In this document: in pieces, positions 1-64,000 of the stretch
Layout of the letters: each line of letters opens with the position of its first letter
Numbering within the stretch: the first letter of the stretch is position 1
From: Candidatus Daviesbacteria bacterium
GTDB lineage: Bacteria; Patescibacteriota; Microgenomatia; Daviesbacterales; UBA10151
Direction: 5' to 3'
Length of the DNA stretch: 64,000 nucleotides
NCBI GenBank assembly: GCA_016176335.1
Contig: JACOXI010000003.1
Coordinates: forward strand, 6,920 to 70,919
Made by a program: the position numbers and the translations under genes
Notes under the pieces: generated by a model
Databases searched by the model: none
What the model saw: only the letters and a program-made list of their open reading frames with translations
What the model was told of the DNA's origin: nothing

Positions 1-826
1 AGGACTGTTTTTGGCAAATTTCTTTGGTGTTTTGAAACTCTCTTCCTATATTCCGGCGCTTTCCTTTCTGCCCACACAGAAGGATTTCCAAACTGTCACA
101 AAGGTCGGAGATAAAAAGATTACGGGCCGGGATTTTGATCAACAATTCAAGGCAACGCTGGGTTTGTATGCTCAAAAAGAAGCAAGCAATGACAAGTTGA
201 AAGAAAAGATTTTTAACAGTTTAGTTGAGAAAGAAATCGTCAAACTGGAAGCGGCAAAACTTGGCATTAGCGTCTCGCCGGAGGAGATCGAGAAAATATA
301 TCAGGAACGAGTTAAACAGACAGGAGGACAGGAAAAATACAATGATATTCTTAAAACCAATGGTTGGACAATTGATGAGCAAAAGGAGAAAATTCAAGAC
401 GAGCTCCTGAAAGAAAAAGTTGAGGATCAGGTGGTTGCCTGGCGGCTGGTTGAAGGAGCAAGTTTGTTCAAAGACACATCATCTTCTGACTTTGCAGTTC
501 AAAAGAAAAAAGCCCAAGACAGCCTGGAAAAGGTGCGGGCAGGTATGCTGGCAGGTAAAACACCAAAGGATGCTATAGAGGAGGCAAAAAAGGGTGGTTC
601 TGATAAGCTGATTCGCTATAATGAGCCTGTAAGGGTTATCAAAAGCGATAATTGGGACCCTGAGTTTATCCAAGCCTTTTTTGGGCTGACCAAAGGATCA
701 ATAAGTACGGTTATTAGCTCTGCCGGTGGCTCGTTTATGGTTGTTAAGATTGTTGATGCAAATGATGCTCCATACGCTTCTTACCAAGATTGGCTTGACA
801 GCGTGAAAAAAGACTACTTAAAGTAA
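1..826 (+). CDS. SurA/PrsA-like peptidyl-prolyl isomerase chaperone, 5' partial (reading frame is open to the window edge)
   Basis: The frame is open from nt 2, and the track start at 11 is a TTG. The N-terminal part resembles a SurA_N-like chaperone domain. The C-terminal part is parvulin-like ('GGSFMVVKIVDA'). The assignment rests on motifs only. Confidence 0.4.
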   Translation, partial: GLFLANFFGVLKLSSYIPALSFLPTQKDFQTVTKVGDKKITGRDFDQQFKATLGLYAQKEASNDKLKEKIFNSLVEKEIVKLEAAKLGISVSPEEIEKIYQERVKQTGGQEKYNDILKTNGWTIDEQKEKIQDELLKEKVEDQVVAWRLVEGASLFKDTSSSDFAVQKKKAQDSLEKVRAGMLAGKTPKDAIEEAKKGGSDKLIRYNEPVRVIKSDNWDPEFIQAFFGLTKGSISTVISSAGGSFMVVKIVDANDAPYASYQDWLDSVKKDYLK

Positions 827-898
827 TAAATATCTTGTATCTTGCTTTTTAACCTAATATATGGTATGAATAACTTATAGTTATTTTAGGAAGTACTT

Positions 899-1774
899 AT
901 GTTAGAGCAAGAACCAGGATTACAGACCAGAAGAGATTTTCTCATCAGGCTAGGCAGACTAGGCCTGGCAGGTGCAGGAGCAGCTCTGGCTGCCTCCATT
1001 CCCGGAAACATAGCCAGAGGAGATGGTTCTCCCACTCCCCCAAGCCCAATTCAATCAGGTCTGCTGTGTGAGGATCCGCGTTTTAAAGACAATCCAGAAG
1101 TCAAAATTAGCCATACCCATCTTTTGGGAAAGATAGTGGTCTTCCCTGATGAGCCGGAAGGGATCTTAGCAGTGGAAAAGGATGATTTTTATCATGATGG
1201 ACTGAAAAGACAGCTGGCCACAGCCCAGGGATTTTTTGAAAGGTTCATGGATATTAAGATTACTTCTGAAGTCCAGACAGATCCCAGGTATCTGATGTCT
1301 AAAATCCCTTACAGAGAATACATTGAAAGACGGTTCCAGGGTATTTCGCTAATTGATGTAGATTTGCCTAGGATCTACTATGATGGAACAACATACCCCA
1401 TATTTATTTTGATGTATATGGCTACTCCTGATCCCGGTGATAACCTGGAGTATCCCGGAACAAGAGGTTCTTACATAAGTTTTAATAATTCCAGGCGGGA
1501 CAGAGCAGGCACAGTGAGTATCCCCTGGCTTTTAGCAGAGAGATATGGACAGGCAGAACTCTTGTGGCACGAAATAGGCCATGCTTTTGGCATGGATCAT
1601 AACCCACACAATCCCAAAAGTATTATGGCTGTAGGTACAAATGTATCGCGATTGATATATGGTGTTGAGGAACCGGTTCTTGATAGCTACGATCTTGGCG
1701 GTATGTGCCCTTCATACAGGCCTTATGGCTACAAAATCCTCATACCTGCAGCTGCCAAGAACTACCAGCCTTAA
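899..1774 (+). CDS. Tat-secreted zinc metalloprotease (metzincin/matrixin-like)
   Basis: It has a twin-arginine signal ('RRDFLIRLGRLGLAGAGAALAAS'). It carries the HExxHxxGxxH zinc-binding motif ('HEIGHAFGMDH'). Confidence 0.7.
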   Translation: MLEQEPGLQTRRDFLIRLGRLGLAGAGAALAASIPGNIARGDGSPTPPSPIQSGLLCEDPRFKDNPEVKISHTHLLGKIVVFPDEPEGILAVEKDDFYHDGLKRQLATAQGFFERFMDIKITSEVQTDPRYLMSKIPYREYIERRFQGISLIDVDLPRIYYDGTTYPIFILMYMATPDPGDNLEYPGTRGSYISFNNSRRDRAGTVSIPWLLAERYGQAELLWHEIGHAFGMDHNPHNPKSIMAVGTNVSRLIYGVEEPVLDSYDLGGMCPSYRPYGYKILIPAAAKNYQP

Positions 1775-1785
1775 CTAATTAGTAT

Positions 1786-1832
1786 TTCCCGGAGGTTCAC
1801 CTTCCAGGAGTCAAAGCCCACCTGGAAGGTGG
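1786..1832 (+). terminator. Hairpin downstream of the metalloprotease gene (11-bp stem, no clear T-run)
   Basis: 'caccttccagg' pairs with 'cctggaaggtg' across a 12-nt loop. It may be a terminator or a regulatory hairpin. A TTGACA-N17-CATACT promoter-like element follows at 1842-1870. Confidence 0.3.
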
Positions 1833-1877
1833 CAGAAGTTATTGACAGATTGCTAAAAAATCTCCATACTGAGGATA

Positions 1878-3896
1878 GTGAAAAATCTGCTGCTGTTGGT
1901 GGTGACTGTGCTTTTTTTGGGTGCTACTTGGCAGTTTTCTGCCAAAGAAGCTTGTGCTGCTCTGTGGGGAGGAGGATGTAGCCCGCCTGTTGCCTCTGAT
2001 CATCAAACCTGCCCTCTTTCAGGTGTCAGAGACGGAAGATGCGTCAGCTCAGTTGATTTGGTAGCCAACATTAACAGTAGAGGCAGTATGGCTCCCAATA
2101 CCACCATTAGTTTGAGTGTTTGGGATAATGACGGGTCCACTACTACTACTTCTGCCTGCTCTGATGTGTCCTGCCTGATGAGAGCGGACAATGAGTCAAC
2201 TGTTTGGGGAGGGGGAGAAGTAAGTACTTCAATCGCTTTGGATACCATAGGATGCAGTGCAGGAGATTGTGTGGATGCCAACGGCCAAGATTTATTTACG
2301 GTTTCCTTAACTTCCAATGACACAAATTGCACTAATCCCCCCATGCAGACAGTGGATCTATACAGTAGGAACGGACAAACAGTCACCAGAGACTTTACTT
2401 TCATATGTGCAAGGCCCCCGGCTCAAACCTGTACCATTCAAGGCTACAAAGTGATAATGCCGGGCAATCAACCAATTGAACCTGCTGCTTCGCAAACAGT
2501 GACTGTCAGCGGCAAAGGGTCGAGCACTGCTAACCCGTATTCTTTCTCAGACCTCGGTGCAGGAAATTATACTATTTCCACCACCACTCCCACAGGCTAT
2601 ATTCTAAACGGCTATACTCTTTGTACCAATGCCGCCAATTGCCACAACAACACCCCCACTGCCGGAAATTCTGTGACTGCCAACTGCCCTGCAGGCGGAT
2701 ATTTGGATCTCTGGTGGCACTACAGCCCCCAAAACCAGTTTGCAACTGTGGGCGGGCGGGCTACCAACAGCAATACCGGAGCAGGGATAGCGAGCGTGCA
2801 GTTGACTGTTTATAACTCTACTACCCAAACCTACAGATATCCTTTGACCAATTCTAACGGCTATTTCACAGTTACAGACCTTGTCAGGACAGGAGATTAC
2901 TATGCAGTGAGAGCACCCTTAACCACCGGCAGCGGAGGTTTTATTCTTAGTCCGGAGGTAAGTTATGAGAACCAGCGCCAGGGTACCGGGGATTGCGGGA
3001 CAAATTGTAACTTTACCTATAGGCCGGTCTCTGTAGGGGTGGACCTGAAGGCAAATGGATCAGATACTACAGTCAATATTGCCAGCGGAGAAACAGCCAC
3101 ACTGTCTTGGACTACCACCAATGCTTCCTCCTGCACAGCCTCAAGCTCGCCTTCAGACTCTACCTGGAGCGGTACCAAAACAACCGCAAACACCGCCGGA
3201 CAGAGAACCAGCGCTCTGACAGGTCCCAATACCTACACCTACACTCTGCGTTGCAGCAATGCCAGCGGCACTGTCTCCGCCCAAGACTCGGTATCGGTTA
3301 ACGTGGCCGCACCAGTTGCCTGTAACACTTTTTATGTCAGTCCCACTGCCGCAAGCTTAACCATCGGCGGCTCTTCCATGGGAGTTTTTGCCAATGGTCG
3401 TGACGGCACTGTCAGTTGGTCAACTGCCAACTCCTCAATTGCCCGAGTCAGCCCAACCAGCGGCAGCAGCACCCAAATCTCCCCCGGCACCACTTCTGGC
3501 ACCACCACCATCACTGCCACTGACGCAGGCACGGCCAGTTGCAGCGGAGAAACAGGCACTATCTCGGTAACGGTCTCCGCCCCTCTAAGCGGGGCACCTG
3601 TTAACCAACCCATACCGAGTGCTGCTCCAGGCGTAACCACCTATATAATAGAGGGTGTGGTTTTCCTTGACAGCAATAGAAATAGAATCAGAGATGCCAT
3701 AGAGGTCTGTTACCAGGGCCCTGTGCGTATTTCTTTGGGGACTACTTCTATCAATCACCTCCAGGATAGAGATTGCACCAATAAGTACAGGTTTTCCGGG
3801 ATACCTGTAGGGACTTACTCTCTTATTATGGATCCTGTAAATGATTGGGAGTCAACAATGTTGCCGCCGTGGACAGTAATATTTACAGTACCTTAA
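1878..3896 (+). CDS. Secreted Thr/Ser/Gly-rich cell-surface protein with a bacterial Ig-like (Big_2-like) segment
   Basis: The N-terminus is hydrophobic and signal-like. The composition is very Thr/Ser/Asn-rich. A Big_2-like stretch is present ('VSPTSGSSTQISPGTTSGTTTITATDAGTASCSGETGTISVTV'). The exact start is uncertain because the GTG at 1878 sits too close to the 'gaggat' SD-like motif. Confidence 0.5.
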   Translation: MKNLLLLVVTVLFLGATWQFSAKEACAALWGGGCSPPVASDHQTCPLSGVRDGRCVSSVDLVANINSRGSMAPNTTISLSVWDNDGSTTTTSACSDVSCLMRADNESTVWGGGEVSTSIALDTIGCSAGDCVDANGQDLFTVSLTSNDTNCTNPPMQTVDLYSRNGQTVTRDFTFICARPPAQTCTIQGYKVIMPGNQPIEPAASQTVTVSGKGSSTANPYSFSDLGAGNYTISTTTPTGYILNGYTLCTNAANCHNNTPTAGNSVTANCPAGGYLDLWWHYSPQNQFATVGGRATNSNTGAGIASVQLTVYNSTTQTYRYPLTNSNGYFTVTDLVRTGDYYAVRAPLTTGSGGFILSPEVSYENQRQGTGDCGTNCNFTYRPVSVGVDLKANGSDTTVNIASGETATLSWTTTNASSCTASSSPSDSTWSGTKTTANTAGQRTSALTGPNTYTYTLRCSNASGTVSAQDSVSVNVAAPVACNTFYVSPTAASLTIGGSSMGVFANGRDGTVSWSTANSSIARVSPTSGSSTQISPGTTSGTTTITATDAGTASCSGETGTISVTVSAPLSGAPVNQPIPSAAPGVTTYIIEGVVFLDSNRNRIRDAIEVCYQGPVRISLGTTSINHLQDRDCTNKYRFSGIPVGTYSLIMDPVNDWESTMLPPWTVIFTVP

Positions 3897-3899
3897 GAT

Positions 3900-4145
3900 A
3901 TGAAAAAGAAAAAAAGCCAACGCAGGCTACATCCTCTATTTTTGATATTATTTTTTTTGGTAATGGGTCTTTTGCTGCTAATCTTTTTACGAAGAAGTTT
4001 TGTAACAGAGAAGGAGCAGCAAAAGGTCATAGATATCTCTTTACCGATCATTCCCAAAACAGTTGAGTCTGCTCCAGCAAGCGCCAGTAGCGTCCAAGCC
4101 CCTAAGGCAGTGCCGGTTGAACAATCTTTCGGGAGGGAGTTTTAA
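3900..4145 (+). CDS. Small membrane-anchored protein (single N-terminal TM)
   Basis: The sequence is a 'KKKKSQRR' segment followed by a hydrophobic helix. It lies inside the secreted-protein cluster. Confidence 0.3.
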   Translation: MKKKKSQRRLHPLFLILFFLVMGLLLLIFLRRSFVTEKEQQKVIDISLPIIPKTVESAPASASSVQAPKAVPVEQSFGREF

Positions 4146-4148
4146 GAT

Positions 4149-4604
4149 ATGCGGAAAATAACACCATTTTTAAAGGAAAATCTGTTTCTTTTAGTGGTGA
4201 TTTCGGTACTGGTAGCTTTGAGTACAATTTTTATTATTTGGAACAAGACTGTCTTTTTCTCCACCAAAACCGTGACGCCACCTCAAATTCCTCTGGCAAA
4301 CCCACCAATCCAAACACAAAGCCAGCTGCCTTTGACACCTCTACCACCAGCAGCGGAGGCCAACAAGACAGAAGTTTTTTTGGAAAAAGTGCGTGAGGCT
4401 ATATCTGCAGTTGTATTTAGAGGATTGGGAAAGAGTGTTGAGCCAACCCCTACCCCAGGGGTAAGTTCGCAAGGCAGTCCTACGGCAAATGAAGCAGGAA
4501 GCGTTCCCCTGGGCACAAAACCCTCCCAAGACAGTGTAGATACAGCTTCTACAGCAACTGAACCTAAGAGTGCATTTTCACCAAAGCCTGTGAGAATACC
4601 ATGA
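4149..4604 (+). CDS. Membrane-anchored Pro-rich protein
   Basis: It has an N-terminal TM helix followed by a Pro/Thr/Gln-rich extended region. It is translationally coupled to the downstream gene by an ATGA overlap. Confidence 0.3.
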   Translation: MRKITPFLKENLFLLVVISVLVALSTIFIIWNKTVFFSTKTVTPPQIPLANPPIQTQSQLPLTPLPPAAEANKTEVFLEKVREAISAVVFRGLGKSVEPTPTPGVSSQGSPTANEAGSVPLGTKPSQDSVDTASTATEPKSAFSPKPVRIP

Positions 4605-5902
4605 TGATTTCCAAAAAGTTTCTTCCACTATCACTGGCAATTTTCTTTATTTTGTTCCTGTTTGCTTTATTCGCTTTTCCAAAAAGCAGTCCAGCTTATG
4701 CTGCTGCCCAGTGTGACCCATCTTTTGAGAAAAGCTGTGCCGGCGGTTGTATAGGAGCAAATGATATTTGCTGCGGCAGTGGTTATTGCACATTAGGGAA
4801 TCAGTGCGCCACTATTAACGGCAGGGCAGGTTGTATTCCTACCGGTTCGTCTGTCTGCGGCAACGGTTATTGTGAGCAGGGTTTAAACTGTGTCAGCACT
4901 ACCGCCGGATATCGCTGTGTGGAACCAGGCAGACAGCAATGCGGCAGCGGAAACTATTTTTGTTATGCAGGTAACACTTGTGTTAATGCCAGCATACCTC
5001 TTTGTTGTGGAAGTGGTCAGGTTCAATGCGGAACCGGTTGTGTACCGTCAGGGGTAAGCTGTTGTAATTTGCCTGGGACAAGTTACTATTGCCCTACCCC
5101 AGGTGATGTCTGCACAAATACCAATAATACTGTTGCCGGACTTTCTTGCATACCGCCAGGTTGGACTTCTTGCGGAGGAGGTTATGCTTGCCCGCTTAAC
5201 ACCTCTTGCAGTGGAAGTGGAAACACTGCTACTTGCTACGGATCTTTGGTTTTTCCTGTGCCCGGCAATGGTGAGATGCTTGACCAGCGGCAAGTTGTGT
5301 TTGATGCTGTGTTTGCGGAATCAGCGGACAGCCGTGCTACTGGCCAGACTTTTACACCCGCAGTTACCGGTTATCTAAAAAGAATAGTATTTGCTGTATG
5401 GGACATAAGCGGAAATCCTTCTGGTTTAGGGATACAAATAGTTAAAATCCAAGGTAGCTCATGGATAGGAACAGCAGAGGTGATTTCCAGGGAAATAGTA
5501 AAGAATGTAAGTCAATACAGCTTTGTTCAAGCAGAGTTTGCTGAAGGAGAGAGGCCGTTTTTACAGGCCGGAGGTTATTATGCAGTGGTAATCCGCAGTA
5601 CAGGAGGCAGTGGTTATTACAACTTAGCTATGTACGGCCCACATGCTTCTTCCCAGGGATATACCCGCGGAGACCTTTGTGGGTTTAATCTTAGTGGCAG
5701 CACTCCGACCCAAATTGCGCCTAGCTCTTGCTACGTTGGCGAGTATTTCCAGGTCCGTGATTTGGCCTTTTCAACTTATATGCTCCCTTCAAGAGAAACT
5801 GACTTAGGAGTCGCACCGCCTCCTGCTTTAGACCCCTGGATTCAGACCACCGGCGGGGATGTTCATTCCAATACCGGAATAAATACCCCGGGAGGACCAT
5901 GA
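4601..5902 (+). CDS. Secreted cysteine-rich repeat protein (novel CGxGxxC repeat modules plus a C-terminal globular domain)
   Basis: It has a signal peptide. About 170 aa then carry repeated 'CGSG..C..G..C(V/A)' modules with more than 40 Cys. I recognise no known family. Confidence 0.45.
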   Translation: MMISKKFLPLSLAIFFILFLFALFAFPKSSPAYAAAQCDPSFEKSCAGGCIGANDICCGSGYCTLGNQCATINGRAGCIPTGSSVCGNGYCEQGLNCVSTTAGYRCVEPGRQQCGSGNYFCYAGNTCVNASIPLCCGSGQVQCGTGCVPSGVSCCNLPGTSYYCPTPGDVCTNTNNTVAGLSCIPPGWTSCGGGYACPLNTSCSGSGNTATCYGSLVFPVPGNGEMLDQRQVVFDAVFAESADSRATGQTFTPAVTGYLKRIVFAVWDISGNPSGLGIQIVKIQGSSWIGTAEVISREIVKNVSQYSFVQAEFAEGERPFLQAGGYYAVVIRSTGGSGYYNLAMYGPHASSQGYTRGDLCGFNLSGSTPTQIAPSSCYVGEYFQVRDLAFSTYMLPSRETDLGVAPPPALDPWIQTTGGDVHSNTGINTPGGP

Positions 5903-6705
5903 GAGAATTTAGAATTAAGGTTTTTTTAAATTGCTTTTTATTAGCTTTATTCTTGATTCTTGTCGCTTTATTCTACCATCCTACTTTTGCCCAAACCTCA
6001 ACATGTGGTGGTGGAACCGGGGACCGGGCCACTGGGCTGGTCTCTACTCCCCAACTTATGTCTGGTTCTAAATTTGGTACCACAACAGGAGCTTGTATAA
6101 TTGACCCCAAAACAGCTTTTGTCCCCTTTAAAATCCCAAGCTATGAAGATTTAAAATCACTTTATTATACCCAATCCAAAGCTACTAAAATAGATGCTAC
6201 ACCTGCCTCTGGTACGGCTAATCAAGGTACCATCAGATCTGCTTTGAACAGTTCTGATATCATACTGATCAGAGGAGATCTGAACCTCAACGGTAACTTG
6301 GGAGGAAGCCCAAAAACCGCTGTCATTTTGGTTGAAGGTAACCTGAATTTTGGAGGTAGCAATTTTACATTCGGTGATAACAACACGGGTGTTGTCTTTG
6401 TAGTAAGCGGTAATGTTAATATTGACCCAACGGTTACTCAAATAGATGCAATTATTATTGCCGGCGGAATAATTTGTACAGCTTCTGGCGGTTCTGTTTG
6501 TCCAACTGCTAATGTCCCGAACTCACAACCACTTGTGATTAATGGCAGCTTAATATCTTTAAATGAGTTAGCCTCTATTAAATTCAGGCGTTCGCTCGCT
6601 GATAATAGACGGCCAGCTGAAAAAATCAATCATCAAATCAAATATCTGGTAATTTTAAGAGATCTTTTGTCCGATACTTATCAAAAATGGTCAGAAATAC
6701 CCTAA
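5899..6705 (+). CDS. Secreted hypothetical protein with beta-strand repeat (GNLN/GNVN) segment
   Basis: It has a signal peptide. It carries repeats 'GDLNLNGNLGG...VEGNLNFGGSNFTFGDNNTGVVFVVSGNVNIDP' suggestive of a beta-helix or solenoid. Confidence 0.35.
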   Translation: MREFRIKVFLNCFLLALFLILVALFYHPTFAQTSTCGGGTGDRATGLVSTPQLMSGSKFGTTTGACIIDPKTAFVPFKIPSYEDLKSLYYTQSKATKIDATPASGTANQGTIRSALNSSDIILIRGDLNLNGNLGGSPKTAVILVEGNLNFGGSNFTFGDNNTGVVFVVSGNVNIDPTVTQIDAIIIAGGIICTASGGSVCPTANVPNSQPLVINGSLISLNELASIKFRRSLADNRRPAEKINHQIKYLVILRDLLSDTYQKWSEIP

Positions 6706-6739
6706 AGAGTCATCAGCTATCAGACGTCAGTCGTCAGAC

Positions 6740-7129
6740 ATGAATACACATAAATTTAGAAAACTGAAAGTTTGGCAAAGATCAATTCAATTTGTAACTT
6801 TAATCTATAAAATTACTACTAAGTTTCCGAAAGAAGAAAAATATGGACTAGTAGATCAAATAAGAAGGGCTGCTGTGAGTATTTGTCTAAATATTGCCGA
6901 AGGCTCGGGATCAGGCTCTGATGCAGAATTTGTTAGGTTCTTAAGAATAGCACAGCGATCAGCTTATGAAGTAATTGCTGCATTAGAAATTACAATTAAT
7001 CTTAAAATGACGAACAAATCGGCATTAGATGGTGCTATAGTGGAGGTAGACCAGTTAAGCGCCATGCTTACTGGACTTATTAAAAGTCTGAAAGCTGACA
7101 GGTCCGATGTTAAATCGGACCGATACTGA
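6740..7129 (+). CDS. Four-helix-bundle protein (TIGR02436, '23S rRNA intervening sequence protein' family)
   Basis: 'KLKVWQRSIQFVTLIYKITTKFPKEEKYGLVDQIRRAAVSICLNIAEGSG...' is characteristic of this family. The ORF is flanked by inverted GTCAGTCGTCAG motifs. Confidence 0.75.
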   Translation: MNTHKFRKLKVWQRSIQFVTLIYKITTKFPKEEKYGLVDQIRRAAVSICLNIAEGSGSGSDAEFVRFLRIAQRSAYEVIAALEITINLKMTNKSALDGAIVEVDQLSAMLTGLIKSLKADRSDVKSDRY

Positions 7130-7145
7130 CGACTGAAGACTATTT

Positions 7146-8111
7146 ATGAAAAAAGGCTTCACCCTAATAGAGCTGCTTGTTGCTGTTTCGATTTTAGCAA
7201 TACTATCCACTATTGGTATTACTGCCTTCCAGGGAACTCAATCCAAGGCAAGAGATACTGTCAGAAAAAATGACCTGAATGTCCTGGCCACAGCTTTGGA
7301 GATATATCGTGAGCAAAATGGAAAATATATTGTTAACAGTGACGGAACAAATATTACCACCTGCCCTTCCTCATCTGACACCACTTCTCCATTTTATACA
7401 CAAATTGCAGCTAATTTATCCACCCCTGCCCCAAAAGACCCTAAAACAGGATCTTTCTACTGTTACATTTCAGTTAGCAATGGTCAATCCTTCAGGCTTT
7501 TTGCCGGGCTGGAAAATTGTAGTGGTTCAGGCGGTAATTTATGTGAATATACTAACTACAACTATACTGTTATTTCAGAAGATATAAGCTTAGCTTCTGC
7601 CCCGTCAGATTCGCTGATTGCAAGCGCACCAACTCCTACTCCTTCCCCTTCCCCAACTCCCACAGCCACAACTTCTCCCTCTCCTTCAGCCTCTCCCACA
7701 GCTTCCCCTTCCCCTTCCCCAACTCCTACTCCTACAGCTACCTATACCTATATTCAAACCAACGTGGGTTGTAGTACTCCTTTGGGTTTGACTCCTGACC
7801 AACTCTGCCAAAGAGAGGTTTCTTCTACCTCTCGCTCCCAAGCAGTGCCTGGCAGCAGTACCATAATGGCCAAGGGTTACTGGTGGCAAGAATGCGGCGG
7901 GGCTTCGGTAAGTGACTGTGTAGGGCTGGATTGCACAGTCAATCAGCTTGATTGTACCAATACTCCAGGGTTTTGGGGTACACAAATACCTTATCCCTCT
8001 CATTACCTAAAAACAGGTAATAACATCACAGTCTTTGATCCTGATTCTCTTGGTTGGAGTTGCGATGGTTTTAGTCCCGGTTGGACTATGAGGGTGTATT
8101 GCTCCCGTTAA
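7146..8111 (+). CDS. Type IV pilin-like protein (prepilin N-terminal methylation motif) with PT-rich linker and Cys-rich C-terminal domain
   Basis: 'MKKGFTLIELLVAVSILAILSTIGITAFQG' is a class III signal with a conserved Glu5. A long (P/T/S)n linker follows, then a C-terminal domain with about 9 Cys. Confidence 0.75.
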   Translation: MKKGFTLIELLVAVSILAILSTIGITAFQGTQSKARDTVRKNDLNVLATALEIYREQNGKYIVNSDGTNITTCPSSSDTTSPFYTQIAANLSTPAPKDPKTGSFYCYISVSNGQSFRLFAGLENCSGSGGNLCEYTNYNYTVISEDISLASAPSDSLIASAPTPTPSPSPTPTATTSPSPSASPTASPSPSPTPTPTATYTYIQTNVGCSTPLGLTPDQLCQREVSSTSRSQAVPGSSTIMAKGYWWQECGGASVSDCVGLDCTVNQLDCTNTPGFWGTQIPYPSHYLKTGNNITVFDPDSLGWSCDGFSPGWTMRVYCSR

Positions 8112-8136
8112 AGCTATTGATACTGAAGACTGACAA

Positions 8137-8847
8137 CTATTTCCCAAAATTGCGCTTTTGATTCTGATACCAAACAACGGCCTTTTTAAATTCATTCTCA
8201 TCAAAATCCGGCCATAGGGTTTTGGTAAAATAAAACTCGCTGTAGGCTGTTTGCCAAAGTAAAAAATTGGAAAGTCTACTTCTGCCTCCGGTTCTAATCA
8301 AAAGCTCCGGATCTCTCTGTCCATTGGTATATAAATGCCTTTCCACTATCTCCTCATTAATCTTTTTAACTTCAATCCCCTTTTTAACAATCTCTTTGAT
8401 AGCGGAAAGCAGTTCTTTTTTACCTCCATAATTTAAAGCTATATTTAATTTGATGGACTCATTTTTAAGATATGCCTTTCTAATTCTATCGATAATTTTT
8501 ATAATAGTTTGGGGCAAGCCTTGCACCTCACCTAAAATTGTCACCCTGACTCCTTTTTTTATCATCTTCTTTAATCTGCTGTGATAACCTTTTCGGAATA
8601 GATTGAACAATCCCAGTACCTCTCTTTTGGCCCTTTCCTTAATATTCTCTGTTGATAGCGCATAAACTGTAATGGTTTTAACTCCTAATTTTTCTGATTC
8701 ATCAACAATTTTTTCCAACACTTCTGCTCCTTTCTCATGACCTTTCATGTCAGACAGACCCTTGGATCTGGCCCACCGTCTGTTACCATCCATGATTATT
8801 GCTATGTGACTTGGTATGTTTTTAGTACTTAAGTTTTTTTTATCCAT
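8137..8847 (-). CDS. uppS: Undecaprenyl diphosphate synthase (isoprenyl transferase)
   Basis: 'IAIIMDGNRRWA' is the UPP synthase hallmark. The length fits. Confidence 0.9.
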   Translation of the reverse strand: MDKKNLSTKNIPSHIAIIMDGNRRWARSKGLSDMKGHEKGAEVLEKIVDESEKLGVKTITVYALSTENIKERAKREVLGLFNLFRKGYHSRLKKMIKKGVRVTILGEVQGLPQTIIKIIDRIRKAYLKNESIKLNIALNYGGKKELLSAIKEIVKKGIEVKKINEEIVERHLYTNGQRDPELLIRTGGRSRLSNFLLWQTAYSEFYFTKTLWPDFDENEFKKAVVWYQNQKRNFGK

Positions 8848-8921
8848 GTTTCAAATAGATTTATGATTTATGAGATATGAGTTATGATTAAATTCATAAA
8901 TCTTAAATCATTGTTCATAAA

Positions 8922-9830
8922 TCACTTTTCCCTTTCCACCATATATTGCACCATTTCCGAAAATAACTTTCTCATTTTGGCATCAGAAGTAATCTTTGGT
9001 ATTACTCTTTTTGCTCTAAAAGCATATTTTAACGCTTTGGCCTCTGCCTTGTCCACTGATTCTACTTCCCCATCCAAAATATCATCTCTAATCTGAAAAG
9101 CAATCCCTGCATTCTCCCCGAATTCTTTTATCCCGCGAAGCCTTGGCGAAGTGGGACCTGCTCCTGCCAGAATTGCTCCGAGTTTAAGAGGGCCTGAAAT
9201 AGTATATCTGGCTGTTTTAAGTTTAGCTGTAAGCTTCGGGTCAGCATGGGCAACATCAAGCATTTGTCCTATGGCAGTATCCAGCATTGTTTGGGAAAAA
9301 AATCTTAAGGCCTGGTTTTTTAATTTATCTTCAAAGTTGCTTTCAGTAATAATTTTTATTGCCAGAAAAAAGCCTGCATCTGCCAAAGTGATGGCCTGCT
9401 CCACTCCTACGCGCTTATACAAGGAGGGCTGACCACGTCTTTTGGGACTTTGATCAATTATGTCGTCATGGGCCAAAATGGCAGCATGAAATATCTCATA
9501 AGCTGCAGCAATTTTAATAATAGAGCTTTCAGCTGTCAGTATCGCTTCGCCCGCCTTTGGCGTGGCTTCGCTGTCAGCTTTCAGACTTTTTTTGTCTTTG
9601 TCTGATTGCTGATAGCTGATAGCTGATGACTCTTTTGCAATCTCATATCCCAACACCACCAAAGTTCCCCTGATTCTCTTGCCTCCCTTGCAGGCTTTGA
9701 TGAATTTGTCAACCAAAGGCAATAGACTTCCGGAAGTCTTGCCAACCCCATTCCTCCATTCTTTTAACAATCTCTTTAACTCTTTATCAATGTGTTCAAC
9801 TGTTTTTTGACTAAATATCTTAAAATCCAT
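8922..9830 (-). CDS. Polyprenyl (geranylgeranyl/farnesyl) diphosphate synthase; carries an in-frame repeat insertion
   Basis: The first Asp-rich motif is 'AHDDIIDQSPKRRG'. A ~95-bp repeat-derived insert encodes 'SYQQSDKDKKSLKADSEATPKAGEA'. Confidence 0.85.
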   Translation of the reverse strand: MDFKIFSQKTVEHIDKELKRLLKEWRNGVGKTSGSLLPLVDKFIKACKGGKRIRGTLVVLGYEIAKESSAISYQQSDKDKKSLKADSEATPKAGEAILTAESSIIKIAAAYEIFHAAILAHDDIIDQSPKRRGQPSLYKRVGVEQAITLADAGFFLAIKIITESNFEDKLKNQALRFFSQTMLDTAIGQMLDVAHADPKLTAKLKTARYTISGPLKLGAILAGAGPTSPRLRGIKEFGENAGIAFQIRDDILDGEVESVDKAEAKALKYAFRAKRVIPKITSDAKMRKLFSEMVQYMVEREK

Positions 9831-9856
9831 TGCCTAAATTTACCATATCCTTGGAT

Positions 9857-10788
9857 CTAGTGCACTTTTTTAGTAGAATTTCTTGACTCGATAACTCTTT
9901 TTGCCATAGGGATAATAATGCTTTTCCTCATCAAAACACCATCTCTACAAGAAATGTTATTTTCGAATTTAATACCCAGTGTTTGTGTAAGTAGTGTCTT
10001 AGAGGGTTCATCCACTACAACAAAAGTGTTTTTTATTTTTTCTGTATCAATAAGTGAGAGGAAAATCAAATCTAAGTTTTTTTCTTTTTTTATTTTAGTA
10101 AGTACTTTTTGTATTTCTTCTTTGTTTTTATTGACAAAATCATCAGTATTAACAATTTCTAATTGTGCAATTCCTAACTGTTTAGAACGAAATTCGAAAG
10201 TTGCAAAGTCATCACAGAATACTTCTTTTAAGGGTTTTTTAAATACTGACTTTGCCACAAACATTTTATGGACATAGTTTTCAGGTGAATCAAATTGTTT
10301 TACCAACCAATCATACATTTTCTTGTCCCTATCTGTAGTTACATTCGCTTGGAAATTAACGGTATTTGAGATGATCGCTGAGTAAAGCAGGGCTGCGGAG
10401 GAAGAAGTTATAATTATTTTTTCTTTAAAGAATTTTTCAGCAATTAAGGTTGCACAGGACCCAACCAATTCAATCTGTATTTTTGCATTAGGAAATTTAT
10501 CTGCTTGATTACTTGCTTTGGGTCAATTAAGTTTGAGATACCGCGTAAATCACTTGCATCCACAAGGATTAACCTGTCTTTCTGATTGAGAATGTTTTCT
10601 GCTTGAGCAGGTTTATCAATATCAAAGGTTTTAAAGACAAATTGTGCCTCACTGTGAGGTGTACCAAAAAGCGCAGCAATTGCATTCTTACCTTTTTTTT
10701 TAAGTAACTCTGCATATGCTATCGCAGAGGCAGTACCATCCAAGTCAGGATTGGAATAACCAGTAACAATAATACGTGATTGAGACAT
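9857..10788 (-). pseudogene. DHH-family phosphoesterase (family II inorganic pyrophosphatase-like), frameshifted and lacking the DHH motif
   Basis: Two overlapping ORFs (10444..10788 and 9857..10468, the second from a TTG) match the PpaC N- and C-parts ('YSNPDLDGTASAIAYAELL...ILVDASD', then 'GSCATLIAEKF'). The motifs are DHN->DAS and DHH->KQI. Confidence 0.45.
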
Positions 10789-10913
10789 AAGTTTTTAACA
10801 ACAATATGAGCATCTGGGAGAAGTTATTAATAACCTCGTTCCTGGAGACCTCCTTGCTTTTTCAAAAACAATTTCTTCTGAACCAACCCTCATTTGCCTA
10901 GTAACAATTTCAA

Positions 10914-11354
10914 TCATCCTTCCTCTGTAGGCAATAACTTCATCTCCAATTGGTACTGGAATAGTACTTCCCTGCATATGTTCTTCTGCTTCTTGCCTTG
11001 ACATGTGTCAAATATATAATAAGTATGTTGATAGAACCTTGGATCGAGAGATTCTGTGTAGTCTGTTCTTTGCGGTAACTCTTTTTGCCCAATCCAGAAG
11101 ATACCGCACAAGTTACCATTTTCATCTACCCTATCCGTAAGAGCATAAATAGTCCGACCTTTTTGTCTCCAGATCTCATACTTCTCCGGTGACATAAAAC
11201 GACCTTCATCACCATCCAGGTTAATAGGGTCTTTTTCAATTTGAGTGAATATGATAAGTTGGTTTACCTGATGTAGAGTTATACCGAAATGGATATAAAA
11301 AGATTCTTGCGTCTGCTCTGCAATAACTTCTTTAAGAACTTCATGCGTATTCAT
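10914..11354 (-). CDS. Hypothetical protein
   Basis: The ORF is 146 aa with no recognisable motifs. A 69-aa ORF (10795..11004) overlaps its 3' end in another frame, so it may be frameshifted. Confidence 0.3.
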   Translation of the reverse strand: MNTHEVLKEVIAEQTQESFYIHFGITLHQVNQLIIFTQIEKDPINLDGDEGRFMSPEKYEIWRQKGRTIYALTDRVDENGNLCGIFWIGQKELPQRTDYTESLDPRFYQHTYYIFDTCQGKKQKNICREVLFQYQLEMKLLPTEEG

Positions 11355-11401
11355 TATAGAGTATTATACTACTTGGTTTCTAGCCCTGTTATAATCACAG
11401 T

Positions 11402-12022
11402 ATGATAAAAGCTGTATTTTTCGATATCAATGACACTTTAACTAATCACTCTCGCGCACAAGAAGTCGCCATTAAGAAAATGGCCGTCTTTTTATCTAAA
11501 CATGATGAAACAGAATTTATCAAAGTTTGGAAAGAGACAGCCAAAAAATATTGGGAGCTTTTTGAGAAAAGGAAAATAACCTTTGAGGAGCAGCGCCTAC
11601 AGAGAGTAGAGTCCGTCTGGAATCATTTTAAAGCTAAATTGACACCTGAGCAGATTAACCAATATGCCAATTATTATGTTAGTTATTATGAGCAAGTATT
11701 AAGTATAAACCCCACTCTTAAAGTTTTTCTTGAATTATTACAAACAAACCACATTCCAGCGGGTATTATATCCAATGGACATGGACACATACAAAGGAGG
11801 AGATTAAAAGTTATCGGAATTGAGCCACACTTGACTAACAGGCTGGTCTTTATTTCTGAGGAGATTGGCATTGCTAAACCGGATGAAAAAATATTCATAC
11901 AAGCAGAAAAAGCTGTTGGTGTTTCCTCTTCAGATATCCTTTTCTTTGGAGATGACCTTAAAAACGATATTGAACCAGCTAAAAAAAGAGGTTGGAGAAC
12001 TGTACTGATAACACCTCCGTAG
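11402..12022 (+). CDS. HAD-superfamily hydrolase (subfamily IA)
   Basis: 'FFDINDTL' is the DxDxT motif I. The C-terminal 'FFGDDLKNDIEPAKKRG' is motif IV. Confidence 0.75.
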   Translation: MIKAVFFDINDTLTNHSRAQEVAIKKMAVFLSKHDETEFIKVWKETAKKYWELFEKRKITFEEQRLQRVESVWNHFKAKLTPEQINQYANYYVSYYEQVLSINPTLKVFLELLQTNHIPAGIISNGHGHIQRRRLKVIGIEPHLTNRLVFISEEIGIAKPDEKIFIQAEKAVGVSSSDILFFGDDLKNDIEPAKKRGWRTVLITPP

Positions 12023-12063
12023 TTTGCTTCTTGTGGATGCTTTTTGATGTGACGAGCCGATTA

Positions 12064-13233
12064 ATGGTAGAATTGCCTTTCATGAAAAGCAAACTTTCTC
12101 TTCGCGACTTTCCTTCCGCTCAAAAAAGACGCCAGTTTTTAGAAAAAGAGTTAAAACTAGACTTGGACAGTCTTGGTAGTTTCACTTTTTCAGAGGAAGA
12201 AGTCACCGGTAGAAATATAGAAAATCTAATTGGAGCAACACATATTCCTTTGGGTATCGCTGGTCCACTCAAAATCATAAATCATAAATCATCAATCATA
12301 AATCACTTTATACCATTGGCCACTACCGAAGGAGCATTGGTAGCTTCTTTATCCCGCGGCTGCAAGGCCATCACAGAAAGTGGCGGGACAGAAGTTTTGG
12401 TGGAAAATATCGGTATCACCCGCGGCCCGGTATTTAGGACTGAAAGCTTGCAGCATGGACAACAAATCAAAAAGTGGGTGGAGCAAAACTTCACCAAGTT
12501 GGCCAAGGTATCAAAAAGTACTTCTTCCCATCTGAAATTACTGAAAGTAGAACCAGCCATGGTGGGACGTAATTTGTGGCTTCGTTTCTATTTTGATACT
12601 GAAGATGCCATGGGCATGAATATGGCAACAATTGCCACAGATGAGGCAGTGAAACTAATTGAAAAGGAAACAAAAGCTAAGTGTATATCTTTGGCAGGAA
12701 ATTATGACATTGACAAAAAGCCCTCTTGGCTGAATTTCATTTCCGGGCGGGGTAAAAAGGTCTGGGCAGAAGCTGTCTTACCCAAAAAAGTGGTCAGGGA
12801 AGTGCTTAAAACTACGCCGGAAAAGATGGCCGAGGTAGTCTATAGAAAATGCTTGCTGGGTTCAGCAGTCAGCGGTTCATTGGGCTTTAATGCTCATTTT
12901 GCCAATATACTCTCCGCCATCTTTCTGGCCACCGGCCAAGATCCCGCTCATGTGGTGGAAGGCAGTTTGGGAGTGACCACTGCCGAGGTTATGCCCAATG
13001 GCAACTTATATTTCTCCGTCTATCTGCCATCTTTGGTGGTGGGAGTAGTTGGCGGAGGAACACATCTGCCTACCCAAAAAAAAGCCTTAGAAATTATGCA
13101 GGTGAACAATGTGCTAGAATATACTCGGGCTGTGGGAGCAGCTGTTATTTCTGGTGAAATTTCATTAATTGCCTCTCTTTCGGAAGGAAGTTTGGCAAAA
13201 GCACACCGGAAACTGGGTAGAAAAGGAAAATAG
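12064..13233 (+). CDS. hmgA: Hydroxymethylglutaryl-CoA reductase (class I, archaeal/eukaryotic type)
   Basis: 'ENLIGATHIPLGIAGPLKI...TTEGALVASLSRGCKAI' matches. The track ORF starts at 11992 inside the upstream gene, and an in-frame ATG at 12064 is the more likely start. It contains an in-frame 'atcataa' tandem repeat that encodes 'IINHKSSIINH'. Confidence 0.85.
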   Translation: MVELPFMKSKLSLRDFPSAQKRRQFLEKELKLDLDSLGSFTFSEEEVTGRNIENLIGATHIPLGIAGPLKIINHKSSIINHFIPLATTEGALVASLSRGCKAITESGGTEVLVENIGITRGPVFRTESLQHGQQIKKWVEQNFTKLAKVSKSTSSHLKLLKVEPAMVGRNLWLRFYFDTEDAMGMNMATIATDEAVKLIEKETKAKCISLAGNYDIDKKPSWLNFISGRGKKVWAEAVLPKKVVREVLKTTPEKMAEVVYRKCLLGSAVSGSLGFNAHFANILSAIFLATGQDPAHVVEGSLGVTTAEVMPNGNLYFSVYLPSLVVGVVGGGTHLPTQKKALEIMQVNNVLEYTRAVGAAVISGEISLIASLSEGSLAKAHRKLGRKGK

Positions 13234-13383
13234 GAGCGAAGTCACAAGTAATCAAAAAATGTAGTGCAGTTGAGCGCACCACTTATTCAATGTTTCGAAA
13301 CCAGAATCTGGCGCGAAACAAACACCAAGTGAGCGATCCGGTCGCGCGAACGGTTTTTTGTACTGTGACGAGCGACAAACATT
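13234..13383 (+). repeat. ~145-bp dispersed repeat element, copy 1 (fills the hmgA / HMG-CoA synthase intergenic region)
   Basis: It is near-identical to 26611..26759 and 57806..57960. It shares 'agcgaagtca...caaaaaatgt.gtgcagttgagc...ggcgcgaaac...gcgagcgacctggtcgcgcgagcggttttttg...tgacgagc'. Confidence 0.8.
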
Positions 13384-14427
13384 ATGATAGGCATTGTTTC
13401 TTACGGAGTTTATATACCAATATTTAGGATCAAACCATCGCAAATTGCTCAAGCTTGGGGTAAAGGGTTTGGGGAAATTGAAAAATCTTTGGGGGTATAT
13501 GAGAAGACAGTTGCCTCATATGATGAGGATGCTATAACTTTGGCAGTTGAAGCCTCATACCAAGCTTTAGTAAACGCCCAAATCAAACCACAACAAATAG
13601 ATGCCATCACAGTTGGTTCAGAGTCCCATCCGTACGCTGTAAAACCATCCTCAACTACAGTGGCAGGAATTTTGGGGTTACCAGAAGAATTGCTGGCAGT
13701 AGATTTGGAATTTGCCTGCAAAGCAGGAACAGCAGGGATTCAACTACTTGCCGACTTTTCCCAGGCAGGTCATGCCAAATACTGCTTGGCAGTGGGATCT
13801 GATGTTGCTCAATCGCGTCCATCCGATGTTTTGGAATACACCGCCTCATCCGCCGCCGCAGCCTTTATTTTGGGTAAAAGTAATATCATTGCCAATATAG
13901 TAGATTTCACGTCTTTCTCTTCTGATACTCCTGATTTTTGGAGAAGAGACAGCGAAAAATTTCCCTCTCATGCAGGCAGATTTACAGGCTCCCCTGCTTA
14001 CTTTGCCCACGTATTAGGTGCATCAGAAAGGATGTTTGAGAAAACTAAAATGAAGCCTCAAGATTTTGATTATGCTGTTTTCCATATGCCCAATGCCAAA
14101 TTTCCCAAAGAGGCCGCCAAAAAATTGGGATTTACTCCCAAACAACTTGAGGCAGGATTTATTGTTCCCCAAATAGGCAACCCCTATTCTGCCTCATCAA
14201 TGATCGGTTTGGCTGCCATCTTGGATGTGGCAAAGGCAGGAGATAAAATTTTTATGTGCTCATATGGATCGGGAGCCGGTTCAGATGCTTTCATGTTTGA
14301 GGTAACAAAAGAAATTACAGCTCATCAAAAAAGAAATCAGGAAACTGTAACAAAACAAATTAAAGATAAAGAGTATATAGATTACTCACTAATTGCTAAA
14401 AATATTTTGACAAAGTACAGGATCTAG
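13384..14427 (+). CDS. Hydroxymethylglutaryl-CoA synthase (archaeal type)
   Basis: 'MIGIVSYGVYIPIFRI' is the archaeal HMGCS N-terminus. It sits in the mevalonate operon with thiolase and DUF35. Confidence 0.85.
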   Translation: MIGIVSYGVYIPIFRIKPSQIAQAWGKGFGEIEKSLGVYEKTVASYDEDAITLAVEASYQALVNAQIKPQQIDAITVGSESHPYAVKPSSTTVAGILGLPEELLAVDLEFACKAGTAGIQLLADFSQAGHAKYCLAVGSDVAQSRPSDVLEYTASSAAAAFILGKSNIIANIVDFTSFSSDTPDFWRRDSEKFPSHAGRFTGSPAYFAHVLGASERMFEKTKMKPQDFDYAVFHMPNAKFPKEAAKKLGFTPKQLEAGFIVPQIGNPYSASSMIGLAAILDVAKAGDKIFMCSYGSGAGSDAFMFEVTKEITAHQKRNQETVTKQIKDKEYIDYSLIAKNILTKYRI

Positions 14428-14538
14428 AGGAATGTAGAATTCAGAGTTTAGAGTTCAGAATGGTGTAGAATTTAGAATTCTTAAATTGATTATAAATTCT
14501 AAATTTAATTCTGAATTATGAATTCTTAATTATAAATT

Positions 14539-15672
14539 ATGAAAGTAAAAGTATTAGGAACAGGTCTTACTAAGTTTGGAGAGCATTGGGACAAAAGTCT
14601 TAAAGATTTGGCTTTTGCTGCTGCTAAAGAAGCCATTGAGGACTCAGGACTTGACACTGACAAAATAGATGCTGTCTTTGTTGCTAACATGCTCCATGGA
14701 AAGCTCACGGGACAGGATCATCTGGGAGCTTTAGTTGCTTCAAATTTAGGAATTGTTGGCGGAGCTTTTAGGGTGGAAGCAGCTTGCGCTTCAGGGGGAA
14801 TCGCCATACATTTGGCCATCCAATCTCTCATGTCTGGAACCTATAAAAATGTACTGGTGGTGGGAGCTGAAAAAATGACCGATGCAGGAGCCTCCGAGAT
14901 TTCATCAGCTTTAATGGGTGCAGGTAGTGAGGATGAAAGAAAAGCTGGGCTGACCTTTCCTGCTTTATATGCCCTGATGGCCAAAGCCCACATGCAAAAA
15001 TATGGCACCACAAGATCGCATTTAGCCTCTGTTTCTGTTAAAAATCATTATCATGCTTCCTTAAATGAAAAAGCTCAATTCCCATATGAAGTAACTTTAG
15101 AAAAAGTCTTAGAAAGCCCAATCATCTCCTCTCCTTTTACTCTTTTTGATGTCTGTCCTGTTACTGATGGGGCAGGTGCTGTAGTCTTAAGTTCAGATTC
15201 CACCCAACCTGGAGTTTTTATTACTGGCTCTGCTGTGGCCACAGATACTGTAGATCTTTCCCAAAGAAGTAGCCTAATAGAAATTGCCGCCACCAGGCAG
15301 GCTGCAAAAGAAGCTCTAAAACAGGCTGGGGTCAAAATAAGTGACATCAAAGTGGCAGAAGTTCATGACTGTTTCACCATTGCAGAAATTTTGGCCATGG
15401 AAGATTTGGGCTTTTGCCAAAAAGGCGAAGGTGGAAAGTTCATCCAAAAAGGCTCAACTAAACTTGGAGGAAGCTGTCCTGTCAATACTTCTGGAGGACT
15501 TAAGGCTTGCGGTCATCCTGTGGCAGCAACAGGAGTAAAACAAATTATAGAAATTACCCGTCAGCTACAAGGAAGGGTGGGTAAAAGACAAGTTGCAAAT
15601 GCAGATGTTGGTTTAACACACAATGTAGGAGGAACTGGAGGAACAGTGGTGGTACATGTATTACAAACTTAA
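14539..15672 (+). CDS. Acetyl-CoA acetyltransferase (archaeal-type thiolase)
   Basis: 'MKVKVLGTGLTKFGEHWDKS' is the thiolase N-terminus. It has the C-terminal 'GHPVAATG' motif. Confidence 0.85.
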   Translation: MKVKVLGTGLTKFGEHWDKSLKDLAFAAAKEAIEDSGLDTDKIDAVFVANMLHGKLTGQDHLGALVASNLGIVGGAFRVEAACASGGIAIHLAIQSLMSGTYKNVLVVGAEKMTDAGASEISSALMGAGSEDERKAGLTFPALYALMAKAHMQKYGTTRSHLASVSVKNHYHASLNEKAQFPYEVTLEKVLESPIISSPFTLFDVCPVTDGAGAVVLSSDSTQPGVFITGSAVATDTVDLSQRSSLIEIAATRQAAKEALKQAGVKISDIKVAEVHDCFTIAEILAMEDLGFCQKGEGGKFIQKGSTKLGGSCPVNTSGGLKACGHPVAATGVKQIIEITRQLQGRVGKRQVANADVGLTHNVGGTGGTVVVHVLQT

Positions 15673-15773
15673 AACTCAAATGTCAAAACTCAAAACTACA
15701 ACTATAATCTCAAAAGTTTTAAGATTTAAGATGCAGATTTGCAATTTGAGATCTAAGATTTGAGATAAATATT

Positions 15774-16094
15774 ATGAATAGTAGTCCTGTACAAATTTGG
15801 AGAAAACATAAAAATTTACATAATTACCTGGGTAAAACAGGTAGGCTTTTGGTTTGGACTAAGATCTTTGTGGCCCCAACCGGTTTTGAGCACCAAACCC
15901 CCTATATTGTAGGCATTGTACAATTTGAAGACCCTTCGACAAGTTCAGGGCAAGTTAGATTGCCTGCGCAAGTTGTAGATTGTCCTGAAGAATCCCTAAA
16001 AGTAAACCAAAAGGTACAAGTAGTGATCCGAAAAATAGGTAAAGCAAAAGCTGAAGATGTTATTGAATATGGAATAAAGGTAAAACCTTTATGA
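15774..16094 (+). CDS. DUF35 OB-fold/Zn-ribbon protein (partner of archaeal thiolase/HMGCS complex)
   Basis: It is a small protein immediately downstream of the thiolase. That is the conserved archaeal arrangement. Confidence 0.65.
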   Translation: MNSSPVQIWRKHKNLHNYLGKTGRLLVWTKIFVAPTGFEHQTPYIVGIVQFEDPSTSSGQVRLPAQVVDCPEESLKVNQKVQVVIRKIGKAKAEDVIEYGIKVKPL

Positions 16095-16996
16095 TTTCGT
16101 TTTCGGCTCCAGGCAAAATTCATCTGCTTGGCGAGCATGCTGTAGTGTATGGTAAACCTGCTGTGCTTGCTGCCATAGACCTTAGAGTCCATGTCAAAAT
16201 TTCTCCCTCTCGTCATGCTGATCTCAACAAAGAATCTGATTCTCTAAAAAAAATCATTGAGCCTATTGTTAAAAAAGAGCTTAAGATTAAAAAAATTCCA
16301 CCTTATGATCTTAAGATTTTATCGGAAATACCCGTAGGCTCTGGTTTAGGCTCATCAGCTGCTGTATCATCTGCCTACATTGCCGCTATCCTCTCTTTTT
16401 TAAATGTTAAATGGAATTTGGAGCTTGTGAACAATCTGGCTTATGAAGCAGAAAAAGTCTTTCATGGCAATCCTTCAGGGGCAGACAACTTCGTGGTGGT
16501 ATATGGAGGGGTTGTTTGGTTCCACAAACAAACAGAGCCGGTTAAACTGTCCTCTCAAATTAAACAATTTATGCTGATTGATTCCGGCAAACCAGTGGAA
16601 TCAACCAAGGAAATGGTGGAGAAAGTCAGAATCAAGCTACAAGAATCAAGAATTGAGGTTCAAAAGATTTTTGATGATCAGGAAAGGTTGGTCAAAGAAC
16701 TGGTAGTAGCCTTAAAAGATGGGAACCAAAACCAATTAATCAGCATTATCAGGCAGGGAGAAAAGAATTTGGAAAGTTTAGGTGTGGTGGGTAGAAAGGC
16801 CCAAAATATCATCCGGCTGGTGGAAAAGACAGGCGGGGTAGCCAAAATCAGCGGAGCAGGCGGAGTAAAGAGCGGTTCCGGTATGCTGCTTTGCTATCAC
16901 CCACACCCCAAAACTTTGCTTAGCTTCACCAAGACCCATTATCTGCCGACCCTCTCCATTGCACTGGGAGAGAAGGGTTTACTTCTTTGTCGATAA
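16091..16996 (+). CDS. mvk: Mevalonate kinase (GHMP kinase)
   Basis: 'SAPGKIHLLGEHAVVYG' and 'PVGSGLGSSAA' are GHMP motifs. Confidence 0.8.
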   Translation: MISFSAPGKIHLLGEHAVVYGKPAVLAAIDLRVHVKISPSRHADLNKESDSLKKIIEPIVKKELKIKKIPPYDLKILSEIPVGSGLGSSAAVSSAYIAAILSFLNVKWNLELVNNLAYEAEKVFHGNPSGADNFVVVYGGVVWFHKQTEPVKLSSQIKQFMLIDSGKPVESTKEMVEKVRIKLQESRIEVQKIFDDQERLVKELVVALKDGNQNQLISIIRQGEKNLESLGVVGRKAQNIIRLVEKTGGVAKISGAGGVKSGSGMLLCYHPHPKTLLSFTKTHYLPTLSIALGEKGLLLCR

Positions 16997-17499
16997 AATA
17001 ACGAGTTTGGCTGGGTTAAGCATCTGTCCACTGCAAAACCAATCTGCTGCAATAATATCCTGGCTCCCTCCCCATTCGCCACAATTGCCTCTTGTCCAAA
17101 CTCCGCTCGAGCGGGCTGGGGATAAACAACAGAATAACCCCGGCTTTTACCCTGCTGCCCTCCCAAATAGTCCACATCCTTCCAGATTTTGAATCTCCTA
17201 CCTCCTAATATTTCTACTCTAGTGAGGTTAGCCTCAACCGAATTCCCTAACTCATCCCATTTGACCAACAGGCGGCTGATTAAAACAGTACCATGCTCAT
17301 CCTTACTATCTGTTCCCATCACAATCCCCAGATTAATTATTTCTGTTTCTGACTCGCTTGCTGTCTGCAGTCGCATCCCGAGTCTGGTAGCCGGCACCCC
17401 TTTGTCTTGATCTTCCTTACGAAGGTCCATAGCCTGAGCATCGTGTACGACTCTTTCAATGCGAGCGCGAATATTTTCTGCCTGCTCTCGTAGCGGCAC
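16939..17499 (-). CDS. Hypothetical protein encoded antisense within the mevalonate operon (GC-rich insert; possibly frameshifted with 17337..17579)
   Basis: The 186-aa ORF has no recognisable motifs. Its composition is distinct from the flanking sequence. An overlapping 80-aa ORF could be its displaced N-terminus. Confidence 0.3.
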   Translation of the reverse strand: MPLREQAENIRARIERVVHDAQAMDLRKEDQDKGVPATRLGMRLQTASESETEIINLGIVMGTDSKDEHGTVLISRLLVKWDELGNSVEANLTRVEILGGRRFKIWKDVDYLGGQQGKSRGYSVVYPQPARAEFGQEAIVANGEGARILLQQIGFAVDRCLTQPNSLFYRQRSKPFSPSAMERVGR

Positions 17500-17655
17500 C
17501 TCTGGAAATTCACTCCTTTGACCCCTTCTAACTTCTCCCCTAAGTTGTCTAATATTTCTCTTTCGGTAAATTTCGTCATATTGTAAGAATTCTAAACGTT
17601 AGTCATGCCAAAATCAAGCATAGCTTTCCTAATTTAGGTAATATATAATCCAGCC

Positions 17656-18639
17656 ATGATCAAACAAGTGCAGGTGTCTGCACCGGGAAAATTAATGTTA
17701 TTTGGGGAACATGCTGTTTTATATGGCAGGCCCTGCATTGTCACAGCTGTGGGACAAAGAATGAAAGCTACAGTTACACTCACTGATGAGCCTATTTTTG
17801 AGCTTAATGCTCCTGATGTAGCGGTTGTACACTACCAAAAACTCATGCACGAGCTTGGCCGGGGAGAAATCCCCAAGGGAGCAAAATTTGTAGAAATGGC
17901 TGTGTATAATTTTTATAATAATTATAAAAGCTATATTAAAGAGTCCGGAATTCAAGTTACCACTACTTCTGACTTTTCCTCCCAGTTTGGCTTTGGCTCC
18001 TCCTCTGCTGCTACTGTTTGCGTGATCAAAGCTTTATCCCAGTTAACCGGATCCAAACTTTCCAACAAAGCTATTTTTGATTTATCCTACCTGACAGTTT
18101 TGGATATTCAAGGCAAAGGTTCCGGCTTTGATGTGGCAGCAGCTGTATATGGTGGAACTTTGTACTTTGTGATTGGAGGCAAGGTGATTAAACCATTAAA
18201 CCTCCCTTATTTACCTCTCATAGTGGGTTATTCAGGGATTAAGGCTGATACAGTAGATCTTATAAATCAGGTTTCCCGGAAAGCTGCCAAATTTCCAAAA
18301 GTAATAGATGACATCTATACTTCCATCGGGGAATTAGTTCTTCAGGCTAAAAAAGCTATCCTAAAACAGGATTGGGAAACTTTAGGAGAACTGATGTATT
18401 TAAACCAGGGATATTTGTCTGCTTTAGGAGTAAGCAGTGGCAAATTGGAATCCATGATCCATGCTGCCAGAGAAGCTGGAGCATATGGAGCTAAATTATC
18501 CGGAGCAGGAGGCGGAGACTGTATGATAGCCTTGGCTCCTTCTAAATCCAAAAATGGTGTTGAGGAGGCCATAAACAAAGCTGGTGGACAAACAATAGAT
18601 GTCAAAACAAATGTTCCCGGTGTTAGAATAGAAAAATGA
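17656..18639 (+). CDS. GHMP kinase, mevalonate-kinase paralog (candidate phosphomevalonate kinase)
   Basis: 'SAPGKLMLFGEHAVLYG', 'FGFGSSSAA' and 'KLSGAGGGDCMIAL' are GHMP motifs. Confidence 0.7.
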   Translation: MIKQVQVSAPGKLMLFGEHAVLYGRPCIVTAVGQRMKATVTLTDEPIFELNAPDVAVVHYQKLMHELGRGEIPKGAKFVEMAVYNFYNNYKSYIKESGIQVTTTSDFSSQFGFGSSSAATVCVIKALSQLTGSKLSNKAIFDLSYLTVLDIQGKGSGFDVAAAVYGGTLYFVIGGKVIKPLNLPYLPLIVGYSGIKADTVDLINQVSRKAAKFPKVIDDIYTSIGELVLQAKKAILKQDWETLGELMYLNQGYLSALGVSSGKLESMIHAAREAGAYGAKLSGAGGGDCMIALAPSKSKNGVEEAINKAGGQTIDVKTNVPGVRIEK

Positions 18640-19625
18640 AAGCCACAGCCATAGCACCATCAAATATAGCCTTTACCAAGTACTGGGGCAGAAAAGATGA
18701 AGAATTAAGACTACCAGAAAATGGATCAGTGTCCATGAGCCTGTCTAATTTATTGACCACCACCACTGTAGAGTTTTCTGATAAATACAATAAAGATGAA
18801 ATCACAATCAATGGCGGTGGGGTGGAAGAAGGAGAAACTAACAGAGTCATTAAACACTTGGAAAGAGTCAGAAAAATGGCAGGTCCGGCAATAGCCGGAT
18901 TAAAAGCTAAGGTAGTTTCTAAAAATAACTTCCCTATTGGGACCGGACTTTCATCTTCTGCTTCAGGTTTTGCCGCACTAACTTTAGCTGCTTCCAAAGC
19001 AGCTGGGTTAGATTTATCGGAAAAAGAGCTGTCAATTTTAGCACGCCAAGGATCTGGCTCTGCCTGTCGTTCTGTCCCTTCCGGCTTTGTGGAATGGCTA
19101 GATGGAGATACATCTGATACATCTTATGCAGTTCAGATTTTTCCTCCTGACTTTTGGGATATAGCAGATGTGATAGCTATTGTTTCAGAGAGTAAAAAAG
19201 CAGTCTCAACTTCTCAAGGTCAACAATCAGCTCAATCTTCCCCTTTTATGGGGGTCCGGCTAAGCCGGATGAAAGAAAAAAATGAAAGGGTTAAAAAGTT
19301 AATTGAAGAAAGAAATTTTAAACAGTTTGGGGAGCTAATTGAGGCAGAAGCTTTGGAATTACATACTATCATGCTTACTCAAACCCCTCCCCTAATTTAC
19401 TGGACTCCAGGAACCTTACAGATTATGAAACTTACTTCCCGCTGGAGAGCGCAGGGTTTACCTGTTTATTTCACCATCAACACCGGCCAAGATATTCATT
19501 TAATTTGCGAACAAAAAAATGTTAAAAAAGTTGTGGCCAAATTAAAAGAGCTGTATTTTGTCAAAGATATTATTGTTAATACTCCAGGAGAAGGAACCAG
19601 GCTTTCAGAAAACCATTTATTTTAA
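18636..19625 (+). CDS. mvaD: Diphosphomevalonate decarboxylase
   Basis: 'APSNIAFTKYWGRKDEELRLPENGSVSMSL' is the MVD N-terminal signature. Confidence 0.85.
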   Translation: MKATAIAPSNIAFTKYWGRKDEELRLPENGSVSMSLSNLLTTTTVEFSDKYNKDEITINGGGVEEGETNRVIKHLERVRKMAGPAIAGLKAKVVSKNNFPIGTGLSSSASGFAALTLAASKAAGLDLSEKELSILARQGSGSACRSVPSGFVEWLDGDTSDTSYAVQIFPPDFWDIADVIAIVSESKKAVSTSQGQQSAQSSPFMGVRLSRMKEKNERVKKLIEERNFKQFGELIEAEALELHTIMLTQTPPLIYWTPGTLQIMKLTSRWRAQGLPVYFTINTGQDIHLICEQKNVKKVVAKLKELYFVKDIIVNTPGEGTRLSENHLF

Positions 19626-20155
19626 TTAAAAAATCCTGCTTCTTTTAACACCTTTACCCCCTCCACTGCCCAAGGGGCATATTTTTGAGGATTGGCTTCT
19701 ATGTCTTGTAAAAACTCTTTTTTGTTGACCCATTTATACTCATACCCAACATCAGGGTTCATCTTCACCTCTCCATTATATTCCCCCACCAATAGACAGC
19801 AATGCTCGTTCTCACAAAAATCTCCATCTTTGGCAAAATAATTAAATTCTCCCATTCTTTTTAGACTGATGTTTTCTATATCATACTCATTCTTAAGAGC
19901 TCTAAATGTAGCCTCTTCAAAGGTCTCATCTGTACTATCAGCCTGATGTAAAGGATGAGTTGAAGCTGTCAAATCCCATAAATTATCAAAAATTTGATGT
20001 TTTCTCCTTTGTAGTAGAAATTGCCCCGTGGAATTATACAAAAGGACTGTAATTGCCAAGTGTCTTTTACCCTCTCCAGTATGGCCTAATTCTTTTGGGA
20101 TATATTTTAAGAATTTTCCATTGTCATCTACTGCCAAAATTATTTGTTGATCCAT
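19622..20155 (-). CDS. idi: Isopentenyl-diphosphate delta-isomerase, type 1 (Nudix)
   Basis: It is a Nudix-like IDI-1 of 177 aa at the end of the MVA operon. Confidence 0.8.
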   Translation of the reverse strand: MDQQIILAVDDNGKFLKYIPKELGHTGEGKRHLAITVLLYNSTGQFLLQRRKHQIFDNLWDLTASTHPLHQADSTDETFEEATFRALKNEYDIENISLKRMGEFNYFAKDGDFCENEHCCLLVGEYNGEVKMNPDVGYEYKWVNKKEFLQDIEANPQKYAPWAVEGVKVLKEAGFFN

Positions 20156-20940
20156 TAAACTCCTTCAAGCAGAGTGATCGCCATCCAAATAGCTGCCACT
20201 CCCAAAAGAAGCATAATACTTTCCCAAAAAGCCACTTTTTTATTCTCTTGTGAGTGGATTTCTGGGATTAAATTGGCTGAGGCAATATAGATGAAAAACC
20301 CTGCAGTTAAGGCTAAAGCTACCGGCAGCAAAGCTTCAATGGAATCTTTGGCCAGATAAGTTAATATAGCACCAGCTAGGCTAGCTAAGGCAGACAAAAA
20401 ATTAATTTTTAACACTCTGCCCCTGGCCATACCTTTGTGAAGCATTAAGCCAAAATCTCCAATTTCTTGTGGTATTTCATGGGCGGCCACAGCCAAAGAG
20501 GTCACTATCCCTAAGGGAATACTGACCAAAAATGTGGCAGCTATGGCTACCCCATCAATGAAATTATGAACTGTATCCCCCACCACAATCAAAGGTACAA
20601 CAGATCTTTTTGCCTCCGGTTGATCGCCATGACCATGATGATGTATAAAGCGCTCCAAAAGGAAAAAGACCAAGATGCCTAAAATAGCCCAAAAAAAGAT
20701 GTTTACCTCCCCTGCACTCTCAGATGCCTCAGGCATTAGATCCAAAAAAGCTGTACCAAGCAAAGTCCCGGCAGCAAAAGCTGTTAGAAAATGAGAAATT
20801 TTCAGAGCAAATTTCTCTTTAATTAACAGTAATAATCCTCCAATTAAAGAGATGATACTACCGAGCAGTGTAAAAATTAGAATATATCCTAAAATATCCA
20901 TATTAATTCTTATTCTAACAAGAAAATTGCCCTTCCCCAC
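20155..20940 (-). CDS. ZIP-family metal (zinc) transporter
   Basis: 'HEIPQEIGDFGLML' is the ZIP signature. It has multiple TM helices and a His-rich loop ('HHHGHGD'). Confidence 0.8.
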   Translation of the reverse strand: MGKGNFLVRIRINMDILGYILIFTLLGSIISLIGGLLLLIKEKFALKISHFLTAFAAGTLLGTAFLDLMPEASESAGEVNIFFWAILGILVFFLLERFIHHHGHGDQPEAKRSVVPLIVVGDTVHNFIDGVAIAATFLVSIPLGIVTSLAVAAHEIPQEIGDFGLMLHKGMARGRVLKINFLSALASLAGAILTYLAKDSIEALLPVALALTAGFFIYIASANLIPEIHSQENKKVAFWESIMLLLGVAAIWMAITLLEGV

Positions 20941-21544
20941 AAGGTGATGGTAATTCTTTTGTCTTGGGGGTTCCGGGTTCTTTGCCTGGAAAAATATAAT
21001 CTTGGGGTTTTGTCAGATTCCACTCATGCTCATGATTCCAAAGAGTCCAAAAATACCTCCATTCGTTCCAACCAATCCCCAAATGTTTAACAAAAATACC
21101 ATTTTCCGCCAAAGCTAAGCCAATTTTTCTGCCTGTCATACAGGGCATGCTATAACAGTAAACAATTATCTCCCTATCTTTTGGTAACTGCCTAAACTGG
21201 TTTATTATCCTTTCTTTTTCTTCGTAAGCTGAAGTGTCCGGGTCTTTATAAGCAGGAATATTAACAGCCCCGATAATATGTTCTTTTTCATATTCCTGGG
21301 TACTTCTTAAATCAACCAGGGTATAACTATTATCTCCCTTATCCATCATTCTTCGCAAACTATGAGGGCTGACATAAACTGCATTTTCCGTTGCATAAAA
21401 ATCATAGATTAACTGGTCAGCAGTTTTTTTAACCTCTTTTTTGGAAAATAAAATAGTATAACTGACACTTCCTCCTATTATCGCCCCCACTATTGCTGAT
21501 AAAATTACTGTCTTTAAAAGATGCTTACTCATTACTTTTTTCAA
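20915..21544 (-). CDS. Membrane-anchored rhodanese-domain sulfurtransferase
   Basis: It has an N-terminal TM helix. The rhodanese fold shows the active-site loop 'VYCYSMPCMTGRK'. Confidence 0.6.
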   Translation of the reverse strand: MKKVMSKHLLKTVILSAIVGAIIGGSVSYTILFSKKEVKKTADQLIYDFYATENAVYVSPHSLRRMMDKGDNSYTLVDLRSTQEYEKEHIIGAVNIPAYKDPDTSAYEEKERIINQFRQLPKDREIIVYCYSMPCMTGRKIGLALAENGIFVKHLGIGWNEWRYFWTLWNHEHEWNLTKPQDYIFPGKEPGTPKTKELPSPCGEGQFSC

Positions 21545-22184
21545 TTCCTTTTTGTATTATACTCTTAAATTCCTCCAAATTCTTCGGGTTTTGTATTTTC
21601 TGGCCATTTATAAAAAATGTTGGTGTGGCATTTACTCCTGCTTTTACTGCGCTTTGGTAGTCTTTTTCCACTTCATCTCTTACCTGGTTAGACTCTAAAT
21701 CTTTCTTAAACTGTGCTAAATCCAATCCCAAATTTTGGGCATATTTTTCAAAAAGACTCCTAGGGTCTTGTACCTTTGCCCATTCTTCTTGTAAGTCAAA
21801 CAATAAATCATGCATCTGCCAAAACTTGCCTTGTTTGCCTGCAGCTTCTAATGCTTGGGAGGCAAGTTGAGAATTGAAATGAATTGATCTTAGAGGAAAA
21901 TGACGGTAGGCAAAAGTTATGGAGTCGTCAAATTCTTCAACTATTCTCTTTACCAGGGGATAATAAACTTTACAGGCAGGACATTGCAAATCAGAATACT
22001 CAATTAAGGATACCCTAGCCTCTCTTTTCCCTTTGATCCAGTCAGAATCTGAAACAAGATCAACTTGTGTAGTTACTAAGTTTTTATTTTCCTTTTCCTG
22101 TTCCACAGATTTAAGGAAAAGAACTGCCAGAGCTATCGTAGAAACAATAATAATACCCAGAATAATGGCTAATTTAGTTTTCAC
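21525..22184 (-). CDS. DsbA-like thioredoxin-fold thiol:disulfide oxidoreductase
   Basis: It has a signal/TM anchor. The CxxC motif is 'CPAC'. Confidence 0.7.
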   Translation of the reverse strand: MKTKLAIILGIIIVSTIALAVLFLKSVEQEKENKNLVTTQVDLVSDSDWIKGKREARVSLIEYSDLQCPACKVYYPLVKRIVEEFDDSITFAYRHFPLRSIHFNSQLASQALEAAGKQGKFWQMHDLLFDLQEEWAKVQDPRSLFEKYAQNLGLDLAQFKKDLESNQVRDEVEKDYQSAVKAGVNATPTFFINGQKIQNPKNLEEFKSIIQKGIEKSNE

Positions 22185-22807
22185 TATTGCTCCACGGTCT
22201 TTTCAGGACCCTGGTTTAGATGAGTATCTATAAACTTTTCTATCCTAGAAGCGTCAAACTGATCAAATTTATCAATATAAGTCCAGGCTGTTAAAGCAAT
22301 TCTTACATCCATATTTGGTCTGGGAATAACAATCAATTTCTTTTTGCCCTTTTTCTCATATACTGAAATTAACTGATCTACCAATTTATGGCAATCAGCG
22401 GATCTAAAAGCAGCAGATAAGGTGGCAGAAGGACTGGACTCTGAAGCTGATGACGTGGCTTCCTCCTCTATCCCATGAGCATAAACTGTTCCCTGTAACC
22501 TGTACCCTGTACCCTGTTTCTCGCAGTTATACGACATAATCACATATCCATGTTCCAAAGAGTGAATCAAATTTCCATCTTCTTTGGGGGCCTCATATAT
22601 CCCGCTTCTTACCCAATCTGCATAATGAGAACCTGATGTAGGTGGATTGGAATTATAATCTACTTTTTCTGAAGCTGGCACATGTTTTCTGCCTAAATCC
22701 GCTACTTTAATACCTGGTAAAGGTTTTGATGAAGCTATAAACAACCAAACCAAGAACCCTCCAAAAGCTAAAATTGCTACAGTGATTAAAATATATTTAT
22801 TATCCAT
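22184..22807 (-). CDS. DUF3105-domain protein, membrane-anchored
   Basis: 'HSLEHGYVIMSY' is the motif. It contains a coding 'gtaccctg' tandem repeat at about 22484-22512. Confidence 0.5.
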   Translation of the reverse strand: MDNKYILITVAILAFGGFLVWLFIASSKPLPGIKVADLGRKHVPASEKVDYNSNPPTSGSHYADWVRSGIYEAPKEDGNLIHSLEHGYVIMSYNCEKQGTGYRLQGTVYAHGIEEEATSSASESSPSATLSAAFRSADCHKLVDQLISVYEKKGKKKLIVIPRPNMDVRIALTAWTYIDKFDQFDASRIEKFIDTHLNQGPEKTVEQ

Positions 22808-22817
22808 GAAAACTTCC

Positions 22818-23564
22818 TTATCGAAATTCTAGCACAAAAGCGGAAGATCCCAAAATACCCAGAAAATACCTTGATAAAAAAGTATAATATCCTGTAATGA
22901 GTAAAACACCGATTAGTATTATCAGAACCCCGGTAATTTTTTGAATTTGTGGCAAGTATTTATTAAGCCTTGATAGCTGGGGGGTAAGTTTATCAAAAAG
23001 TAAGGCAATCAAAAGAAACGGCGTGGCCAGACCAATTCCAAAGACCGCCATCAAGATAACAGCCGACAGAATATTTTGACCTAAAGAGGAAAGCACCAGA
23101 ATTGTTGCCAGAACCGGGCCAATACAGGGAGTCCAGGCAAAGCCAAAAATAAGCCCCATTAAAAATCCGGATATTGGTTTTCCGCCTTTTACCCTACCTA
23201 AATGAAAACCTCTTTCTTTGGATAAAAAAGGCACTTTTAAAACATTTAAAAAGTATAGTCCCAAAATTATTACCATCACTCCCCCCACTTTATCTATATA
23301 ACTTCTATAAGGACCCAGCATCCTGGCCAAGCTGTTAACAGTTAATCCCAATAACATAAAAACACCGACAAATCCCGCCACAAAAAATAAACCATTAAAA
23401 AAGGCTTTAAATCTGGCAACTTCCAAACGGCGCAGACTATCAATACTCACTCCTGAAAGATATCCTAAATAAACAGGCACAATGGGAGCTACACAGCCGG
23501 CAAAAAAAGTTAAAACACCTGCCAGAAAGGCAATTAAAAGATTTAATAGATTTATCTCAACCAT
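22818..23564 (-). CDS. ccdA: Cytochrome c-type biogenesis / disulfide-reductant transfer protein CcdA (DsbD-like)
   Basis: It is a polytopic membrane protein. The conserved Cys are in TM1 ('FFAGCVAPIVP') and a later TM ('AWTPCIGP'). Confidence 0.75.
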   Translation of the reverse strand: MVEINLLNLLIAFLAGVLTFFAGCVAPIVPVYLGYLSGVSIDSLRRLEVARFKAFFNGLFFVAGFVGVFMLLGLTVNSLARMLGPYRSYIDKVGGVMVIILGLYFLNVLKVPFLSKERGFHLGRVKGGKPISGFLMGLIFGFAWTPCIGPVLATILVLSSLGQNILSAVILMAVFGIGLATPFLLIALLFDKLTPQLSRLNKYLPQIQKITGVLIILIGVLLITGYYTFLSRYFLGILGSSAFVLEFR

Positions 23565-23569
23565 GTAAA

Positions 23570-24301
23570 TTAAGACTGAAGAAGAGAATCTATGGCGGGC
23601 TTGAGTTGTTCAAATGGCACTGCCCCGGGAACAGCTATGGTTTTGCCGGACTTAGTATCCAGTAGAATATTACCAGGAGTACCGGTCACACCAGCTTTGA
23701 TACCTGATTGGTAATCTTCTTCAACATGAGCTGCGTATTTACCAGAATCCAAACAAGCCTTGAATTTATTTTGATCCAAACCTACTTGAGCAGCTAATTT
23801 TGGCAAATCATCCAAATTTAAACCATTATTAGAGGGAGTCACTTCAAAAATTTTATCTGTCATCTTCCAAAAACCATCATTACCCGAAAGTTCTGCTGCA
23901 CATTCTGTGGCCTCCGCTTCTTTGTCAGCTTTGGAATGAATTTGATCCAGAGGGAAATGTCTGTAGACCCAAGCCACCTGGCCTTTGTATTCCGAAACTG
24001 CTTGTTGAGCTGTTGGGTGAAATCTTTTGCAAAATGGACATTCCAGATCTGAATATTCAATCAGAAGTATGCGGGCATTTTTATTGCCGCGAATATGATC
24101 ATCGGCTCTTAATTTTTCCACCTCTACCTTGGTAGGCTCTGCTGGTTGAGCTACTTGAGGGGGTTGGGCAGGAGCAGCAGTTCCTGTTGTGACCTTCCCC
24201 ACTTTAATTATTCCCCCATGCAAAAGGATAGCAACTGCTATTACCAAACAGCCCAGAAGGATTGCTAAAGGGGTGGTTAAGAAGGAATTTTTATCTGTCA
24301 T
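23570..24301 (-). CDS. DsbA-like thioredoxin-fold thiol:disulfide oxidoreductase (second copy)
   Basis: It has a TM anchor. The CxxC motif is 'CPFC'. Confidence 0.7.
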   Translation of the reverse strand: MTDKNSFLTTPLAILLGCLVIAVAILLHGGIIKVGKVTTGTAAPAQPPQVAQPAEPTKVEVEKLRADDHIRGNKNARILLIEYSDLECPFCKRFHPTAQQAVSEYKGQVAWVYRHFPLDQIHSKADKEAEATECAAELSGNDGFWKMTDKIFEVTPSNNGLNLDDLPKLAAQVGLDQNKFKACLDSGKYAAHVEEDYQSGIKAGVTGTPGNILLDTKSGKTIAVPGAVPFEQLKPAIDSLLQS

Positions 24302-24351
24302 GGTTAACTCAGTCTAAAGGGAAAAATTAACTATGTCAATACTCGAAAATT

Positions 24352-24963
24352 TCAATTAAACTGATTTTGGGCTTTTTCCAAGCCCTGTTCCAAAAGAATA
24401 TCTAAAGCTTTAACAGCCTGTTTTATCATATGTTTTACTTTTGATTTTTCAGAATGCCTGAATGGTTCCAATACAAACTTATTTGTATCAACATGAGCGT
24501 GTTTATGTTCTGAACTTTGAGTTCGTAAATTGCCGATACCTAATCTTACTCTGATAAATTTATCTGTACCTAAAGAATTAATTATGGATTCCACTCCATG
24601 ATGTCCTGCTGCTGCTCCTCCCAATCTGACTTTAATTTTTCCCAAAGGTAAATCCAAATCATCATGAATCACAATTAGATCGGTAGTCGACTCGCCTCGC
24701 GAAGCGGGTAGTTTGTAGTATGTAGTAAGGAGTTTTACAGCTATCCCAGAGTTATTCATATAGGTTTGAGGTTTTACAAGGGTTAAGCGGGAAGCGTTAA
24801 GGGTGAAGTCTAAAATTTCAGACTTAAATTTTTCTTCATATTTCCAACTTTCCCCTTGCCCCTTTACCCTTTTCCCTAACTCCTCCACCACCATAAACCC
24901 CAAATTGTGCCTGACTTTGGTATATTTTTCCCCTGGATTTCCCAAACCAACTATTAATTTCAC
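24352..24963 (-). CDS. pth: Peptidyl-tRNA hydrolase; carries an in-frame GC-rich insert
   Basis: 'MKLIVGLGNPGEKYTKVRHNLGF' matches. An insert 'LPASRGESTTDLIV' comes from the 'tcgcctcgcgaagcggg' motif. Confidence 0.9.
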   Translation of the reverse strand: MKLIVGLGNPGEKYTKVRHNLGFMVVEELGKRVKGQGESWKYEEKFKSEILDFTLNASRLTLVKPQTYMNNSGIAVKLLTTYYKLPASRGESTTDLIVIHDDLDLPLGKIKVRLGGAAAGHHGVESIINSLGTDKFIRVRLGIGNLRTQSSEHKHAHVDTNKFVLEPFRHSEKSKVKHMIKQAVKALDILLEQGLEKAQNQFN

Positions 24964-25787
24964 CCTCTTAATGCCTCCAAGATTTGCTCATGGATTAACC
25001 CATTAGAAGCTACTATATTTACTCTTTCCTTAGTCCAATCAGGCTCCTTACCTTCAAAATCTGTCACCATCCCACCTGCTTCCCTAACAATCACTGTCCC
25101 AGCCACAAAATCCCAAGGATATGCATAATTTACATGTAGATCTAAGATACCTTCTGCCACCATACTCAATGAAGCTACAGCTGATCCAAAAGAATAAATA
25201 TAACCTATTTTTGTAATTAACTTGTTCACATATAGATTCAGTTTATGCTGCCTTTTTAGGTTGTGGCCAAAATCTAATACCCCAACTGATGCAGTCAAAC
25301 CTTTTTTCTTGCTAACTTGAATGGCTTTCCCATTCAAATAAGCAGAGCTTGCCTTTCCTTCTGACAGGAAAGACCCCTGTCCTTTTTGTGCCCAATATAA
25401 ATTGTTAAAACTGACGTTATATATTACGCCTAAAATTGGTTTTCCCTCCCCTAAAAGACCAATGGATACAGAAAAATATGGGATACCTGAACCGAATGAG
25501 ATGCTACCATCTAAAGGATCTACAACCCAAGTAAATTTAGATTTTTTATCTATTTTTGCTTCCTCTTCAGATATTAAGTTATGGTCGGGAAAACTAGAAG
25601 TTAATATCTTTACTATGATTTTTTCAGCTTCAAGGTCTGCCTCAGTTGCATAATCTGTGGGATCTTCATGCTTAACATTTTTATGTTGATCCTTACCAGA
25701 ATATTTTTTTATTATCTTCCCAGCCTCCAAAGCAGCTTGTTTGGCAACTTTTAAAAATTGATTATCCATGTTTTTAAATCTTTTCAA
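24960..25787 (-). CDS. Inositol monophosphatase family protein
   Basis: 'WVVDPLDGSISF' is the IMPase motif. It is a paralog of the next gene. Confidence 0.8.
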   Translation of the reverse strand: MKRFKNMDNQFLKVAKQAALEAGKIIKKYSGKDQHKNVKHEDPTDYATEADLEAEKIIVKILTSSFPDHNLISEEEAKIDKKSKFTWVVDPLDGSISFGSGIPYFSVSIGLLGEGKPILGVIYNVSFNNLYWAQKGQGSFLSEGKASSAYLNGKAIQVSKKKGLTASVGVLDFGHNLKRQHKLNLYVNKLITKIGYIYSFGSAVASLSMVAEGILDLHVNYAYPWDFVAGTVIVREAGGMVTDFEGKEPDWTKERVNIVASNGLIHEQILEALRG

Positions 25788-25800
25788 AAAGACAAAGTCC

Positions 25801-26607
25801 TTATGTTTTTAAAACATCTAAGATTTGGTTGTGCAAGACACCATTTGATGCCACAATTTCTAATCTTTTTTTTGACCAGTTAATTTTTGCTCCTTTGCTA
25901 TCTGTTACTTTACCACCTGCCTCAGTCACAATAATTGCCCCTGCGATACAATTCCAAATATTAGCTTCATTTGCAAACCCGTCAAAAGAACCTCTGCCTA
26001 TTAATGCCATCATTAATACATCCCCTCCCAAAGCAAATGGGTAACGGATTTTATCAATCAAAGGCAAAATATACTTTTGAGTTTTACTCATCCTTTTTTC
26101 ACGGTGGGCAAAATCTATTCCCAAAATTGCCCCATCCAATTTTTTTGTTTGAGAGACCTTTATCTTCTTACCATTTAGATATGCACCTTTACCTATAGCA
26201 GCATGGTAAAGATCTTTCGGTACAACATGATAAATAACACCCAAGATAGGATTATTTTTGTGTAATAAACCAATGGAAACTGTATATGTTGGTAAACCCA
26301 CTGAAAAGGCAATTGTCCCGTCCAAAGGATCAATAACCCATGTGTAGTCTGATCCTAAATCTGAGATACCTTTTTCTTCGGCAATATAGTTAAATTTGGG
26401 ATAGTTTTTGTGCAGAATCTTTAAAATTGCCTTCTCTGATTCTAAATCTGCTGCTGTTACAAAATTACTGTGATCACCATTTTTATTTTTTTTATCTAAG
26501 TCTTCACCAAGATATTTAGAAATTATTTTCCCTGCCTCAAGTGCAGCCTGTTTTGCTACTTTCAAAAATTTTAGATCGTTAGATCGCAAGCTTTGCTTAT
26601 CATTCAT
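25801..26607 (-). CDS. Inositol monophosphatase family protein (tandem paralog)
   Basis: 'WVIDPLDGTIAF' is the IMPase motif. The track start (GTG at 26631) lies inside the repeat element. The internal ATG ('MNDKQSL...FLKVAKQAALEAGKII') aligns with the paralog N-terminus. Confidence 0.75.
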   Translation of the reverse strand: MNDKQSLRSNDLKFLKVAKQAALEAGKIISKYLGEDLDKKNKNGDHSNFVTAADLESEKAILKILHKNYPKFNYIAEEKGISDLGSDYTWVIDPLDGTIAFSVGLPTYTVSIGLLHKNNPILGVIYHVVPKDLYHAAIGKGAYLNGKKIKVSQTKKLDGAILGIDFAHREKRMSKTQKYILPLIDKIRYPFALGGDVLMMALIGRGSFDGFANEANIWNCIAGAIIVTEAGGKVTDSKGAKINWSKKRLEIVASNGVLHNQILDVLKT

Positions 26608-26610
26608 ATT

Positions 26611-26759
26611 AAGTAAAGATAGCGAAGTCACAAGCAGTCAAAAAATGTTGTGCAGTTGAGCATACCACTTTATTCATGACCGATTCCATTCCATGGCGCG
26701 AAACGAACACAAGCGAGCGACCTGGTCGCGCGAGCGCTTTTTTGCGCTGTGACGAGCTA
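26611..26759 (+). repeat. ~145-bp dispersed repeat element, copy 2 (fills the PRTase/IMPase intergenic region)
   Basis: It aligns end-to-end with copies at 13234..13383 and 57806..57960. Its 'tgacgagctag' end supplies the PRTase stop codon. Confidence 0.8.
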
Positions 26760-27398
26760 GCTTGTCAATAATTGTACCACCTCTTCATCTGATACAGGCT
26801 CAAATTTGTGATAAAACTGGCCAACTGCCTGGAAATACTCAGGTGTTTCCAAAACCACTACCTCCCCGAACTCTCCTAACTCCCTGATGATTTTCTCTAC
26901 TGGTTCTTTACTTGCCACAGGTATGGCCAAGATTATTTTTTTAGCTTCATGCCTTTTTAAATACCTGACAGCAGAAAGTGTTGTTGCACCTGTGGCAATC
27001 CCATCATCAACAAGGATTACAGTTTTACCTCCGACATTAAGAGGTTTTTTTTCTCGCCTATATAAATCCTCTCTCCTTGTTATCTCTTCTACCTCATTTT
27101 TCACTGTTTCCTTCAAATCATAAATCGTTGATCCTAAATCATCAATCAAATTCTGATCCCACACCACCTCACCATCCGGATCTACTGCTCCCAAAGCCAA
27201 TTCAGGCTGGGTCAGGGCACCTATTTTTCTGGTCACAATAATATCCAAGGGTAAGTTTAATGATTCTGCTACTGCGGATGCCACCACCACTCCTCCTCTG
27301 GGAATACCAAGTACCAGGACATTATCTTTACCTTTGTAGTGTTTAAGATGTTTTGCGAGCAATTTCCCGGCTGATTGTCTATCTTTAAAAATCTTCAT
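26757..27398 (-). CDS. Phosphoribosyltransferase (type I PRTase fold)
   Basis: 'VILVDDGIATGATTLSAV' is the PRPP-binding motif. Confidence 0.7.
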   Translation of the reverse strand: MKIFKDRQSAGKLLAKHLKHYKGKDNVLVLGIPRGGVVVASAVAESLNLPLDIIVTRKIGALTQPELALGAVDPDGEVVWDQNLIDDLGSTIYDLKETVKNEVEEITRREDLYRREKKPLNVGGKTVILVDDGIATGATTLSAVRYLKRHEAKKIILAIPVASKEPVEKIIRELGEFGEVVVLETPEYFQAVGQFYHKFEPVSDEEVVQLLTS

Positions 27399-27474
27399 TA
27401 AAATTTAAAGTGTTTTGGGAATTTTTACATTTTAATATGTCATTTTTATTTTTGATATTTACATTCTACATTTA

Positions 27475-28845
27475 CTAATCGAACAACCCCAATTGTGGGG
27501 CTTGATCTTCCTTCTTTTCTTCGGCTCCGTCCTCTCTCTCGTTCCATATCTTCACCACCCCATATACTCCATCATAGCCCGGATCAATCACCAAATCTGC
27601 CTGTCGCACTTTTCCCACTCCTTCTGCAATCTTGGGGCCTGATATTTTGGCTATTTCATCTAAAGATGTTTTGGTCAAAACCTTTATCTCTCCTCCCAGA
27701 TTAGTCACTAACTTTTTATACTCTAAAATCACCTTTTGGGTTGTTGGAGCAGTATGAAAACTTTCAGCAATAATTTGTATTAAAGGCACCAGCATTCTAT
27801 ATCCCGGCCTAGTTGGAAAAGTTTTGCTTTTTATTACTCCTCCTTCATTGTCCATTGTCAATTGTCCATTGTTTCGCGAAGCGAGAACTTCCACCCTCTC
27901 CATTACCCCCACAGTCAAACCTCTACCGCATTTAGGGCAGATCGTACCTTTGGTCTTGGTCTCTTCCGGAGTATACTTTATATTACAATTTCTATGCCCT
28001 GTGTAATGATACTTTCCTTCTTCAGGATAAAATTCTATAGTTCCTGCAATTTTTTGCTCTTTTATTGTCATAAATAACCCTGAATAACCCTCACTTATCT
28101 CCCCATCAAATACTGTTGCTTCTCTGCCTAAATTTGGTAAGGAGTGGGCATCTGAAAAAGAGATAATTGATCTGTTGTCAAGCTCTTTTATCCTCCAGTT
28201 CATGGCCGGGTCAGAACTTAATCCTGTTTCTATTCCATAAATATACTGTGTTAGATCCTCAAAACATTCTTTCAGAGAATCATAGCCTGACTCGGAACCA
28301 AAAATTCCAAACCAAGGAGTCCAAGCATGAGCCGGAATAAAAAGAGCTTTTTCCGATGCCTGCAAGGCCAAAGACAGTAAGTCTTTTGAAGGTATTCCCA
28401 CAATAGGCCTGCCATCAGAACCTAAAGTTGCTCTTCTTGATAAAAGCTCCTTTTGAAATCTCTCCGCGGAAACAAAATCAGGCATAAAAACCAGATTATG
28501 TACTCTTCTTCCCCTACCTTTCTGGGAATACATTGAAGCAATTTCCACAGTTAAAACAAATCTTACCCCCCGCCTTTGGCGAGGCTCGCTCGCCTCGTGG
28601 CGAAGCAACGGGCCTTCGGCAGCTTCACCTTTTCCGCTTTCCCCTTTCATACTTAAAAATCCAGACCCATCCTCTGTCAAATCTTTTTTAAGCTCCGCAA
28701 ACCAAAGTGGGTGCAAAAAATCCCCTGTACCCAAAACATCAATGCCTTTATACTTTGCCCATTCAACCAAATTTGGAACATTTAATTGGGGGGAGCAGGC
28801 CCGGGAGTATTTGGAGTGAATATGCAAATCAGCCACATATGCCAT
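27475..28845 (-). CDS. PHP-domain nuclease, endonuclease Q (EndoQ)-like; carries two in-frame repeat inserts
   Basis: The N-terminus has the PHP motif 'VADLHIHSKYSRA'. A Zn-finger 'CPKCGRG' follows. This architecture matches archaeal EndoQ. The inserts are 'KGESGKGEAAEGPLLRHEASEPRQRRG' and 'ASRNNGQLTMDNEGG'. Confidence 0.55.
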   Translation of the reverse strand: MAYVADLHIHSKYSRACSPQLNVPNLVEWAKYKGIDVLGTGDFLHPLWFAELKKDLTEDGSGFLSMKGESGKGEAAEGPLLRHEASEPRQRRGVRFVLTVEIASMYSQKGRGRRVHNLVFMPDFVSAERFQKELLSRRATLGSDGRPIVGIPSKDLLSLALQASEKALFIPAHAWTPWFGIFGSESGYDSLKECFEDLTQYIYGIETGLSSDPAMNWRIKELDNRSIISFSDAHSLPNLGREATVFDGEISEGYSGLFMTIKEQKIAGTIEFYPEEGKYHYTGHRNCNIKYTPEETKTKGTICPKCGRGLTVGVMERVEVLASRNNGQLTMDNEGGVIKSKTFPTRPGYRMLVPLIQIIAESFHTAPTTQKVILEYKKLVTNLGGEIKVLTKTSLDEIAKISGPKIAEGVGKVRQADLVIDPGYDGVYGVVKIWNEREDGAEEKKEDQAPQLGLFD

Positions 28846-28849
28846 GAGG

Positions 28850-29383
28850 CTATTTTAGCATACCTTGTCTTTTGGCTAATCTTTTCTTGAATAGATTTTC
28901 TCTAAAACCACCTTCCCTCACAAATTTTTCTTCTAACCACCTCAGTTTTTGGTCAAGCAAACGGTTGGTTTGGTTAATGAGGCAGATAATGGCATTAGCT
29001 GCTTGTTCTGGGTTTTCAATATAATTTTTATAATCGTTATAACTATTATAATTGTTATAAACTAAGCTTCTTACTTTTTTAGCCTCTGGGGAATCCTTTT
29101 CCCAAAGTTTTAACCCCCTCTGCCTTAAAAAATCCAAATAATCATTTAAAAGTTCTTCTAAACTTCCCCTTGCTACTCCTAAAAGTTTAATTCTTCCTTC
29201 CAGGCTTTTTTGCAGATAACCTTCAGGAATATTTTGTTTTCCGGATCTGGCAGCCTGTTCCATCTGATCTTTAGTCCTGGATTTATAATCAATGTATCTT
29301 TTAACAAACTCAACAGTGAAGTCATAAATAATCTCAGCTTGTTTGAAGAAAGGAAGAGATTTGTAACCACCGGTTTGATTCAT
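28850..29383 (-). CDS. Four-helix-bundle protein (TIGR02436 family, long form)
   Basis: 'LPFFKQAEIIYDFTVEFVKRY' opens the protein. It has the C-terminal four-helix-bundle suffix region. An N/Y-rich segment comes from a 'ttataa' repeat duplicated upstream. Confidence 0.7.
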   Translation of the reverse strand: MNQTGGYKSLPFFKQAEIIYDFTVEFVKRYIDYKSRTKDQMEQAARSGKQNIPEGYLQKSLEGRIKLLGVARGSLEELLNDYLDFLRQRGLKLWEKDSPEAKKVRSLVYNNYNSYNDYKNYIENPEQAANAIICLINQTNRLLDQKLRWLEEKFVREGGFRENLFKKRLAKRQGMLK

Positions 29384-29424
29384 ATAACCGTTATAATTTT
29401 TATAATTATTATAACTTTTATATT

Positions 29425-31158
29425 CTACTTTCTAAACTGCAGTTTGTACATTTCCATCAGCTCTTTCAGGGTGGTGGCATCTTCGGCCTTCTTGTCTGCT
29501 TCCCTAAATTTGACCAATCTGGGAAAACGCAGGGCCAGACCGGCCGTATGAAGCGGGCTTTTAGTGATCTCATCTGCCAGAACCTCAATCACAATCTTTG
29601 GTTCCACCCACACACTGGGAGTAATCAATGACCTTACTCTGGCTGGTTTACTTTTAACCTTCAACTTCTCACCTTTAACTTTTATCTCTCTCCACTCTTC
29701 ATCTGTCAACCCTGTCCCAATTTTGGAAACTGTTACAAACTCATCTTTGTCCTGATCATAAACTCCCACGAGGAGCGCTCCTGCTCCAAAAGCAGATCTT
29801 TTACCTTTACCAAAAATATATCCTAAAATCACACAATCTATGGTATCTTTTAACTCTCCGTCAGAGTGTCTTTTTAACTTGACCCAGTTAAAATTCCTGG
29901 CCCCTGCCTCATACTTGGAAGTAGGCCTTTTGACAATTAACCCTTCCAAACCCTTAGTCAGTGCGTCATCAAAAAGCTCCTGTATCCTTTCCACTGAATC
30001 TGTGATCTCTCCTGGCTGCGGAATTAAAACTTCGTGTCCCTTAATTCTTGATTCTAACTGCTTGATTCTTACTTTAAGAGGCAAATCCATTAAAGATTGG
30101 TCATCCAAATACATCACATCAAATACAAATGCCTTAAGCGGTAATTTTACAGCCATCTCCTCTATTCCGTACTTACGACGCCTTTTGGTGGTTTCCTGAA
30201 AAGGTAAAAACTCTTCAGACTGCGGATTAAAAGCCAAAGCTTCTGAATCTAAAATTGCAGTTTTTGCCGATACCTGAGATAAAACTCCTTTAATAATATC
30301 CGGAAACATAGGAGTTGTTTCTTCTAAATTTCTGGAAAAAAGTCTGACCTTGCTACCGTCTTTATGAATTTGTACCCTGAACCCATCGAATTTTTGTTGG
30401 ACATGGGCTTTCCCTCCATATTTTTCCAAAATGGTTTTGGCATCAGGTAATCTTTCTGCAAGTTGTGATCTAATTGGCCTTCCCACAGTTACATCCAAAC
30501 CTTGAACTCCCCGAAGTCCCTGACTCCACAAAACCTCCCCAATCAAACCTAAATCAGACACTTTATTATATGCACCTTCCAAAAGCTTTCTTTTACTTTT
30601 ATCACCCAATTTAGACTTGGCAAAAGCATCCATAATAGTGGGATCACCAATTCCTAACCTTGAGGTTCCCAAAGGGATTCGTACCAGGTGTTTGGCAGAA
30701 ACTCCATCCACTTTATTCAAAAGACTAGAAAGAGCTGTAACCTTCTTTTCAACAGCCCCTTCCCCTGTGGTTTTGGCAATTTCTGTTAAAGTTTTAAAGA
30801 CTTCTGCAACTGACAGAGATCCTTCGACTCTCCCTCGACTAGCTCGGGATCGCTCAGGATGGCTCGCAAATTTGCTCGCCACTATCCCCAAATCCCCTAA
30901 CCTCCCATACTCTTTCAGTACTTGCTCACGTTCTACCCCATAAGCCCGGGCCATTGCTTGAGCAACTAATTTTTCGCTCATCCCAATCTCAATTGGTTCA
31001 TAAAAAGGGGCCACCCGTCCTTGCAGTAAATAAACAACCTCCGCTATTTCACGAGACTTTACTTCATCAAAAAGCTTGGACATGATATCAATAAGCGTAA
31101 GGCGGGAAGAGGTTGATTCTAAATTTTCAAAATACTGCGCCAGTTTACCAAATGTCAT
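29425..31158 (-). CDS. lig: ATP-dependent DNA ligase (archaeal/eukaryotic LigI-like)
   Basis: 'KFDGFRVQIH' is the KxDG adenylation motif I. The length and OB/ligase domains fit. It carries an in-frame insert 'ASHPERSRASRGRVEGS'. Confidence 0.9.
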   Translation of the reverse strand: MTFGKLAQYFENLESTSSRLTLIDIMSKLFDEVKSREIAEVVYLLQGRVAPFYEPIEIGMSEKLVAQAMARAYGVEREQVLKEYGRLGDLGIVASKFASHPERSRASRGRVEGSLSVAEVFKTLTEIAKTTGEGAVEKKVTALSSLLNKVDGVSAKHLVRIPLGTSRLGIGDPTIMDAFAKSKLGDKSKRKLLEGAYNKVSDLGLIGEVLWSQGLRGVQGLDVTVGRPIRSQLAERLPDAKTILEKYGGKAHVQQKFDGFRVQIHKDGSKVRLFSRNLEETTPMFPDIIKGVLSQVSAKTAILDSEALAFNPQSEEFLPFQETTKRRRKYGIEEMAVKLPLKAFVFDVMYLDDQSLMDLPLKVRIKQLESRIKGHEVLIPQPGEITDSVERIQELFDDALTKGLEGLIVKRPTSKYEAGARNFNWVKLKRHSDGELKDTIDCVILGYIFGKGKRSAFGAGALLVGVYDQDKDEFVTVSKIGTGLTDEEWREIKVKGEKLKVKSKPARVRSLITPSVWVEPKIVIEVLADEITKSPLHTAGLALRFPRLVKFREADKKAEDATTLKELMEMYKLQFRK

Positions 31159-31180
31159 ATTTGGATTGTAGTAGATTCAG

Positions 31181-31708
31181 ATGATCTTGACAAGCAGAAT
31201 TGCTCTTGTAAAATTACCCTCTATGCTTTATCCTGAGGGAGAGATGGAACAGACACCAAAACAACCTCCCACAGCTGAGGGGCCTAAACTTCCTCAAACT
31301 GAAGAAGAGCTGAATCAAATACTTAATACTGCCCGTAGAGCAGGTGCCATAGCGGCTATTAACTCCATACACGAGGAGATAGCACAAACACTTAGCACTA
31401 ATACAGGATATATGGAACTAATTCAATTGGGGTTAGCTAGGGCTGCTGCAACTGGAGGTTTTACTCGGCAAAACTTTAGACCGATACTTCAGTATCTTGA
31501 GGAAATCTTGAATGCTGGAAAAAAAGAAGTAACAATCCTCTTAAAATATAAACAAGCGGCAGTAGAGGGGAGAATCAATTTTGCTGAAATTGGTAGTGAT
31601 CCACAAAGTAGATTACAGGTTTTGGATATTCATCCCCAGGTTCAACCATCGTCAACAACTCAAGATGTTTCACCAGCGAATCCTAGCTCTCCTTTAACAC
31701 ATAAATAG
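31181..31708 (+). CDS. Hypothetical protein
   Basis: No motifs are recognised. Its 3' end overlaps the first 46-bp direct repeat. Confidence 0.3.
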   Translation: MILTSRIALVKLPSMLYPEGEMEQTPKQPPTAEGPKLPQTEEELNQILNTARRAGAIAAINSIHEEIAQTLSTNTGYMELIQLGLARAAATGGFTRQNFRPILQYLEEILNAGKKEVTILLKYKQAAVEGRINFAEIGSDPQSRLQVLDIHPQVQPSSTTQDVSPANPSSPLTHK

Positions 31709-31738
31709 CTTTTTTGGTGCCGCCGGACTTTTTAACCA
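31693..31738 (+). repeat. 46-bp direct repeat, left copy, flanking the BrnTA cassette
   Basis: It is 45/46 identical to 32331..32376, which encodes the Fic C-terminus. Confidence 0.8.
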
Positions 31739-31739
31739 T

Positions 31740-32063
31740 TTATTTAGGCTTTTGATTTTTTAAATTCTCCTGCAGTTTTTCCATTAACCACATACGGGCT
31801 AAAGTGGAGAGGTTTAAACCCATGCTTCTGGCAAATTTATCCAAACTCTCTTTAACTTGTTTTTGTACTCTTAAAACAATAGCTTCGTCCCTAGGTTTAT
31901 TGAGTTCAAAAATAATGTCTACATCTTTAAACTCATCCCAGTAATCTCCCAAATCATGCGTATCCCACCAGTTTGCTTCTTCTTTGTAAGTCATTTTATT
32001 GAAATCAGGCAATCTGCTTTTTTTCTTTTTCATAAATTTTTCTCCTTTCTTTTTTAGCTGCAT
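31740..32063 (-). CDS. brnA: BrnA-like antitoxin (RHH/CopG-type)
   Basis: It is a small protein downstream of and overlapping a BrnT-like gene. Its C-terminus is RHH-like ('NLSTLARMWLMEKL'). Confidence 0.6.
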   Translation of the reverse strand: MQLKKKGEKFMKKKKSRLPDFNKMTYKEEANWWDTHDLGDYWDEFKDVDIIFELNKPRDEAIVLRVQKQVKESLDKFARSMGLNLSTLARMWLMEKLQENLKNQKPK

Positions 32064-32292
32064 CTCTCGCAGTTACCGGATAATAAATTCCAGTTTCTTT
32101 TCTATTTATAATTACAGTTAAAATTCTTGATCCAACCCTACCAATTATTAAATATCTCCCCTGTTTAGTACCCTCATGAGCTATTACATTTTTAGATACA
32201 TCTTCAATCTCTTGTTGAGAAACATTATGTTTTTTAATATGCTCTCTATTCCACTCATCCCAAATCAGTTTCCTAACAATGATTCTAGTCAT
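32005..32292 (-). CDS. brnT: BrnT-like toxin (DUF497 ribonuclease toxin family)
   Basis: 'KLIWDEWNREHIKKHNVSQQEIEDV...LIIGRVGSRILTVII' matches the BrnT fold signature. Confidence 0.65.
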   Translation of the reverse strand: MTRIIVRKLIWDEWNREHIKKHNVSQQEIEDVSKNVIAHEGTKQGRYLIIGRVGSRILTVIINRKETGIYYPVTARDAAKKERRKIYEKEKKQIA

Positions 32293-32326
32293 TATTGTAT
32301 TACACTATTATACATTTGTCAACTGC

Positions 32327-33403
32327 TTACTTTAACACATAAATCGCTTTTTTGGTGCCGCCGGACTTTTTAACCAAACCCTTTTGACGCAAAAATTTAA
32401 GTTCCCGCAGCACTGTATCATCAGAATGATCCGGGAAAATTTTCCTAAAATCCTTATTGGACATTCCCTTGTGCCTGTGGATATATTCCATAATCATCAT
32501 CTGCCTCTCATTTAAGGCCACCTGCTCCCCCAGCTTATCTTTAATCCTGGCATCAGTGGAAATTCTTTGAACCTTTTCCTTAACTCTGTTTAACTCTATT
32601 GCCACACCCTGGGTAAAATACTCCAGCCAGGGAGTTAAATCCCTCTCATGTGTATCTAGTACAAGCTGGTTTGATACAGCTTGTAATGTTAAGTAATAGT
32701 CCATAGGGTTTTCATCAAAATACTCTTCAAATGAGAAAAATTTTCTAATGTCGTAATTATCCAAAAACATCACCAGTGTGGCAACTGCTCTTGCCACTCT
32801 GCCGTTTCCATCAACAAAAGGGTGAATCCTGGCAATTTCATAATGAATAATTCCTGCTTTAATGACCGGGTGGGTACTTTTTCCCTCATCAGAGTTGATC
32901 CAATTAACCACATCCTCAATTTGATATGGCACCTCAACTGCCGGAGGAGGCGTGTAAGATACTTGTCCGGTTTTGGTATTGCGGATTACTACCTGACGCA
33001 GCCTAAACTTACCGCATGACTCCGGAGGCAAGATTTTGTCTGTTGTCAGCTTGTGAATTTCCAAAATTGTTTCAAGTGTAAAATTATATGCACCGGAAGT
33101 GCCGATTTGGGCTTGCACCGCATCAATAAATTTTAAGACATTTCTGTAATTTATTATCTCCCAAACATCTCTATCCCGGGCAATTACTTCTTGTCCGTCT
33201 AAAACATCCCTAACTTCTTCCTCTGACAGCGGATTTCCTTCAAGATGAGTTCCGTGGTGAACTGTCCGCTCTATGGCCTCTTTTCTAAATTTTGCCTCCC
33301 AGGCAGGTATCAGCGGAGCATTCATAATAACTTCTCTCGCAGCCTCAACAATACCTATGTCTTTGAGGATTTTATTGGTAATTGTATACTTGGGAATAAA
33401 CAT
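32327..33403 (-). CDS. fic: Fic/DOC family protein with C-terminal wHTH
   Basis: 'HPFVDGNGRVARAVATL' is the Fic motif HPFx[DE]GNGR. Confidence 0.85.
   Translation of the reverse strand: MFIPKYTITNKILKDIGIVEAAREVIMNAPLIPAWEAKFRKEAIERTVHHGTHLEGNPLSEEEVRDVLDGQEVIARDRDVWEIINYRNVLKFIDAVQAQIGTSGAYNFTLETILEIHKLTTDKILPPESCGKFRLRQVVIRNTKTGQVSYTPPPAVEVPYQIEDVVNWINSDEGKSTHPVIKAGIIHYEIARIHPFVDGNGRVARAVATLVMFLDNYDIRKFFSFEEYFDENPMDYYLTLQAVSNQLVLDTHERDLTPWLEYFTQGVAIELNRVKEKVQRISTDARIKDKLGEQVALNERQMMIMEYIHRHKGMSNKDFRKIFPDHSDDTVLRELKFLRQKGLVKKSGGTKKAIYVLK
32331..32376 (+). repeat. 46-bp direct repeat, right copy (= 3' end of fic coding sequence)
   Basis: It encodes '...VKKSGGTKKAIYVLK*' of Fic on the minus strand. 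Confidence 0.8.
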
Positions 33404-33485
33404 GATTATAGCTATCAGTCTTCAGCTATCAGCTTTCAGACTGTACCTAAAAATGTCTGACGACTGACGACTGAAAGCCGACGAC
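33404..33485 (+). repeat. Palindromic 'CAGCTATCAG...GTCTGACGACTGACGACTGA' element (copy A)
   Basis: It matches copies at 42343..42422 and 56706..56785. Confidence 0.7.
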
Positions 33486-33521
33486 TACTTCAATTTTCGC
33501 ATATTTCCCGCAAAATTCCAA

Positions 33522-36500
33522 CTAAGGAATGACATATTCATCCCAACTTTTGATCTGTAAATCTGCTATTTTTTTGGAAGACAAACTTGATACTAATAAT
33601 TCTGCAGCTTGAAGATTGGTGATAAGCGGAATTCCCAAATCAATACAATGCCTTCTTATCACAAATCCATCCGTTTCTCCTTTGGAAGATCCTCCCACGG
33701 AGATATTGATGGCAAGATCAATATGACCTGCTTTCAGTAAGTCCAAAACCGACGGATGTTTTTTCTCTGAAATTTTGTAAACTCTTATACTACTTATTCT
33801 ATGCTGTTTTAAAAACTGATGTGTGTGTTCTGTGGCATAAATTTTAAATCCTAAACCGAAGAGCAGTTTGGCAGATTCCAGAAAATCCAGCTTATTTTTC
33901 TCTCCCCCAAGTCCCAAAAATACACTTTTCTTTGGCATTTTAAAGCCGGTTGCCAGCAGTGCTTTAAGATAGCCTTCCTCTAAGTCATCACCAAAACAGG
34001 CCACCTCACCGGTTGAGGACATCTCTACTCTTAACCTGGGATCTGCTCCTTTTATTCTGTTAAAAGAAAATTGAGGAGCCTTAACTGCTACATAATCCAA
34101 ATCTATAGTTTTAAAATCTCCCTGAATGTCCTCTCCAAGCATGACTTTTGTTGCCATCTCCACCAAGTTGTAACCGGTAACTTTGGAGACAAACGGGAAG
34201 GACCTCGAGGCTCTTAAATTAAGCTCGATCACTTTAATCTCATTATCTTTGGCTATAAATTGAATGTTGAACGGACCACAAATCTTAAGTTCTCTTAGAA
34301 TCTTTTTTGTAGCCTCTTTGATCTGTCTGACAGTTTCAAGGTAGAGTTTTTGCGGAGGCAAAACCAGCGTTGCATCACCGGAGTGAACCCCGGCATTTTC
34401 AACATGCTCTGATATGGCATAAATTAAAAGATTCCCGTTTACTCCTACTCCGTCAATTTCAATCTCTTTGGCGCCCTCCACAAATTTGGAGATAACAACA
34501 GGATGCTCACTTAAAATATCCGCTGCCTGTTTTAGATATTTTTTAAGCTCAGAAGAAGAGTAAGCAACATTCATGGCAGAGCCTGACAAAACATATGAGG
34601 GTCTGATCAAAACAGGGTAGCCAATTTTTCTTGCAAACTCTAGAGCATCACCCAAACTTTTAAGACTCATCCAGGCAGGTTGTTCAATGTTTAACTTATC
34701 CAAAATTTTGGAGAATTTATGCCTATCTTCTGCTCTGTCTATAGAAATAGGTGAGGTGCCGATAATTTTGTAGCCTGCTTTGTAACATTTTAAAGCTAGG
34801 TTGTTTGGAACTTGTCCACCAAAGCCCAAAACTAAACTGCCTTTTTCAATATCATAAATATCGGACACTCTCTCGAAAGTTAATTCTTCAAAGTATAATT
34901 TATCGGCCAAATCATAATCTGTGGAAACAGTTTCCGGGTTACAATTTATGATGATTGTTTCCAAACCTCTCTGCCTTAAGGTTTGTGCAGCGGTAACGCA
35001 GCACCAATCAAACTCCACTGACGAACCAATACTGTATGGTCCGGAACCTAAAACAATCGCTTGGTCCTTGAGTAGCTTAGGTGACTTAAGTGACTTAATA
35101 TTTGCCTCTGACTCTTCACCATGATAGGTCAAATATAAATAATTGGTCTTTGCCGGAAATTCTGCTGCCAAAGTATCTATGTGCTTGACCTTTGGGATAA
35201 TGCCATGTTTTTTTCTAAATTTCCTGACCTGTTCTTCTGTTGTGTTAAAAGCTTTTGCAATCACTCTATCTGAAAAACCCAGCTTCTTTGCTTTTGCAAT
35301 CGTCTGATTGCTCGCCTCGCTGAAGCTCTGGCGAAGCGGGCTGAAAGCTGAAGGCTGAAGGCTATCTTCAAACTCCGCCATCTCTTTAATTTGATGCAAA
35401 AACCAGGGATCAATGCCTGTTTCCTGATAAATTTTCTCGACACCCTCTCCTTTTGAAAACTCTTTGGCAATTGAGAAAAGTCTTTGTGATGTGGGAAGGA
35501 GTGTGCTACTATCAACTCCGTTTGATAAGCCGTCTTGCCCTATCTCCAGCATTCTAATAGCTTTTTGCAAGGCCTCCGGAAAAGACCTGCCTATTGCCAT
35601 GACCTCCCCCACACTTTTCATCTCCGATCCGATAGCCTCATACGCCCCCACAAATTTTTGTAAATCCCATCTGGGAATTTTAACCACAATATAATCCAAA
35701 GCAGGCTCAAAAAAAGCAGAAGTTGATAGGGTGATCCTGTTTTTTAAGTTGGGTAAGTTGTAACCCAAAGCTATTTTGGCAGCGATATATGCTAAAGGGT
35801 AACCAGTTGCTTTTGAGGCTAAAGCCGATGAGCGGGATAGCCTGGCATTAACTTCAATTACCCGGTAATCATTATTTCGGGGATTTAGGGCAAATTGAAT
35901 ATTACACTCCCCCAAGATCCCCAAATGCTCAATAACCTGCAAAGACAGTCTTCTTAAGAAGTGGTACTGATAATTGTTTAAGGTTTGTGATGGTGCAACA
36001 ACTATACTTTCACCGGTGTGAACCCCCATTGGATCCAAGTTCTCCATATTACAAACAGTAATCTTGTTTCCATTGTTATCTCGGACAACCTCATATTCAA
36101 TCTCTTTCCAGTGTTTTAAATACTCTTCAACAGTAATTTGGGGGACATGTTTTAAGGTGATTGACACCATTTTTACTAAATCTTCCTTATTACTCACCAC
36201 CCCTGATCCCAAACCTCCCAAGGAAAAACCTGATCTGACAAGAAGGGGGAACCCCAAATTTTCAGCAATTTCTTCTGCTTCTTTGACGGTTTTTGCAAAT
36301 CCACCTTTTGGAACTTTAACAGCAATTTTTGAAAGTGCTTTTGCAAACAATTCCCTATCTTCGGTTACTTCAATACTTCTAATCGGTGTTCCTAAAACTT
36401 TTACACCGTATTTTTTAAATATATCTTTTTTATCTAAAGCAAGGCCGCAATTTAAAGCAGTCTGTCCCCCGAATGAAAGGAAAATTCCATCAGGTTTTTC

Positions 36501-36722
36501 TTTTTCAATGACCTTTGTCACAAAATATGGAGTAACAGGCAGAAAGTAGATTTTATTGGCTAGACTTTTAGAAGTTTGGATGGTGGCAATATTAGGGTTG
36601 ATTAGTACAGCCTCCACACTCTCTTCTTTTAAAGCTTTTAAAGCTTGTGAACCGGAGTAATCAAATTCTCCGGCCTCACCGATTTTTAATGCCCCAGAGC
36701 CCAAAATAAGAATCTTTTTCAT
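33522..36722 (-). CDS. carB: Carbamoyl-phosphate synthase large subunit; carries an in-frame repeat insert
   Basis: It is 1066 aa with duplicated ATP-grasp halves and an MGS-like C-terminus. The insert 'SLQPSAFSPLRQSFSEASNQ' lies at 35308-35370. Confidence 0.95.
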   Translation of the reverse strand: MKKILILGSGALKIGEAGEFDYSGSQALKALKEESVEAVLINPNIATIQTSKSLANKIYFLPVTPYFVTKVIEKEKPDGIFLSFGGQTALNCGLALDKKDIFKKYGVKVLGTPIRSIEVTEDRELFAKALSKIAVKVPKGGFAKTVKEAEEIAENLGFPLLVRSGFSLGGLGSGVVSNKEDLVKMVSITLKHVPQITVEEYLKHWKEIEYEVVRDNNGNKITVCNMENLDPMGVHTGESIVVAPSQTLNNYQYHFLRRLSLQVIEHLGILGECNIQFALNPRNNDYRVIEVNARLSRSSALASKATGYPLAYIAAKIALGYNLPNLKNRITLSTSAFFEPALDYIVVKIPRWDLQKFVGAYEAIGSEMKSVGEVMAIGRSFPEALQKAIRMLEIGQDGLSNGVDSSTLLPTSQRLFSIAKEFSKGEGVEKIYQETGIDPWFLHQIKEMAEFEDSLQPSAFSPLRQSFSEASNQTIAKAKKLGFSDRVIAKAFNTTEEQVRKFRKKHGIIPKVKHIDTLAAEFPAKTNYLYLTYHGEESEANIKSLKSPKLLKDQAIVLGSGPYSIGSSVEFDWCCVTAAQTLRQRGLETIIINCNPETVSTDYDLADKLYFEELTFERVSDIYDIEKGSLVLGFGGQVPNNLALKCYKAGYKIIGTSPISIDRAEDRHKFSKILDKLNIEQPAWMSLKSLGDALEFARKIGYPVLIRPSYVLSGSAMNVAYSSSELKKYLKQAADILSEHPVVISKFVEGAKEIEIDGVGVNGNLLIYAISEHVENAGVHSGDATLVLPPQKLYLETVRQIKEATKKILRELKICGPFNIQFIAKDNEIKVIELNLRASRSFPFVSKVTGYNLVEMATKVMLGEDIQGDFKTIDLDYVAVKAPQFSFNRIKGADPRLRVEMSSTGEVACFGDDLEEGYLKALLATGFKMPKKSVFLGLGGEKNKLDFLESAKLLFGLGFKIYATEHTHQFLKQHRISSIRVYKISEKKHPSVLDLLKAGHIDLAINISVGGSSKGETDGFVIRRHCIDLGIPLITNLQAAELLVSSLSSKKIADLQIKSWDEYVIP

Positions 36723-36725
36723 AAG

Positions 36726-37781
36726 TTACTTAAGACACTTAATAAATTCATCAAATAAATAACCACCGTCAAATGGACCCGGGTTTGCCTCCGGGTGAAA
36801 TTGAACGGCCATAAATGGCTTTGTTTGATGTTTAATTCCCTCATTTGTCCCATCATTGAGATTGATAAACCATTCACTCCAATCCCGACCTAAACTTTTC
36901 ATATCCACTGCAAAACCATGATTTTGAGCGGTTTGTATAGCAATTTTCCTAGTTTGATCTAGTACAGGCTGATTTTGACCCCTGTGACCATATTTTAACT
37001 TATAGGTGTTTCCGCCGGCTGCCAAAGATAAGATCTGGCTACCCAAACAGATACCAAAGATGGGAATGTTCTTTTTGAGGATTTTTCTGACATTTCCAAC
37101 AGTTTCTTTTGCCTGTTTTGGATCCCCGGGCCCATTTGAAATAAAAACTCCATCGAATTCTATTCCGGAGGTGATTGGATTAAAATCCCAGGGAACTTTT
37201 GTCACCTTAACTCCCCTTTTAACCAAGCTTCTGACAATATTTTCCTTAACCCCGCAATCAATCAGCACAATATTCTTTCTGCCGTCTCCATAAACTTCCA
37301 CTTTATCGCAACTGACGTATGGAAGCATGTTCTCTGAATTCGGATCATAGATGCTTAATTCTTTATTCTTGCTGCTTGATTCTAATTCTATTCTCCCCAA
37401 CATCACCCCGTGCTCTCTTAATTTTGCAGTTAAAGCTCTGGTATCAATCCCCTGCAAGGCCGGAATTTTCTCCTGCTTGAGCCACTCCCCCAAAGTTTTT
37501 TTCGACTCAAAATGAGAAGGATTTTCTATATAATTTTGCACAATCAATCCTTTAACCTGAATTTTTTTTGATTCCCAAAATTGCCTTTTTGGTACTCCGT
37601 AATTACCCTGCAGCGGATAAGTTAAACTTAAAATCTGTCCAAAATATGAAGGATCTGTCAAAGATTCCGGGTATCCTACCATACCGGTATTAAAAACCAC
37701 CTCTCCTGAGGTGGTAACCTCTGATCCAAAACTTTGCCCTAAAAAAACTGTCCCATCGGACAGAGCCAGTCTTCCCTGCAT
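36726..37781 (-). CDS. carA: Carbamoyl-phosphate synthase small subunit (glutamine amidotransferase)
   Basis: It has a CPSase small N-domain and a GATase with a Cys-His ('GICLGSQIL', 'HPE'). Confidence 0.9.
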   Translation of the reverse strand: MQGRLALSDGTVFLGQSFGSEVTTSGEVVFNTGMVGYPESLTDPSYFGQILSLTYPLQGNYGVPKRQFWESKKIQVKGLIVQNYIENPSHFESKKTLGEWLKQEKIPALQGIDTRALTAKLREHGVMLGRIELESSSKNKELSIYDPNSENMLPYVSCDKVEVYGDGRKNIVLIDCGVKENIVRSLVKRGVKVTKVPWDFNPITSGIEFDGVFISNGPGDPKQAKETVGNVRKILKKNIPIFGICLGSQILSLAAGGNTYKLKYGHRGQNQPVLDQTRKIAIQTAQNHGFAVDMKSLGRDWSEWFINLNDGTNEGIKHQTKPFMAVQFHPEANPGPFDGGYLFDEFIKCLK

Positions 37782-37800
37782 TGTTGCTCCTTTCTAATTT

Positions 37801-38730
37801 TTAAATCCTGCCAAGTATTAATGTCAACAGTGCCTCCCTAATATAAAGCCCATTTCTGGCTTGTTCAAAATAAATTGCGTTGGGGTGAGCGTCCAAAACA
37901 GAATCAATCTCGTTGACTCTAGGAAGCGGATGCATTAATTTCACTCCTCTATCCAGATATTTTTTAAAAGATGCATCCAAAATAAACTTATCTTTGATTT
38001 TTTTATACTCATTTAAATCCTTGAACCGTTCTTTTTGAATCCTGGTTTGATAAACAAAATCAGCTTTCAAATCTTCAGGAAGAACATCAAACTCTTCATA
38101 TTCAACTCCTCTCTTGTCCAAGACTTGCAAAAATTCATCCGGCATTCGAAGTGTAGGGTGCGAAATAAAAATTTGCTTAACTTTAAAATGAGACAGGGCC
38201 AAGGAAAGGGCATGAACAGTCCTGCCGTATTTTAAATCCCCCATCAGAGCAACGATGATTCCATCAAGTTTTCCTGCCTCTTTCATCATGGTGTAAAGGT
38301 CTAATATGGTTTGAGTGGGATGTTGGTTAGGACCATCCCCAGCATTAATAACTGGAATTTGCGCCAGATCTGCTGCCTCTTTAGCGGAACCTACTTTTGG
38401 GTGTCTTATGATTAGTACATCAGCATATGCATCCATAATTCTGATGGTGTCTGAAAAACTTTCTCCCTTGTGAATTGAAGTTGAATGCGGATCATTAAAG
38501 CCGATTATGCCCATGCCAATTTTTTGGGCTGCGGATTTAAAGGATTGCTCGGTGCGAGTGGACTGTTCAAAAAACAAAGTAGCGGCAATTTTCCCTTGTG
38601 CTATAGTGTAGTTAGATCTGTCTTTTTTGGCAAAAGCAGGGTCAAATTTTTTGGCAGATTTTAGAATATATAACAATTCCTCTTTGGAGAAATCATTTAT
38701 ATCTATTATGTCCCTTCCCTTAAAGTCCAT
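37801..38730 (-). CDS. pyrB: Aspartate carbamoyltransferase catalytic subunit
   Basis: 'STRTEQSF', 'HPTQ' and 'HPLPRVNEI' are ATCase motifs. Confidence 0.8.
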   Translation of the reverse strand: MDFKGRDIIDINDFSKEELLYILKSAKKFDPAFAKKDRSNYTIAQGKIAATLFFEQSTRTEQSFKSAAQKIGMGIIGFNDPHSTSIHKGESFSDTIRIMDAYADVLIIRHPKVGSAKEAADLAQIPVINAGDGPNQHPTQTILDLYTMMKEAGKLDGIIVALMGDLKYGRTVHALSLALSHFKVKQIFISHPTLRMPDEFLQVLDKRGVEYEEFDVLPEDLKADFVYQTRIQKERFKDLNEYKKIKDKFILDASFKKYLDRGVKLMHPLPRVNEIDSVLDAHPNAIYFEQARNGLYIREALLTLILGRI

Positions 38731-38755
38731 ATTGTTCCTCCGATTTAATCGGAGT

Positions 38756-38784
38756 TCAAAAAAAATCCGCCCCCTGGCGGATAA
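38756..38784 (-). terminator. Rho-independent terminator after argF (minus strand)
   Basis: On the minus strand the hairpin 'uccgcc agggg ggcgga' is followed by a U8 run. Confidence 0.55.
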
Positions 38785-38811
38785 ACTAATACTTCAGATT
38801 TAATTCAAAAA

Positions 38812-39804
38812 TCATTCTTTTTTGCATATACTTATCGAATCTCCGCCTAGTTTAACGTTAGAAATCCTTTCTGTCAATCCCTCAAATATCCATATTAAAA
38901 GAGCTTTTTGAACATGAAGTCTGTTTTCTGCTTGTCTAAATACTACTGATTGAGGTCCATCAATCACCTCAGCTGATACTTCATTTCCCCTGTATGCTGG
39001 CAAATCATGCATAAAAATAGCATCCTTTTTAGCTAAAATCATTAAACTTTGATTAACCTGGAAGGGTTGAAAGATTTTTAGCCGTTTGTTTCTATCGGTA
39101 TCCCCCATGCTAAGCCAGGTATCTGTATAAACTACATCAGTACCCTTAACTGCTTCTTTAGGATTATCAGTTTCAAGAATTTGTGCTCCTGAATTTAGGG
39201 CAAGTTGCCTGGCTTTGTTAACAATATCTTTATTCATCCAAAAGCCATCGGGCGCAGCACACTTAAAATTGATGCCTAAAAGTGCACAACCTAAACTCAA
39301 TGAGTGAGAAACATTGTTCTCCCCATCTCCAATATAAGTTAAGGTTAGACTTTTAAGCTTTCTTTTGATTTCCCATATTGTCATAAGATCGGCTAATACC
39401 TGACAAGGATGCTCTATATCGGATAAAGCATTAATTACCGGTACTCTTGAATTTTGGGACAAGCTTTCTAAATCTTGGTGACTAAAAACCCTGGCAACAA
39501 TTAAATCAGCCATGCTTGAGATGACTTTGGAAACGTCTGCAATAGATTCTCTTTTACCTAAACCTACTTCCTTTGGACCAAAGTACACCGCATGTCCGCC
39601 CAACTGACTGATGGCGATATCAAAACTTAATTTAGTCCTCAAACTCGGCTTTTCAAAAAGCATGACCATTTGTTTGTCAATTAATTGAGGTTTATTCTTC
39701 CCCTTAGTTTTTAGCTCAATTTTGAGCTTTTTTGCCCATATTAAAACCTGCCAAATTTCTTTGGCCGAAAGATCGGTTATTGATAAAAAGTCTCTTTTGA
39801 TCAT
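38812..39804 (-). CDS. argF: Ornithine carbamoyltransferase
   Basis: 'SLRTKLSF', 'HPCQ' and 'DTWLSMG' are OTCase motifs. Confidence 0.85.
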   Translation of the reverse strand: MIKRDFLSITDLSAKEIWQVLIWAKKLKIELKTKGKNKPQLIDKQMVMLFEKPSLRTKLSFDIAISQLGGHAVYFGPKEVGLGKRESIADVSKVISSMADLIVARVFSHQDLESLSQNSRVPVINALSDIEHPCQVLADLMTIWEIKRKLKSLTLTYIGDGENNVSHSLSLGCALLGINFKCAAPDGFWMNKDIVNKARQLALNSGAQILETDNPKEAVKGTDVVYTDTWLSMGDTDRNKRLKIFQPFQVNQSLMILAKKDAIFMHDLPAYRGNEVSAEVIDGPQSVVFRQAENRLHVQKALLIWIFEGLTERISNVKLGGDSISICKKE

Positions 39805-41072
39805 ACTTTCTCTGTCTTCTTCCCTACCTGACTTGCCAGCTTCATTTGTAAGGAATAGATTTCAATAAACCCGGCACTTGTATTAGTGTTAAAGTCGTAT
39901 CCTTCCGCGTTGTTAAACGAAGCAAAAGCTAGCGCATACGGTGATTCAATAGCCACCACAGTTGCTTGACCCTTAAATAGTTTTACTGTTACCTCTCCTG
40001 TAACTTTCTCATTAACCTGATCGTTAAAAGCATTTATAGCCTCCATGCTTGGATCAAACCATAAAGCTCCATAACACAAGTAACCCCACTTAATATCCAT
40101 TTGCTCTTTTAACTCATTAAGCTGTCTTGTTGACACATACTTTTCCAAATTTTTATGAGCCTCCACAATCACATGGGCTGCCGGATGTTCATAAACACCC
40201 CTGTTTTTAAGTCCAACTAACCTGTCTTCCAAAATATGGAAAGTACCTACTCCATGTTTGCCAACAATTTGATTTAGCTTCTTAATTAGCTTGGCTAAAC
40301 TTAACTTTTCCCCATTAATGGAAATTGGTAAGCCTTCCTTAAATCCCAATTTAAGCAGTTCAGCCTTATCAGGAGCGTTTTCTGGTAATGTATAGGTAGT
40401 TAAGAACTTCTCCACAGGAACAATTAATGAGGGGTCGGTAATCTCTCCACCTTCCCAGGTAATTCCCCACATATTGTCATCATCAGAATAGGGCACATCT
40501 ACTGAAGCAGGAATTGGTATCCCGTGCATCTCCGCATATTTAATCTCTTCATTTCTATCCATGGCCCATTCCCGAACTGGAGCCAAAATTTTCATTTTTG
40601 GATCATGAGTTAAGATATACCCATCCAACCTGACCTGATCGTTTCCTTTACCTGTACACCCATGAGCTATGGCATCACAACCATACTTTTTAGCTAATTT
40701 CACAGCATTCTTACCCAAAACTGCCCTTCCCATTGGAGTTGAGAGATGATAATCACCTTGATATGAAGCATTAGCTTTAATACCTTTAGCAATATACTCC
40801 TTTGCAAATTCCTCCTCAAGATCTAAAACAATTGCCTCTTTTGCACCAAATTTCAGGGCTTTTTGTTTTATAACTCTCAAATCATCATGTTGTTGACCCA
40901 AATCTGCAGTTAAAGTGACCACCTGACATTTGTACTGATCTTGAATCCACTTCAGCATCACCGATGTATCAAGCCCTCCGGAATAAAGGAGCAATACCTT
41001 TTTAATTTCTCCTATCTTCCCTTCGTAAGATGCTACTTTTATATAATCAGTCGTCTTTTTCATTAGTATCAC
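39801..41072 (-). CDS. argG: Argininosuccinate synthase
   Basis: 'LLYSGGLDTSV' is the PP-loop. The length fits. Confidence 0.9.
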   Translation of the reverse strand: MILMKKTTDYIKVASYEGKIGEIKKVLLLYSGGLDTSVMLKWIQDQYKCQVVTLTADLGQQHDDLRVIKQKALKFGAKEAIVLDLEEEFAKEYIAKGIKANASYQGDYHLSTPMGRAVLGKNAVKLAKKYGCDAIAHGCTGKGNDQVRLDGYILTHDPKMKILAPVREWAMDRNEEIKYAEMHGIPIPASVDVPYSDDDNMWGITWEGGEITDPSLIVPVEKFLTTYTLPENAPDKAELLKLGFKEGLPISINGEKLSLAKLIKKLNQIVGKHGVGTFHILEDRLVGLKNRGVYEHPAAHVIVEAHKNLEKYVSTRQLNELKEQMDIKWGYLCYGALWFDPSMEAINAFNDQVNEKVTGEVTVKLFKGQATVVAIESPYALAFASFNNAEGYDFNTNTSAGFIEIYSLQMKLASQVGKKTEKV

Positions 41073-42288
41073 CTCCTTTCAAATATTTTTTACCCACCTG
41101 TTTGTATGCATCTCTAAAAGTTTCCCCTTTTAGAACCTGTTTCAAAACTTCCTCTGTGGCAAAAAGATCTTCTGTCATAGCAGCTTCTAACTTCTCTTTA
41201 TTAGGAGTTAAATTTTCTAGCAAAATCTTGGTTACCATAAGAGTTTCTAGGGTAATTTCTAAACTTTCTATCAAAGGTTTTTTGCTATCTTGCAAATCCC
41301 TGTTATAACCGGAGATTAAATTGCTCGAAAGGCTAACCATCTGAATATAATTTCCTAAAACAAGATGTACCTTTGATCTTAAAAGTTCTGCTAGATCAAC
41401 GTTTTTCTTTTGCGGCATGATGCTGCTGCCTGTAGTAATTTTACCTGTGGCTTTAAAAAAGCTAAATTCCGAAGTAGTAAAAAGCAGCACATCTGAGGCG
41501 AATTTATTGATTGTTTGCAAAACAGAAATCAAAGCGGCTATTATACTAGCCTCAATTTTTCCTCTGGAGTTTTGGCAATACAACGGGTTTTGTTGGACCC
41601 TGGTAAATCCTAAGAGCTTAGCTGAATACTCCCTATCTAATTTAATTGGCACACCATACCCTGCTCCTGAACCTAAAGGAGATTGGTTATTTAATTTATA
41701 AACGATTTTCAAAAGTGTCAGGTCGTTCTCTAAAGAATCAATAAAACTCCCTGCCCATAATCCAATCGATGAAGGCATGGCTTTTTGCATATGGGTATAA
41801 CCGGCCATTTGTATATAGCCATATTCTTTAGAAAAGCCTTTGAAACTTTTTGTTAAATTGGTAAGCTCGAGTTCAATACTTTCTAGTGCGTTCTTGCTAT
41901 ACAGCCGGATAGCAGTTAATACTTGATCGTTTCTTGACCTACCGGTGTGGATTTTTTTACCTATGTCACCATATTTTTCCGTTATATAGTTTTCAATTTT
42001 GGTATGCATATCTTCGTCTCCTATTTTCAGATCAAACTCACCCTTTTTATAAAGGTTTAATATTTCCTCAAAACCCTTCAGCAACTTCTTTAGTTCCGGC
42101 TCAGATATGATACCAATCAAAAATAATTTATTAAGCGTCTTCACATGAGCTATAGAAGCTAAGATATCATACTCAATTAGTTTTTGATCCATTAAAAGAT
42201 CCCCCTTTGTTTCAAAGGCTTCCACCACTGGGTCTAATTTTTTATTATTTTTCTGCCAAAGTTTTTTCATATTTCCTTTCCGGGCCAT
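41047..42288 (-). CDS. argH: Argininosuccinate lyase
   Basis: It belongs to the fumarate-lyase family. The 'GSSIMPQKKN' signature is present. Confidence 0.9.
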   Translation of the reverse strand: MARKGNMKKLWQKNNKKLDPVVEAFETKGDLLMDQKLIEYDILASIAHVKTLNKLFLIGIISEPELKKLLKGFEEILNLYKKGEFDLKIGDEDMHTKIENYITEKYGDIGKKIHTGRSRNDQVLTAIRLYSKNALESIELELTNLTKSFKGFSKEYGYIQMAGYTHMQKAMPSSIGLWAGSFIDSLENDLTLLKIVYKLNNQSPLGSGAGYGVPIKLDREYSAKLLGFTRVQQNPLYCQNSRGKIEASIIAALISVLQTINKFASDVLLFTTSEFSFFKATGKITTGSSIMPQKKNVDLAELLRSKVHLVLGNYIQMVSLSSNLISGYNRDLQDSKKPLIESLEITLETLMVTKILLENLTPNKEKLEAAMTEDLFATEEVLKQVLKGETFRDAYKQVGKKYLKGGDTNEKDD

Positions 42289-42346
42289 TAAAAAAGCCCT
42301 TGCAAGTTCCCAAAGATTAACTTTAGAAACTTACAAGGGCCTTATT
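42289..42346 (-). terminator. Terminator/attenuator-like hairpin immediately upstream of argH RBS (minus strand)
   Basis: On the minus strand 'aaggcccuuguaaguu' pairs with 'aacuugcaagggcuu' and is followed by 'uuuuuuaa'. It lies between the leader region and the argH SD. Confidence 0.45.
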
Positions 42347-42422
42347 TCAGCTTTCAGACTTCAGCTATCAGCTTTCAGACTTTTGTAATTGTCTGATGAC
42401 TGACGCCTGACGACTGATGACT
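42343..42422 (+). repeat. Palindromic CAGCTATCAG/GACTGA element (copy B) in the argH leader
   Basis: The sequence is 'cagctttcagacttcagctatcagctttcagactt...gtctgatgactgacgcctgacgactgatgact'. Confidence 0.7.
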
Positions 42423-42457
42423 AATCAAGACGGTGCCACCTTGCTTAAATTTTGCTA

Positions 42458-42643
42458 CAAAAAATCCTCCATTTCGGAGGATCACTGTAGAAAATTTATC
42501 TCTTACAGCGCTCCGTTGCCGACACGCTTGTTGAATTTTACAGTTCAACTTCTGTCATACTCTATCCTAAGACTTTGCTTGGGACTGACGTATGCTGCTT
42601 GCCCGCTGCGGCGGACTCAAACGCATTTAAAATATTAAATTGT
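42458..42643 (-). ncRNA. Candidate small RNA / argH leader RNA with consensus sigma70 promoter and intrinsic terminator
   Basis: On the minus strand the promoter is TTGACA(42678-42673)-N17-TATAAT(42655-42650). A GC-rich, structured ~190 nt follows. It ends in the hairpin 'uccuccgaaauggagga' plus U6 (42481-42458). The 73-aa + strand ORF here has no coding support. Confidence 0.4.
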
Positions 42644-42649
42644 AGATAC

Positions 42650-42678
42650 ATTATATCTAAAGAAAACTTATTTGTCAA
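42650..42678 (-). promoter_or_regulatory. Consensus sigma70-type promoter (TTGACA-17-TATAAT) driving the candidate sRNA/arg leader
   Basis: Both hexamers match exactly with 17-bp spacing. I read this directly from the minus strand. Confidence 0.5.
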
Positions 42679-42706
42679 ATCAATTAATGTTTGTTAAAGT
42701 GTAATT

Positions 42707-42967
42707 ATGGCGAAACAAAATCAGACCTCTTTCCGAAAAGAGCTAATCCAGCAACTTATCACCCTCTCCACCTCTGCCTTTGGTTTGGCAGCTGCTTTGG
42801 CCTGGAATGATACTATCCAGCAAACAGTCAAGGAATTTATCGAGCCAAGAATTCCAGGCTCAGGGATTTTCTCCAGATTTATATATGCCGGTATAGTCAC
42901 AATTTTAGGTGTAATTATCACTATCCAGCTGTCCCGTCTGGCCTCCCGTTGGGGACTAAAGAGGTAA
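42707..42967 (+). CDS. Small membrane protein (two predicted TM helices)
   Basis: It is 86 aa with hydrophobic segments 'LITLSTSAFGLAAALAW' and 'FIYAGIVTILGVIITI'. Confidence 0.35.
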   Translation: MAKQNQTSFRKELIQQLITLSTSAFGLAAALAWNDTIQQTVKEFIEPRIPGSGIFSRFIYAGIVTILGVIITIQLSRLASRWGLKR

Positions 42968-44054
42968 TCTTTCCATTCTCTACCCTCAAAATCCTGGAAG
43001 AATCCAAAAAGGTCTTGGGGATGTTTTCCAGCTCCACCGTGGCAATGATGGTCTGTTGTTTTCCCACCACTTCCACTACATGAGCTCTGTGCATAGCATC
43101 CAGTTCGGAAAAAACATCATCCAGCAAAAGTATTGGTCTTTTGCCTAAAATTTTGGCCATGTATTCAAGTTGAGCTAATTTAAACGCTAAAGTGGCTGTT
43201 CTTTGTTCACCACGGGAGCCAAAACGAGCCAAATTCCGATCTTCCAGTAAGATTTCAAAATCATCCCGATGAGGCCCAATCAAAGTGGCAGCTGCAGCCA
43301 CTTCCCGACCATTTGTTTCCATCAACCGCTCAACTGTCACTGCGCTTTGTTTATACTCAAACCTAAACTCACCTAAAGGTTTTTCCAAACCATTAATAAA
43401 ATTAAAAAAAACTTTTCTTTTTTCACTGATCACTGATCCCTTTTTTACCAACTCATCTGTCCAATAACTTAACTCGTCTGCTTTTCCATAGCCTTCTCTA
43501 ATTCTTTTTAGGATCCTGTTTCTGGAAGTTAAAAACTGCTCATATGAAGTCAGTGTCTTTTTATATTCAGGATCAATTTGTGCCAACCCCAAGTCCAAAT
43601 GCCAGCGGCGAAGACTTGGTGCACCTGCTACCATATTTATATCCTGGGGATAAAAAATTACGGCAGGCAAATTGCCGATAAAATCCAAAACTCTTCTTGG
43701 AACCCCGTTTACCAAAGCCTTTTTTCTAAAACTCACTTCATCGGATACCTTGTTGATAATCACTAAAAGCTCTGTTTCTATTTCCCCTTCTTTTAGAAAA
43801 CCCTCTACTCTGGTAAAACTTTCATTATCGTAAATCAGCTCGTCTTCAGTCCCAACCCTTAAAGACTTGGTGGTGGAAAGAAGATAGATTGACTCCAGCA
43901 AGTTTGACTTGCCCGCAGCATTATTCCCCACTAGGATGGTTGGCCGGGCATCGAATCGTAATTCGAGTTGTGCATAATTTCTGAAGTTAGTCAAATTAAT
44001 TTGCTTAAGAAACACGATGATGCCTAGAATAAAGAATAAAGAATCAAGAATCAA
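42921..44054 (-). CDS. recF: DNA replication and repair protein RecF
   Basis: 'LTNFRNYAQLELRFDARPTILVGNNAAGKSNLLESIYLLS' contains the Walker A motif. The SMC-like signature is present. Confidence 0.85.
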   Translation of the reverse strand: MILDSLFFILGIIVFLKQINLTNFRNYAQLELRFDARPTILVGNNAAGKSNLLESIYLLSTTKSLRVGTEDELIYDNESFTRVEGFLKEGEIETELLVIINKVSDEVSFRKKALVNGVPRRVLDFIGNLPAVIFYPQDINMVAGAPSLRRWHLDLGLAQIDPEYKKTLTSYEQFLTSRNRILKRIREGYGKADELSYWTDELVKKGSVISEKRKVFFNFINGLEKPLGEFRFEYKQSAVTVERLMETNGREVAAAATLIGPHRDDFEILLEDRNLARFGSRGEQRTATLAFKLAQLEYMAKILGKRPILLLDDVFSELDAMHRAHVVEVVGKQQTIIATVELENIPKTFLDSSRILRVENGKITSLVPNGRPDGTAG

Positions 44055-44098
44055 GCATGAGTTACTGTCTATTAAGCTTCATTCATAATTCTTACAGC

Positions 44099-45475
44099 TT
44101 AATTCTTGCCCTCCCAGTGTCCCAGTCCCAAAAACTCCCTGACATGTAACGGCAAGGATTTTTTGGAAAAAAACAGGCTGGGCTTCAGACCAAATAACCC
44201 AATCAATAAAATTGCCCCACCCAGTCCGATAAAGATTGGTGTTGTTCCAAAGATATCTGCCAAAACCCCTGAAATAAGTACAGGTATTAAAGATAATCCA
44301 GACATAACCGCCCCTAATACAGAAAAGACCTTACCTCTATCTGTTTCAGAGGTATTTTCCTGTAAGACTGTTTGAGATGGAACTAATATAGAGACCATGG
44401 CCATACCCATCAAAAATGATCCAACCACCAGTATTTTAGATAAAGGCGGCTGATAGAAAAAGGGCAGGGGTCTAGGATGCGGTAGATAGGCAATAGCAGG
44501 TGAAATAATTGGGGCAATTCCCACCAGGAAAAATAATAATCCGGCAAAAATAATTGCTCGGGAAACCAATTTCCTTTTGATCAATTTATTACCAAATCTG
44601 CCTAACATGATTCCCCCTGCAATAATTCCTAATCCCAGCGGAATGATTAAAACATAAGATGCGTCTGTGGCTTTAATTTGTAGAGATTTTTCCAAAAAAG
44701 AGGGCACCAGCACAGCCAAAGTTCCAATTACCATCTGCACTCCTGCCAAAATCATAATTGATGTAAGAACCGACAACTTCCCTCTAATCAACTTGATAGT
44801 CTCAAAAATCTCAAACAGACCAATTTCTTTGATATCAGCATATTTCCTCTTTCTTAATGCCACAATCAATCTCTCTCCCTGCTCATCAGCTTTTGTCACA
44901 ATAGATGGAAAAGCAAGAGCTAATAAAAAGGCGCCAAAAAGTAGCACCCCACCAAGTCCAAAAACAAAGTTTATTCCCAAATGATTAATTAAGGGACCTG
45001 CCAAACCAAAGCCTAAAAGAAAGCAGGAATAAAGGGTGGCAGAAAAAAGAGAGTTGGCAGTGATTAATTGATTTCTTCTGACAACCAAAGGAATTGCTGA
45101 AGCCTCGGCTGGGCCATAAAATTGGCCTAAGGCATTAACAAAAAAGGCAACCATAAGGATTGCCGGAAAACTGCCTTTGAAAAATATTAAGCTGAAAAAA
45201 GACAAACTCAAGAAAAGATCTATCATCATAATGATCTTTTTTCTGTCAATTAAATCTACCAATACTCCTGAAAAAAGTCCTAAGATTACTGCCGGCAGAT
45301 ATATGGCAAAAAGAAGAGCTGAAACTGCTAAGGACGAGTCAGTTAACTTAAAAACCCAAATAATTAAAGCAAAATTGAGGGCGTTATAGGAAAGCTGAAC
45401 TAAAATTTGATTTATCCAAAGGTTTAAAAATCCCCTGTTTTGTAAAACATGGGTGATAGATGTCTTCTCAACCAT
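44099..45475 (-). CDS. MFS transporter
   Basis: It has 12-14 predicted TM helices and an MFS-like loop 'GRFGNKL'. Confidence 0.8.
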   Translation of the reverse strand: MVEKTSITHVLQNRGFLNLWINQILVQLSYNALNFALIIWVFKLTDSSLAVSALLFAIYLPAVILGLFSGVLVDLIDRKKIIMMIDLFLSLSFFSLIFFKGSFPAILMVAFFVNALGQFYGPAEASAIPLVVRRNQLITANSLFSATLYSCFLLGFGLAGPLINHLGINFVFGLGGVLLFGAFLLALAFPSIVTKADEQGERLIVALRKRKYADIKEIGLFEIFETIKLIRGKLSVLTSIMILAGVQMVIGTLAVLVPSFLEKSLQIKATDASYVLIIPLGLGIIAGGIMLGRFGNKLIKRKLVSRAIIFAGLLFFLVGIAPIISPAIAYLPHPRPLPFFYQPPLSKILVVGSFLMGMAMVSILVPSQTVLQENTSETDRGKVFSVLGAVMSGLSLIPVLISGVLADIFGTTPIFIGLGGAILLIGLFGLKPSLFFSKKSLPLHVREFLGLGHWEGKN

Positions 45476-45488
45476 AATATTTCCTGAA

Positions 45489-46385
45489 TTATTCTACACT
45501 CTTTTGACACTTTGGGCAAAAGTATGTGCCGCGGTTTCCAAGTTGTATCTTTCTGATATTTGTTTTGCATACCTTACATTTGTGTCTGTCTCTGCCATAA
45601 ACGTATGCATAGTCTAAAAAATAGCCTTTATGGCCTTCTGCATCCACAAAATGAGCCTTGGTTGATCCACCGTGCTTTATCCCATCATTTAATGACTGCA
45701 CGATACCATGGTGTAGTTTTTTAATTTGCTCATCAGACAGTTGGGAAACTTTAGTTCTCGGGTCAATTCCAGCATCAAAACAGCCCTCATTAGCATAGAT
45801 ATTGCCTACTCCGGAAACTACACTCTGATCCATAATTGCCACCTTAACAGGCATGCTTTGGTGTTTTAGAAGATTATTTTTTAAAACTGCCCAGGTAAAA
45901 TCCTTTGCCAACGGCTCTGGCCCCAAACTATTTAAGGATTTGTCAATTGTCAATTGTCCATTGTCAATTACTCTTACCCACCCAAACCTCCTTTGGTCAT
46001 TAAAATATAAATGTGAACCATCAGAAAAGCTAAAGATAACTCTAGTATGGTTATTCGGTAATGGTCCAACCATATCTTCAGTGGGATGACCACCAATAAA
46101 TCTTCCCCCTTTACCCTTTCCGCTTTCCCCTTTCCATACCAATTGACCAGTCATCTTCAGGTGAAAAAGTAATGATATCCGATAATCGATATCCGATATA
46201 CCTCCTAAATCTATCCCTAGATATTTAGCTTTTCTCCAAACATTGAACACTTTTTTACCCTGAACTAAATTTGGATTTCCAATGAAAGATTTAGAAGAAA
46301 GTATTTGGATTTTGATAATTTTTAATCCAATTATCCTTTTTTGTAATCCATTTTTAATGGTTTCTACTTCTGGCAACTCCGGCAT
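45489..46385 (-). CDS. fpg: Formamidopyrimidine-DNA glycosylase; carries two or three in-frame repeat inserts
   Basis: 'MPELPEVETI' is the N-terminal catalytic Pro2/Glu3. The C-terminus has a CxxC...CxxC zinc finger. The inserts are 'VIDNGQLTIDKSLN', 'WKGESGKGKGGRFIGG' and the tandem 'GISDIDYRIS'. Confidence 0.85.
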   Translation of the reverse strand: MPELPEVETIKNGLQKRIIGLKIIKIQILSSKSFIGNPNLVQGKKVFNVWRKAKYLGIDLGGISDIDYRISLLFHLKMTGQLVWKGESGKGKGGRFIGGHPTEDMVGPLPNNHTRVIFSFSDGSHLYFNDQRRFGWVRVIDNGQLTIDKSLNSLGPEPLAKDFTWAVLKNNLLKHQSMPVKVAIMDQSVVSGVGNIYANEGCFDAGIDPRTKVSQLSDEQIKKLHHGIVQSLNDGIKHGGSTKAHFVDAEGHKGYFLDYAYVYGRDRHKCKVCKTNIRKIQLGNRGTYFCPKCQKSVE

Positions 46386-46397
46386 GCGATTATTTTA

Positions 46398-47261
46398 CTA
46401 CACACTAAATATAGACAGCAGCACAATACCAATTAAGGTAGTAACAATTCCTGCAATTTGTTGTCTGGTAATAGGGTCTTTAAAGATTAAAAAGGCTAAA
46501 ATAACAAATAAGGTGGGATTTGCTCCTGCAATAGGGGCAACTACTGTAACCAGTCCCTTGCTGATCCCAAGATTGTAACTTAACTCTGCCATACGAACTA
46601 AAACTGTAGCAACAATAAGAAAAATTAAAGCATTATTTTTAGTTGGTGCCTCAAGTTTTATTTTTCTAAACCTCATATAAAGGTAAAATACGGGAAAGAT
46701 CAAAAAAGTAATATAATTTGGCCAAAACCAGCCAATTTCTTTGACTGGAATCTTAATAAACGCAAAATATAATCCCCAAGTAAACATAGTGAGGGTTGCA
46801 AACAGTATTCCTTTGTTCATTAAAGACTTATTTTTGATCTTTGTCAGATTAAATACAGATAAAAATAAACCTAAAAAAATAATTGCTATTGCCGCTCCTT
46901 GCTGAGCGGATATTTTTTCATTCAGGAAAAGCACTGACAAAATAACTGTCACTGCCGGAAATGATGAGGCTATAGCTCCTACAAGAGCACGATTTGATAT
47001 TTTTAAGGCCTCATAATAAAACACAGTTCCAAAGGAAATACCAACAAATGATATGAAAAGTATGAGAATTAAAAGTTCCCAAGTCAGGTTTTTAAGGTCT
47101 CCTATTGAAAAAGGAGTGTAAAAGCTAAGAATAAGTGTGGTTATTATGTATCCCCAAATTACCAGTGAGAATGAATTTAGTTTTCTGGCAACAATTGCCT
47201 CAAAAAATACTCCTGTCCCCCAAGAAAAATATGAAATTAAGGCAAAAATGATGGCTTCCAT
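46398..47261 (-). CDS. EamA/DMT-family transporter
   Basis: It has 10 TM helices in two EamA-like halves. Confidence 0.75.
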   Translation of the reverse strand: MEAIIFALISYFSWGTGVFFEAIVARKLNSFSLVIWGYIITTLILSFYTPFSIGDLKNLTWELLILILFISFVGISFGTVFYYEALKISNRALVGAIASSFPAVTVILSVLFLNEKISAQQGAAIAIIFLGLFLSVFNLTKIKNKSLMNKGILFATLTMFTWGLYFAFIKIPVKEIGWFWPNYITFLIFPVFYLYMRFRKIKLEAPTKNNALIFLIVATVLVRMAELSYNLGISKGLVTVVAPIAGANPTLFVILAFLIFKDPITRQQIAGIVTTLIGIVLLSIFSV

Positions 47262-47349
47262 TAAATAACCTTAACAAGCTTTCCGCTTTTTAAAACATGC
47301 CTTAATGTAAAGCCAAACAGGGCAACTGAGAGGGCAAGATAGACCAAAT

Positions 47350-48042
47350 TCAAGAGTAAAGCTGCCAAAATTGTTCTTGCATAAATTGTCCTGTTTGCAA
47401 AACGCCTCTCATGCCCTCAAATACATAAGAGATGGGAATCAAGTAAGCAATTTTTTGAAAAATAGGCGGTAAAATACTAACAGGATAAAATACAGCAGCA
47501 AAAGGTTGGACCAAAAATGGTAAAATCCAAGTTAATGGTCCAATTGAATGACCGAATCTTAAAACTAAAGAAACATTAAAAATGCCAAAAGCAGTGGCAA
47601 AAATAAAAAGATTGAGGGCAAATAGGGCAAGGGCTAGTCCTAAAGAAGTAATTTGGAAATTGTAAAAAATTGAAGCAATAACCCACATAGAAAGGAAAGT
47701 CACCATAATTTTTACTAAACTAACAACAATTAACCCTGTGATATACTCCAAAAAAGTAATTGGGGTGGATAAAACATTAATCAAATTCCTATCCCAAATT
47801 TCAAACATAAAGTCTACTCCAATATTGGTGGAGACTTTTTCAAAAATCACCCACAAAATTACTCCTCCCAAAAGAAAAGCTGCCAATAGAGAAATTTGTA
47901 CAGAAGCCACATACCTACTTAAAAAACCAATTAACAACACCATCAGAACTGGAGAAATCAACATATCAAAAAATCTCTCCAGTTGATGGATTGATAAAAA
48001 GTAATGTCTTAAAATAATTGCCAAAACTCTATTTAAATTCAT
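47350..48042 (-). CDS. ABC-2 type transporter permease
   Basis: It is a 6-TM permease translationally coupled to the ATPase. Confidence 0.7.
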   Translation of the reverse strand: MNLNRVLAIILRHYFLSIHQLERFFDMLISPVLMVLLIGFLSRYVASVQISLLAAFLLGGVILWVIFEKVSTNIGVDFMFEIWDRNLINVLSTPITFLEYITGLIVVSLVKIMVTFLSMWVIASIFYNFQITSLGLALALFALNLFIFATAFGIFNVSLVLRFGHSIGPLTWILPFLVQPFAAVFYPVSILPPIFQKIAYLIPISYVFEGMRGVLQTGQFMQEQFWQLYS

Positions 48043-48790
48043 CTCTTTTGACCCTTGATAATTGTATAAATACCTCTCTTAAATTTGGTTCATCTGATTC
48101 TAACTGCAAAACTTGTTTGGTTAATTCAAGTGGTGACCCTTGAGCAATAATTTTCCCATGTTTAATAAATACTACATGATTTGCTACCTGCTCTATCTCC
48201 CACATGTTGTGTGAGGTGTAAAGGATACTGATCTTTTCCTCTTTTTGAATTTGCTTGATTAAATTAATCCCCTTATCTACAACATCAGGATCCATAGAAG
48301 CCATTGGCTCATCAAGAAGAAGAATCTTTGGTTTATTTAACAATGCTTTCACTAAATTTCCCCTGGCCCTTTGTCCGAAAGATAACTCTCTGATGTGTTT
48401 ATTTTTTAGGTGACTAATTTCAAAAATTTCCAAAAGCTCATCTATTCTTTTGTTAATATTTTTAACCTCATACAATTTTCCAAACACAAATAAACATTCC
48501 CAAAGTTTTAAATTCCAGGGCAGATGAAATTCGGCTGAAGCATAATTTACTTGTTTTAAAATTTCTGATCTTGCTTTTTTAATATCTTTGCCAAAGATAC
48601 TAATTTGCCCAAAATCAGGATCGATTAAGCCTAAAAGACAATAGATAGTGGTGGATTTGCCTGCACCATTTGGACCTAAAAAGCCCAAGATCTTGCCTTC
48701 TCCCAAAGAAAAAGAGATATCATCAATGGCTAAAAAGTCACCAAAACTCTTCCTTAAATTTTTCACCTCTAAAATAATGTTTTGACTCAT
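48029..48790 (-). CDS. ABC transporter ATP-binding protein
   Basis: 'GPNGAGKSTT' is Walker A. 'LSFGQRARGNL' is the signature. 'LLLDEP' is Walker B. Confidence 0.85.
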   Translation of the reverse strand: MSQNIILEVKNLRKSFGDFLAIDDISFSLGEGKILGFLGPNGAGKSTTIYCLLGLIDPDFGQISIFGKDIKKARSEILKQVNYASAEFHLPWNLKLWECLFVFGKLYEVKNINKRIDELLEIFEISHLKNKHIRELSFGQRARGNLVKALLNKPKILLLDEPMASMDPDVVDKGINLIKQIQKEEKISILYTSHNMWEIEQVANHVVFIKHGKIIAQGSPLELTKQVLQLESDEPNLREVFIQLSRVKRDEFK

Positions 48791-48827
48791 AGAAGATTAT
48801 TGTAGTCCAACCGAGGCTGAATTCCAA

Positions 48828-49847
48828 TCAGGAGAGTTTGCCTTGGCGGGCAAGAGAGACTTTTTTTGTAACTTCCAGGAAAGCTTTTTGGGCAGCAGGA
48901 ACATTTTTCTCTTTCCCAGCTCGCCTCGCTCCGCGGGCGGAGCGGGCCCAAATTTCCAAAGCCTCGCCTTGTAAGGCTCTGGCAAAAGAGAAAGATAATT
49001 GCCATGGCCCGCCTATGTTATTTATTGCCTGCAGATTATCTGTTGCCATATCAGCAGACTGACCTCCGGATAAAAATACCACTCCCGGAAGCTCTTTTGG
49101 CACTGATTCCAAAAGCGCATCAACTGTTGCCTTTGCCACCTCATCTGCTGTTGCCTGTTTGGGGTTGTCCTCACCGGCTGTGGCCATATTGGTTTTCAAC
49201 AGCAATCCTTCCAAGGCTACTTTATGAACATTAATCCTTTCAAAAACAGCCTTCAGAGTTTGAGCTGTAACTTGTGCGCACTTTTCCAAAGTGTGAGAAC
49301 CGCCTCTTATTACTTCCGGCTCAATAATTGGTACCAGTCCTGCATTTTGAGTGATGGCTGCATAACGGGCTAAAACCTCTGCATTTGCCTCCAAACAAGT
49401 CTGTGTTGGGATTTCCTCCCCTATGGTTATCACGGCTCTCCATTTGGCAAACTTGGCACCCATTTGGGCATATTCTTCCAACCTTCCTCGCAATCCATCC
49501 AATCCCTCGGTAATTTTTTCTGCCGGAAAATTAGCAAAATCTACCACTCCTTTATCCACTTTTATTCCAGGGATAATTCCTTTATTTTCCAGATATTTTG
49601 GCACAGATACTCCCTCAATCTCCTGTCTGATTGTTTCATCATAGAGGATTACTCCTGATAGAAATTGTTCCACCCCGGGAGTAGTAAAAAGCATGCTTCT
49701 GTAAGCTAAATTGGTTTGGGGGGTTGAGGTTAAGCCAATCTTATCAAACCTTTTTTGGATGGTTTTGGATGACTCATCAGCTGCCAGAATACCTTTGGTT
49801 GGATTAAGTAAAGCAGAAACTGTTTGTTTTAATTGGTTAATATCCAT
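48828..49847 (-). CDS. fba: Fructose-bisphosphate aldolase, class I; C-terminal in-frame GC-rich insert
   Basis: 'GILAADESSKTIQKRFDKIGL' is the class I FBA N-terminus. The insert is 'ARSARGARRAGKEKN'. Confidence 0.8.
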   Translation of the reverse strand: MDINQLKQTVSALLNPTKGILAADESSKTIQKRFDKIGLTSTPQTNLAYRSMLFTTPGVEQFLSGVILYDETIRQEIEGVSVPKYLENKGIIPGIKVDKGVVDFANFPAEKITEGLDGLRGRLEEYAQMGAKFAKWRAVITIGEEIPTQTCLEANAEVLARYAAITQNAGLVPIIEPEVIRGGSHTLEKCAQVTAQTLKAVFERINVHKVALEGLLLKTNMATAGEDNPKQATADEVAKATVDALLESVPKELPGVVFLSGGQSADMATDNLQAINNIGGPWQLSFSFARALQGEALEIWARSARGARRAGKEKNVPAAQKAFLEVTKKVSLARQGKLS

Positions 49848-50935
49848 TAATGATGTAATCGCTTTTCTATCTTTACACCACTCTGATCTACAGTCAAGGT
49901 AGTAACTTCATGCCCCCCTATAGTCCTGAGCGAAGTCGTACTTCGATTCCACTCAGTACGACCTCTTCGAGCCTGAGCGGCCTCAGAGCCGAAGGCCTGA
50001 GTATTAATCGAATGGGTCGAAGGATTTACCCTTACCCCTTTTAAATCAAACCATTTATCGTGAGTTATGGCAGAAATTGACACCAAACAATCTTCTACTT
50101 TTCCGGAAACCACATCACAAACATCCCAAATTTTTGTATATCTTTTGGCAATCCGGCTATCGCCGGACCAACCTCTTGTTTCACAAGCAGCTCCCAGTGC
50201 TTTTGCGGCAACAACTGCCATCACTCCTTCCTCAAATCCTCCAATACCCATGAGAATATGGATGCCTTTTTGATGGTTTTTGGGGGCCATGCACGATAAA
50301 ATTGAGGGCATAAAATCTCCGGCCTTAATTAAAATCAAATTCACTCCAAACTTTTGGCAACCATTTATATAGTGAGCATTTCTGTCCCTATCCATCGCCA
50401 CCACATTAATCTGGTGAGGCTCCACCTTAAATGTGTCCGCCACCTTTGCCAGATTTTCTTCCACGCTTTTGTTAAGAGAAATTTTCCCTTTGAGTTGAGG
50501 CGGGCCAAAAAGTTTGTCCATATAATCAATATCTGAAGGTGTTCCCATCAGGCCATTTTCTGACCCAACTGCAATCACAGAAACAGCTCCCGCAGAATTA
50601 AGTTTGGCAGCTTTTGAACCCTCAACAACATCATTTACGCAGTCTAGTTTTAAATCCCCCTTACCAAACACCCCTTCCAAAGTAGGCAATTTTTCTCCGT
50701 ATTGGTGGATATGTTTCCTTCCCTCACTGCCTACCACCCTTAAAACAAATTGTACATCCACCAAAGCTGTATACATGGCATCTGCACCTGCTTGATCAAT
50801 TAACCTTTCTCTTTTGATAGATTCCTCTTCAGTTAAAAGATCATCTTTGGAAAATCCTTGTTCATAAATAAGTTTGGAAACTGAAATTGCAGTTAATTCT
50901 GTGGCACGGGTGATGTATTTTTTAACCTGATCCAT
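49847..50935 (-). CDS. glpX: Fructose-1,6-bisphosphatase class II (GlpX-type); carries a ~120-bp in-frame insert
   Basis: It is GlpX-like ('GIGGFEEGVMAVVAAKALG'). The insert 'STHSINTQAFGSEAAQARRGRTEWNRSTTSLRTIGG' lies at 49915-50035. Confidence 0.7.
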   Translation of the reverse strand: MDQVKKYITRATELTAISVSKLIYEQGFSKDDLLTEEESIKRERLIDQAGADAMYTALVDVQFVLRVVGSEGRKHIHQYGEKLPTLEGVFGKGDLKLDCVNDVVEGSKAAKLNSAGAVSVIAVGSENGLMGTPSDIDYMDKLFGPPQLKGKISLNKSVEENLAKVADTFKVEPHQINVVAMDRDRNAHYINGCQKFGVNLILIKAGDFMPSILSCMAPKNHQKGIHILMGIGGFEEGVMAVVAAKALGAACETRGWSGDSRIAKRYTKIWDVCDVVSGKVEDCLVSISAITHDKWFDLKGVRVNPSTHSINTQAFGSEAAQARRGRTEWNRSTTSLRTIGGHEVTTLTVDQSGVKIEKRLHH

Positions 50936-51068
50936 GAGGTGAGACTACACTATCTTAACTCTTATTTTTTGTCAAACACAAATTCTTCGTGTATGGTGTC
51001 CAGGACGCTGTCTTAGAGTATAGTTTCAATGGAAAAGTTTTGACAACAGGTTAAAAGAATTTGTCAAT

Positions 51069-51809
51069 TTACATAGTTTTTGGAGAAGAGGAAGGTGGTT
51101 CAGTTTTTCGGCTGGCTCTTTCCATAATTTGGTTAGCAAATGCCTCTGAATCCCCTAATGGTTGTTCAAAACCCGTTATTCCAGCTTGAAAGTGGAACCA
51201 ACCTACTAATGTTTGTCTGGTTATTCTTTGTAGCTCTTTCTCTGGCACTACTCTTGGTTTTTTCAAAACCTCATACATTACCTGACCTTGGGCATTTTCT
51301 TCCCGCGCACCATGAAAATCTCTACGGTTTAAAACTGGAGTCATTTTAGCTAAAAATAAAAGCGGTATTAAATCGTTCCCAGCCCAGCCTGCTGCTGGTT
51401 GTTCACCAGAAGACGGGGCCAACCCACTGAGTGCTAATAATTTCATTATTACTCCTTCTCTAACTCTACCCCTAACACCTTCGAATTCTTCCCAAGCTCT
51501 TTTGATGTCTTCAGGAGGGTTTTCTGTTACCTGTAATAAAGCTACATCTAATCTTTTCTCAGCTTCTTGTAATGGTTGTGAATACTCTCTAGTTAATCTG
51601 TCCGATTCATTATCATTCCTCTCTTCTACAAGTTTACTGTATTTCGCTACTCCCCTGCCCAAATCTTCCATTATATGAGGTAGCTCTGCCATATCAGCAA
51701 TTTTTTCAGCTTGCGCTTGAGCCACAGATTTACCTTCAGCAATTCTTCTTGCTTCTTCAATTATATTTAGTCCACTGTCACCTTGAGGTTGATCTTCTTC
51801 TCCAGCCAT
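51069..51809 (-). CDS. Hypothetical protein (acidic, Glu/Arg-rich)
   Basis: It is 246 aa with no motifs. It is paired with an upstream XRE HTH gene. Confidence 0.3.
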   Translation of the reverse strand: MAGEEDQPQGDSGLNIIEEARRIAEGKSVAQAQAEKIADMAELPHIMEDLGRGVAKYSKLVEERNDNESDRLTREYSQPLQEAEKRLDVALLQVTENPPEDIKRAWEEFEGVRGRVREGVIMKLLALSGLAPSSGEQPAAGWAGNDLIPLLFLAKMTPVLNRRDFHGAREENAQGQVMYEVLKKPRVVPEKELQRITRQTLVGWFHFQAGITGFEQPLGDSEAFANQIMERASRKTEPPSSSPKTM

Positions 51810-51855
51810 AATTATGTACTAATCCATTATGGGATACTAGAACAGGGATGTCAAA

Positions 51856-52224
51856 TTATATGTGGGCTGGTTTTGATGAATCTAGGGGTACAATCCTTAT
51901 TTCCAGCCTGGCTTTTAAGGCTTTGGTAATTTTTTCCAGAGTCTTCCAGGTATAACTTGTATAATCTGCAGACTCAATCCTGGCGATATTGGATTGCTTG
52001 GTGTGGATCAGTTTTGCCAGCTGAGTCTGGGTTAATCCAGCTTTTTTTCTAAGATCATAGACCTGAAAAGCAATATCCCAAGCTTGATCTGCCTTTTCAA
52101 ACTCCTCCTTTAAGGAAGGATTTTTTTTAAGTAGTTTCTCTGTCAGTCTATCTAAATCATCTTTTTTTCTTCTCATATTAACTCTCCCCTCTTTCCAACT
52201 CTTCCAAATAAAAAATAATCTCAA
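51856..52224 (-). CDS. XRE-family helix-turn-helix transcriptional regulator
   Basis: 'LRKKAGLTQTQLAKLIHTKQSNIARIES' is an HTH_XRE motif. Confidence 0.6.
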   Translation of the reverse strand: MRLFFIWKSWKEGRVNMRRKKDDLDRLTEKLLKKNPSLKEEFEKADQAWDIAFQVYDLRKKAGLTQTQLAKLIHTKQSNIARIESADYTSYTWKTLEKITKALKARLEIRIVPLDSSKPAHI

Positions 52225-52236
52225 AATCCATTTTAA

Positions 52237-53466
52237 TTATATCAAATTTGATATATTAGTCAAGTGGAGGATTTTCTTTTTAAATCTCTCTTTAGAAAAA
52301 TTTTGGGCATTTTTTCGCAAAGTTTCTGGATCAAACTGGCTTGGATCAAATTTTTGTAGAGCATCTACTAAAGCATCCACAGTTACCATCCCTGGCCCAC
52401 CATATAAAATACCAGTTGCCACTCGTCCTGAGCTCTTCGAGTCTGAGCCTGAGGGTTCATCCCTCAGAGTCGAATGACCTGTCGAAGGATCAATAACTGT
52501 TTCCAAAAAACCACCCGAAGCAGGAGCAATCACCGGAGTACCGGCAGCTTGAGCCTCAATTGAGGTGATGCCAAAATCCTCATCCTCTGCTGCCACAATT
52601 AGAGCCTTGGCATTTTGCAACAGCTTAACTCTTTCTTCATCACTCACCCATCCTAAGAAGGTGGTAGTTGGTAGGCCTTCAGCTCTGAGGCTCAGGCTCG
52701 AAGAGTTGTAGGTTGTAGCAAGCTTTTTAAGATTTTCCATCTCCGGGCCACTGCCTGCCACTTTTAATGGTAATCGCAATCTTCCACATGCTTCCACTAC
52801 CACATCTACTCCTTTCCCTCTTACTAATCTGCTTAATACTAAAAAGTAATCTTTTTCCCCTTTATACTTTATACTTGATACTTGATACTCTTTCAGATTC
52901 ACTGGCGGATAAATCACCACTGAGTCTCTTCTGTAGAACTTCTTGATCCTTGCCTGGACATTTTTGGAATTGGCCACCAAAATATCAGGGCGTTGCGAAA
53001 CTTCATAATCATAAATCCTCATAAAATGGTTAATTATCTCTCCTCCGATCCTAGTCCACCAATGCTTTTTATAGTTAAAAGAAGTCACATAGCCATATAA
53101 AAATCTGGGTGGGGTATGGATATAGCTGATATGTAAAGTTTCAGGTTTGGTAATGACCGCTTTGGCAAGATGGGTGGCTGATGAGGAAGAGATAACCACC
53201 TCATACTGTGATAAATCAAAGCTTTCAAACATCAACGGCCCAAAAATTCTAAAAGGAGAAAGAAGCTGATCAGCAAACGGGAATTTTTGAAACCAAGAAG
53301 GTCTAATATCCCAATCTTTGAATCTTTTCCCATTCTCCCCCATGGCAGAAAGATTCACATAAGCAGTATAGACAGGAGCATTGGGAAAAATTTCATGCAA
53401 GGCTTCCAGTACTCTCTCAGCACCCCCATATTCCTTCAAATAATCATGAGCTAAAGCAACTTTCAC
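52237..53466 (-). CDS. Glycosyltransferase family 4; carries two inverted copies of a GC-rich in-frame insert
   Basis: It has a GT4 fold ('EDFGITSIEAQAAGTPVIA'). The inserts 'DEPSGSDSKSSGRVATG' and 'SSSLSLRAEGLP' come from 'ctcttcgag.ctgagcctgag' motifs at 52425-52495 and 52672-52722. Confidence 0.8.
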   Translation of the reverse strand: MKVALAHDYLKEYGGAERVLEALHEIFPNAPVYTAYVNLSAMGENGKRFKDWDIRPSWFQKFPFADQLLSPFRIFGPLMFESFDLSQYEVVISSSSATHLAKAVITKPETLHISYIHTPPRFLYGYVTSFNYKKHWWTRIGGEIINHFMRIYDYEVSQRPDILVANSKNVQARIKKFYRRDSVVIYPPVNLKEYQVSSIKYKGEKDYFLVLSRLVRGKGVDVVVEACGRLRLPLKVAGSGPEMENLKKLATTYNSSSLSLRAEGLPTTTFLGWVSDEERVKLLQNAKALIVAAEDEDFGITSIEAQAAGTPVIAPASGGFLETVIDPSTGHSTLRDEPSGSDSKSSGRVATGILYGGPGMVTVDALVDALQKFDPSQFDPETLRKNAQNFSKERFKKKILHLTNISNLI

Positions 53467-53487
53467 CCTTAAATTGTAGCAGATTGG

Positions 53488-53655
53488 CTATTTGTTTTGC
53501 CCAACTTGTTTTTTAAGTAGCTCTAGAGTATTTTTTTTAGCTTCTTCAATGCTTTGGCCAGAGGCTTTGGAAGCTTCATCAAAAGTTTTATTGGTGATAT
53601 TTTTGGGATTTCCCATATCATCATCAGGCATTCCACAACCGCAGTTGTAACACAT
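53488..53655 (-). CDS. Small Cys-rich protein (CxxCxC N-terminus), 55 aa, not in the ORF track
   Basis: The ATG sits 8 nt after a strong SD 'aaaggaggtg'. The protein is 'MCYNCGCGMPDDDMGNPKNITNKTFDEASKASGQSIEEAKKNTLELLKKQVGQNK'. Confidence 0.4.
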   Translation of the reverse strand: MCYNCGCGMPDDDMGNPKNITNKTFDEASKASGQSIEEAKKNTLELLKKQVGQNK

Positions 53656-53678
53656 AAATTAACACCTCCTTTCAAATA

Positions 53679-54488
53679 TCAGACTGCTTTGGCTACCTTT
53701 ATCAATTGCCCAAAGCTTAATTTTGTTTGTCTTGCGTCAGGAGCTGCGGATGAGCCACAAAGTACCATATGATGGGATTGGTGTAAATACCAGGAAGCAG
53801 CAGGATCAATCTCTTTGGCCTTTTCATAGATTGGAGTTAAATCCAAAGTTTGGGATGGAGTGAAATATTGAACTGATTTGTATTTGGGATGGTAGATTAA
53901 AAACAAATCTCCACCCATCCTTTTGCAAAAAGGTCTGTCTATTGTTTCTGAATTTAGCGCGTAAGATTTGCCGAATTTGGATTCAAACTCAATCCTTCCT
54001 TCCCAATCCTTAATAGACTGTTGTTTCTTTTGCAATCCCTTCAAAATCCTATCTAAAATATCAGTACCCAAAATAACATCTTTTAAAGAACCCCTTTCTG
54101 TTGTATCTTTGCTTCTTATGAATGCCGGAACAGAAAATTCATCATATGCTTCAATTGGAATTGTTCCCGTATCAATTTTTTTATTCCAGTCCACCATTTC
54201 TGCCAAAGCCGGAGCAGTGATCTCATCCTTGGGCAGTAAATTTTCTTTTTTAAGATAGTCAAAAACCAGGCTGCCTGCGCAAGTGTTTAAACCTTCTTTG
54301 TGCTCATCAAACTTTCCCCCGCCTGTTCCCACAAAAACCCGGTCCTCTGTCTCCTGATCCGCCAGATTATGGGTAGCGGAAATAAATTCAATTTTTGCGC
54401 CAGCATATTTGGGATCATATTTTTTCAAAAGCCAAATGGCAAAAATATCATCCAAATGCGGGTTGATGTGTGTGACTAAGTTTTTCAT
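53679..54488 (-). CDS. MYG1/UPF0160-like metal-dependent hydrolase
   Basis: 'THINPHLDDIFAIW' resembles the MYG1 'THNGTFHCDEALA'. 'GGGKFDEHKEG' resembles 'YDHHQ'. Confidence 0.5.
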   Translation of the reverse strand: MKNLVTHINPHLDDIFAIWLLKKYDPKYAGAKIEFISATHNLADQETEDRVFVGTGGGKFDEHKEGLNTCAGSLVFDYLKKENLLPKDEITAPALAEMVDWNKKIDTGTIPIEAYDEFSVPAFIRSKDTTERGSLKDVILGTDILDRILKGLQKKQQSIKDWEGRIEFESKFGKSYALNSETIDRPFCKRMGGDLFLIYHPKYKSVQYFTPSQTLDLTPIYEKAKEIDPAASWYLHQSHHMVLCGSSAAPDARQTKLSFGQLIKVAKAV

Positions 54489-54579
54489 AACAAGTGATTT
54501 ATGAACAATGATTTAAGATTATGAATTTTATCATAAATACAATCTTCTAAATCATAGATCAATTCTGTACTATGATAGT

Positions 54580-55464
54580 ATGGTTTATATTAAAAAGCTA
54601 GTCTTTGCCCCGCTTTTTCTTATTGTTTTTGCTTTTTTGATTTACCAGTCTGCACCTATTTTAAAATCTTATGAGGCCATATTTGCCCTTTCAACAACCG
54701 TCTTAATCAATTTAATCCTCATTTCAAGCTTAATTTGCCTTTCCAGCCTATCTTTTGTCATTTTCGCAACATTTGCCAATAACTGGAAATTTTCTTTGCC
54801 TATTGCCATATCAGCCTCATTCATGCCTATAATTTTGATAAATCAGCTTGCGGGGTTAATACTTTCTGTGGGATTTTTAGTAAGCTTTCTTATTACTCTT
54901 GTGATCCTGGACTCTTCTTTAAAAAAATATCTTGACTTTCAACCTGCATCTATTTTGGGGCCCCCCATAAAACAGTTGGCTGGACTCTTAATCATCTCCA
55001 TATCTTTGACCTATTTTGTCTCTGTCAACACCATCATCCAGCAACAAGGCTTTCAAATTCCTGATTCTCTGATTGATACTGCCTTAAAGTTTTCTGCTCC
55101 AACTACCCCTAATTCCCCCGACCTCCCACAGCTGTCCATCCCACCTGATCAATTAGAACTTTTAAAACAATCCGGATTGGATCCCAGTATTTTGGATAAT
55201 TTGAACTCCCCAAAAACCCAAAATACCCCAAACGACCTACTTAAACAAACAGTAAAAGACCAATTGCAAGGCTTGATAAAACCATATCAAGCTTTTGTAC
55301 CGGCAATTTTGGCAGTACTACTTTTCCTGACTCTCCAATCTCTAACCTCAATTCTCAATCTTCTCACTTATCCTCTGCTATGGCTCACTTTTTTTATTTT
55401 AGAAAAAAGTGGGTTTGTTAAATTTGTAACCGAACAAAGACCAGTTAAAAAACTGATGGTTTAA
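54580..55464 (+). CDS. Integral membrane protein, hypothetical
   Basis: It has multiple TM helices and a Pro/Gln-rich extracellular segment. Confidence 0.35.
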   Translation: MVYIKKLVFAPLFLIVFAFLIYQSAPILKSYEAIFALSTTVLINLILISSLICLSSLSFVIFATFANNWKFSLPIAISASFMPIILINQLAGLILSVGFLVSFLITLVILDSSLKKYLDFQPASILGPPIKQLAGLLIISISLTYFVSVNTIIQQQGFQIPDSLIDTALKFSAPTTPNSPDLPQLSIPPDQLELLKQSGLDPSILDNLNSPKTQNTPNDLLKQTVKDQLQGLIKPYQAFVPAILAVLLFLTLQSLTSILNLLTYPLLWLTFFILEKSGFVKFVTEQRPVKKLMV

Positions 55465-55469
55465 AGCTA

Positions 55470-56525
55470 CTAGTTACCTGTTAAGGTAAAATCACTTCTT
55501 GCAAACTGTGGTATTTTTGGTTGAATTCTCATTAGGTAATTTAATCTCCATCTATTACATAAAGTGTCAGCAAAATAATTTGTATGGCCTGGGTTAGGCT
55601 GTAAAACAGCTAGATTCTGAAAGGCTGAAAATATTTGACCCATATCTGGGACAAATGGATAATCCGTAGGAGCATCTTTCTTATACTGAAAATAATATTT
55701 AACTCGTTCCTCCCACATACTCCACCCAATAGGACGCCAGAGCCAGTCAGCTATATTTGATAGATAAATAACATTATTAGAATCTTTTAGTCCAGGCAGT
55801 CTACTAATGATTTCTAACAATGCAGGATCGAGAAAATCCTGTTGGACTACTGCAATATTGCCTTCTTGAGCCAACTTAACTAGCATATCGTGATATTTAT
55901 CCATAACTAATTCTGTGTCTACTTGTCTTTCTCCATTTCCATAAGCGCATTCGTAGTATTTACTAATTTTTTCACCTGAATACAACCTAGCTATCATCCC
56001 AACAGATCTACCGTATGAATCGAACGTTACTGATGAACCGCTCTTAACTACCTCTACAAAGTTTCTGGCATTTTTAACAGCTTCGGGGTCTGTATTTACC
56101 AATACAATCCCTTTCGGAGGAGAATCTTTTGGGAAAGTATCTAGAAGGGAGAAGATGTTTGACACCCCAACTCCTATTAAATAACCATTGGGAGGTAAAT
56201 CTGAAAGCATAACTGTTTCTAGTGTTCTGGGATCAATTCGTTCATTAGTGCTTGTAAACCCACTTGCTCCTTGTGACTCAAATTCCGGAGGCTTTAACCC
56301 CTTTCTGGCAATCTCTTCATCTATAAACTCTGCTATTCCAGACTGCTTAGGATATTCTTGCTCAGCAGATTGATCAGCAAGTGTTATTTTCTCTTCAGAG
56401 TGAGCTACTGTAGCCCTTTTTCTAAATTTATCTCTTATTCCTTCTAGAAAGTTCCTAAATCTTTGAGGTCTGTAGTTTGGTATTTGAGAAGCAGAACTAA
56501 TACCTTTACCAGCGGATGACTCCAT
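55470..56525 (-). CDS. Hypothetical protein
   Basis: It is 351 aa with no motifs recognised. Confidence 0.3.
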   Translation of the reverse strand: MESSAGKGISSASQIPNYRPQRFRNFLEGIRDKFRKRATVAHSEEKITLADQSAEQEYPKQSGIAEFIDEEIARKGLKPPEFESQGASGFTSTNERIDPRTLETVMLSDLPPNGYLIGVGVSNIFSLLDTFPKDSPPKGIVLVNTDPEAVKNARNFVEVVKSGSSVTFDSYGRSVGMIARLYSGEKISKYYECAYGNGERQVDTELVMDKYHDMLVKLAQEGNIAVVQQDFLDPALLEIISRLPGLKDSNNVIYLSNIADWLWRPIGWSMWEERVKYYFQYKKDAPTDYPFVPDMGQIFSAFQNLAVLQPNPGHTNYFADTLCNRWRLNYLMRIQPKIPQFARSDFTLTGN

Positions 56526-56532
56526 AACTAAA

Positions 56533-58830
56533 TCATAACACTAATAACTTCATCTCTCCCCAATTGGGGCCTACTTTTAGATCCACCACTACTGGTACAG
56601 ATAATTTTAGGGCATTTTCCATTTTATCTTTGACCATTTGGGCAATTTCTTTAACGCTCTTGGGGTCACACTCAAACAACAATTCATCATGAACCTGGAG
56701 GATGAGTCGGCAGCTATCAGATCGTTCGCTGCGCTCACTGTCAGCTTTCAGACTGTCTGACGACTGATGACTGATGACTGATAACTCCTTATCAATTTCC
56801 ACCATGGCCTTTTTGATCATATCTGCTGCTGTTCCTTGAACCGGATGATTGATGGCTGCTCTCTCACCAGCTGCTTTGATGGCGTGATTTGAGGCTGTAA
56901 GTTCAGGGATATATCTTTTCCTGCCCCAAAGAGTTTCAACATACCCCCTTTCATATCCAAAGGCTAAAGTCTTTTGCATCCACTGGGAAACTTTGGGGAA
57001 TTGTGCAAAATATTCCGCAATATATGTTCGCGCCACCTCATATTCCACCCCTAACTGACGGGACAAGGCATGGGGGCCCTGACCATATAACGTTGCAAAG
57101 TTCATGGTTTTACCTACATTTCTTTGCTGTTTTGTAATTTTATCAATTGGCATTTTGAAAATTTTACTGGCAGTTGCTACATGAATGTCTAATCCTTCTC
57201 TGAAGGACTTTCTTAATCCCGGATCATCTGCCAAATGAGCCATAATCCTAAGCTCGATTTGTGAATAATCAGCTGCCAAAAGTACCTTGCCTTTGGGAGC
57301 AATGAAGGCGCGTCTTATTTCTCCACCCTCCTCACCTTTAATTGGGATATTTTGCATGTTTGGGTTTTGAGAAGACAGCCTGCCTGTGGCAGCTCCTTCC
57401 ACATTAAAAGTGGAGTGAATCCTGCCATCTAATCCTACAGATTTAGGCAAGGCATCTATGTAGGTTGATACCAGTTTGAAAAGCTGGCGATACTCTAAAA
57501 GTAATGGCACTACAGGATGAGCTGCTACCAACTCATGAAGGGTGGCCTCATCTGTTGATCTACCAGTTTTGGTCTTTCTCACCACTGGTAATTTAAGTTC
57601 GTCAAACAGAATCTGCGACAGTTGCTTTGGGCTGTTCGGATTAAACTCATGTCCTATTTTTGAGTAAATTTCTTTTTCTAATTTAATTAATCTACCTTTT
57701 AAGGCTTTCCCAAGTCTCTCTAAAAACCTTAAATCTATTAGTACACCAGTTTTGGACATCCTTTCTAAAACTGGCTGTACAGCTAAATCCAAATCCGTGG
57801 TATTTATGGAGTTAGCGAAGTCAGAGGTAGCCAAAAAATGTGGCGCAGTTGAGCGCACATCCTTATCCATGCTTGAATTACCTACTTGGCGCGAAACAAG
57901 TCCCAAGCGAGCGACCTGGTCGCGCGAGCGGTTTTTTGCATCCTGACGAGCTACTCCCACACCTGGAATCCTACCAATCAAACTTTTAAACTCCAATTCT
58001 TCAAACAATTTAACTACTTTTTCTTTATCAAAATCATGAACCTCACACTTCTTCAAATCTAACTTAATTGGGGCTTTGCCATCTAAGGTGGCTAGTTTTT
58101 TACTCATTACAGCATCTTCTGCACCTTCTGCCAACAGCTTTTGCATTCTTTGCGGTAAAGTTTTTAAATTCTTGGGACGGTAAATTTCTTCAATCGTGCC
58201 AAACTGGTGTATTAATTTTGTCGCAGATACATCCCCTATTCCAGAAACTCCCGGGATATTATCCGATGCATCTCCTGCCAGCGCCTTATAATCAACCAAA
58301 AGTTTGGGTGCAAATCCATATCTTGCCACAAACTCTTCCTCCCCATACAGCCCCACATCCGCAAGGGTTTTTTTAGGCATAAAAACTTTCACTTTTCCAT
58401 TAATCAGCTGCATGATATCCCGATCACCTGTCACAATAATAATTTCTAATTTCAAATTTTTAATTTTTAATGCTTGGCTTGCCAGTGTGGCAATCAGATC
58501 ATCTGCCTCATAACCTGATAAGCTAAATTGCGGCATGTTAAATGCCCTGATGACCTCATGCACTCTGTGATATTGATTACCCAATGCCTGATCCAGCTCA
58601 CGTCTTGTGGCTTTATATTGAGTATAAGCTTGATGTCTAAATGTCGGCCCCCTTTCATCCCAGGCAACGGCCAGAAATGTAGGTTTAAGCTCATTTAAAA
58701 CCTTCAGCATCATTGAGGAAAATCCATATACAGCATTGACCAGTTCTCCTTGGGAAGTAGTAAAAGGAGGAGTAGCATGATAAGCCCGATGCAGCAAAGC
58801 ATTACCATCAACTAAAACCAGTCGTTTCAT
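56533..58830 (-). CDS. polA: DNA polymerase I (5'-3' exonuclease + polymerase domains; no evident 3'-5' exonuclease domain); carries two in-frame repeat inserts
   Basis: The N-terminal 5' nuclease is 'MKRLVLVDGNALLHRAYHA'. The Pol A motifs 'DYSQIELRI' and 'QVHDELLFE' are present. Inserts lie at 57806-57960 (the 145-bp element) and 56706-56785. Confidence 0.9.
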   Translation of the reverse strand: MKRLVLVDGNALLHRAYHATPPFTTSQGELVNAVYGFSSMMLKVLNELKPTFLAVAWDERGPTFRHQAYTQYKATRRELDQALGNQYHRVHEVIRAFNMPQFSLSGYEADDLIATLASQALKIKNLKLEIIIVTGDRDIMQLINGKVKVFMPKKTLADVGLYGEEEFVARYGFAPKLLVDYKALAGDASDNIPGVSGIGDVSATKLIHQFGTIEEIYRPKNLKTLPQRMQKLLAEGAEDAVMSKKLATLDGKAPIKLDLKKCEVHDFDKEKVVKLFEELEFKSLIGRIPGVGVARQDAKNRSRDQVARLGLVSRQVGNSSMDKDVRSTAPHFLATSDFANSINTTDLDLAVQPVLERMSKTGVLIDLRFLERLGKALKGRLIKLEKEIYSKIGHEFNPNSPKQLSQILFDELKLPVVRKTKTGRSTDEATLHELVAAHPVVPLLLEYRQLFKLVSTYIDALPKSVGLDGRIHSTFNVEGAATGRLSSQNPNMQNIPIKGEEGGEIRRAFIAPKGKVLLAADYSQIELRIMAHLADDPGLRKSFREGLDIHVATASKIFKMPIDKITKQQRNVGKTMNFATLYGQGPHALSRQLGVEYEVARTYIAEYFAQFPKVSQWMQKTLAFGYERGYVETLWGRKRYIPELTASNHAIKAAGERAAINHPVQGTAADMIKKAMVEIDKELSVISHQSSDSLKADSERSERSDSCRLILQVHDELLFECDPKSVKEIAQMVKDKMENALKLSVPVVVDLKVGPNWGEMKLLVL
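56706..56785 (+). repeat. Palindromic CAGCTATCAG/GACTGA element (copy C) in-frame inside polA
   Basis: The sequence is 'cagctatcag...ctgtcagctttcagactgtctgacgactgatgactgatgactga'. It encodes 'SVISHQSSDSLKADSERSERSDS'. Confidence 0.7.
57806..57960 (+). repeat. ~145-bp dispersed repeat element, copy 3, in-frame inside polA (antisense to the gene)
   Basis: It aligns over its full length with the 13234..13383 and 26611..26759 copies. It is translated as 'ARQDAKNRSRDQVARLGLVSRQVGNSSMDKDVRSTAPHFLATSDFANSINT'. Confidence 0.8.
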
Positions 58831-58899
58831 ACCCGCATTTTAGCAGAAATTAAACAAAATATTTTACAGCCGGGGAATATGCTAAACTAACTTCATCGG

Positions 58900-59733
58900 A
58901 TGAACGGCAAATATTTCACCAGTTTTGACGGGACTAAAATTTATTATCATAAAAAGGAGAAAGATGAAGGTAAATGGTTAATATTTTTGCATGGGTTTGG
59001 CGGTGACCTGACAGCCTGGCAGAAAGAAAGAGATTATTTTGCCAAACTGGGCATATCCACCATTGCTATGGATTTAAGAGGCCATGGTTTGTCTGAGCGA
59101 AGTGACAGAAAACAGTTCTATAATTTGGAAAATTTTGCCAAAGATTTAGAGATGCTTTTGCAGCAGGAAGAAATCAAAAATTATGTAACTGTCGGCCACT
59201 GTTTTGGCGGCATGGTGGCTATTTTTTTCCAGGCTAAGTTACCTAATCAATCAAAGGGGTTGATTTTAATTGATACCAGTTATAAACCCCCCTTTATCGG
59301 TAACAGTCCCGTTTCGAAAATCTTACTCAGGTATATTTTTGATCTGTTTTCCCGCCTGCCTAATTTGCAGACCAAAGGACATGCTGATTTTAATCAATTT
59401 GTCGGTACCTCTGATTTGGATATCACAAGAATTTTGTCTGATATGCTGCATACTTCTTTAAAAAGCTACCTGACAATTTGTCAAACCCTGGCAGGACTGG
59501 ATGCTGAAAAACTGCTTGATCAAATTTCCGTGCCTACTTTGGTTGTGCAGGGCACAAAAGATACTATTTTCCCACCTGATGTTGCAAAGTATCTTCACAA
59601 AAGGATTAAAAAATCCGAACTTGATTTAATAGAAGGAGCAAATCATATTATTGTGATCAATAACCCAAAAGAGCTTGAAGCAAGCCTAGAAAAATTCCTC
59701 AAAAAGATCAATTTCCTCGGCAAAAATTTTTGA
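58900..59733 (+). CDS. Alpha/beta-fold hydrolase
   Basis: 'FLHGFGGDLTAWQ' and the nucleophile elbow 'VGHCFGGMVA' match. Confidence 0.75.
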   Translation: MNGKYFTSFDGTKIYYHKKEKDEGKWLIFLHGFGGDLTAWQKERDYFAKLGISTIAMDLRGHGLSERSDRKQFYNLENFAKDLEMLLQQEEIKNYVTVGHCFGGMVAIFFQAKLPNQSKGLILIDTSYKPPFIGNSPVSKILLRYIFDLFSRLPNLQTKGHADFNQFVGTSDLDITRILSDMLHTSLKSYLTICQTLAGLDAEKLLDQISVPTLVVQGTKDTIFPPDVAKYLHKRIKKSELDLIEGANHIIVINNPKELEASLEKFLKKINFLGKNF

Positions 59734-60894
59734 TTAAGCAGCTTGTTTTTGGAAAACCTGGCTAATAACTTTTTGAGGTTCAATTAAAACAGTTGAATGA
59801 AATCCATTTGGATCATCAATAACTTCCATTTGGGGGTTTACCTGTCTCAATCTTGCTTCTAATTCTTTATCACCTCTAAAAAGCTCGTAACTTCTGGTCA
59901 GGTTATCCTTCTGTCCTGAGTAAACAATGATACGCCCGCCTTCTCTCACTCTGACATTCTGCCATACTTGATACAAAGTACAAACTTTTTCCAGCATAAT
60001 TCTTGTTAAATTAGCCTTTAGATCGTTTTGCTCCATTTGACCTCTATTACTAAGCGTATATTTAGGCAGATTACGCGACAGTAAATTTCTAAGCTCATTA
60101 AGGATACCCAGATTTAAAGAATGTTCTGAAATATTTGCACTGGAAGCAGGATTTAAAAGTACAGCCCTCTCTACCCTTGCTCGATTCTTTGGATCGTTTA
60201 GAAATTCTGCAATAATTACAGCTCCTATTGAATGCCCCCATAACTCTACTTGATTATTTTCTCCTACTAAGGCATTAATCGCACCTTTAAAAAACTTCGT
60301 ATGAGGCCCAAATCCGGGAGTCTGGGAAACTGCTTCAGCAAATTCAGGCGTAATCCTGCCCATAATTGATTCAGGCATACCTACCACAATTACTTTTCTT
60401 CCCATATAGGCAATCTCCTGAGCTAAGGCGCCTACACAATCAATATCATTAGATAGACCAGGGATTAAAAAAATGGGAGGATTACTATACAGTACAGTAT
60501 TGGGAGTTTTTCTGGATTCAGGAGAAATCATTATTGTATATCTGGCAGACTGTTCTCCTAAGCCCGGAATATTTACTTTAACTTCTCCTTGAGTAAGATA
60601 CTGTTCGGCTATTTCATCCCGTGCATGAGCTTCCAATAAAATACTTATCCTAGCTTCCTTATCAGCTTTTGAAGTTGATTTAAACTCTTTCAACAGTTGT
60701 GCTCTGGTTGTCCTTATTGATAAAAATCGTTCTGATTGTACTTCTGACCTGTTAACTCCTTTAACGGTGGATCGATGAGTGACAAGCCTAAGCGCATACA
60801 GTAGTTTTTCCAAATTTGCAACTAGATTTTTTTCCGGTACAACCTTTTCTTGAATTGGAGGTGTTCTAATCACACCTGATTCAGCATTCCCCAT
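59734..60894 (-). CDS. Alpha/beta-hydrolase-like protein (lipase/esterase GHSxG motif)
   Basis: 'LWGHSIGAVIIAEF' is the motif. The rest is uncharacterised. Confidence 0.45.
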   Translation of the reverse strand: MGNAESGVIRTPPIQEKVVPEKNLVANLEKLLYALRLVTHRSTVKGVNRSEVQSERFLSIRTTRAQLLKEFKSTSKADKEARISILLEAHARDEIAEQYLTQGEVKVNIPGLGEQSARYTIMISPESRKTPNTVLYSNPPIFLIPGLSNDIDCVGALAQEIAYMGRKVIVVGMPESIMGRITPEFAEAVSQTPGFGPHTKFFKGAINALVGENNQVELWGHSIGAVIIAEFLNDPKNRARVERAVLLNPASSANISEHSLNLGILNELRNLLSRNLPKYTLSNRGQMEQNDLKANLTRIMLEKVCTLYQVWQNVRVREGGRIIVYSGQKDNLTRSYELFRGDKELEARLRQVNPQMEVIDDPNGFHSTVLIEPQKVISQVFQKQAA

Positions 60895-60918
60895 ACCCTA
60901 TCATGATATCATACTGAT

Positions 60919-61983
60919 TTACTTAAATACTTTTTTGGCATAATCTAGATACTGGGGATGACCCATTTTTTCCATAAAGTACCACCACTCAACTCCCCAA
61001 ATATAGGCTGTATCAAAGCCTGTTTTTTGGGCATAGGTGATATTTTTCCTAAATTCATCTACAGAGAAAAGTGAAAGTTGTTGAGCAATAGGCATATTTT
61101 TGAAATCATTGTTGGGGGACCAAGGCTCGGCTTGAAGTTCTGTAATGATGGTTTTTTGATTATTTTTGGCAAATATGGCCCGCACAATGGTTGATTTTAG
61201 ACTGTAGAAATATGGCGGGAGTGGATAGGTCACATATCCAAATGTTTTATCATAGACTTTACGATAAAGAGTGGTTCCGAAAATATCTGAAAGCTCCATA
61301 GGGGTAATCCAAAATCCCAATTCCCCTGAATCAGTCACAATAATTGATTTGCTATTTAGTTTACGGACCAGTTCCACCTCGGCTCTCAAGAAATCTTTAT
61401 CCGGAGGATCACAACCCTCACCAAAGGAAGCAAGCAGAGGCTCATTCTCCACCTGCCAGGCCCAAACAGCAGGATTATTTTGATACCTTTCAACAACTTT
61501 GGTGATAAATTGTAAAGTTTTTTCTTGTCTGTCTTTGACGCTCAACTTTTTGACCCAATCAGGTATGTGACACTCTGGCCAGCGTGGCTGGCGAGCCCCT
61601 AAAACCAAAATAACCTTAGCTTGTCTTCTGCCTGCTTCCGCAAGCATAAAATCAACCCCAGAATAGTCATCATTGCTCTCGTCTGCTTGTAAAACATCCC
61701 AGTAAGCAGGCAGCCTTAAATTTTTAACTTTGAGGTCATCTAAGATCTTAGGATAAATCTCCTGCCAATCCAGCTTTAAATCATTGGCAGACTTTGGGGA
61801 AAAAGTCACACCGTATTTTATCTTTGAAGGATATGGATATGCAACTTTAAAGATGGAATCTGCCAGAAAAATTAATGCCAGAAAGGCTACTAAAATTATT
61901 AAAATAACCTTCATACAACCATGATACCTTAAATTATCTTGGATTACCCATAAAAACAGGTTCTCTTTTGAGTTTATAGCCAT
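60919..61983 (-). CDS. Membrane-anchored TIM-barrel glycoside hydrolase-like protein
   Basis: It has an N-terminal TM helix. 'WQVENEP' is a catalytic-acid motif typical of GH5-like clan A hydrolases. Confidence 0.4.
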   Translation of the reverse strand: MAINSKENLFLWVIQDNLRYHGCMKVILIILVAFLALIFLADSIFKVAYPYPSKIKYGVTFSPKSANDLKLDWQEIYPKILDDLKVKNLRLPAYWDVLQADESNDDYSGVDFMLAEAGRRQAKVILVLGARQPRWPECHIPDWVKKLSVKDRQEKTLQFITKVVERYQNNPAVWAWQVENEPLLASFGEGCDPPDKDFLRAEVELVRKLNSKSIIVTDSGELGFWITPMELSDIFGTTLYRKVYDKTFGYVTYPLPPYFYSLKSTIVRAIFAKNNQKTIITELQAEPWSPNNDFKNMPIAQQLSLFSVDEFRKNITYAQKTGFDTAYIWGVEWWYFMEKMGHPQYLDYAKKVFK

Positions 61984-62653
61984 AAATAAATGTTTTTATA
62001 TAGGCAAGTATGCCGCTTAAGAGTCCTTGTTTAAATCTTCTGCCGGAAAAAATAACCGGTTTGTTGATGAATTTAATTCTGCCAAATTTTTTAACTCTTT
62101 GGGCTAAATCTGTATCCTCAAGTGCTTGAAGGTTTGGACTAAAACCACCAGATTTAATATAGACATCCTTTTTAATGGCAAAACTAAATCCGGCCAGCCA
62201 GTAATGGCCGAAGAATACTTTGTAAAGATAGGTTGCTGTGGGCTGTACAGAGTTAAATATGGCATCATTTATTGCACCCAAATCCAAAGTCTTACATGAA
62301 GTGGTGGTGGCAATTATCTCTCCATTAGCCAGTCCGCCTACCAAAGTATCTATCCATTCTGGATAAACTATGGCATCAGCATCAGTTGATAAAATTATTT
62401 CTCCTTTTGCTTCTTTAAATCCCCTGTACCTAGCTGCTCCCCTGCTCTGTTTTTTTTCATTTACCACCTTCAGATTAAATTTGTCTTTAAACTTTTCTGC
62501 TATTTGAACTGTAGTATCAGTTGAGTTGTTATCCACCACAATCACCTCATAATTTAGACTGGTCCTCTGTTCTACCAAAGACTTGAGACAATTCTCAATA
62601 TATTTCTCTTCATTGTAAGCAGGAATTACAATTGAAACATCTACTTTGCTCAT
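61934..62653 (-). CDS. Glycosyltransferase family 2
   Basis: 'VSIVIPAYNEEKYIENCLKSL' opens the protein. The 'DADAIV' DxD motif is present. Confidence 0.8.
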   Translation of the reverse strand: MSKVDVSIVIPAYNEEKYIENCLKSLVEQRTSLNYEVIVVDNNSTDTTVQIAEKFKDKFNLKVVNEKKQSRGAARYRGFKEAKGEIILSTDADAIVYPEWIDTLVGGLANGEIIATTTSCKTLDLGAINDAIFNSVQPTATYLYKVFFGHYWLAGFSFAIKKDVYIKSGGFSPNLQALEDTDLAQRVKKFGRIKFINKPVIFSGRRFKQGLLSGILAYIKTFIYGYKLKREPVFMGNPR

Positions 62654-62734
62654 ACTTATGAGTATTCTAACAGGATTTTGACAAAAACATAAATTTTGAC
62701 AATTCTTTTGTGCTTCTATATTATTTAATTTAAG

Positions 62735-63460
62735 ATGAATTTACCTATAAGCATCATCGTCCCTACTTTTAATGAGGGACTCTACCTTCCTAAACTACTG
62801 CAATCTTTACAAAATCAGACCAAAAAACCGACCCAAACTATAGTGGCCGATGCCTTCTCGCTTGATAATACCAGGCAAATTGCTAAATCTTTCGGTTGTA
62901 TGGTGGTAGATGGCGGATTACCCTCTGTTGCCAGAAACCGCGGAGTAAAATTTGCCACACAGCCAATCCTGCTTTTTTTGGATGCGGATGTAGACTTACC
63001 GCCCTATTTTTTAGAGCGGACTTTTACTGAAATGGTGACCAGAAACTTGGATATTGCCTCATGCTTCATCATTCCCAAATCTTCGCTGCGTGTTGATCAC
63101 CTTCTGCACTTGTTCGCCAACCATTACATGAAACTGACGCAAAGGTTCCACCCTCACGTCCCCGGATGTTGCATATTCGTTAAAAAAGATGTCCATCAAG
63201 CCATCGGAGGCTTTGATGAATCACTAATTCTTTCTGAAGATCATGACTACGTCAGACGCGCCAAAAAAGTGGGCAGGTTTGATTACCTAAAATCATACAA
63301 GATACCAGTTTCCGTCAGAAGATTATCAGCAGAAGGTCGGATCAAAATTGCACTCAAATATATTGCAATTGAGCTGCATCTAATTTTTATCGGTAACATC
63401 AGAAGAAATATTTTCAAATACCGTTTTGGGCACTACTACAAACTTTTCAAAGACGCATAG
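62735..63460 (+). CDS. Glycosyltransferase family 2
   Basis: 'ISIIVPTFNEGLYLPKLLQSL' opens the protein. The 'LDADVDL' DxD motif is present. Confidence 0.8.
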   Translation: MNLPISIIVPTFNEGLYLPKLLQSLQNQTKKPTQTIVADAFSLDNTRQIAKSFGCMVVDGGLPSVARNRGVKFATQPILLFLDADVDLPPYFLERTFTEMVTRNLDIASCFIIPKSSLRVDHLLHLFANHYMKLTQRFHPHVPGCCIFVKKDVHQAIGGFDESLILSEDHDYVRRAKKVGRFDYLKSYKIPVSVRRLSAEGRIKIALKYIAIELHLIFIGNIRRNIFKYRFGHYYKLFKDA

Positions 63461-63996
63461 CATTTTTGGGCGCGGCTAGTTAAAACTAGTTTCTCTACGT
63501 CATTTAAGGCAGAAGAGGTTGCTTCTTTGGCAAAAAAATCACAAACCGGCGCTCTTGCATCGCTTGGGATATCTTGCCTATCCGTCAGTCTGTTGAGGAC
63601 GTTTCTTACGGCCATTTTAGCTCTGGGGTTGGAAATTTGAGGGTAAACTTTTTCCAGAGTTTGAATATGAATCACCAAATTATTACTGATTTCTTTGGCA
63701 AAAAAACTCGCAGTTTTCAAATCTTTGGGAACCGGCAATGATGCTACAAGCACCCAATACCGATCCAGTGTTGGTTCTATCAAATCTTGTCTGTTTCCCG
63801 GGATAAGGCTTTTTACCTCCCGCAGCCTTCTTGTGGCAAATTCCAAGCTTCTGATGAGTTTAATGTTTGTGGTTTGGGCAAAGTGCATCTCCAAAGATTC
63901 CCTAACAGCTTTCAGAAAGTATAACGGCGAAGCAGGGTTAATTTGTGACTGACCAATATCATTCTCATAAGCTAAAGCGCTGTTACAACTTGCCAA
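63436..63996 (-). CDS. Hypothetical protein (start close to window end)
   Basis: It is 186 aa with no motifs. Confidence 0.25.
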   Translation of the reverse strand: MASCNSALAYENDIGQSQINPASPLYFLKAVRESLEMHFAQTTNIKLIRSLEFATRRLREVKSLIPGNRQDLIEPTLDRYWVLVASLPVPKDLKTASFFAKEISNNLVIHIQTLEKVYPQISNPRAKMAVRNVLNRLTDRQDIPSDARAPVCDFFAKEATSSALNDVEKLVLTSRAQKCYASLKSL

Positions 63997-64000
63997 AAAA

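Follow-up and report, generated by a model that had tools for sequence, protein, structure and literature searches.

Two short strings of nucleotides shared by the genes of two unrelated DNA-repair enzymes in a Candidatus Daviesbacteria bacterium are probably fragments of heptanucleotide tandem-repeat cassettes, which a Daviesbacteria-like lineage apparently copies from site to site. The DNA analysed (the window) is a stretch of 64,000 nt, positions 6,920-70,919 (forward) of contig JACOXI010000003.1, assembly GCA_016176335.1. A sequence-only reading had reported CCGCTTTCCCCTTTC and TTGTCAATTGTCCATTG in both fpg and an EndoQ-like nuclease gene. Both strings indeed occur exactly, the former at 46120-46134 (fpg) and 28634-28648 (EndoQ-like), the latter at 45947-45963 and 27855-27871. 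The translations given for Fpg (WKGESGKGKGG and VIDNGQLTIDK) and for the EndoQ-like protein (MKGESGKGEAAEG and NNGQLTMDNEG) are correct, and comparison with solved structures confirms the gene identities (Fpg/MutM, E 1e-45; P. furiosus EndoQ, E 6e-43).

The same reading took the strings for mobile mini-insertions, which holds in part. Copying between sites is supported by multi-unit identity at non-homologous sites, but the inserts are patches of degenerate heptanucleotide tandem repeats and not discrete elements with defined ends. Nor are they isolated: both strings are fragments of 7-nt arrays found throughout the window. The arrays behind them, as delimited by TRF, lie at 45940-45969 (unit TTGTCAA), 46102-46135 (unit CTTTCCC) and 27846-27872 (unit CATTGTC); on the coding strand the units are GGGAAAG for the first string and TTGACAA/TGGACAA for the second. 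At up to 2 mismatches CCGCTTTCCCCTTTC has 3 matches in the window against 0.21 expected, with a 2-mismatch neighbour at 46106, and at up to 3 mismatches TTGTCAATTGTCCATTG has 5 overlapping matches against 0.42 expected. An assembly artefact is ruled out, as three independent assemblies (L001-L003; L numbers denote loci from other assemblies) are 100% identical to the window over the fpg/EndoQ array regions.

Cassettes in fpg and the EndoQ-like gene

The relevant features of fpg are:

45489..46385, minus strand: fpg, formamidopyrimidine-DNA glycosylase, 298 aa (ORF; PDB MutM/Fpg matches, E 1e-45)
46170..46199, minus strand: Fpg site A array, unit GATATCG/GATTATC, encoding ISDIDYRIS (TRF)
46101..46136, minus strand: Fpg site B cassette, TRF period 7, includes CCGCTTTCCCCTTTC
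45938..45969, minus strand: Fpg site C cassette, TRF period 7, includes TTGTCAATTGTCCATTG

An identical protein (P0001, Candidatus Daviesbacteria-like) carries the name Fpg. Site A falls in the turn joining two MutM beta-strands. Eight other orthologues lack 6-7 codons at this point, and their empty site carries a GATAT(A/C) seed; relative to these seed-only orthologues the gain is 18-21 nt. On the coding strand site B reads TGGAAAG GGGAAAG CGGAAAG GGTAAAG GGGGAAG A, corresponding to WKGESGKGKGGR, and alignment to solved structures places it in the loop following the LRMEGRY strand of MutM. The cassette is carried by 13 of the 34 orthologues and absent from about 12-14, with other inserts in the remainder. 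Orthologues with the cassette do not form a monophyletic group (permutation p = 0.74), and in 500 of 500 bootstraps the window's Fpg has a nearest neighbour without the patch.

Site C (TTGACAA TGGACAA TTGACAA TTGACAA, giving IDNGQLTIDK) is the interdomain linker. It aligns without a gap to MutM, so that the claim of an insertion does not extend to length here, and most available Daviesbacteria orthologues have some heptamer array at this point. In other lineages the site is taken by sequence of GACAGGT, AAAGTGC, AAAGTTC or G+C type. Read directly from the sequence, the TGG variant abolishes a TGA that would fall in frame. An AlphaFold2 model of Fpg based on the orthologue alignment was unusable (mean pLDDT 46.8); consequently we draw no structural claim from it, and loop placement relies on alignments to solved structures.

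The EndoQ-like gene carries two cassettes, one of them interrupted:

27475..28845, minus strand: EndoQ-like nuclease gene, 456 aa (ORF; PfuEndoQ 5zb8/7k30, E 6e-43)
28624..28650, minus strand: EndoQ site 1 cassette, 5' part, ATGAAAG GGGAAAG CGGAAAA GGTGAA, encoding MKGESGKGE
28570..28623, minus strand: 54-nt G+C-rich insertion AAEGPLLRHEASEPRQRR nested in the cassette; a clean 18-codon gap in L086 and L090, flanks identical
28561-28569, minus strand: EndoQ site 1 cassette, 3' part, GGGGTAAGA (orthologue comparison)
27844..27872, minus strand: EndoQ site 2 cassette, AATGGAC AATTGAC AATGGAC AAT, encoding NNGQLTMDN (TRF)

Pfam PF27218 is found in the EndoQ-like orthologues. Site 1 is empty in most of the 30 orthologues, and in L086 and L090 its cassette is uninterrupted. 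Site 2 lies inside a 12-residue gap relative to PfuEndoQ, varies in all orthologues and is deleted in 4 of the 30. The 54-nt piece is the one clean, discrete insertion seen and is distinct in kind from the heptamer cassettes. It holds the motif GCTTCGCC-A-CGAGGCGAG (3 occurrences against 0 expected) and has sub-motifs of 9-17 nt in common with other G+C-rich patches. It was rejected as a hairpin element, since it folds no better than shuffles (z = 0.06) and has no second full-length copy in 176 kb.

Conserved or convergently selected protein features, for instance DNA-binding loops of repair enzymes, are a very improbable explanation of these segments and one that is largely refuted. In its favour, the peptide KGESGKGKG is basic and rich in glycine, and DNA binding is a property of either host. 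Nonetheless, alignment with solved MutM and EndoQ puts the segments in gaps or loops. They are missing from the solved homologues and from many close orthologues, and are present, absent or replaced among the latter, in agreement with the earlier view that they are not structurally required parts conserved across distant taxa. Moreover, Pth, CarA, CarB, GT4, GlpX and PRTase contain these cassettes too, and the identity of the cassettes goes beyond the peptide to the level of codons.

Heptamer arrays across the window and related genomes

The window contains 13 strict period-7 arrays against 0.6 expected from shuffles, and none of periods 8-12; period 7 accounts for 27 of the 68 TRF rows. Array density is 0.20 per kb in the window and 0.25 per kb in relatives, against 0.022 per kb in control genomes (80 loci, 1.27 Mb), an excess of about tenfold. 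Composition controls consisted of distant Fpg loci, all that a contig search with the Fpg alignment returned with its over-general peptide patterns. Set beside heptanucleotide SSR/STRR, the arrays agree in having head-to-tail 7-nt units that are longer than chance and a surplus of period 7, relative to neighbouring periods, that is specific to the lineage. They differ in placement, which is not mainly intergenic (19 of the 27 TRF period-7 arrays lie wholly within long ORFs, in frame), and in showing no copy-number variation between strains.

Arrays are stable between near-identical strains: L001-L003 match the window at 100% identity over 12.4, 2.5 and 1.35 kb, six arrays included, and differences appear only between species-level relatives. 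A phase-variation or contingency-locus reading was rejected because the arrays are identical in three assemblies and sit in essential genes.

A typical array has about 3-5 copies of its unit. The unit families form a limited repertoire, comprising GGGAAAG, TTGACAA/TGGACAA, TCAGNNN/NNNCTGA, ACAGGTT, AAAGTTC, AGAATCA and others, and each occurs in many unrelated genes. In-frame hosts include fpg (three sites), the EndoQ-like gene (two), pth, polA, carA and carB; across relatives, of which only about 176 kb was sampled, the GGGAAAG and TGGACAA families are each found in at least 5-7 host genes. This wider census rules out cassettes common to Fpg and EndoQ alone. The dispersal has a limit, however: the exact 21-nt KGESGKG module, when searched in environmental DNA, is found essentially only at the original two gene sites, so that some cassettes are less dispersed than our model suggests. 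Further arrays in the window are:

9570..9635, minus strand: TCAG/CTGA composite in the polyprenyl synthase gene, SSAISYQQSD...SLKADSE (hairpin z = -3.69)
22486..22517, minus strand: ACAGGGT/ACAGGTT array in the DUF3105 gene, KQGTGYRLQGTV (TRF)
24848..24877, minus strand: GGGAAAG-type array in pth, LGKRVKGQGES (TRF; repeat families D7/D17)
33405..33490, no strand: intergenic inverted pair of TCAG/CTGA heptamer arrays (D6, D9, D13; hairpin z = -4.95)
37354..37389, minus strand: carA array, IELESSSKNKELS (TRF)
42344..42426, no strand: second intergenic TCAG/CTGA inverted composite (hairpin z = -4.81)
52860..52889, minus strand: GT4 glycosyltransferase array, EYQVSSIKYKG (TRF)
56737..56790, minus strand: TCAG/CTGA inverted heptamer composite in polA, LSVISHQSSDSLKADSE (families D6/D9)

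The arrays inhabit two settings: spacers, often as inverted pairs that fold into hairpins, and a few permissive loops, turns and interdomain linkers of housekeeping proteins. The pair at 33405..33490 adjoins a start codon at 33403. The polA composite fills a 19-residue gap relative to Taq polymerase and a 14-aa gap relative to polA of L106, and the polyprenyl synthase composite is broken up by a G+C-rich patch (9542-9573). G+C-rich patches also adjoin arrays in carB and pth. A palindromic element of about 140 nt is another member of the window's repeat population. Known RNA families and tRNAs were absent across the whole window.

Between close relatives, one and the same protein site may hold a cassette, no cassette or a cassette of another family. 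Different families alternate in this way at Fpg sites B and C and in pth, carA, GT4 and ligase; other occupants, depending on lineage, are G+C-rich inserts or nothing. The pth orthologue of L085 has a TGGACAA-type array (SFDNGQWTFDK) at the site where the window has GGGAAAG units. For carA the relatives show a GGGAAAG-type (L106) or TGGACAA-type (L108) array, and for GT4 AAAGTTC units (L101) or a perfect GGGGAAA array (L107). The unit family of the DUF3105 array is shared with the arrays at Fpg sites B and C of L084. Orthologues with variable cassettes are 64-85% identical, and at two sites a whole cassette distinguishes the sister Fpg alleles L084 and L087, which are otherwise 95% identical.

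Proposed copying, slippage and selection

Cassettes at non-homologous sites are identical over multiple units, which points to copying rather than to convergence at the peptide level. Three cases illustrate this. Firstly, the Fpg cassette of L089 and the EndoQ cassette of L086/L090 agree at 35 of 36 nt over five units, and variant positions within the units match as well. Secondly, the 20-mer GACAATGGACAATTGACAAT is present both in the window's fpg and in the PRTase gene of L085, with one mismatch in EndoQ site 2 of the window. Thirdly, the core of Fpg site B in L084 equals an 18-mer of site C in the same gene, a likely donor only 180 nt away; the L087 allele is empty at site B (a difference of +21 nt) and has no seed there.

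Independent slippage in situ from local proto-repeats, without any copying and with replication machinery or selection favouring certain heptamers, is the standard explanation for an excess of heptamer SSRs (PMC4679880, PMC4692102). As a full account of the present arrays we consider it unlikely. The GATAT(A/C) seed in array-less orthologues at Fpg site A, with its gain of 18-21 nt, fits slippage well; furthermore, CarA and CarB of L106 have a recurrent C or T interruption at one and the same place in the unit, which implies that some shared variants can be convergent. It accounts poorly, however, for the five-unit identity with its common variant pattern in Fpg and EndoQ, for site B of L084, which has no seed in the empty L087 allele and equals site C over 18 nt, and for the occupation of one site by different families in close relatives.

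Discrete non-autonomous mobile elements (MITE-, RPE- or REPIN-like), with a transposase encoded elsewhere in the genome, correspond to the mobile mini-insertions of the sequence-only reading in the literal sense and seem an improbable source. Their in-frame insertion into unrelated conserved genes does recall what is described for Rickettsia (PMC10969869); both the TCAG/CTGA composites (z about -4 to -5) and the element of about 140 nt are palindromic and dispersed in spacers and genes, and the 54-nt piece is a clean insertion. By contrast, the fpg patches show no palindromic fold (0 kcal/mol; z = -1.0) or terminal inverted repeats. Defined ends, a full-length consensus and target-site duplications are all lacking in the fpg/EndoQ patches, whose unit number varies and whose junctions show native codons replaced rather than simply interrupted. 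No transposase, RAYT or reverse transcriptase was present among the ORFs of the 64-kb window, which for the RAYT of REP/REPIN systems means 64 kb of the genome only, and the 54-nt insert is single in 176 kb. The patches do not resemble targets of a diversity-generating retroelement either: the window has no reverse transcriptase, and most A positions of the Fpg cassette are invariant, against adenine-specific variation.

The preferred reading, copying of heptamer cassettes, may combine several processes. Replication slippage on local proto-repeats, of the kind suggested by the seed at Fpg site A, would first create and lengthen the arrays. They could then be copied between sites via template switching (a step read from its end products) or microhomology-mediated ectopic repair; the 7-nt register would offer repeated microhomology for such events. 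Selection would retain only copies that lengthen or shorten the gene by multiples of three, contain no stop codon (the TGA-to-GGA variant occupies precisely the unit in which a TGA would be read in frame) and lie in tolerant loops, so that a few sites come to resemble hotspots. The peptides KGESGKG, NGQLTMD and LSVISHQ would then be by-products of unit and reading frame, not selected motifs.

The site B cassette has a further property: it shows almost no synonymous change across seven lineages. Its Gly codons are identical in 73 of 73 pairs against 173 of 487 elsewhere, flanking codons are near saturation, and the changes within it amount to 1 synonymous versus about 6 non-synonymous. The G-rich cassette is nearly free of synonymous change in three EndoQ lineages too. 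Neither a simple ancient insertion nor random copying within a genome predicts this freeze, which requires either selection acting on the nucleotides or recent gain, more than once, of one and the same sequence.

Accounting for the cassettes, or at least the G-rich KGESGKG one, as functional nucleic-acid elements within coding sequence (putatively a site bound by protein or RNA, or a tract that controls structure), which selection on the nucleotides would maintain, nonetheless appears rather unlikely. Apart from the freeze, it has in its favour that the conserved C and T interruptions abolish a very stable predicted G-quadruplex (0.0 kcal/mol for the real Fpg/EndoQ cassettes against -30.6 for a perfect array), and that intergenic arrays adjoin start codons, as do TAACTGA repeats with a proposed regulatory role (PMC4679880). 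Yet many orthologues have no cassette or an unrelated one at the same site, the cassettes of EndoQ site 2 and Fpg site C diverge freely, GT4 of L107 retains a perfect G4-prone array, and one synonymous to about six non-synonymous changes is also expected of young neutral sequence. Given that the site B freeze goes together with saturated flanks, with carriers that are not monophyletic and with 95%-identical alleles that differ by cassettes, it might tentatively be argued that Daviesbacteria repeatedly write a conserved, small set of heptamer cassettes into identical permissive sites of both genes and spacers, possibly by a templated or homing-like copying mechanism, or strongly select the cassettes, at nucleotide level, as embedded nucleic-acid signals.

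In this CPR lineage, whose genome is tiny, a considerable part of the variation in length of essential enzymes stems from 7-nt cassettes, common to unrelated genes and to several species, instead of ordinary indels. Such segments make unrelated proteins look locally similar and suggest 'motifs' that are false, a hazard in annotating and aligning CPR proteins, and they bear on the origin of new loops and linkers. With donors and recipients identifiable, they also offer a tractable natural system for template switching at microsatellite-like repeats in bacteria. The frozen synonymous sites could indicate a function at the nucleic-acid level inside coding regions.

Comparison with known repeat systems

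DNA uptake sequences (USS/DUS) are short motifs that genes tolerate in frame where the protein varies; in spacers they form inverted pairs, and they are said to be enriched in genome-maintenance genes. The window differs from such systems, having no single 9-12-mer at about 1 per kb. In an oligomer census no single over-represented motif accounted for the arrays, and this candidate was rejected: the over-represented 10-mers are the array modules themselves, and the sole frequent 8-mer, TTTGGCAG, is unrelated to them.

Elhai and colleagues are said to have described, in 2008, small dispersed repeats (SDR) nested in the tandem heptameric repeats of Nostoc punctiforme, reportedly very small inserts (<60 nt) within the heptamer arrays. 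The 54-nt G+C-rich piece within the EndoQ cassette is alike, as are the G+C-rich patches beside arrays in carB, pth and polyprenyl synthase, whereas the G+C-rich pieces here form a loose family with 9-17-nt sub-motifs and lie in coding sequence.

Borg repeats within ORFs reportedly have units in multiples of three. The cassettes have a 7-nt unit, and hence a peptide period of 7 aa per 3 units, and are common to several loci, unlike Borg repeats. Both are fast-evolving nucleotide repeats that add flexible in-frame peptide segments; PMC9879509 describes how Borg repeats create disordered protein regions and arise independently.

Rickettsia palindromic elements and intragenic MITEs are likewise short repeats in frame in unrelated essential genes, tolerated because they land in surface regions (PMC10969869). 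They also resemble the present families in occurring in both spacers and coding regions, and in the palindromy of the TCAG/CTGA composites and the element of about 140 nt. RPEs measure about 100-150 bp, share a consensus within each family and encode a conserved peptide (PMC10969869), whereas the fpg/EndoQ patches are 27-36 nt, non-palindromic and built of 7-nt units in variable number, often replacing native codons.

Close parallels are found with prokaryotic heptamer SSRs, including cyanobacterial STRR. According to Mrazek et al. 2007, as relayed by PMC4679880 and PMC4692102, no class of long SSR is commoner in many prokaryotes than heptanucleotide repeats, and polymerase slippage has been proposed as their origin. 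Examples are the GGGNATC and GGGGA(T/C)T repeats of Xanthomonas and Nostoc (PMC4692102) and the TAACTGA repeats of Beggiatoaceae, Cyanobacteria and Bacteroidetes, which on the reverse strand give the peptide LSVISYQ (PMC4679880). That peptide matches the polA and polyprenyl synthase peptides found here; the window has CTGATAA, CTGATGA and CTGACGA units, with the reverse-frame peptide LSVIS(Y/H)Q. Short 7-nt arrays (2-6 copies), a lineage-specific period-7 excess, positions beside start codons, inverted pairs and the G-quadruplex potential of G-rich units are common to both. The literature searched, with incomplete coverage and hence no proof of novelty, yielded no report of repeats in coding genes of CPR or Daviesbacteria. 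Heptamer SSRs are described mainly from intergenic regions or hypothetical ORFs, usually with one dominant unit per genome. In contrast, the Daviesbacteria arrays have many unit families, a large share of the arrays lie in frame within conserved housekeeping enzymes, at permissive sites that recur, and their cassettes repeat identical multi-unit variant patterns across genes and genomes.

Heptamer arrays in fpg, the EndoQ-like gene and the wider window

Two short strings that the sequence-only reading had reported as shared, in frame, by fpg and an EndoQ-like nuclease gene are indeed present there as exact in-frame copies: CCGCTTTCCCCTTTC at 46120-46134 (fpg) and 28634-28648 (EndoQ-like), and TTGTCAATTGTCCATTG at 45947-45963 and 27855-27871, respectively. 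The first has three matches at ≤2 mismatches (0.21 expected), the second five overlapping matches at ≤3 mismatches (0.42 expected). Both gene identities are confirmed by solved structures (MutM, E 1.6e-45; P. furiosus EndoQ, PfuEndoQ, E 6e-43). The source is a CPR bacterium near Candidatus Daviesbacteria, and the string sequence is real, since three independent assemblies from different sequencing runs show 100% identity to the window over the string regions of both genes. Each string is a piece of a short tandem array with a 7-nt unit.

Host genes and their heptamer arrays (units on the coding strand for Fpg sites B and C)
45489-46385, minus strand: Fpg, 298 aa
Fpg site A, residues 63-71: third array in the gene, GATATCG-type (ISDIDYRIS)
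Fpg site B, residues 84-95: TGGAAAG GGGAAAG CGGAAAG GGTAAAG GGGGAAG A
Fpg site C, residues 139-149: TTGACAA TGGACAA TTGACAA TTGACAA
27475-28845, minus strand: EndoQ-like protein, 456 aa
EndoQ-like site 1: ATGAAAG GGGAAAG CGGAAAA GGTGAA...
EndoQ-like site 2: AATGGAC AATTGAC AATGGAC AAT

Heptamer arrays are a property of the entire window, beyond these two genes. Period 7 accounts for 27 of the 68 Tandem Repeats Finder (TRF) rows, and a strict scan (at least 3 copies) gives 13 period-7 arrays against 0.6 in shuffles; strict scanning of the window at periods 8-12 returned no arrays. The window has 0.20 arrays/kb and four related contigs have 0.25/kb; across 1.27 Mb of unrelated genomes the figure is 0.022/kb, with enrichment in a few of those lineages as well (an Omnitrophota, a cyanobacterium). 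Heptamer arrays occur in control loci L020 (Patescibacteria), L083 (Wildermuthbacteria), L029 (Omnitrophota), L035 and L038 (cyanobacterium), and L020 has an AAGTTCA unit, as in Daviesbacteria relatives; the phenomenon may extend beyond Daviesbacteria.

The majority of the TRF period-7 arrays (19/27) lie wholly within long ORFs, in frame. Coding arrays are hosted by polyprenyl synthase, HMG-CoA reductase, GHMP kinase, DUF3105, Pth, CarA, CarB, RecF-like, GT4 glycosyltransferase, PolA, Fpg and EndoQ-like genes. They are probably translated, because the frame is kept, stop codons are absent and the TGG variant is suitably placed: in TTGACAA arrays the T-to-G change (TGGACAA), as read from the sequence, sits in precisely that unit whose TGA would otherwise be read in frame. 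Spacer arrays form inverted pairs, (TCAGNNN)n-spacer-(NNNCTGA)n, that fold into long, imperfect hairpins (z = -4.95 and -4.81). Some of these pairs reach the start codon. Small in-frame copies of this TCAG/CTGA composite occur in polA (LSVISHQSSDSLKADSE) and polyprenyl synthase. The DNA coding for the conserved LLTTYYKLP of Pth is also 7-nt-periodic (ACTACNN units) in three lineages (window, 24708-24727, and the orthologues of L085 and L090), a hint that native coding DNA can be overwritten, or mimicked, by an array.

Array sites among homologues and probable copying between them

Judged by alignment to distant homologues, these cassettes (short degenerate arrays of the 7-nt unit) are for the most part insertions. 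EndoQ NNGQLTMDNEGG lies within a 12-residue gap of the PfuEndoQ alignment, EndoQ-like residues 58-91 hold about 25 residues extra compared to PfuEndoQ, and the polA composite falls within a 19-residue gap against Taq. On the solved MutM, Fpg site A corresponds to a one-residue turn joining two strands and site B to the loop following the LRMEGRY strand (9 residues in MutM, ~28 in the window Fpg); site C, in the interdomain linker, aligns ungapped.

Among 34 Fpg and 30 EndoQ-like orthologues (64-85% identity) the array sites are hypervariable. At Fpg site B, the KGESGKG-type peptide is found in 13 of the 34 and a uniform short form (I-Y-E/D-D/N-G-K-R-F) in about 12-14, while the remaining orthologues have unrelated inserts. 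Its uniformity speaks for the short form as the ancestral one. The majority of the 30 EndoQ-like orthologues have site 1 empty, and site 2 is variable in all of them and deleted in four. At the DNA level one site can hold differing unit families by lineage: GGGAAAG, GTTACAG or nothing at Fpg site B; TTGACAA, GACAGGT, AAAGTGC, AAAGTTC or G+C-rich sequence at Fpg site C; GGGAAAG or TGGACAA in pth; three families in three lineages at the carA site after GVMLGRIE; and three families at the GT4 site.

Four results indicate that cassettes have been copied from site to site. First, the uninterrupted EndoQ cassette of loci L086/L090 (AAAGGGG AAAGCGG AAAGGGT GAAGGGG TAAGATT T) and the Fpg cassette of L089 (AAAGGGG AAAGCGG AAAGGGT GAAGGGG AAAGATT T) are identical at 35/36 nt over five units, with all departures from the consensus unit in common. 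Second, the 20-mer GACAATGGACAATTGACAAT is found in window fpg and in a phosphoribosyltransferase gene of L085, with one mismatch in window EndoQ site 2, and as near variants in pth (L085) and carA (L108). Third, cassettes of the GGGAAAG type are spread over Fpg, EndoQ, Pth, CarA, CarB, GT4 and GlpX within 176 kb of related DNA. Fourth, the Fpg proteins P0003 (L084) and P0005 (L087) are 95% identical outside variable sites, and site B, empty in L087, holds an array in L084 (+21 nt) whose 18-nt core ACAGGTTACAGGGGACAG equals the site-C array of the same gene, 180 nt off; sites C and B of L084 thus appear to be a donor-recipient pair. Growth in situ probably occurs too, given the GATAT(A/C) seed in empty alleles of Fpg site A.

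The claim that the strings represent mobile mini-insertions is partly supported: they are lineage-specific copied DNA and not protein motifs, but repeat cassettes rather than transposons. Classical mobile elements they are not. The fpg/EndoQ patches do not fold, they take the place of native codons, their ends are undefined, and the 64-kb window encodes no transposase, RAYT, integrase or reverse transcriptase. In a metagenome-wide scan, the exact 21-nt module was found in low-GC contigs at Fpg site B (5 loci) and EndoQ site 1 (1 locus), the sole further match there being one K/G-rich protein. The arrays are no contingency loci either, because they are invariant between near-identical strains.

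Synonymous sites in the Fpg cassette have hardly changed. Across seven cassette-bearing lineages (21 pairs, amino acid identity 0.71-0.79), identical amino acids share a codon only ~50% of the time outside the cassette; within its 11 codons, 16 of the 21 pairs use the same codon at 8/8 to 11/11 positions and the remaining five at 8/9 or 9/10 (against the rest of the gene, Fisher p ranges from 5e-4 to 5e-2 by pair). Gly codons are identical in 73/73 comparisons in the cassette vs 173/487 elsewhere, one synonymous change stands against about six non-synonymous ones, and the EndoQ cassette shows the same trend of codon sharing. Carriers do not form a single clade: they are as distant from one another as the members of random sets (p = 0.74), and the nearest neighbour of the window Fpg lacks the cassette in 500/500 bootstraps of a star-like tree. 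Either the cassette is constrained at the nucleotide level, or the same sequence has been gained at this one site more than once, and recently. For a perfect array a very stable G-quadruplex is predicted (-30.6 kcal/mol), which the conserved C and T interruptions of the cassette remove (0.0); GT4 of another lineage, however, keeps a perfect array.

Other repeats and gene features of the window

A dispersed element of ~140 nt is present in three copies (13235-13376 and 26621-26760, both intergenic; 57814-57954, inside polA), with a long terminal stem showing four compensatory pair changes among the copies, an internal G+C hairpin and a T-run. The polA copy keeps the reading frame and lies in the linker that connects the 5'-nuclease domain to the polymerase domain, where the L106 orthologue has 29 residues fewer. 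These domains are joined directly in PolA (56533-58830), without the 3'-5' exonuclease-like domain of Taq/Klenow (~140 residues).

A family of mini-inserts rich in G+C, with the pattern GCTTCGC(C)-loop-GAGGCGAG(C), is found at 24691-24705 (pth), 28589-28606 (EndoQ-like) and 35311-35337 (carB), with three exact motif matches vs 0 expected; among the peptides that it gives are PASRGES, LRHEASE and PLRQSFSEAS; related patches lie at 9542-9573, 48911-48957 and 30820-30865 (ligase). Compared with close orthologues, several of these are indels; several directly adjoin heptamer arrays.

Between the ligase and EndoQ-like genes, the gene for a four-helix-bundle '23S rRNA-intervening sequence protein' (28850-29383) is an insertion, since its neighbours are 4 nt apart in L085; a second copy of the family lies at 6740-7129. 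TATAAT-like 9/18-nt tandem repeats flank it and occur within it (29020-29060, 29383-29422). Arrays of TATAATNNT with a 9-nt period (families D2/D10) are dispersed in spacers and gene ends (8492, 17905, 29020, 29392); they resemble -10 boxes and are a repeat class separate from the heptamers. Base composition alone would give ~1.4 copies of the 8-mer TTTGGCAG/CTGCCAAA, yet 57 kb hold 26 (the whole window 27; e.g. 9380, 13539, 35165, 44743, 57228). The copies fall in all frames, lie in both orientations and share no extended consensus; they may reflect a codon-pair effect or a signal at the DNA level.

One phosphoesterase has its DHH and DHHA2 domains split between two overlapping ORFs (9857-10468, 10444-10788); it could be a pseudogene, or the product of a frameshift or of a programmed shift. 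Two directly repeated copies of a 47-nt sequence (98% identical; 31692-31738, 32330-32376) surround a BrnT/CopG-type toxin-antitoxin pair adjoined by a Fic gene. The first 7 kb (1-7000) has a G+C of 0.43-0.50 vs ~0.38 and encodes secreted or pilin-like proteins, one with a Pro/Thr/Ser-rich repeat of period 12-18 nt (positions 1-7000 and 7629-7739).

Possible origin and comparison with known repeats

We suppose that the arrays originate by slippage and would spread via template switching or microhomology-mediated ectopic repair; with a register of 7 nt, microhomology recurs along the array, so that a switch in or out could happen at many points. Selection would let through only in-frame, stop-free copies in tolerant loops, hence the apparent hotspots.

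No description of such cassettes in CPR bacteria was found in the literature searched, coverage of which was incomplete. The closest known cases are the heptanucleotide long SSR excess of some prokaryotes and the cyanobacterial STRR, TAACTGA and GGGNATC repeats (PMC4679880, PMC4692102); where repeats have entered unrelated genes in frame, Rickettsia palindromic elements come closest (PMC10969869). The Daviesbacteria case differs from these in its many unit families, in the majority of arrays being coding, in the re-use of the same protein sites by different families and in multi-unit cassettes conserved across genes and species.

Follow-up and report, generated by a model that had tools for sequence, protein, structure and literature searches.

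Two nested palindromic DNA modules lie in frame within genes of a Daviesbacteria genome and recur across bacterial phyla

Several genes of a Daviesbacteria genome carry in-frame inserts built from two short palindromic DNA modules, E1 and E2. E1 is a hairpin of 21-24 nt, CCTGAGC-N2/3-GTCGAAGG, with covarying flanks, and E2 is a 30-nt near-palindrome, TCTTCGAGCCTGAGCCTCAGAGCCGAAGGC, that also occurs in longer variants of 33, 42, 45 and 60 nt. The original prediction, made for a 64-kb window (the whole stretch of DNA analysed here, 64,000 nt), had proposed one GC-rich palindromic family lying in frame in three unrelated genes. We refine this to two separable modules nested in each other, and find that the family is not specific to this genome but is spread over many bacterial phyla. 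The inserts are probably non-autonomous, hairpin-seeking, non-coding dispersed DNA elements, kept in surface loops because they are in frame and free of stop codons.

The repeats exceed chance expectation in the window. GTCGAAGGAT occurs three times against 0.03 expected, a count reached by none of 100 shuffles, and CTCTTCGAGYCTGAGC occurs three times against 0.01 expected, with all occurrences of both strings lying inside intact open reading frames (ORFs), namely glpX, a GT4 glycosyltransferase gene (twice) and an ATP-dependent DNA ligase gene. TCCTGAGC alone is not significant in the window (4 occurrences versus 1.6 expected), and a window-wide regular expression for CTGAG..TCGA units gave only five matches against 0.9 expected, so that the family is small within the window. 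All motifs predicted for these genes are present at, or a few bases away from, their predicted positions. The copies and their hosts are as follows.

15774-16094: ORF with an OB-fold (ChsH2_C/DUF35-type), host of a minimal E1
15933-15949, minus strand: putative minimal E1 (fifth copy), CCTGAACTTGTCGAAGG, one mismatch, in frame, encoding PSTSSGQ; assigned by motif match
29425-31158, minus strand: ATP-dependent DNA ligase ORF
30818-30860, minus strand: ligase copy, inverted; E1 ATCCTGAGC ... GTCGAAGGATC, with a second, degenerate E1, CCCGAGCTAGTCGAGGG (30832-30848), in the loop
49847-50935, minus strand: glpX ORF
49919-50026, minus strand: glpX insert, 108 nt or 36 amino acids (residues 304-339), NPSTHSINTQAFGSEAAQARRGRTEWNRSTTSLRTI ('NPSTHS...SLRTI'), between GVRV and GGHEV
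49922-49931 (plus strand) and 50016-50026: outer E1 of the glpX insert, 5' half AGTCCTGAGC and 3' half GTCGAAGGATT
49935-49962, plus strand: nested hairpin in the glpX insert, GTCGTAC-TTCGATTCCACTCA-GTACGAC, holding an inverted E1-like unit (CTTCGA-N5-CTCAG)
49964-49996, plus strand: 33-nt variant of E2 nested in the glpX composite, TCTTCGAGCCTGAGC-GGC-CTCAGAGCCGAAGGC
49996-50015, plus strand: inner E1-like unit of glpX, CCTGAG-TATTAA-TCGAATGG, with E2 at the foot of its 5' stem
52237-53466, minus strand: GT4 glycosyltransferase ORF
52425-52490, plus strand: GT4 copy 1, E1 hairpin GTCCTGAGC ... CTGTCGAAGGAT, whose loop holds a 45-nt E2-type element (52434-52478)
52675-52704, minus strand: GT4 copy 2, solitary 30-nt E2, reading TCTTCGAGCCTGAGCCTCAGAGCTGAAGGC on the minus strand, phase 0, encoding SSSLSLRAEG

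All five copies in the window are intragenic, and the copy in the OB-fold ORF had not been listed in the original prediction. The glpX, GT4 and ligase ORFs are intact, with Pfam domains extending on both sides of the inserts. The glpX insert is a composite consisting of an outer E1 hairpin and three nested units; its predicted length of 36 amino acids is correct, corresponding to 108 nt where ~120 bp had been estimated, and its short palindromes (GTCGTAC/GTACGAC at 49935-49962 and CTGAG/CTCAG) are both real. It is also GC-rich relative to its surroundings, as proposed (0.52 versus 0.41 in the remainder of the gene), and as single-stranded DNA it folds with -22.3 kcal/mol (z = -3.9). Parts of this composite recur elsewhere: the outer-E1 termini in the glpX orthologues L001, L003 and L365, composites related to the GTCGTAC hairpin in L257, L342 and L351, the GGC variant of E2, identical, in the metagenome loci L295, L350 and L285, and the arrangement of E2 followed by CCTGAG..TCGAAGG in more than 15 metagenome loci. 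GT4 copy 1 encodes PSTGHSTLRDEPSGSDSKSS(GR), and its 45-nt element is found at this position of the E1 loop also in L248, L263, L277, L278, L316 and L358. The two GT4 copies lie in opposite orientations and the ligase copy is inverted, both as predicted; the latter encodes (S)HPERSRASRGRVEGS at a hypervariable loop of the N-terminal domain.

Comparison with orthologues reveals that these segments are mostly missing elsewhere. Of 120 Microgenomates orthologues of glpX, 115 lack the insert, and alignments to solved (PDB) GlpX structures stop before it. Both GT4 inserts are absent from two syntenic orthologues (79-85% identical), which at the site of copy 2 have gaps of 10 amino acids (L001) and 14 amino acids (L004), and the closest relatives of the ligase (79-81% identical) bear a short loop in place of the insert. 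The other carriers found at the same positions are Daviesbacteria and not distant lineages. This agrees with the original view that the segments in the three unrelated genes are insertions and not ancestral protein. The same glpX loop carries other versions of the elements in the Daviesbacteria P0014, P0022, P0078 and P0104, forming a size series from a minimal 24-nt E1 in P0022 to E1 with nested pieces in P0104, P0014 and P0001, and the ligase loop holds many other versions among other Daviesbacteria. Since other versions occupy the same loop positions in Daviesbacteria, the glpX and ligase sites are hot spots and not insertions unique to this genome. Carriers at both sites are phylogenetically patchy and are not mutual nearest relatives, judged by neighbour-joining and identity ranking, and we therefore rejected a single origin of the glpX and ligase inserts. 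Such patchiness needs repeated insertion at the same site, frequent precise loss or recombination, which the star-like trees do not distinguish. An AlphaFold model of GlpX, built from an 18-sequence alignment, had a mean pLDDT of 42, too poor for placing the insert, so its placement rests on the orthologue and Pfam alignments.

E1 has a conserved core, C-TGAGC-(YT or GNA)-GTCGAA-G, inside a short covarying stem. It was found in at least eight phyla, with more than 120 loci among the matches listed in the genome scan. Among these matches the gap between its halves is 2 nt in 75 and 3 nt in 34, other lengths occurring about once each, and a viral scan gave the same peak at 2-3 nt. The flanks covary (CC/GG, GG/CC, GC/GC), and in a sample that was not selected on E1 the flank positions pair in 83-94% of cases, compared to 62-68% in shuffles. 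On one strand the core is predicted to be able to stack, through G.A/A.G pairs in tandem, a bulged T and a mini-loop closed by C-G. Folding of the shorter copies was not significant (z from +1.0 to -2.1); nearest-neighbour models may fail to credit sheared G.A pairs or mini-loops. The elements are identical to the base in hosts that span several phyla and GC contents of 0.33-0.69.

E2, likewise detected at more than 120 loci among the matches listed, behaves as a discrete unit. Loci L348 and L356 each hold, on the same contig, a filled hairpin (CCCTCTCC, 30 nt, CGGAGTACCGGGAGAGGG) and an empty one (CCCTCTCCCGGAGTACCGGGAGAGGG). In these pairs, which are intergenic host hairpins, the filled form is exactly 30 nt longer than the empty one; the ambiguity is 1 nt (C) at most, and no target is duplicated. 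The junction bases are near-invariant among the matches listed (CT in 109/111, C in 92/111); the 5' junction reads C^T, and only the C is conserved before it (YC^T). E2 tends to sit in pre-existing hairpins, as in-silico deletion of E2 restores them, giving a mean of -13.7 kcal/mol versus -9.9 in controls, with lower energies in 79% (Wilcoxon p = 3.7e-9). Daviesbacteria and a Planctomycetota-like contig share E2 base for base, and searches of plasmids, phages and IMG/VR gave no match to it.

In low-GC metagenome contigs, 20 of 62 E2 copies among the matches listed lie deep inside long ORFs, while in other phyla most copies lie outside long ORFs. All ten E2-bearing ORFs that were scanned encode Pfam-confirmed proteins, including DinB, PurL, AlaRS, UvrD, Rpe, an M24 peptidase, PurH, a CCA-adding enzyme and a cysteine desulfurase-like protein. 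E2 is read in four frames (AFGSEAQARR, PSALRLRLEE, SSSLSLRAEG and LFEPEPQSRR), and its two TGA-containing frames are never used in coding copies. In the frame check that had been proposed, each coding copy examined proved to be a multiple of three in length and without a stop in the host frame. The same DNA gives different peptides in different genes (PST..SLRT versus HPER..VEGS; SSSLSLRAEG versus AFGSEAAQARRG), and since it is translated in different frames and orientations across genes, a protein-level module is ruled out. A further insert peptide is GHSTLRDEPSGSDSK.

We propose the following course of events. E2 would enter DNA after a C, without duplicating its target, favouring hairpins already present, E1 included, at their apex or at the foot of the 5' stem. 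Repeated insertion into resident copies could then give rise to nested composites, the 108-nt glpX insert among them, and would leave the affected protein loops hypervariable among orthologues. The Daviesbacteria genome, which belongs to the candidate phyla radiation (CPR), has almost no intergenic space, which would account for the copies in genes, and those that persist would be the ones in permissive surface loops, with a length that is a multiple of three and in one of the four stop-free frames. They would then be translated as short hydrophilic peptides rich in Ser, Arg, Gly, Glu, Pro and Ala. We infer that the inserts are translated and near-neutral, and that movement proceeds via single-stranded DNA with the help of a trans-acting, hairpin-specific enzyme.

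Searches for such an enzyme place the following bounds on this explanation. When the 3,320 ORFs of 120 E1 loci among the matches listed were clustered all versus all, no family appeared in more than five loci, and a locally encoded partner was dropped as a candidate because no protein family recurs beside E1 loci. A Y1-transposase homologue was present in only 2 of ~360 loci (L127 and, weakly, L353), and no Y1_Tnp homologue was found within the 64-kb window, the part of the host genome covered here, so that a RAYT gene may lie farther away. Queried by tblastn against the window and every locus, the L127 transposase gave only one further, weak match. It adjoins an E1 composite, which we take to be a coincidence and no RAYT link, as it is flanked by a different hairpin of its own, CAAGGAGTATCC..GGATACTCCTTG. 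Among the 15-nt flanks of E1 (105 copies from the genome scan and 78 from the viral scan) and of E2 (113 copies), no more than 9% contain GTAG, CTAC, CGTC or GACG, about the chance level. A mobilising enzyme missing from the vicinity of the elements and the absence of GTAG/CGTC tags both weigh against our explanation, as do an E2 that is identical across phyla yet without a match in plasmids, phages or IMG/VR, and the patchy carriers of the glpX and ligase inserts. The filled/empty pairs, moreover, are intergenic, and at coding sites no difference in presence between near-identical strains was seen. The likeliest mover, albeit a doubtful one, would be a RAYT or IS200/IS605-like transposase (HUH/Y1).

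Several known systems resemble these elements in part. Rickettsia palindromic elements (RPEs; Ogata/Claverie), grouped by HMMs into the families RPE-1 to RPE-10, measure 100-150 bp and are confined to Rickettsia, apart from one family that is also reported from Anaplasmataceae (PMC1779305). Like E1 and E2, they are palindromic, non-coding and dispersed, both between genes and in frame within many unrelated, apparently functional housekeeping genes of small, gene-dense genomes of host-dependent bacteria; in both cases orthologues elsewhere lack them, and the host proteins put up with the additional stretch of peptide. Unlike RPEs, E1 and E2 are 21-45 nt long, nest, target hairpins and have cores identical across phyla, the distinction from RPEs being drawn from their published size and host. 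Yeast mitochondrial GC clusters are short GC-rich palindromes dispersed in an AT-rich genome, sometimes in coding sequence, and are suspected to be mobile. They differ from E1 and E2 in belonging to a eukaryotic organelle and in their unrelated sequence, and we know of no identity of these clusters across lineages.

REP/REPIN sequences mobilised by RAYTs are dispersed, often clustered, imperfect hairpins of 20-40 nt with mismatches or bulges in the stem and no target duplication (PMC3733652, PMC3479197, PMC3116915). E1 (21-24 nt) and E2 (30 nt) are also short (20-40 nt) imperfect palindromes with many dispersed copies, and REPs too are sometimes found inside replication and repair genes. Intragenic REPs, as well as in-frame RPEs, are already known (PMC3733652, PMC1779305). 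REP-associated Y1 transposases cut between the C and the T of a CT next to the hairpin (PMC3479197), which matches the C^T of the 5' junction of E2. However, REPs carry a GTAG or CGTC tag at the foot of the hairpin, which E1 and E2 do not have, and RAYT genes are typically flanked by their own REPs, whereas none was seen flanked by E1 or E2 among the loci examined. Known REP families are species- or genus-specific, in contrast to the E1 and E2 cores, which are common to several phyla. REPs are also predominantly extragenic; of E1 and E2, most copies in other phyla lie outside long ORFs, yet 5/5 copies in the window and the 20/62 low-GC E2 copies among the matches listed are intragenic. To our knowledge, and as an impression, this coding fraction of E2 in low-GC hosts (about one third) is unusually high compared to REPs.

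Other mobile elements also use stem-loops. Class C group II introns take attC sites and the DNA behind terminators as their targets. IS110/IS1111 elements insert into REPs (PMC12288879), and REPs are also reported as targets of insertion sequences in PMC3733652. Both groups resemble E2 in landing on a pre-existing stem-loop, but they are autonomous, kilobase-sized and encode their own enzyme, whereas the 30-nt E2 needs a mover in trans. IS200/IS605-type single-strand 'peel and paste' elements and their non-autonomous derivatives insert 3' of a short specific sequence without target duplication, and none is seen in the filled/empty E2 hairpin pairs, but that family targets 4-5 nt, compared to the single conserved C (YC^T) at the E2 junction. 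Its members have sub-terminal imperfect hairpins at both ends, recognised by a Y1 transposase, and a strand bias relative to replication, whereas E2 is one hairpin. Terminal inverted repeats of 15-30 bp around a non-coding body of 70-300 bp are absent from E1 and E2, and the filled/empty E2 pairs also show no target-site duplication such as elements of that build leave on insertion. The window holds a separate 145-nt repeat, in polA (Pol I), that fits such an inverted-repeat-flanked 70-300 bp non-coding body. A literature search with peptides, DNA strings and CPR repeats returned nothing relevant beyond general REP and RPE papers, and the E1/E2 elements have seemingly not been described before.

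Other origins of the repeats were considered. E1 and E2 could be functional hairpins of single-stranded DNA or of RNA, kept by selection, to which a conserved host factor binds, for instance in replication, recombination, RNA processing or chromosome organisation, with coding copies tolerated or co-opted. A base-identical sequence across phyla and across hosts whose GC content ranges from 0.33 to 0.69 would suit such a role, as would absence from plasmids and phages, tandem G.A pairing that is feasible on one strand only, and the combination of a conserved core with covarying stems, a signature of structure under selection. We nevertheless regard this as unlikely, given that copies run in either direction with respect to the host genes and use four reading frames, with no recurrent gene neighbourhood, that most orthologues of each host gene have no copies, and that same-contig filled and empty hairpins together with nesting resemble proliferation and not placement. 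Rfam searches also yielded no family for the elements at gathering thresholds (the window and 18 loci) and no match at permissive E-values in eight composite-bearing loci, including to hammerhead, twister and other ribozymes; the hammerhead core was compared by eye only. Generation on the spot, by replication slippage or template switching at hairpins that makes or expands palindromes, with similarity reflecting a shared mutational bias, is very unlikely. Stutter-like duplications do exist (GTCCTGAGCCTGTCCTGAGCCTGTCGAAGGATCGAAGG in L226, and similar ones in L151 and L173) and insert lengths at one site vary between orthologues, but identical strings of 28-45 nt occur in unrelated genes, unrelated host hairpins and different phyla, and independent local events would not yield one and the same sequence each time. 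Moreover, the ends of E2 are fixed and E2 cannot be derived from its own flanks by duplication or inversion.

At the protein level, the hydrophilic peptides and their position in loops of variable length among orthologues might suggest that they are ancestral or selected features of the proteins, namely linkers or disordered loops at the surface that most lineages have lost, with the DNA likeness being secondary. This we consider highly improbable: conservation is at the level of nucleotides and not of amino acids, the same DNA yields unrelated peptides in four frames and both orientations, identical DNA lies in intergenic hairpins, and the patchy carriers are not each other's nearest relatives. 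Finally, the inserts could be removed before or during translation, by intron-like excision or translational bypass, giving proteins that do not contain them. CPR bacteria carry insertions in their rRNA genes, and the inserts have a strong structure (z = -3.9 in glpX). We give this scenario hardly any credence, since all coding copies examined have lengths divisible by three and are stop-free in the host frame, which excised segments need not be; the two TGA-bearing frames of E2 are never used and no ribozyme or intron model matches.

Dispersal of hairpin-seeking, non-autonomous elements thus remains our preferred reading. It is possible, though we advance this only tentatively, that E2 is mobile DNA of a class not described previously, and one of the smallest: a frame-neutral 30-nt palindrome, base-identical from CPR bacteria to a Planctomycetota-like contig, that seeks hairpin loops and comes in unit lengths nearly all divisible by three (30, 33, 42, 45, 60), which would allow it to colonise the coding sequence of essential genes. 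If so, its spread would rely on templated insertion or on an enzyme that is conserved widely and acts specifically on hairpins of single-stranded DNA. The discrete 30-nt E2, its preference for hairpin apices and its identity across phyla point to a trans-acting enzyme or process, and the filled/empty pairs with the fixed C^T junction make the question of the mover directly testable.

CPR genomes are tiny and thought to be streamlined. Judged from their genes, essential enzymes nevertheless appear to carry translated selfish-looking DNA, in the window GlpX, DNA ligase, Pol I and the glycosyltransferase, and in related metagenome contigs AlaRS, PurL, PurH, UvrD and DinB. The idea from Rickettsia that palindromic repeats create new protein segments is thereby extended to a second, very large host-dependent group, with elements three to five times smaller than the Rickettsia ones. 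The peptides PSTSSG, HPER..VEGS, AFGSEAQARR, PSALRLRLEE and SSSLSLRAEG can serve as markers for flagging inserts in databases. Such insertion offers a concrete mechanism for many unexplained insertions and length differences in CPR protein alignments, which matters for annotation, phylogenomics and structure prediction, and if the proposed mobility holds, E2 would quite generally give rise to hypervariable loops in the proteins of CPR bacteria.

The window, about 39% GC overall, comes from Candidatus Daviesbacteria, a member of the Microgenomates within the candidate phyla radiation (CPR). Every string quoted in the original prediction was found in it, and a relaxed search added a fifth, minimal copy of the palindromic insert.

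Copies of the insert family in the window
49919-50026, in glpX (ORF 49847-50935, minus strand): 108 nt / 36 aa, NPSTHS...SLRTI
52425-52490, GT4 glycosyltransferase copy 1 (ORF 52237-53466, minus strand): composite, with 20 inserted residues, PSTGHSTLRDEPSGSDSKSS
52675-52704, GT4 copy 2, in opposite orientation to copy 1: 30 nt, SSSLSLRAEG
30818-30860, in the ATP-dependent DNA ligase (ORF 29425-31158, minus strand): inverted copy, HPERSRASRGRVEGS
15933-15949, in an OB-fold ORF: the fifth copy, CCTGAACTTGTCGAAGG, in-frame, PSTSSGQ

The predicted 36-residue insert in glpX, the two oppositely oriented copies in GT4 and the inverted ligase copy were all borne out, as was their GC-richness relative to the surroundings (52–60% inside the inserts versus 41–42% in the host genes). 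The motifs GTCGAAGGAT and CTCTTCGAGYCTGAGC each occur three times in the window, against 0.03 and 0.01 expected, a count reached in none of 100 shuffles. Pfam domains match on either side of each insert, and the host genes are therefore intact.

Alignment with orthologues, which the original prediction had proposed as a check, showed the inserts to be missing in 115 of 120 glpX homologues and in both syntenic GT4 genes. The glpX homologues are 64–75% identical over the BLAST alignment, and in those 115 a short loop joins GV(K/R) to GGHEV; extra sequence is present at this place in the window protein and four orthologues (P0014, P0022, P0078 and P0104). At the DNA level the carriers form a series, from a bare 24-nt hairpin in P0022 (AGTCC-TTCGAC-TGC-GCTCA-GGACT) up to larger inserts, in which P0104, P0014 and the window gene have identical ends (...ATCCTTCG...GCTCAGGAC...) enclosing progressively more material. 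Both GT4 inserts are absent from two syntenic loci that conserve the gene order GT4, glpX, aldolase, with a small toxin-antitoxin pair separating GT4 and glpX in one of them. The loop holding the ligase insert is hypervariable across 115 orthologues, with short forms (e.g. LSAKGKVQSAKLSV), shorter versions of the window element (HPERAKRVEGS) and other hairpin-derived forms (RHAELVSAS...FGMTV, RHSGK...SGQARMTV). As judged from these alignments, the glpX, GT4 and ligase segments are insertions at hot spots.

By the same comparisons, carriers are patchily distributed: the ligases nearest to that of the window, at 79–81% identity, show the short form; the remaining HPER..VEGS carriers share 71–72% identity with it and are placed elsewhere in a neighbour-joining tree; and each glpX carrier has nearest relatives without the insert. 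This pattern may reflect recurrent insertion at one site, precise loss on many occasions, or recombination.

The outer unit of the family, E1, consists of CCTGAGC-N-GTCGAAGG plus flanking stems. Scanning one genome per GTDB species with the pattern GTCCTGAGC-N(0-30)-GTCGAAGGAT gave at least 120 loci, and the matches listed include Chloroflexota, Proteobacteria, Bacteroidota (among them cultured Flavobacterium, Pedobacter and Leeuwenhoekiella), Acidobacteriota, Planctomycetota, Verrucomicrobia, Elusimicrobia and several CPR groups. Among these listed matches, 75 have a spacer of 2 nt (mostly YT) and 34 one of 3 nt (mostly G-N-A), with about one match for each other length; a looser scan of viral contigs produced the same peak, and this sharp preference for 2–3 nt in both scans shows the motif to be real. 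Bases flanking TGAGC...GTCGAA covary (CC/GG, GG/CC, GC/GC, CAC/GTG), and in 36 copies not chosen on E1, flank positions 1–3 pair in 83%, 94% and 72%, versus 68%, 62% and 48% in shuffles. In longer versions, GAGCG and AGTCGAA are separated by an additional stem-loop with perfect pairing. The core could presumably stack as T-A, G.A, A.G, G-C, a bulged T and C-G to close the YT or GNA mini-loop, an arrangement that would be possible for one strand only.

The inner unit, E2, was sought in metagenomes with the pattern CTTCGAGYCTGAGC-N(0-30)-CTCAGAGYYGAAKG, giving at least 120 loci, and the contigs of the matches listed range in GC from 0.33 to 0.69. Among these matches, 81 have no spacer, CT precedes the pattern in 109/111 copies and C follows it in 92/111; because these bases are near-invariant, the unit is defined as the 30-nt TCTTCGAGCCTGAGCCTCAGAGCCGAAGGC. 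With the invariant junction bases included, the lengths among the matches listed are 30 nt (81 copies), 33 (7), 42 (6), 45 (14 + 3) and 60 (5), only 5 copies falling outside them. Multiples of three account for 116 of the 121 copies listed (loci L245-L364), yet these represent only about nine sequence classes; the rule is regarded as suggestive. It holds despite many copies lying in intergenic hairpins of high-GC genomes, and none of the explanations tested in this analysis accounts for it.

Two metagenome contigs, L348 and L356, each hold a common host hairpin in both the empty (CCCTCTCC-CGGAGTACCG-GGAGAGGG) and the filled state (CCCTCTCC-TCTTCGAGCCTGAGCCTCAGAGCCGAAGGC-CGGAGTACCGGGAGAGGG), which differ by exactly 30 nt, with no duplication save a 1-nt ambiguity (C). 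When E2 was deleted in silico from 106 distinct copies and the rejoined 50-nt flanks were folded, their mean energy was -13.7 kcal/mol, compared with -9.9 for random 50-mers of the same loci (lower than the controls in 79% of cases; Wilcoxon p = 3.7e-9), and the usual site of the junction was the apex of the restored hairpin or the 5' foot of an E1 stem. E2 inserts as a discrete unit and prefers hairpins. The host of L348 is Planctomycetota (Phycisphaerae)-like, judged from a neighbouring M28 peptidase and its named relatives, and E2 is therefore common to very distant bacteria; searches of PLSDB plasmids, GenBank phages and IMG/VR gave no E2.

In the window, GT4 copy 2 is the E2 unit save one base, and copy 1 places a 45-nt E2-type element between the GAGC and CTGTCGAAGG of an E1, an arrangement that recurs in at least six metagenome loci. 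In the glpX composite, an outer E1 encloses an inner E1-like unit with a 33-nt E2 at its foot. Both composites fit E2 insertion into hairpins.

E2 is often found in coding sequence where the host has low GC: of 62 copies on contigs with less than 50% GC, 20 lie at least 25 codons from both ends of an open frame of at least 150 aa. A Pfam scan of ten of these frames found recognisable proteins in all ten, nine being enzymes with domain matches on either side of the insert (DinB, PurL, alanyl-tRNA synthetase, UvrD helicase, ribulose-phosphate epimerase, M24 peptidase, PurH, CCA-adding enzyme and class-V aminotransferase) and the tenth matching a type IV secretion pilin domain on the upstream side only. 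The DNA is read as AFGSEAQARR, PSALRLRLEE, SSSLSLRAEG or LFEPEPQSRR, and the 45-nt form as GHSTLRDEPSGSDSK. One DNA read in four frames rules out a protein-level module. The four frames are the stop-free ones, and the two containing TGA are never used, which speaks for translation of the inserts rather than their removal. Also, two metagenome contigs (L299 and L276) encode CPR-like single proteins with several different hairpin-derived segments in a row, including an M24 peptidase carrying HLFEPEPQSRRPESLARGDSGQALRQAQGSEFSRTARMTSGQ and a PurH with at least three separate inserts; such inserts may be very dense in some genomes.

Other repeats occur within genes of the window.

Other repeats and inserts in the window
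13231-13376, 26617-26760, 57810-57954: 145-nt MITE-like repeat, inverted ends AGCGAAGTCACAAG..CAAAAAATG ... CGGTTTTTTGC..GTGACGAGCTA; two intergenic, the third in DNA polymerase I (polA, ORF 56533-58830, minus strand)
56735-56790, 6703-6741, 9568-9635, 33405-33490, 42344-42426: second family, CAGCTTTCAGACT / TGTCTGACGACTGA / TGTCTGACGACTGATGACTGA, mostly at gene boundaries
48918-48944: 27-nt GC-rich hairpin, 9 aa RSARGARRA, in a class-I aldolase (ORF 48828-49847, minus strand)
9128-9181, 28555-28645, 35300-35358, 17353-17410: GC-rich islands (GCGAAGC / GCCTCGC words) within ORFs (polyprenyl synthetase, a 456-aa protein of unknown function, CarB, a 186-aa ORF)
30040-30076, 5945-5981, 16622-16671, 37354-37390, 44077-44113: AT-rich repeat CTTAATTCTTGATTCTAACTGCTTGATTCTTAC, within the ligase (KVRIKQLESRIKG) and other ORFs, and at one gene boundary

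The polA copy of the 145-nt repeat lies in-frame in the segment linking the 5'-3' exonuclease domain to the polymerase domain (peptide 'VARQDAKNRSRDQVARLGLVSRQVGNSSMDK...') and is absent from the polA orthologue of a related Daviesbacteria locus (L001), as is an in-frame second-family copy near the polA C-terminus (SVISHQSSDSLKAD). That copy shares the peptide SLKADSE with another in-frame copy, in polyprenyl synthetase (KSLKADSEATPKAGEA). The L001 polA (3328-6750) contains a LAGLIDADG-domain intein, located at the conserved PVQG|TAAD site; the window polA has none. The aldolase insert, with the core GCTCCGC-CC-GCGGAGC, belongs to a different family from E1/E2 and is absent from three syntenic orthologues. 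From their sequence, the GC-rich islands look like more repeat-derived in-frame segments. A second variable site of the ligase alignment directly adjoins the AT-rich repeat. The first 8 kb are markedly GC-richer (45–50%), with a Pro/Thr/Ser-rich repeat at 7629-7739. GC skew is negative over nearly the entire window (1-64000; cumulative -6.8) and the majority of genes are on the minus strand, consistent with a single replichore whose leading strand is the minus strand.

Neither element matches an Rfam family, and a literature search found no description of these sequences or of such inserts in CPR bacteria. A classical MITE was ruled out for E2 by the lack of target duplication. No gene family recurs beside the elements in the 120 E1 loci compared. 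A Candidatus Levybacteria locus (L127, 3850-4800) has a Y1_Tnp (RAYT-like) gene with a nested E1 composite about 70 bp away, which makes up the first codons or the 5' leader of dinB; the Y1_Tnp gene sits between its own, different inverted hairpins (CAAGGAGTATCC...GGATACTCCTTG). In behaviour, the nearest known counterparts are Rickettsia palindromic elements, which are 100–150 bp long and have both intergenic and protein-coding locations (PMC1779305), jointly with intragenic REPs (PMC3733652). The closest known mechanism is that of REP-associated Y1 transposases, whose substrates are single-stranded hairpins cut between C and T (PMC3479197); the 5' junction of E2 is likewise C^T. E1 and E2 lack the GTAG and CGTC tags that mark the known REP super-families, and we do not file them as REPs because defining REP features that were tested were not found.

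E1 and E2 are best explained as non-autonomous, hairpin-forming insertion elements. They would land preferentially in existing hairpins, hence their nesting, and, as this genome has hardly any spacer DNA, the copies retained would be those that are in-frame, free of stops and located in tolerant loops. Since other repeat families of the window behave alike, the E1/E2 finding exemplifies a general property of this genome.

What the first reader, a model, noticed from the sequence alone, without database searches (positions are those of the whole stretch)
57806..57960. A ~145-bp dispersed repeat element sits in-frame inside the DNA polymerase I gene
Three near-identical copies of one element occur in 64 kb, all in the same orientation on the + strand. 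Two fill intergenic gaps exactly (13234-13383 and 26611-26759). The third lies inside polA, antisense to the gene, and is translated without a stop as a 51-aa insertion ('ARQDAKNRSRDQ...FANSINT'). It lies in the linker between the 5'-nuclease and polymerase domains. The element has conserved ends ('agcgaagtca' ... 'tgacgagc'). Internally it has an imperfect hairpin 'gcgagcgacc-tgg-tcgcgcgagcg' followed by a T6-7 run. This mirrors Rickettsia palindromic elements, which also invade coding genes in-frame. I am not aware of a described equivalent for CPR-like genomes.
Basis: seen in the sequence. Interest (0 to 1): 0.85.

Follow-up and report, generated by a model that had tools for sequence, protein, structure and literature searches.

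The report
Self-folding repeat inserted in-frame in polA
A roughly 150-base self-folding repeat scattered through Daviesbacteria (CPR) genomes sits in-frame inside the DNA polymerase I gene and other essential genes, much like the palindromic elements of Rickettsia, and always lies on the same compositional strand of the chromosome.

Summary
The window, from a Candidatus Daviesbacteria MAG, holds three copies of a ~150-nt element, all on the + strand and 75-78% identical to each other. Two fill intergenic gaps. The third is read through as 48-50 codons in the disordered linker of PolA.

Thirty distinct copies from about 12 Daviesbacteria genomes or contigs share one fold: a closing stem, a long stem, and a tight three-way junction with two hairpin arms. 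The fold also has three conserved GA/GA-type internal loops. Pairing holds in 95.8% of cells, and 26 of 36 pairs show compensatory changes. No Rfam family matches.

About half the copies lie inside real genes, in either orientation: polA, rplA, rplL, pgk, GT4, WecG and Wzy. So the Rickettsia-palindromic-element analogy holds.

New findings:
- In all 18 loci the element's sense strand is the C-rich strand, whatever the gene direction.
- G-U-type and A-C-type mismatches are equally frequent (28 versus 27).

Both results point to a DNA-level, replication-linked element rather than an RNA gene. No transposase, target duplication or empty site was found, so the way it moves is inferred. I class it as a new variant of a known kind.

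The parts
57805..57962 (+). Copy C of the element. It lies inside polA, antisense to the gene. The core, 57811-57954, equals codons 293-340.
   Evidence: Covariance model R1 scores 153.4 bits, E 1.2e-41. It is open only in the polA frame. AlphaFold gives pLDDT below 50 for residues 293-340.
13226..13384 (+). Copy A. It fills the spacer between the HMG-CoA-reductase-like ORF and HMG-CoA synthase, in the sense orientation relative to both.
   Evidence: R1 scores 150.9 bits. The closest relatives carry other repeats at this junction.
26612..26768 (+). Copy B. It fills the spacer between two minus-strand genes, antisense to both. By eye these look like an inositol monophosphatase and a phosphoribosyltransferase.
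   Evidence: R1 scores 142.5 bits.
56533..58830 (-). polA ORF of 765 aa, with a 5'-nuclease and a family A polymerase domain and no 3'-5' exonuclease domain. It is the host of copy C.
   Evidence: ORF. Pfam places 5_3_exonuc_N at 3-172, 5_3_exonuc at 174-270 and DNA_pol_A at 369-759. It is 100% identical to an NCBI Candidatus Daviesbacteria protein.
57808..57819 (+). Copy C, 5' strand of closing stem P1 (GGAGU-U-AGC) followed by the conserved GAA of the GAA/GA internal loop. The partners are 57948-57957 (GA + GCUACUCC).
   Evidence: Fold. P1 covaries across copies (CAGC/GCUG, UGGC/GCCA, CGGC/GCCG).
57820..57838 (+). Copy C, 5' strand of the long stem P2/P2b, including the A6 run. It pairs with 57932-57947 (U6 run + GCAUCCUGAC).
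   Evidence: Eight of 8 P2 pairs and 4 of 7 P2b pairs show compensatory changes. AAAAAA/UUUUUU alternates with AAGCA/UGCUU across the family.
57839..57905 (+). Copy C, P3 arm. It holds a covarying basal helix, then the invariant GCAGUUGAGCGCAC and GGCGCGAAAC, which form GUU-GA-GCGC / GCGC-GA-AAC. These enclose a variable loop of about 30 nt (57859-57887).
   Evidence: Searches support the helices. The loop shows no conserved pairing.
57907..57929 (+). Copy C, P4 hairpin (GC-GA-GC ... GC-GA-GC) with a tandem GA loop. With the following T-run it looks like a terminator.
   Evidence: Searches support the hairpin. It is called terminator-like. In about half of the family the T-run is replaced by UGCUU, with a compensating change in the A-run.

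Best explanation
What it is: Copy C is a member of a Daviesbacteria-specific family of ~150-nt, structure-defined dispersed repeats. The family behaves like Rickettsia palindromic elements (RPEs). It is a non-autonomous, self-complementary module that has colonised intergenic spacers. It has also colonised permissive loops, linkers and termini of proteins.

In polA (shown): The element adds 48-50 codons to an already hypervariable, disordered linker between the 5'-nuclease and polymerase domains. It is simply translated through. This copy is stop-free in exactly the frame polA uses.

The fold (shown): The family's fold is kept by compensatory substitutions. It has a closing stem, a GAA/GA loop, a long stem and a tight three-way junction. 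The junction carries two similar imperfect hairpins, each with a tandem GA loop.

Orientation (shown): The orientation is fixed relative to the chromosome's compositional strand asymmetry and is independent of gene direction.

Mechanism (inferred): The fold is the single-stranded-DNA form of the element, and it matters at the replication fork. One route is strand-specific mobilisation, as in IS200/IS605 elements and REPINs. The other is strand-dependent survival of hairpin-forming DNA. In either case the element is not a stand-alone RNA gene.

Not identified: the mobilising enzyme.
For: - Family and structure: 30 distinct copies come from about 12 genomes or contigs, all from Daviesbacteria or unnamed CPR-like bins. 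Pairing holds in 95.8% of cells against 28-44% when partners are slid. 26 of 36 pairs change on both sides. No shuffle out of 500 reaches the observed score.
- Coding insertions: Copies lie in both orientations and several frames within PolA, GT4, WecG, PGK, Wzy_C, L7/L12 and L1.
- Stop depletion: Copies average 1.9 open frames against 0.8 in shuffles. The 'AKS' sense frame is open in 20 of 30 copies.
- PolA insert: It lies between the Pfam domains. It sits in a linker that varies from about 8 to about 80 aa among 120 orthologues. AlphaFold gives pLDDT below 50 for residues 293-340.
- Long residence with different fates: The polA-site copy is intact in the window, partly decayed in L186 and nearly erased in L187. 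The orthologous rplA copies keep about 93% pairing (about 96% without the two outermost closing-stem pairs) and show 9 compensatory pairs among themselves.
- Polarity: In all 18 loci on 15 contigs the sense strand is the C-rich strand. ORFs on that strand have coding-strand GC skew -0.03 (GC3 -0.10, n=65). ORFs on the other strand have +0.17 (GC3 +0.20, n=119), p about 5e-21. The same direction is seen in every locus that has both classes. Every multi-copy contig has one orientation only: 3/3, 7/7 over 67 kb, 2/2, 2/2 and 2/2.
- Gene direction does not predict orientation: Copies are sense in the HMGR-like/HMGS spacer, rplA, rplL and Wzy, and antisense elsewhere.
- No strand preference in mismatches: G-U-type cells number 28 and A-C-type cells 27, unlike typical RNAs.
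- No Rfam hit.
- Precedents: REPINs show compensatory changes in an ssDNA hairpin (PMC3116915). IS200/IS605 orientation is tied to the lagging-strand template (PMC5027513).
Against: - No transposase or RAYT-like gene was seen. No longer autonomous version or split hit turned up in 200 kb of related loci.
- No target-site duplication, no conserved flanking target motif and no clean empty site were found. Mobility itself is therefore inferred from the dispersed, non-syntenic locations.
- Copies within one genome are old (60-80% identical), so there is no sign of recent activity.
- Compensatory changes among the orthologous rplA copies suggest selection in place. A purely selfish, immobile relic would not show that.
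- Conservation of the GA/GA loops on one named strand fits an RNA or a protein-binding motif just as well.
- Calling the C-rich strand 'lagging' is uncertain. Some Microgenomates have an unusual chromosome-wide G/C disparity with rRNA genes on the C-rich strand (PMC7143001). Here the ribosomal protein genes also sit on the C-rich strand.
Confidence: 0.7

Rival explanations
1. The element is a functional structured RNA. It could be a multi-copy small RNA, a self-cleaving ribozyme, or a cis-acting mRNA module for processing, stability or termination. On this view the DNA copies are RNA genes or motifs that happen to be tolerated inside ORFs.
For: Covariation is very strong, while junction and loop nucleotides are nearly invariant, as in riboswitches and ribozymes. 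Three tandem-GA-type internal loops lie on one strand. The orthologous rplA copies keep the fold through compensatory changes. P4 plus U6 looks like a terminator.
Against: No Rfam family matches, even at E up to 10. G-U-type and A-C-type cells are equal, 28 versus 27. Most copies are antisense to their host or flanking genes, so the named strand would need its own promoter, and none was found in the two regions scanned, around copies A and C. Orientation follows strand composition, not transcription. The U-run is not conserved as such. The hammerhead-like strings CUGACGAG and CGAAAC sit in covarying helices, and the junction strands are only 0, 1 and 2 nt long.
Confidence: 0.13
2. The element is a host-domesticated, polar chromosomal DNA element. 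Possible roles include a site for a replication, repair, segregation or nucleoid protein, comparable in logic to polar motifs such as Chi or KOPS, or to BIME/REP protein-binding sites. On this view it is kept by host selection and is no longer mobile.
For: Polarity relative to strand asymmetry is strict in 18 of 18 loci. The core is conserved over long periods and the fold is maintained in place in the rplA copies. Density is roughly one copy per 10-20 kb where the element is present.
Against: Three other Daviesbacteria or Microgenomates genomes have no copy in 59 kb around polA, so the distribution is patchy. The polA copy decays freely in L186 and L187. An essential architectural element would not be expected inside coding sequence at non-syntenic places.
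Confidence: 0.12
3. The polA segment is only a native, fast-evolving linker or a protein-level module, and its similarity to the intergenic copies is incidental.
For: The linker is hypervariable in length and sequence among orthologues.
Against: The polA segment scores 153 bits against a model of sequence and structure built from all 30 aligned copies, among them its own and the intergenic ones. The same element occurs in other genes in other frames and in the opposite orientation. Peptide-level searches find no protein family.
Confidence: 0.02
4. The finding is an assembly or binning artefact, with a repeat wrongly joined into polA in a MAG.
For: One short metagenome contig, L147, is a GT4::element::PolA chimera. 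This shows that assemblers, or recombination, can join sequences across copies.
Against: In the window both flanks of the insert are polA, in one continuous frame. An independent MAG, L186, carries the element at the same polA site.
Confidence: 0.02

Closest known systems
Rickettsia palindromic elements (RPEs; Ogata et al. 2000, as summarised in PMC10969869 and PMC3184786)
   Same: Both are about 105-150 bp, dispersed and self-complementary. About half of the copies are inserted in-frame in unrelated housekeeping genes, where they add a peptide at sites compatible with the protein fold. Both are old and diverged, and the way they move is unknown.
   Different: The host lineage is unrelated (CPR Daviesbacteria), and no sequence relationship was tested. 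Here the fold is a covariation-supported three-way junction with near-invariant loops, and copies are used in both orientations and several frames. Polarity relative to strand composition is strict; I found no statement of this for RPEs in the papers I read.
REPINs mobilised by RAYT (TnpA_REP) transposases (PMC3116915)
   Same: Both are short non-autonomous elements defined by an ssDNA or RNA hairpin. Compensatory changes keep the hairpin, conserved blocks flank variable parts, and the elements persist and are inherited vertically for a long time.
   Different: REPINs are extragenic doublets of 20-35-nt REPs. This element is a single ~150-nt unit with a branched fold, and it is common inside genes. 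No RAYT gene could be looked for at genome scale.
IS200/IS605 family and its ORF-less derivatives (PMC5027513, PMC3201880, PMC6006769)
   Same: Both lack a target duplication. Imperfect hairpins, rather than protein-bound terminal repeats, are the conserved features, and P3 and P4 are two similar imperfect hairpins on the same strand. Orientation is tied to the replication fork.
   Different: The ends of this element pair with each other in a long stem. No conserved tetra- or pentanucleotide target lies next to an end, and no TnpA or TnpB gene is nearby. Which strand is the lagging-strand template is unresolved.
Classical bacterial MITEs such as Correia, ERIC, RUP and Nezha (PMC3184786, PMC10969869)
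   Same: They have a similar size range, fold into long stem-loops, are mostly intergenic with occasional ORF fusions, and lack a transposase.
   Different: No target-site duplication is present. The apparent flanking T...A is a covarying base pair. The arm sequences drift while their complementarity is kept, which is the opposite of transposase-bound terminal inverted repeats.

Membership tests
RPE-like coding palindromic repeats (functional class) | Dispersed multi-copy element of about 100-150 bp | tested here: met
   There are 3 copies in the window and 30 distinct copies in related contigs.
RPE-like coding palindromic repeats (functional class) | Self-complementary element predicted to fold into a stable stem-loop | tested here: met
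   36 pairs, 95.8% of cells paired, 26 pairs compensatory. Single-copy fold z-scores are -2.2 and -2.6.
RPE-like coding palindromic repeats (functional class) | A large fraction of copies is inserted in-frame in unrelated protein-coding genes | tested here: met
   About half of the copies are in genes. The hosts are PolA, GT4, WecG, PGK, Wzy_C, L7/L12 and L1.
RPE-like coding palindromic repeats (functional class) | The insert lies where the protein fold tolerates it | tested here: met
   In PolA the insert is in the interdomain linker, and residues 293-340 have pLDDT below 50. In L1 and L7/L12 it is in N-terminal extensions. The other hosts were not modelled.
RPE families proper (RPE-1 to RPE-10 of Rickettsia) | Sequence homology to a Rickettsia RPE consensus | not tested
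   No RPE sequences were available in the tools, and the host is Daviesbacteria. I do not file it as a member, only as working alike.
Classical MITE | Direct target-site duplication flanking the element | tested here: not met
   The flanks show no direct repeat. The bases just outside AGC...GCU covary as pairs, and the closing stem extends 6-10 bp.
Classical MITE | A cognate IS with the same ends | tested here: inconclusive
   The covariance model found no split or partial hits in 200 kb of related loci. Whole genomes could not be scanned.
IS200/IS605-derived elements or REPIN-RAYT type ssDNA elements | Orientation fixed relative to the replication strands | tested here: met
   In 18 of 18 loci on 15 contigs the sense strand is the C-rich strand, and ORF skew gives p about 5e-21. 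Which strand is leading remains uncertain (PMC7143001).
IS200/IS605-derived elements or REPIN-RAYT type ssDNA elements | Subterminal imperfect hairpins on one strand and a conserved short target next to one end | tested here: inconclusive
   P3 and P4 are two similar imperfect hairpins (GAGCG...CGCGA). No conserved flanking motif was seen.
IS200/IS605-derived elements or REPIN-RAYT type ssDNA elements | A Y1 HUH transposase (TnpA or RAYT) in the same genome | not testable with these tools
   Only a 64-kb window and short loci were held. By eye, the window's ORFs include no transposase.
Known structured RNA families (Rfam 15), including hammerhead | A match to a curated covariance model | tested here: not met
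   No hit at gathering score over the whole window. There were no relevant hits at E up to 10 on copies A and C.
Known structured RNA families (Rfam 15), including hammerhead | Hammerhead core (CUGANGA / GAAA / UH) as the single strands of a three-way junction | tested here: not met
   CUGACGAG and CGAAAC lie within covarying helices. The junction strands are 0, 1 and 2 nt long.
Intrinsic terminator | A GC-rich hairpin followed by a conserved U-run | tested here: not met
   The U6 run pairs with the A6 run. In about half of the copies it becomes UGCUU(U/C), with a compensating AAGCA.

The most novel reading that the evidence does not exclude
The family may be a previously unrecognised kind of replication-polar element defined by its single-stranded fold. 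Its conserved three-way junction, with three GA loops, would be the substrate of an unknown enzyme or replisome-linked process in CPR bacteria. Alternatively it may be a new structured RNA or ribozyme class. Either way, it is kept by selection even inside essential genes such as rplA, rplL, pgk and polA.
Probability: 0.2. Interest if true: 0.85.

Novelty: new variant of a known kind. Interest (0 to 1): 0.66.

Why it matters
- New host range: It extends the 'selfish DNA inside protein-coding genes' phenomenon, known mainly from Rickettsia, to the Candidate Phyla Radiation. Those genomes are small and tightly packed, and here the hosts include core replication, translation and glycolysis genes.
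- A testable clue to mechanism: Strong covariation, no strand preference in wobble-type mismatches and strict strand polarity together point to how such coding palindromes spread or survive. That question has stayed open for RPEs.
- Practical consequences: These repeats lengthen and diversify CPR proteins and create chimeric contigs (L147). They can also mislead annotation of gene starts, gene ends and 'hypothetical' inserts.

Tried and rejected
- Hammerhead or other ribozyme: The hammerhead-like motif strings lie in covarying helices, and Rfam finds nothing.
- Integron attC-like site: GTTGAGC fits GTTRRRY, but the order and the partner motif are wrong and the copies are dispersed (own reading).
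- TA target duplication: Rejected, because the T and A covary as a base pair.
- Alternative hairpin between the P3 5' strand and the variable loop: No covariation supports it.
- Terminator-avoidance as the cause of the orientation bias: Rejected, because copies are sense to genes on the C-rich strand.
- G-U versus A-C counts split by orientation to the host gene: The trend is weak (p = 0.045) and the data are not independent, so I did not use it.
- Empty-site comparison at the HMGR-like/HMGS junction: The closest relatives (91%, 89% and 82% protein identity) carry other repeats there, so the ends could not be defined.
- Census of host proteins by the insert peptide: The word-index search found no candidate. 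The full HMMER scan found only one unrelated repetitive protein.
- Viral contigs: One chance match only.
- Search for an autonomous or split version: None in 200 kb.
- The long non-coding region around the L117 copy: It contains nothing recognisable.
Full report
**The observation.** Reading the three places and aligning them shows one element of about 140-150 nt on the + strand at about 13234-13375, 26620-26759 and 57811-57954. nhmmer gives E about 1e-45 for each. A covariance model built later scores them at 151, 143 and 153 bits and finds nothing else in the window above 10.3 bits. The copies are 75-78% identical to each other, not near-identical.

- Copy A fills the spacer between an HMG-CoA-reductase-like ORF (named by eye) and HMG-CoA synthase, both on the + strand.
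- Copy B fills the spacer between two minus-strand genes.
- Copy C lies inside the 765-aa polA ORF on the minus strand. It is open in only one of six frames, the one polA uses.
- Pfam places 5_3_exonuc at 174-270 and DNA_pol_A at 369-759, so the insert (residues 293-340) is in the interdomain linker.
- An AlphaFold model built on 46 orthologues gives pLDDT below 50 for exactly residues 293-340.

**Source and relatives.** The PolA is 100% identical to a protein of a Candidatus Daviesbacteria MAG on a 456,706-bp contig. Two pattern scans used conserved internal motifs, one over representative genomes and one over metagenomes. nhmmer and the covariance model were then run on the fetched loci. Together they gave 30 distinct copies. 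All come from Daviesbacteria MAGs, unnamed or probably mislabelled bins with the same gene content, or groundwater and sediment metagenome contigs. The other pattern matches were chance hits in GC-rich genomes. Three other Daviesbacteria or Microgenomates genomes have no copy in 59 kb around polA, so the distribution is patchy.

**Anatomy.** The alignment of 30 copies (A4) and RNAalifold give the following fold:

- a closing stem P1 that extends 6-10 bp into a purine-rich 5' flank and a pyrimidine-rich 3' flank;
- a conserved GAA/GA internal loop;
- a long stem, P2/P2b, in which A6/U6 alternates with AAGCA/UGCUU;
- a tight three-way junction with joining strands of 0, 1 and 2 nt;
- arm P3, made of a covarying basal helix and then GUU-GA-GCGC / GCGC-GA-AAC around an unconserved loop of about 30-40 nt;
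- arm P4, GC-GA-GC ... GC-GA-GC.

On the named structure 95.8% of cells are paired, against 28-44% when partners are slid by 1-3 columns. 26 of 36 pairs change on both sides, against 4-8 in the slid controls. No shuffle out of 500 reaches the observed covariation. A scan of all column pairs found no further covarying helix. Junction and loop nucleotides are at least 90% conserved while the stems drift. No Rfam family matches.

**The element inside genes.** A context scan, translations and Pfam show that about half of the copies lie inside real genes.

- Antisense copies: PolA (window, L186), a GT4 glycosyltransferase (L100/L178, L147), WecG (L100) and phosphoglycerate kinase (L124).
- Sense copies: a Wzy_C membrane protein (L010), an N-terminal extension of L7/L12 (L100), and an N-terminal extension of L1 in five complete and probably two truncated contigs.

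At least three reading frames are used. Copies average 1.9 stop-free frames against 0.8 in shuffles, and the sense 'AKS...AVERT...GAKQT' frame is open in 20 of 30 copies. This is the behaviour described for Rickettsia palindromic elements (PMC10969869, PMC3184786).

**History at the polA site.** Among 120 Daviesbacteria PolA orthologues the linker ranges from about 8 to about 80 aa. The element is present at the same place in P0025/L186 at 84.9 bits, with the outer stems intact and the interior decayed. It survives as a relic in P0008/L187 at 19.6 bits. Most orthologues lack it. So the insert is lineage-specific and old, and here it decays.

The rplA copies behave differently. They are 66-86% identical to each other, yet about 93% of cells remain paired (about 96% without the two outermost closing-stem pairs), and 9 of 36 pairs show compensatory changes within this orthologous set. 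That suggests selection on the fold in place. It is the main observation that the purely selfish reading does not explain.

**DNA or RNA.** G-U-type and A-C-type cells are equally frequent, 28 versus 27. Structured RNAs normally tolerate only the former. Intergenic copies are almost all antisense to their neighbours. The two regions scanned, around copies A and C, held no promoter-like site. The U-run is not conserved as a U-run.

**Strand polarity.** Every multi-copy contig has one orientation: 3/3 in the window, 7/7 over 67 kb of Ga0209541_10000063, and 2/2 three times. In all 18 loci on 15 contigs the strand carrying the element's sense sequence has negative GC skew, even where most genes lie on that strand. 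ORFs on that strand have coding-strand GC skew of -0.03 (GC3 -0.10, n=65). ORFs on the other strand have +0.17 (GC3 +0.20, n=119), with Mann-Whitney p about 5e-21. The direction is the same in each locus that has both classes, and named genes behave the same way.

Orientation therefore tracks a gene-independent strand asymmetry of the replication type, not transcription. The copies that are sense to their genes (HMGR-like/HMGS, rplA, rplL, Wzy) are the ones whose host genes sit on the C-rich strand.

There is one caveat. In most bacteria the C-rich strand is the lagging strand. Some Microgenomates, however, show an unusual chromosome-wide G/C disparity with rRNA genes on the C-rich strand (PMC7143001). 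Which strand is the lagging-strand template here is therefore not settled. As DNA, the sense strand folds slightly better than its complement in 26 of 30 copies.

**Mechanism.** These points are shown:

- It is a dispersed, old family defined by its fold.
- Copies are read through in-frame inside essential genes.
- Polarity relative to strand composition is strict.

I infer that the fold matters as single-stranded DNA at the replication fork. One possibility is that insertion or excision is strand-specific, as in IS200/IS605 elements (PMC5027513) and as proposed for REPINs, which also keep their hairpin through compensatory changes (PMC3116915). The other is that only one orientation of such a hairpin survives replication.

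These were not found:

- any transposase, or any longer or split version;
- any target duplication or conserved flanking motif;
- any clean empty site, because the HMGR-like/HMGS junction of the closest relatives holds other repeats.

Peptide-level searches for further host proteins failed.

**Verdict.** The element works like an RPE, but I do not file it as a member of the RPE families. It also fails the MITE test for a target duplication. Among the features of IS200/IS605-type elements, it meets only the polarity test. I rate it a new variant of a known kind. There is a modest chance that it is something more unusual: a new fold-defined ssDNA element or a new RNA class.

Noticed in passing
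window 6703-6740, 9568-9635, 33405-33490, 42344-42426, 56735-56791; L188 165-245: A second dispersed palindromic family is built from about 7-nt units: left arm ...CAGCTATCAGCTTTCAGACT, right arm TGTCTGACGACTGATGACTGA.... It is also read through in-frame. In polA it gives aa 689-704 (SVISHQSSDSLKADSE, pLDDT below 50). It also lies inside a polyprenyl-synthase-like ORF (8922-9830, named by eye). In the closest relative it fills the HMGR-like/HMGS spacer where the window has copy A.
   Followed up: partly
polA orthologues P0001-P0120 (window polA aa 285-345 and 685-706): PolA of Daviesbacteria has two hypervariable sites: the interdomain linker and the loop before motif C (ILQVHDE). In different species these sites contain what look like translations of several different small repeat families, for example VIPANAGIQLN..SELDPRLRGDD, VILNASEGSQDLKSRDSS, IATSPSAPRND and GYRISNIGNRKK.
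   Followed up: partly
L147 1251-2384: A 2.4-kb metagenome contig encodes a GT4 glycosyltransferase N-domain, then the element, then the PolA polymerase domain in one frame. It is either an assembly join or a recombination across two element copies.
   Followed up: no
window 1-64000: The whole window shows one strand asymmetry. Genes on the minus strand have GC3 skew of +0.04 to +0.43 and genes on the plus strand have -0.34 to +0.02. This includes a mevalonate-pathway-like cluster (only HMGS is named by a source; the rest are named by eye) at 11992-20155, which therefore lies on the C-rich strand. In related loci rplK, rplA and rplL also sit on the C-rich strand, recalling the G/C disparity reported for other Microgenomates (PMC7143001).
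   Followed up: partly
window 56533-58830: This PolA has the 5'-nuclease and polymerase domains but no 3'-5' exonuclease domain. One orthologue, P0104 (1164 aa), carries intein and homing-endonuclease Pfam domains.
   Followed up: no
window 8846-8928, 12271-12316, 27114-27152, 54478-54564; and 5944-5981, 16615-16671, 30026-30076, 37354-37396, 44025-44113: Two further low-complexity inverted-repeat families recur, AATCATAAATCAT-type and CTTGATTCTTGA-type, mostly at gene ends. They may be terminator-like hairpins.
   Followed up: no
L027 6621-6734: A shortened copy of the element, 114 nt and 64.8 bits, lies in the same orientation as the full copy 3.8 kb upstream. It looks like an internal-deletion derivative.
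   Followed up: no
window 24960-25787 and 25801-26631: Two tandem paralogous ORFs that look like inositol monophosphatases (named by eye) lie next to copy B. The listed GTG start of the second ORF lies inside the element, so the real start is probably the ATG eight codons downstream.
   Followed up: no
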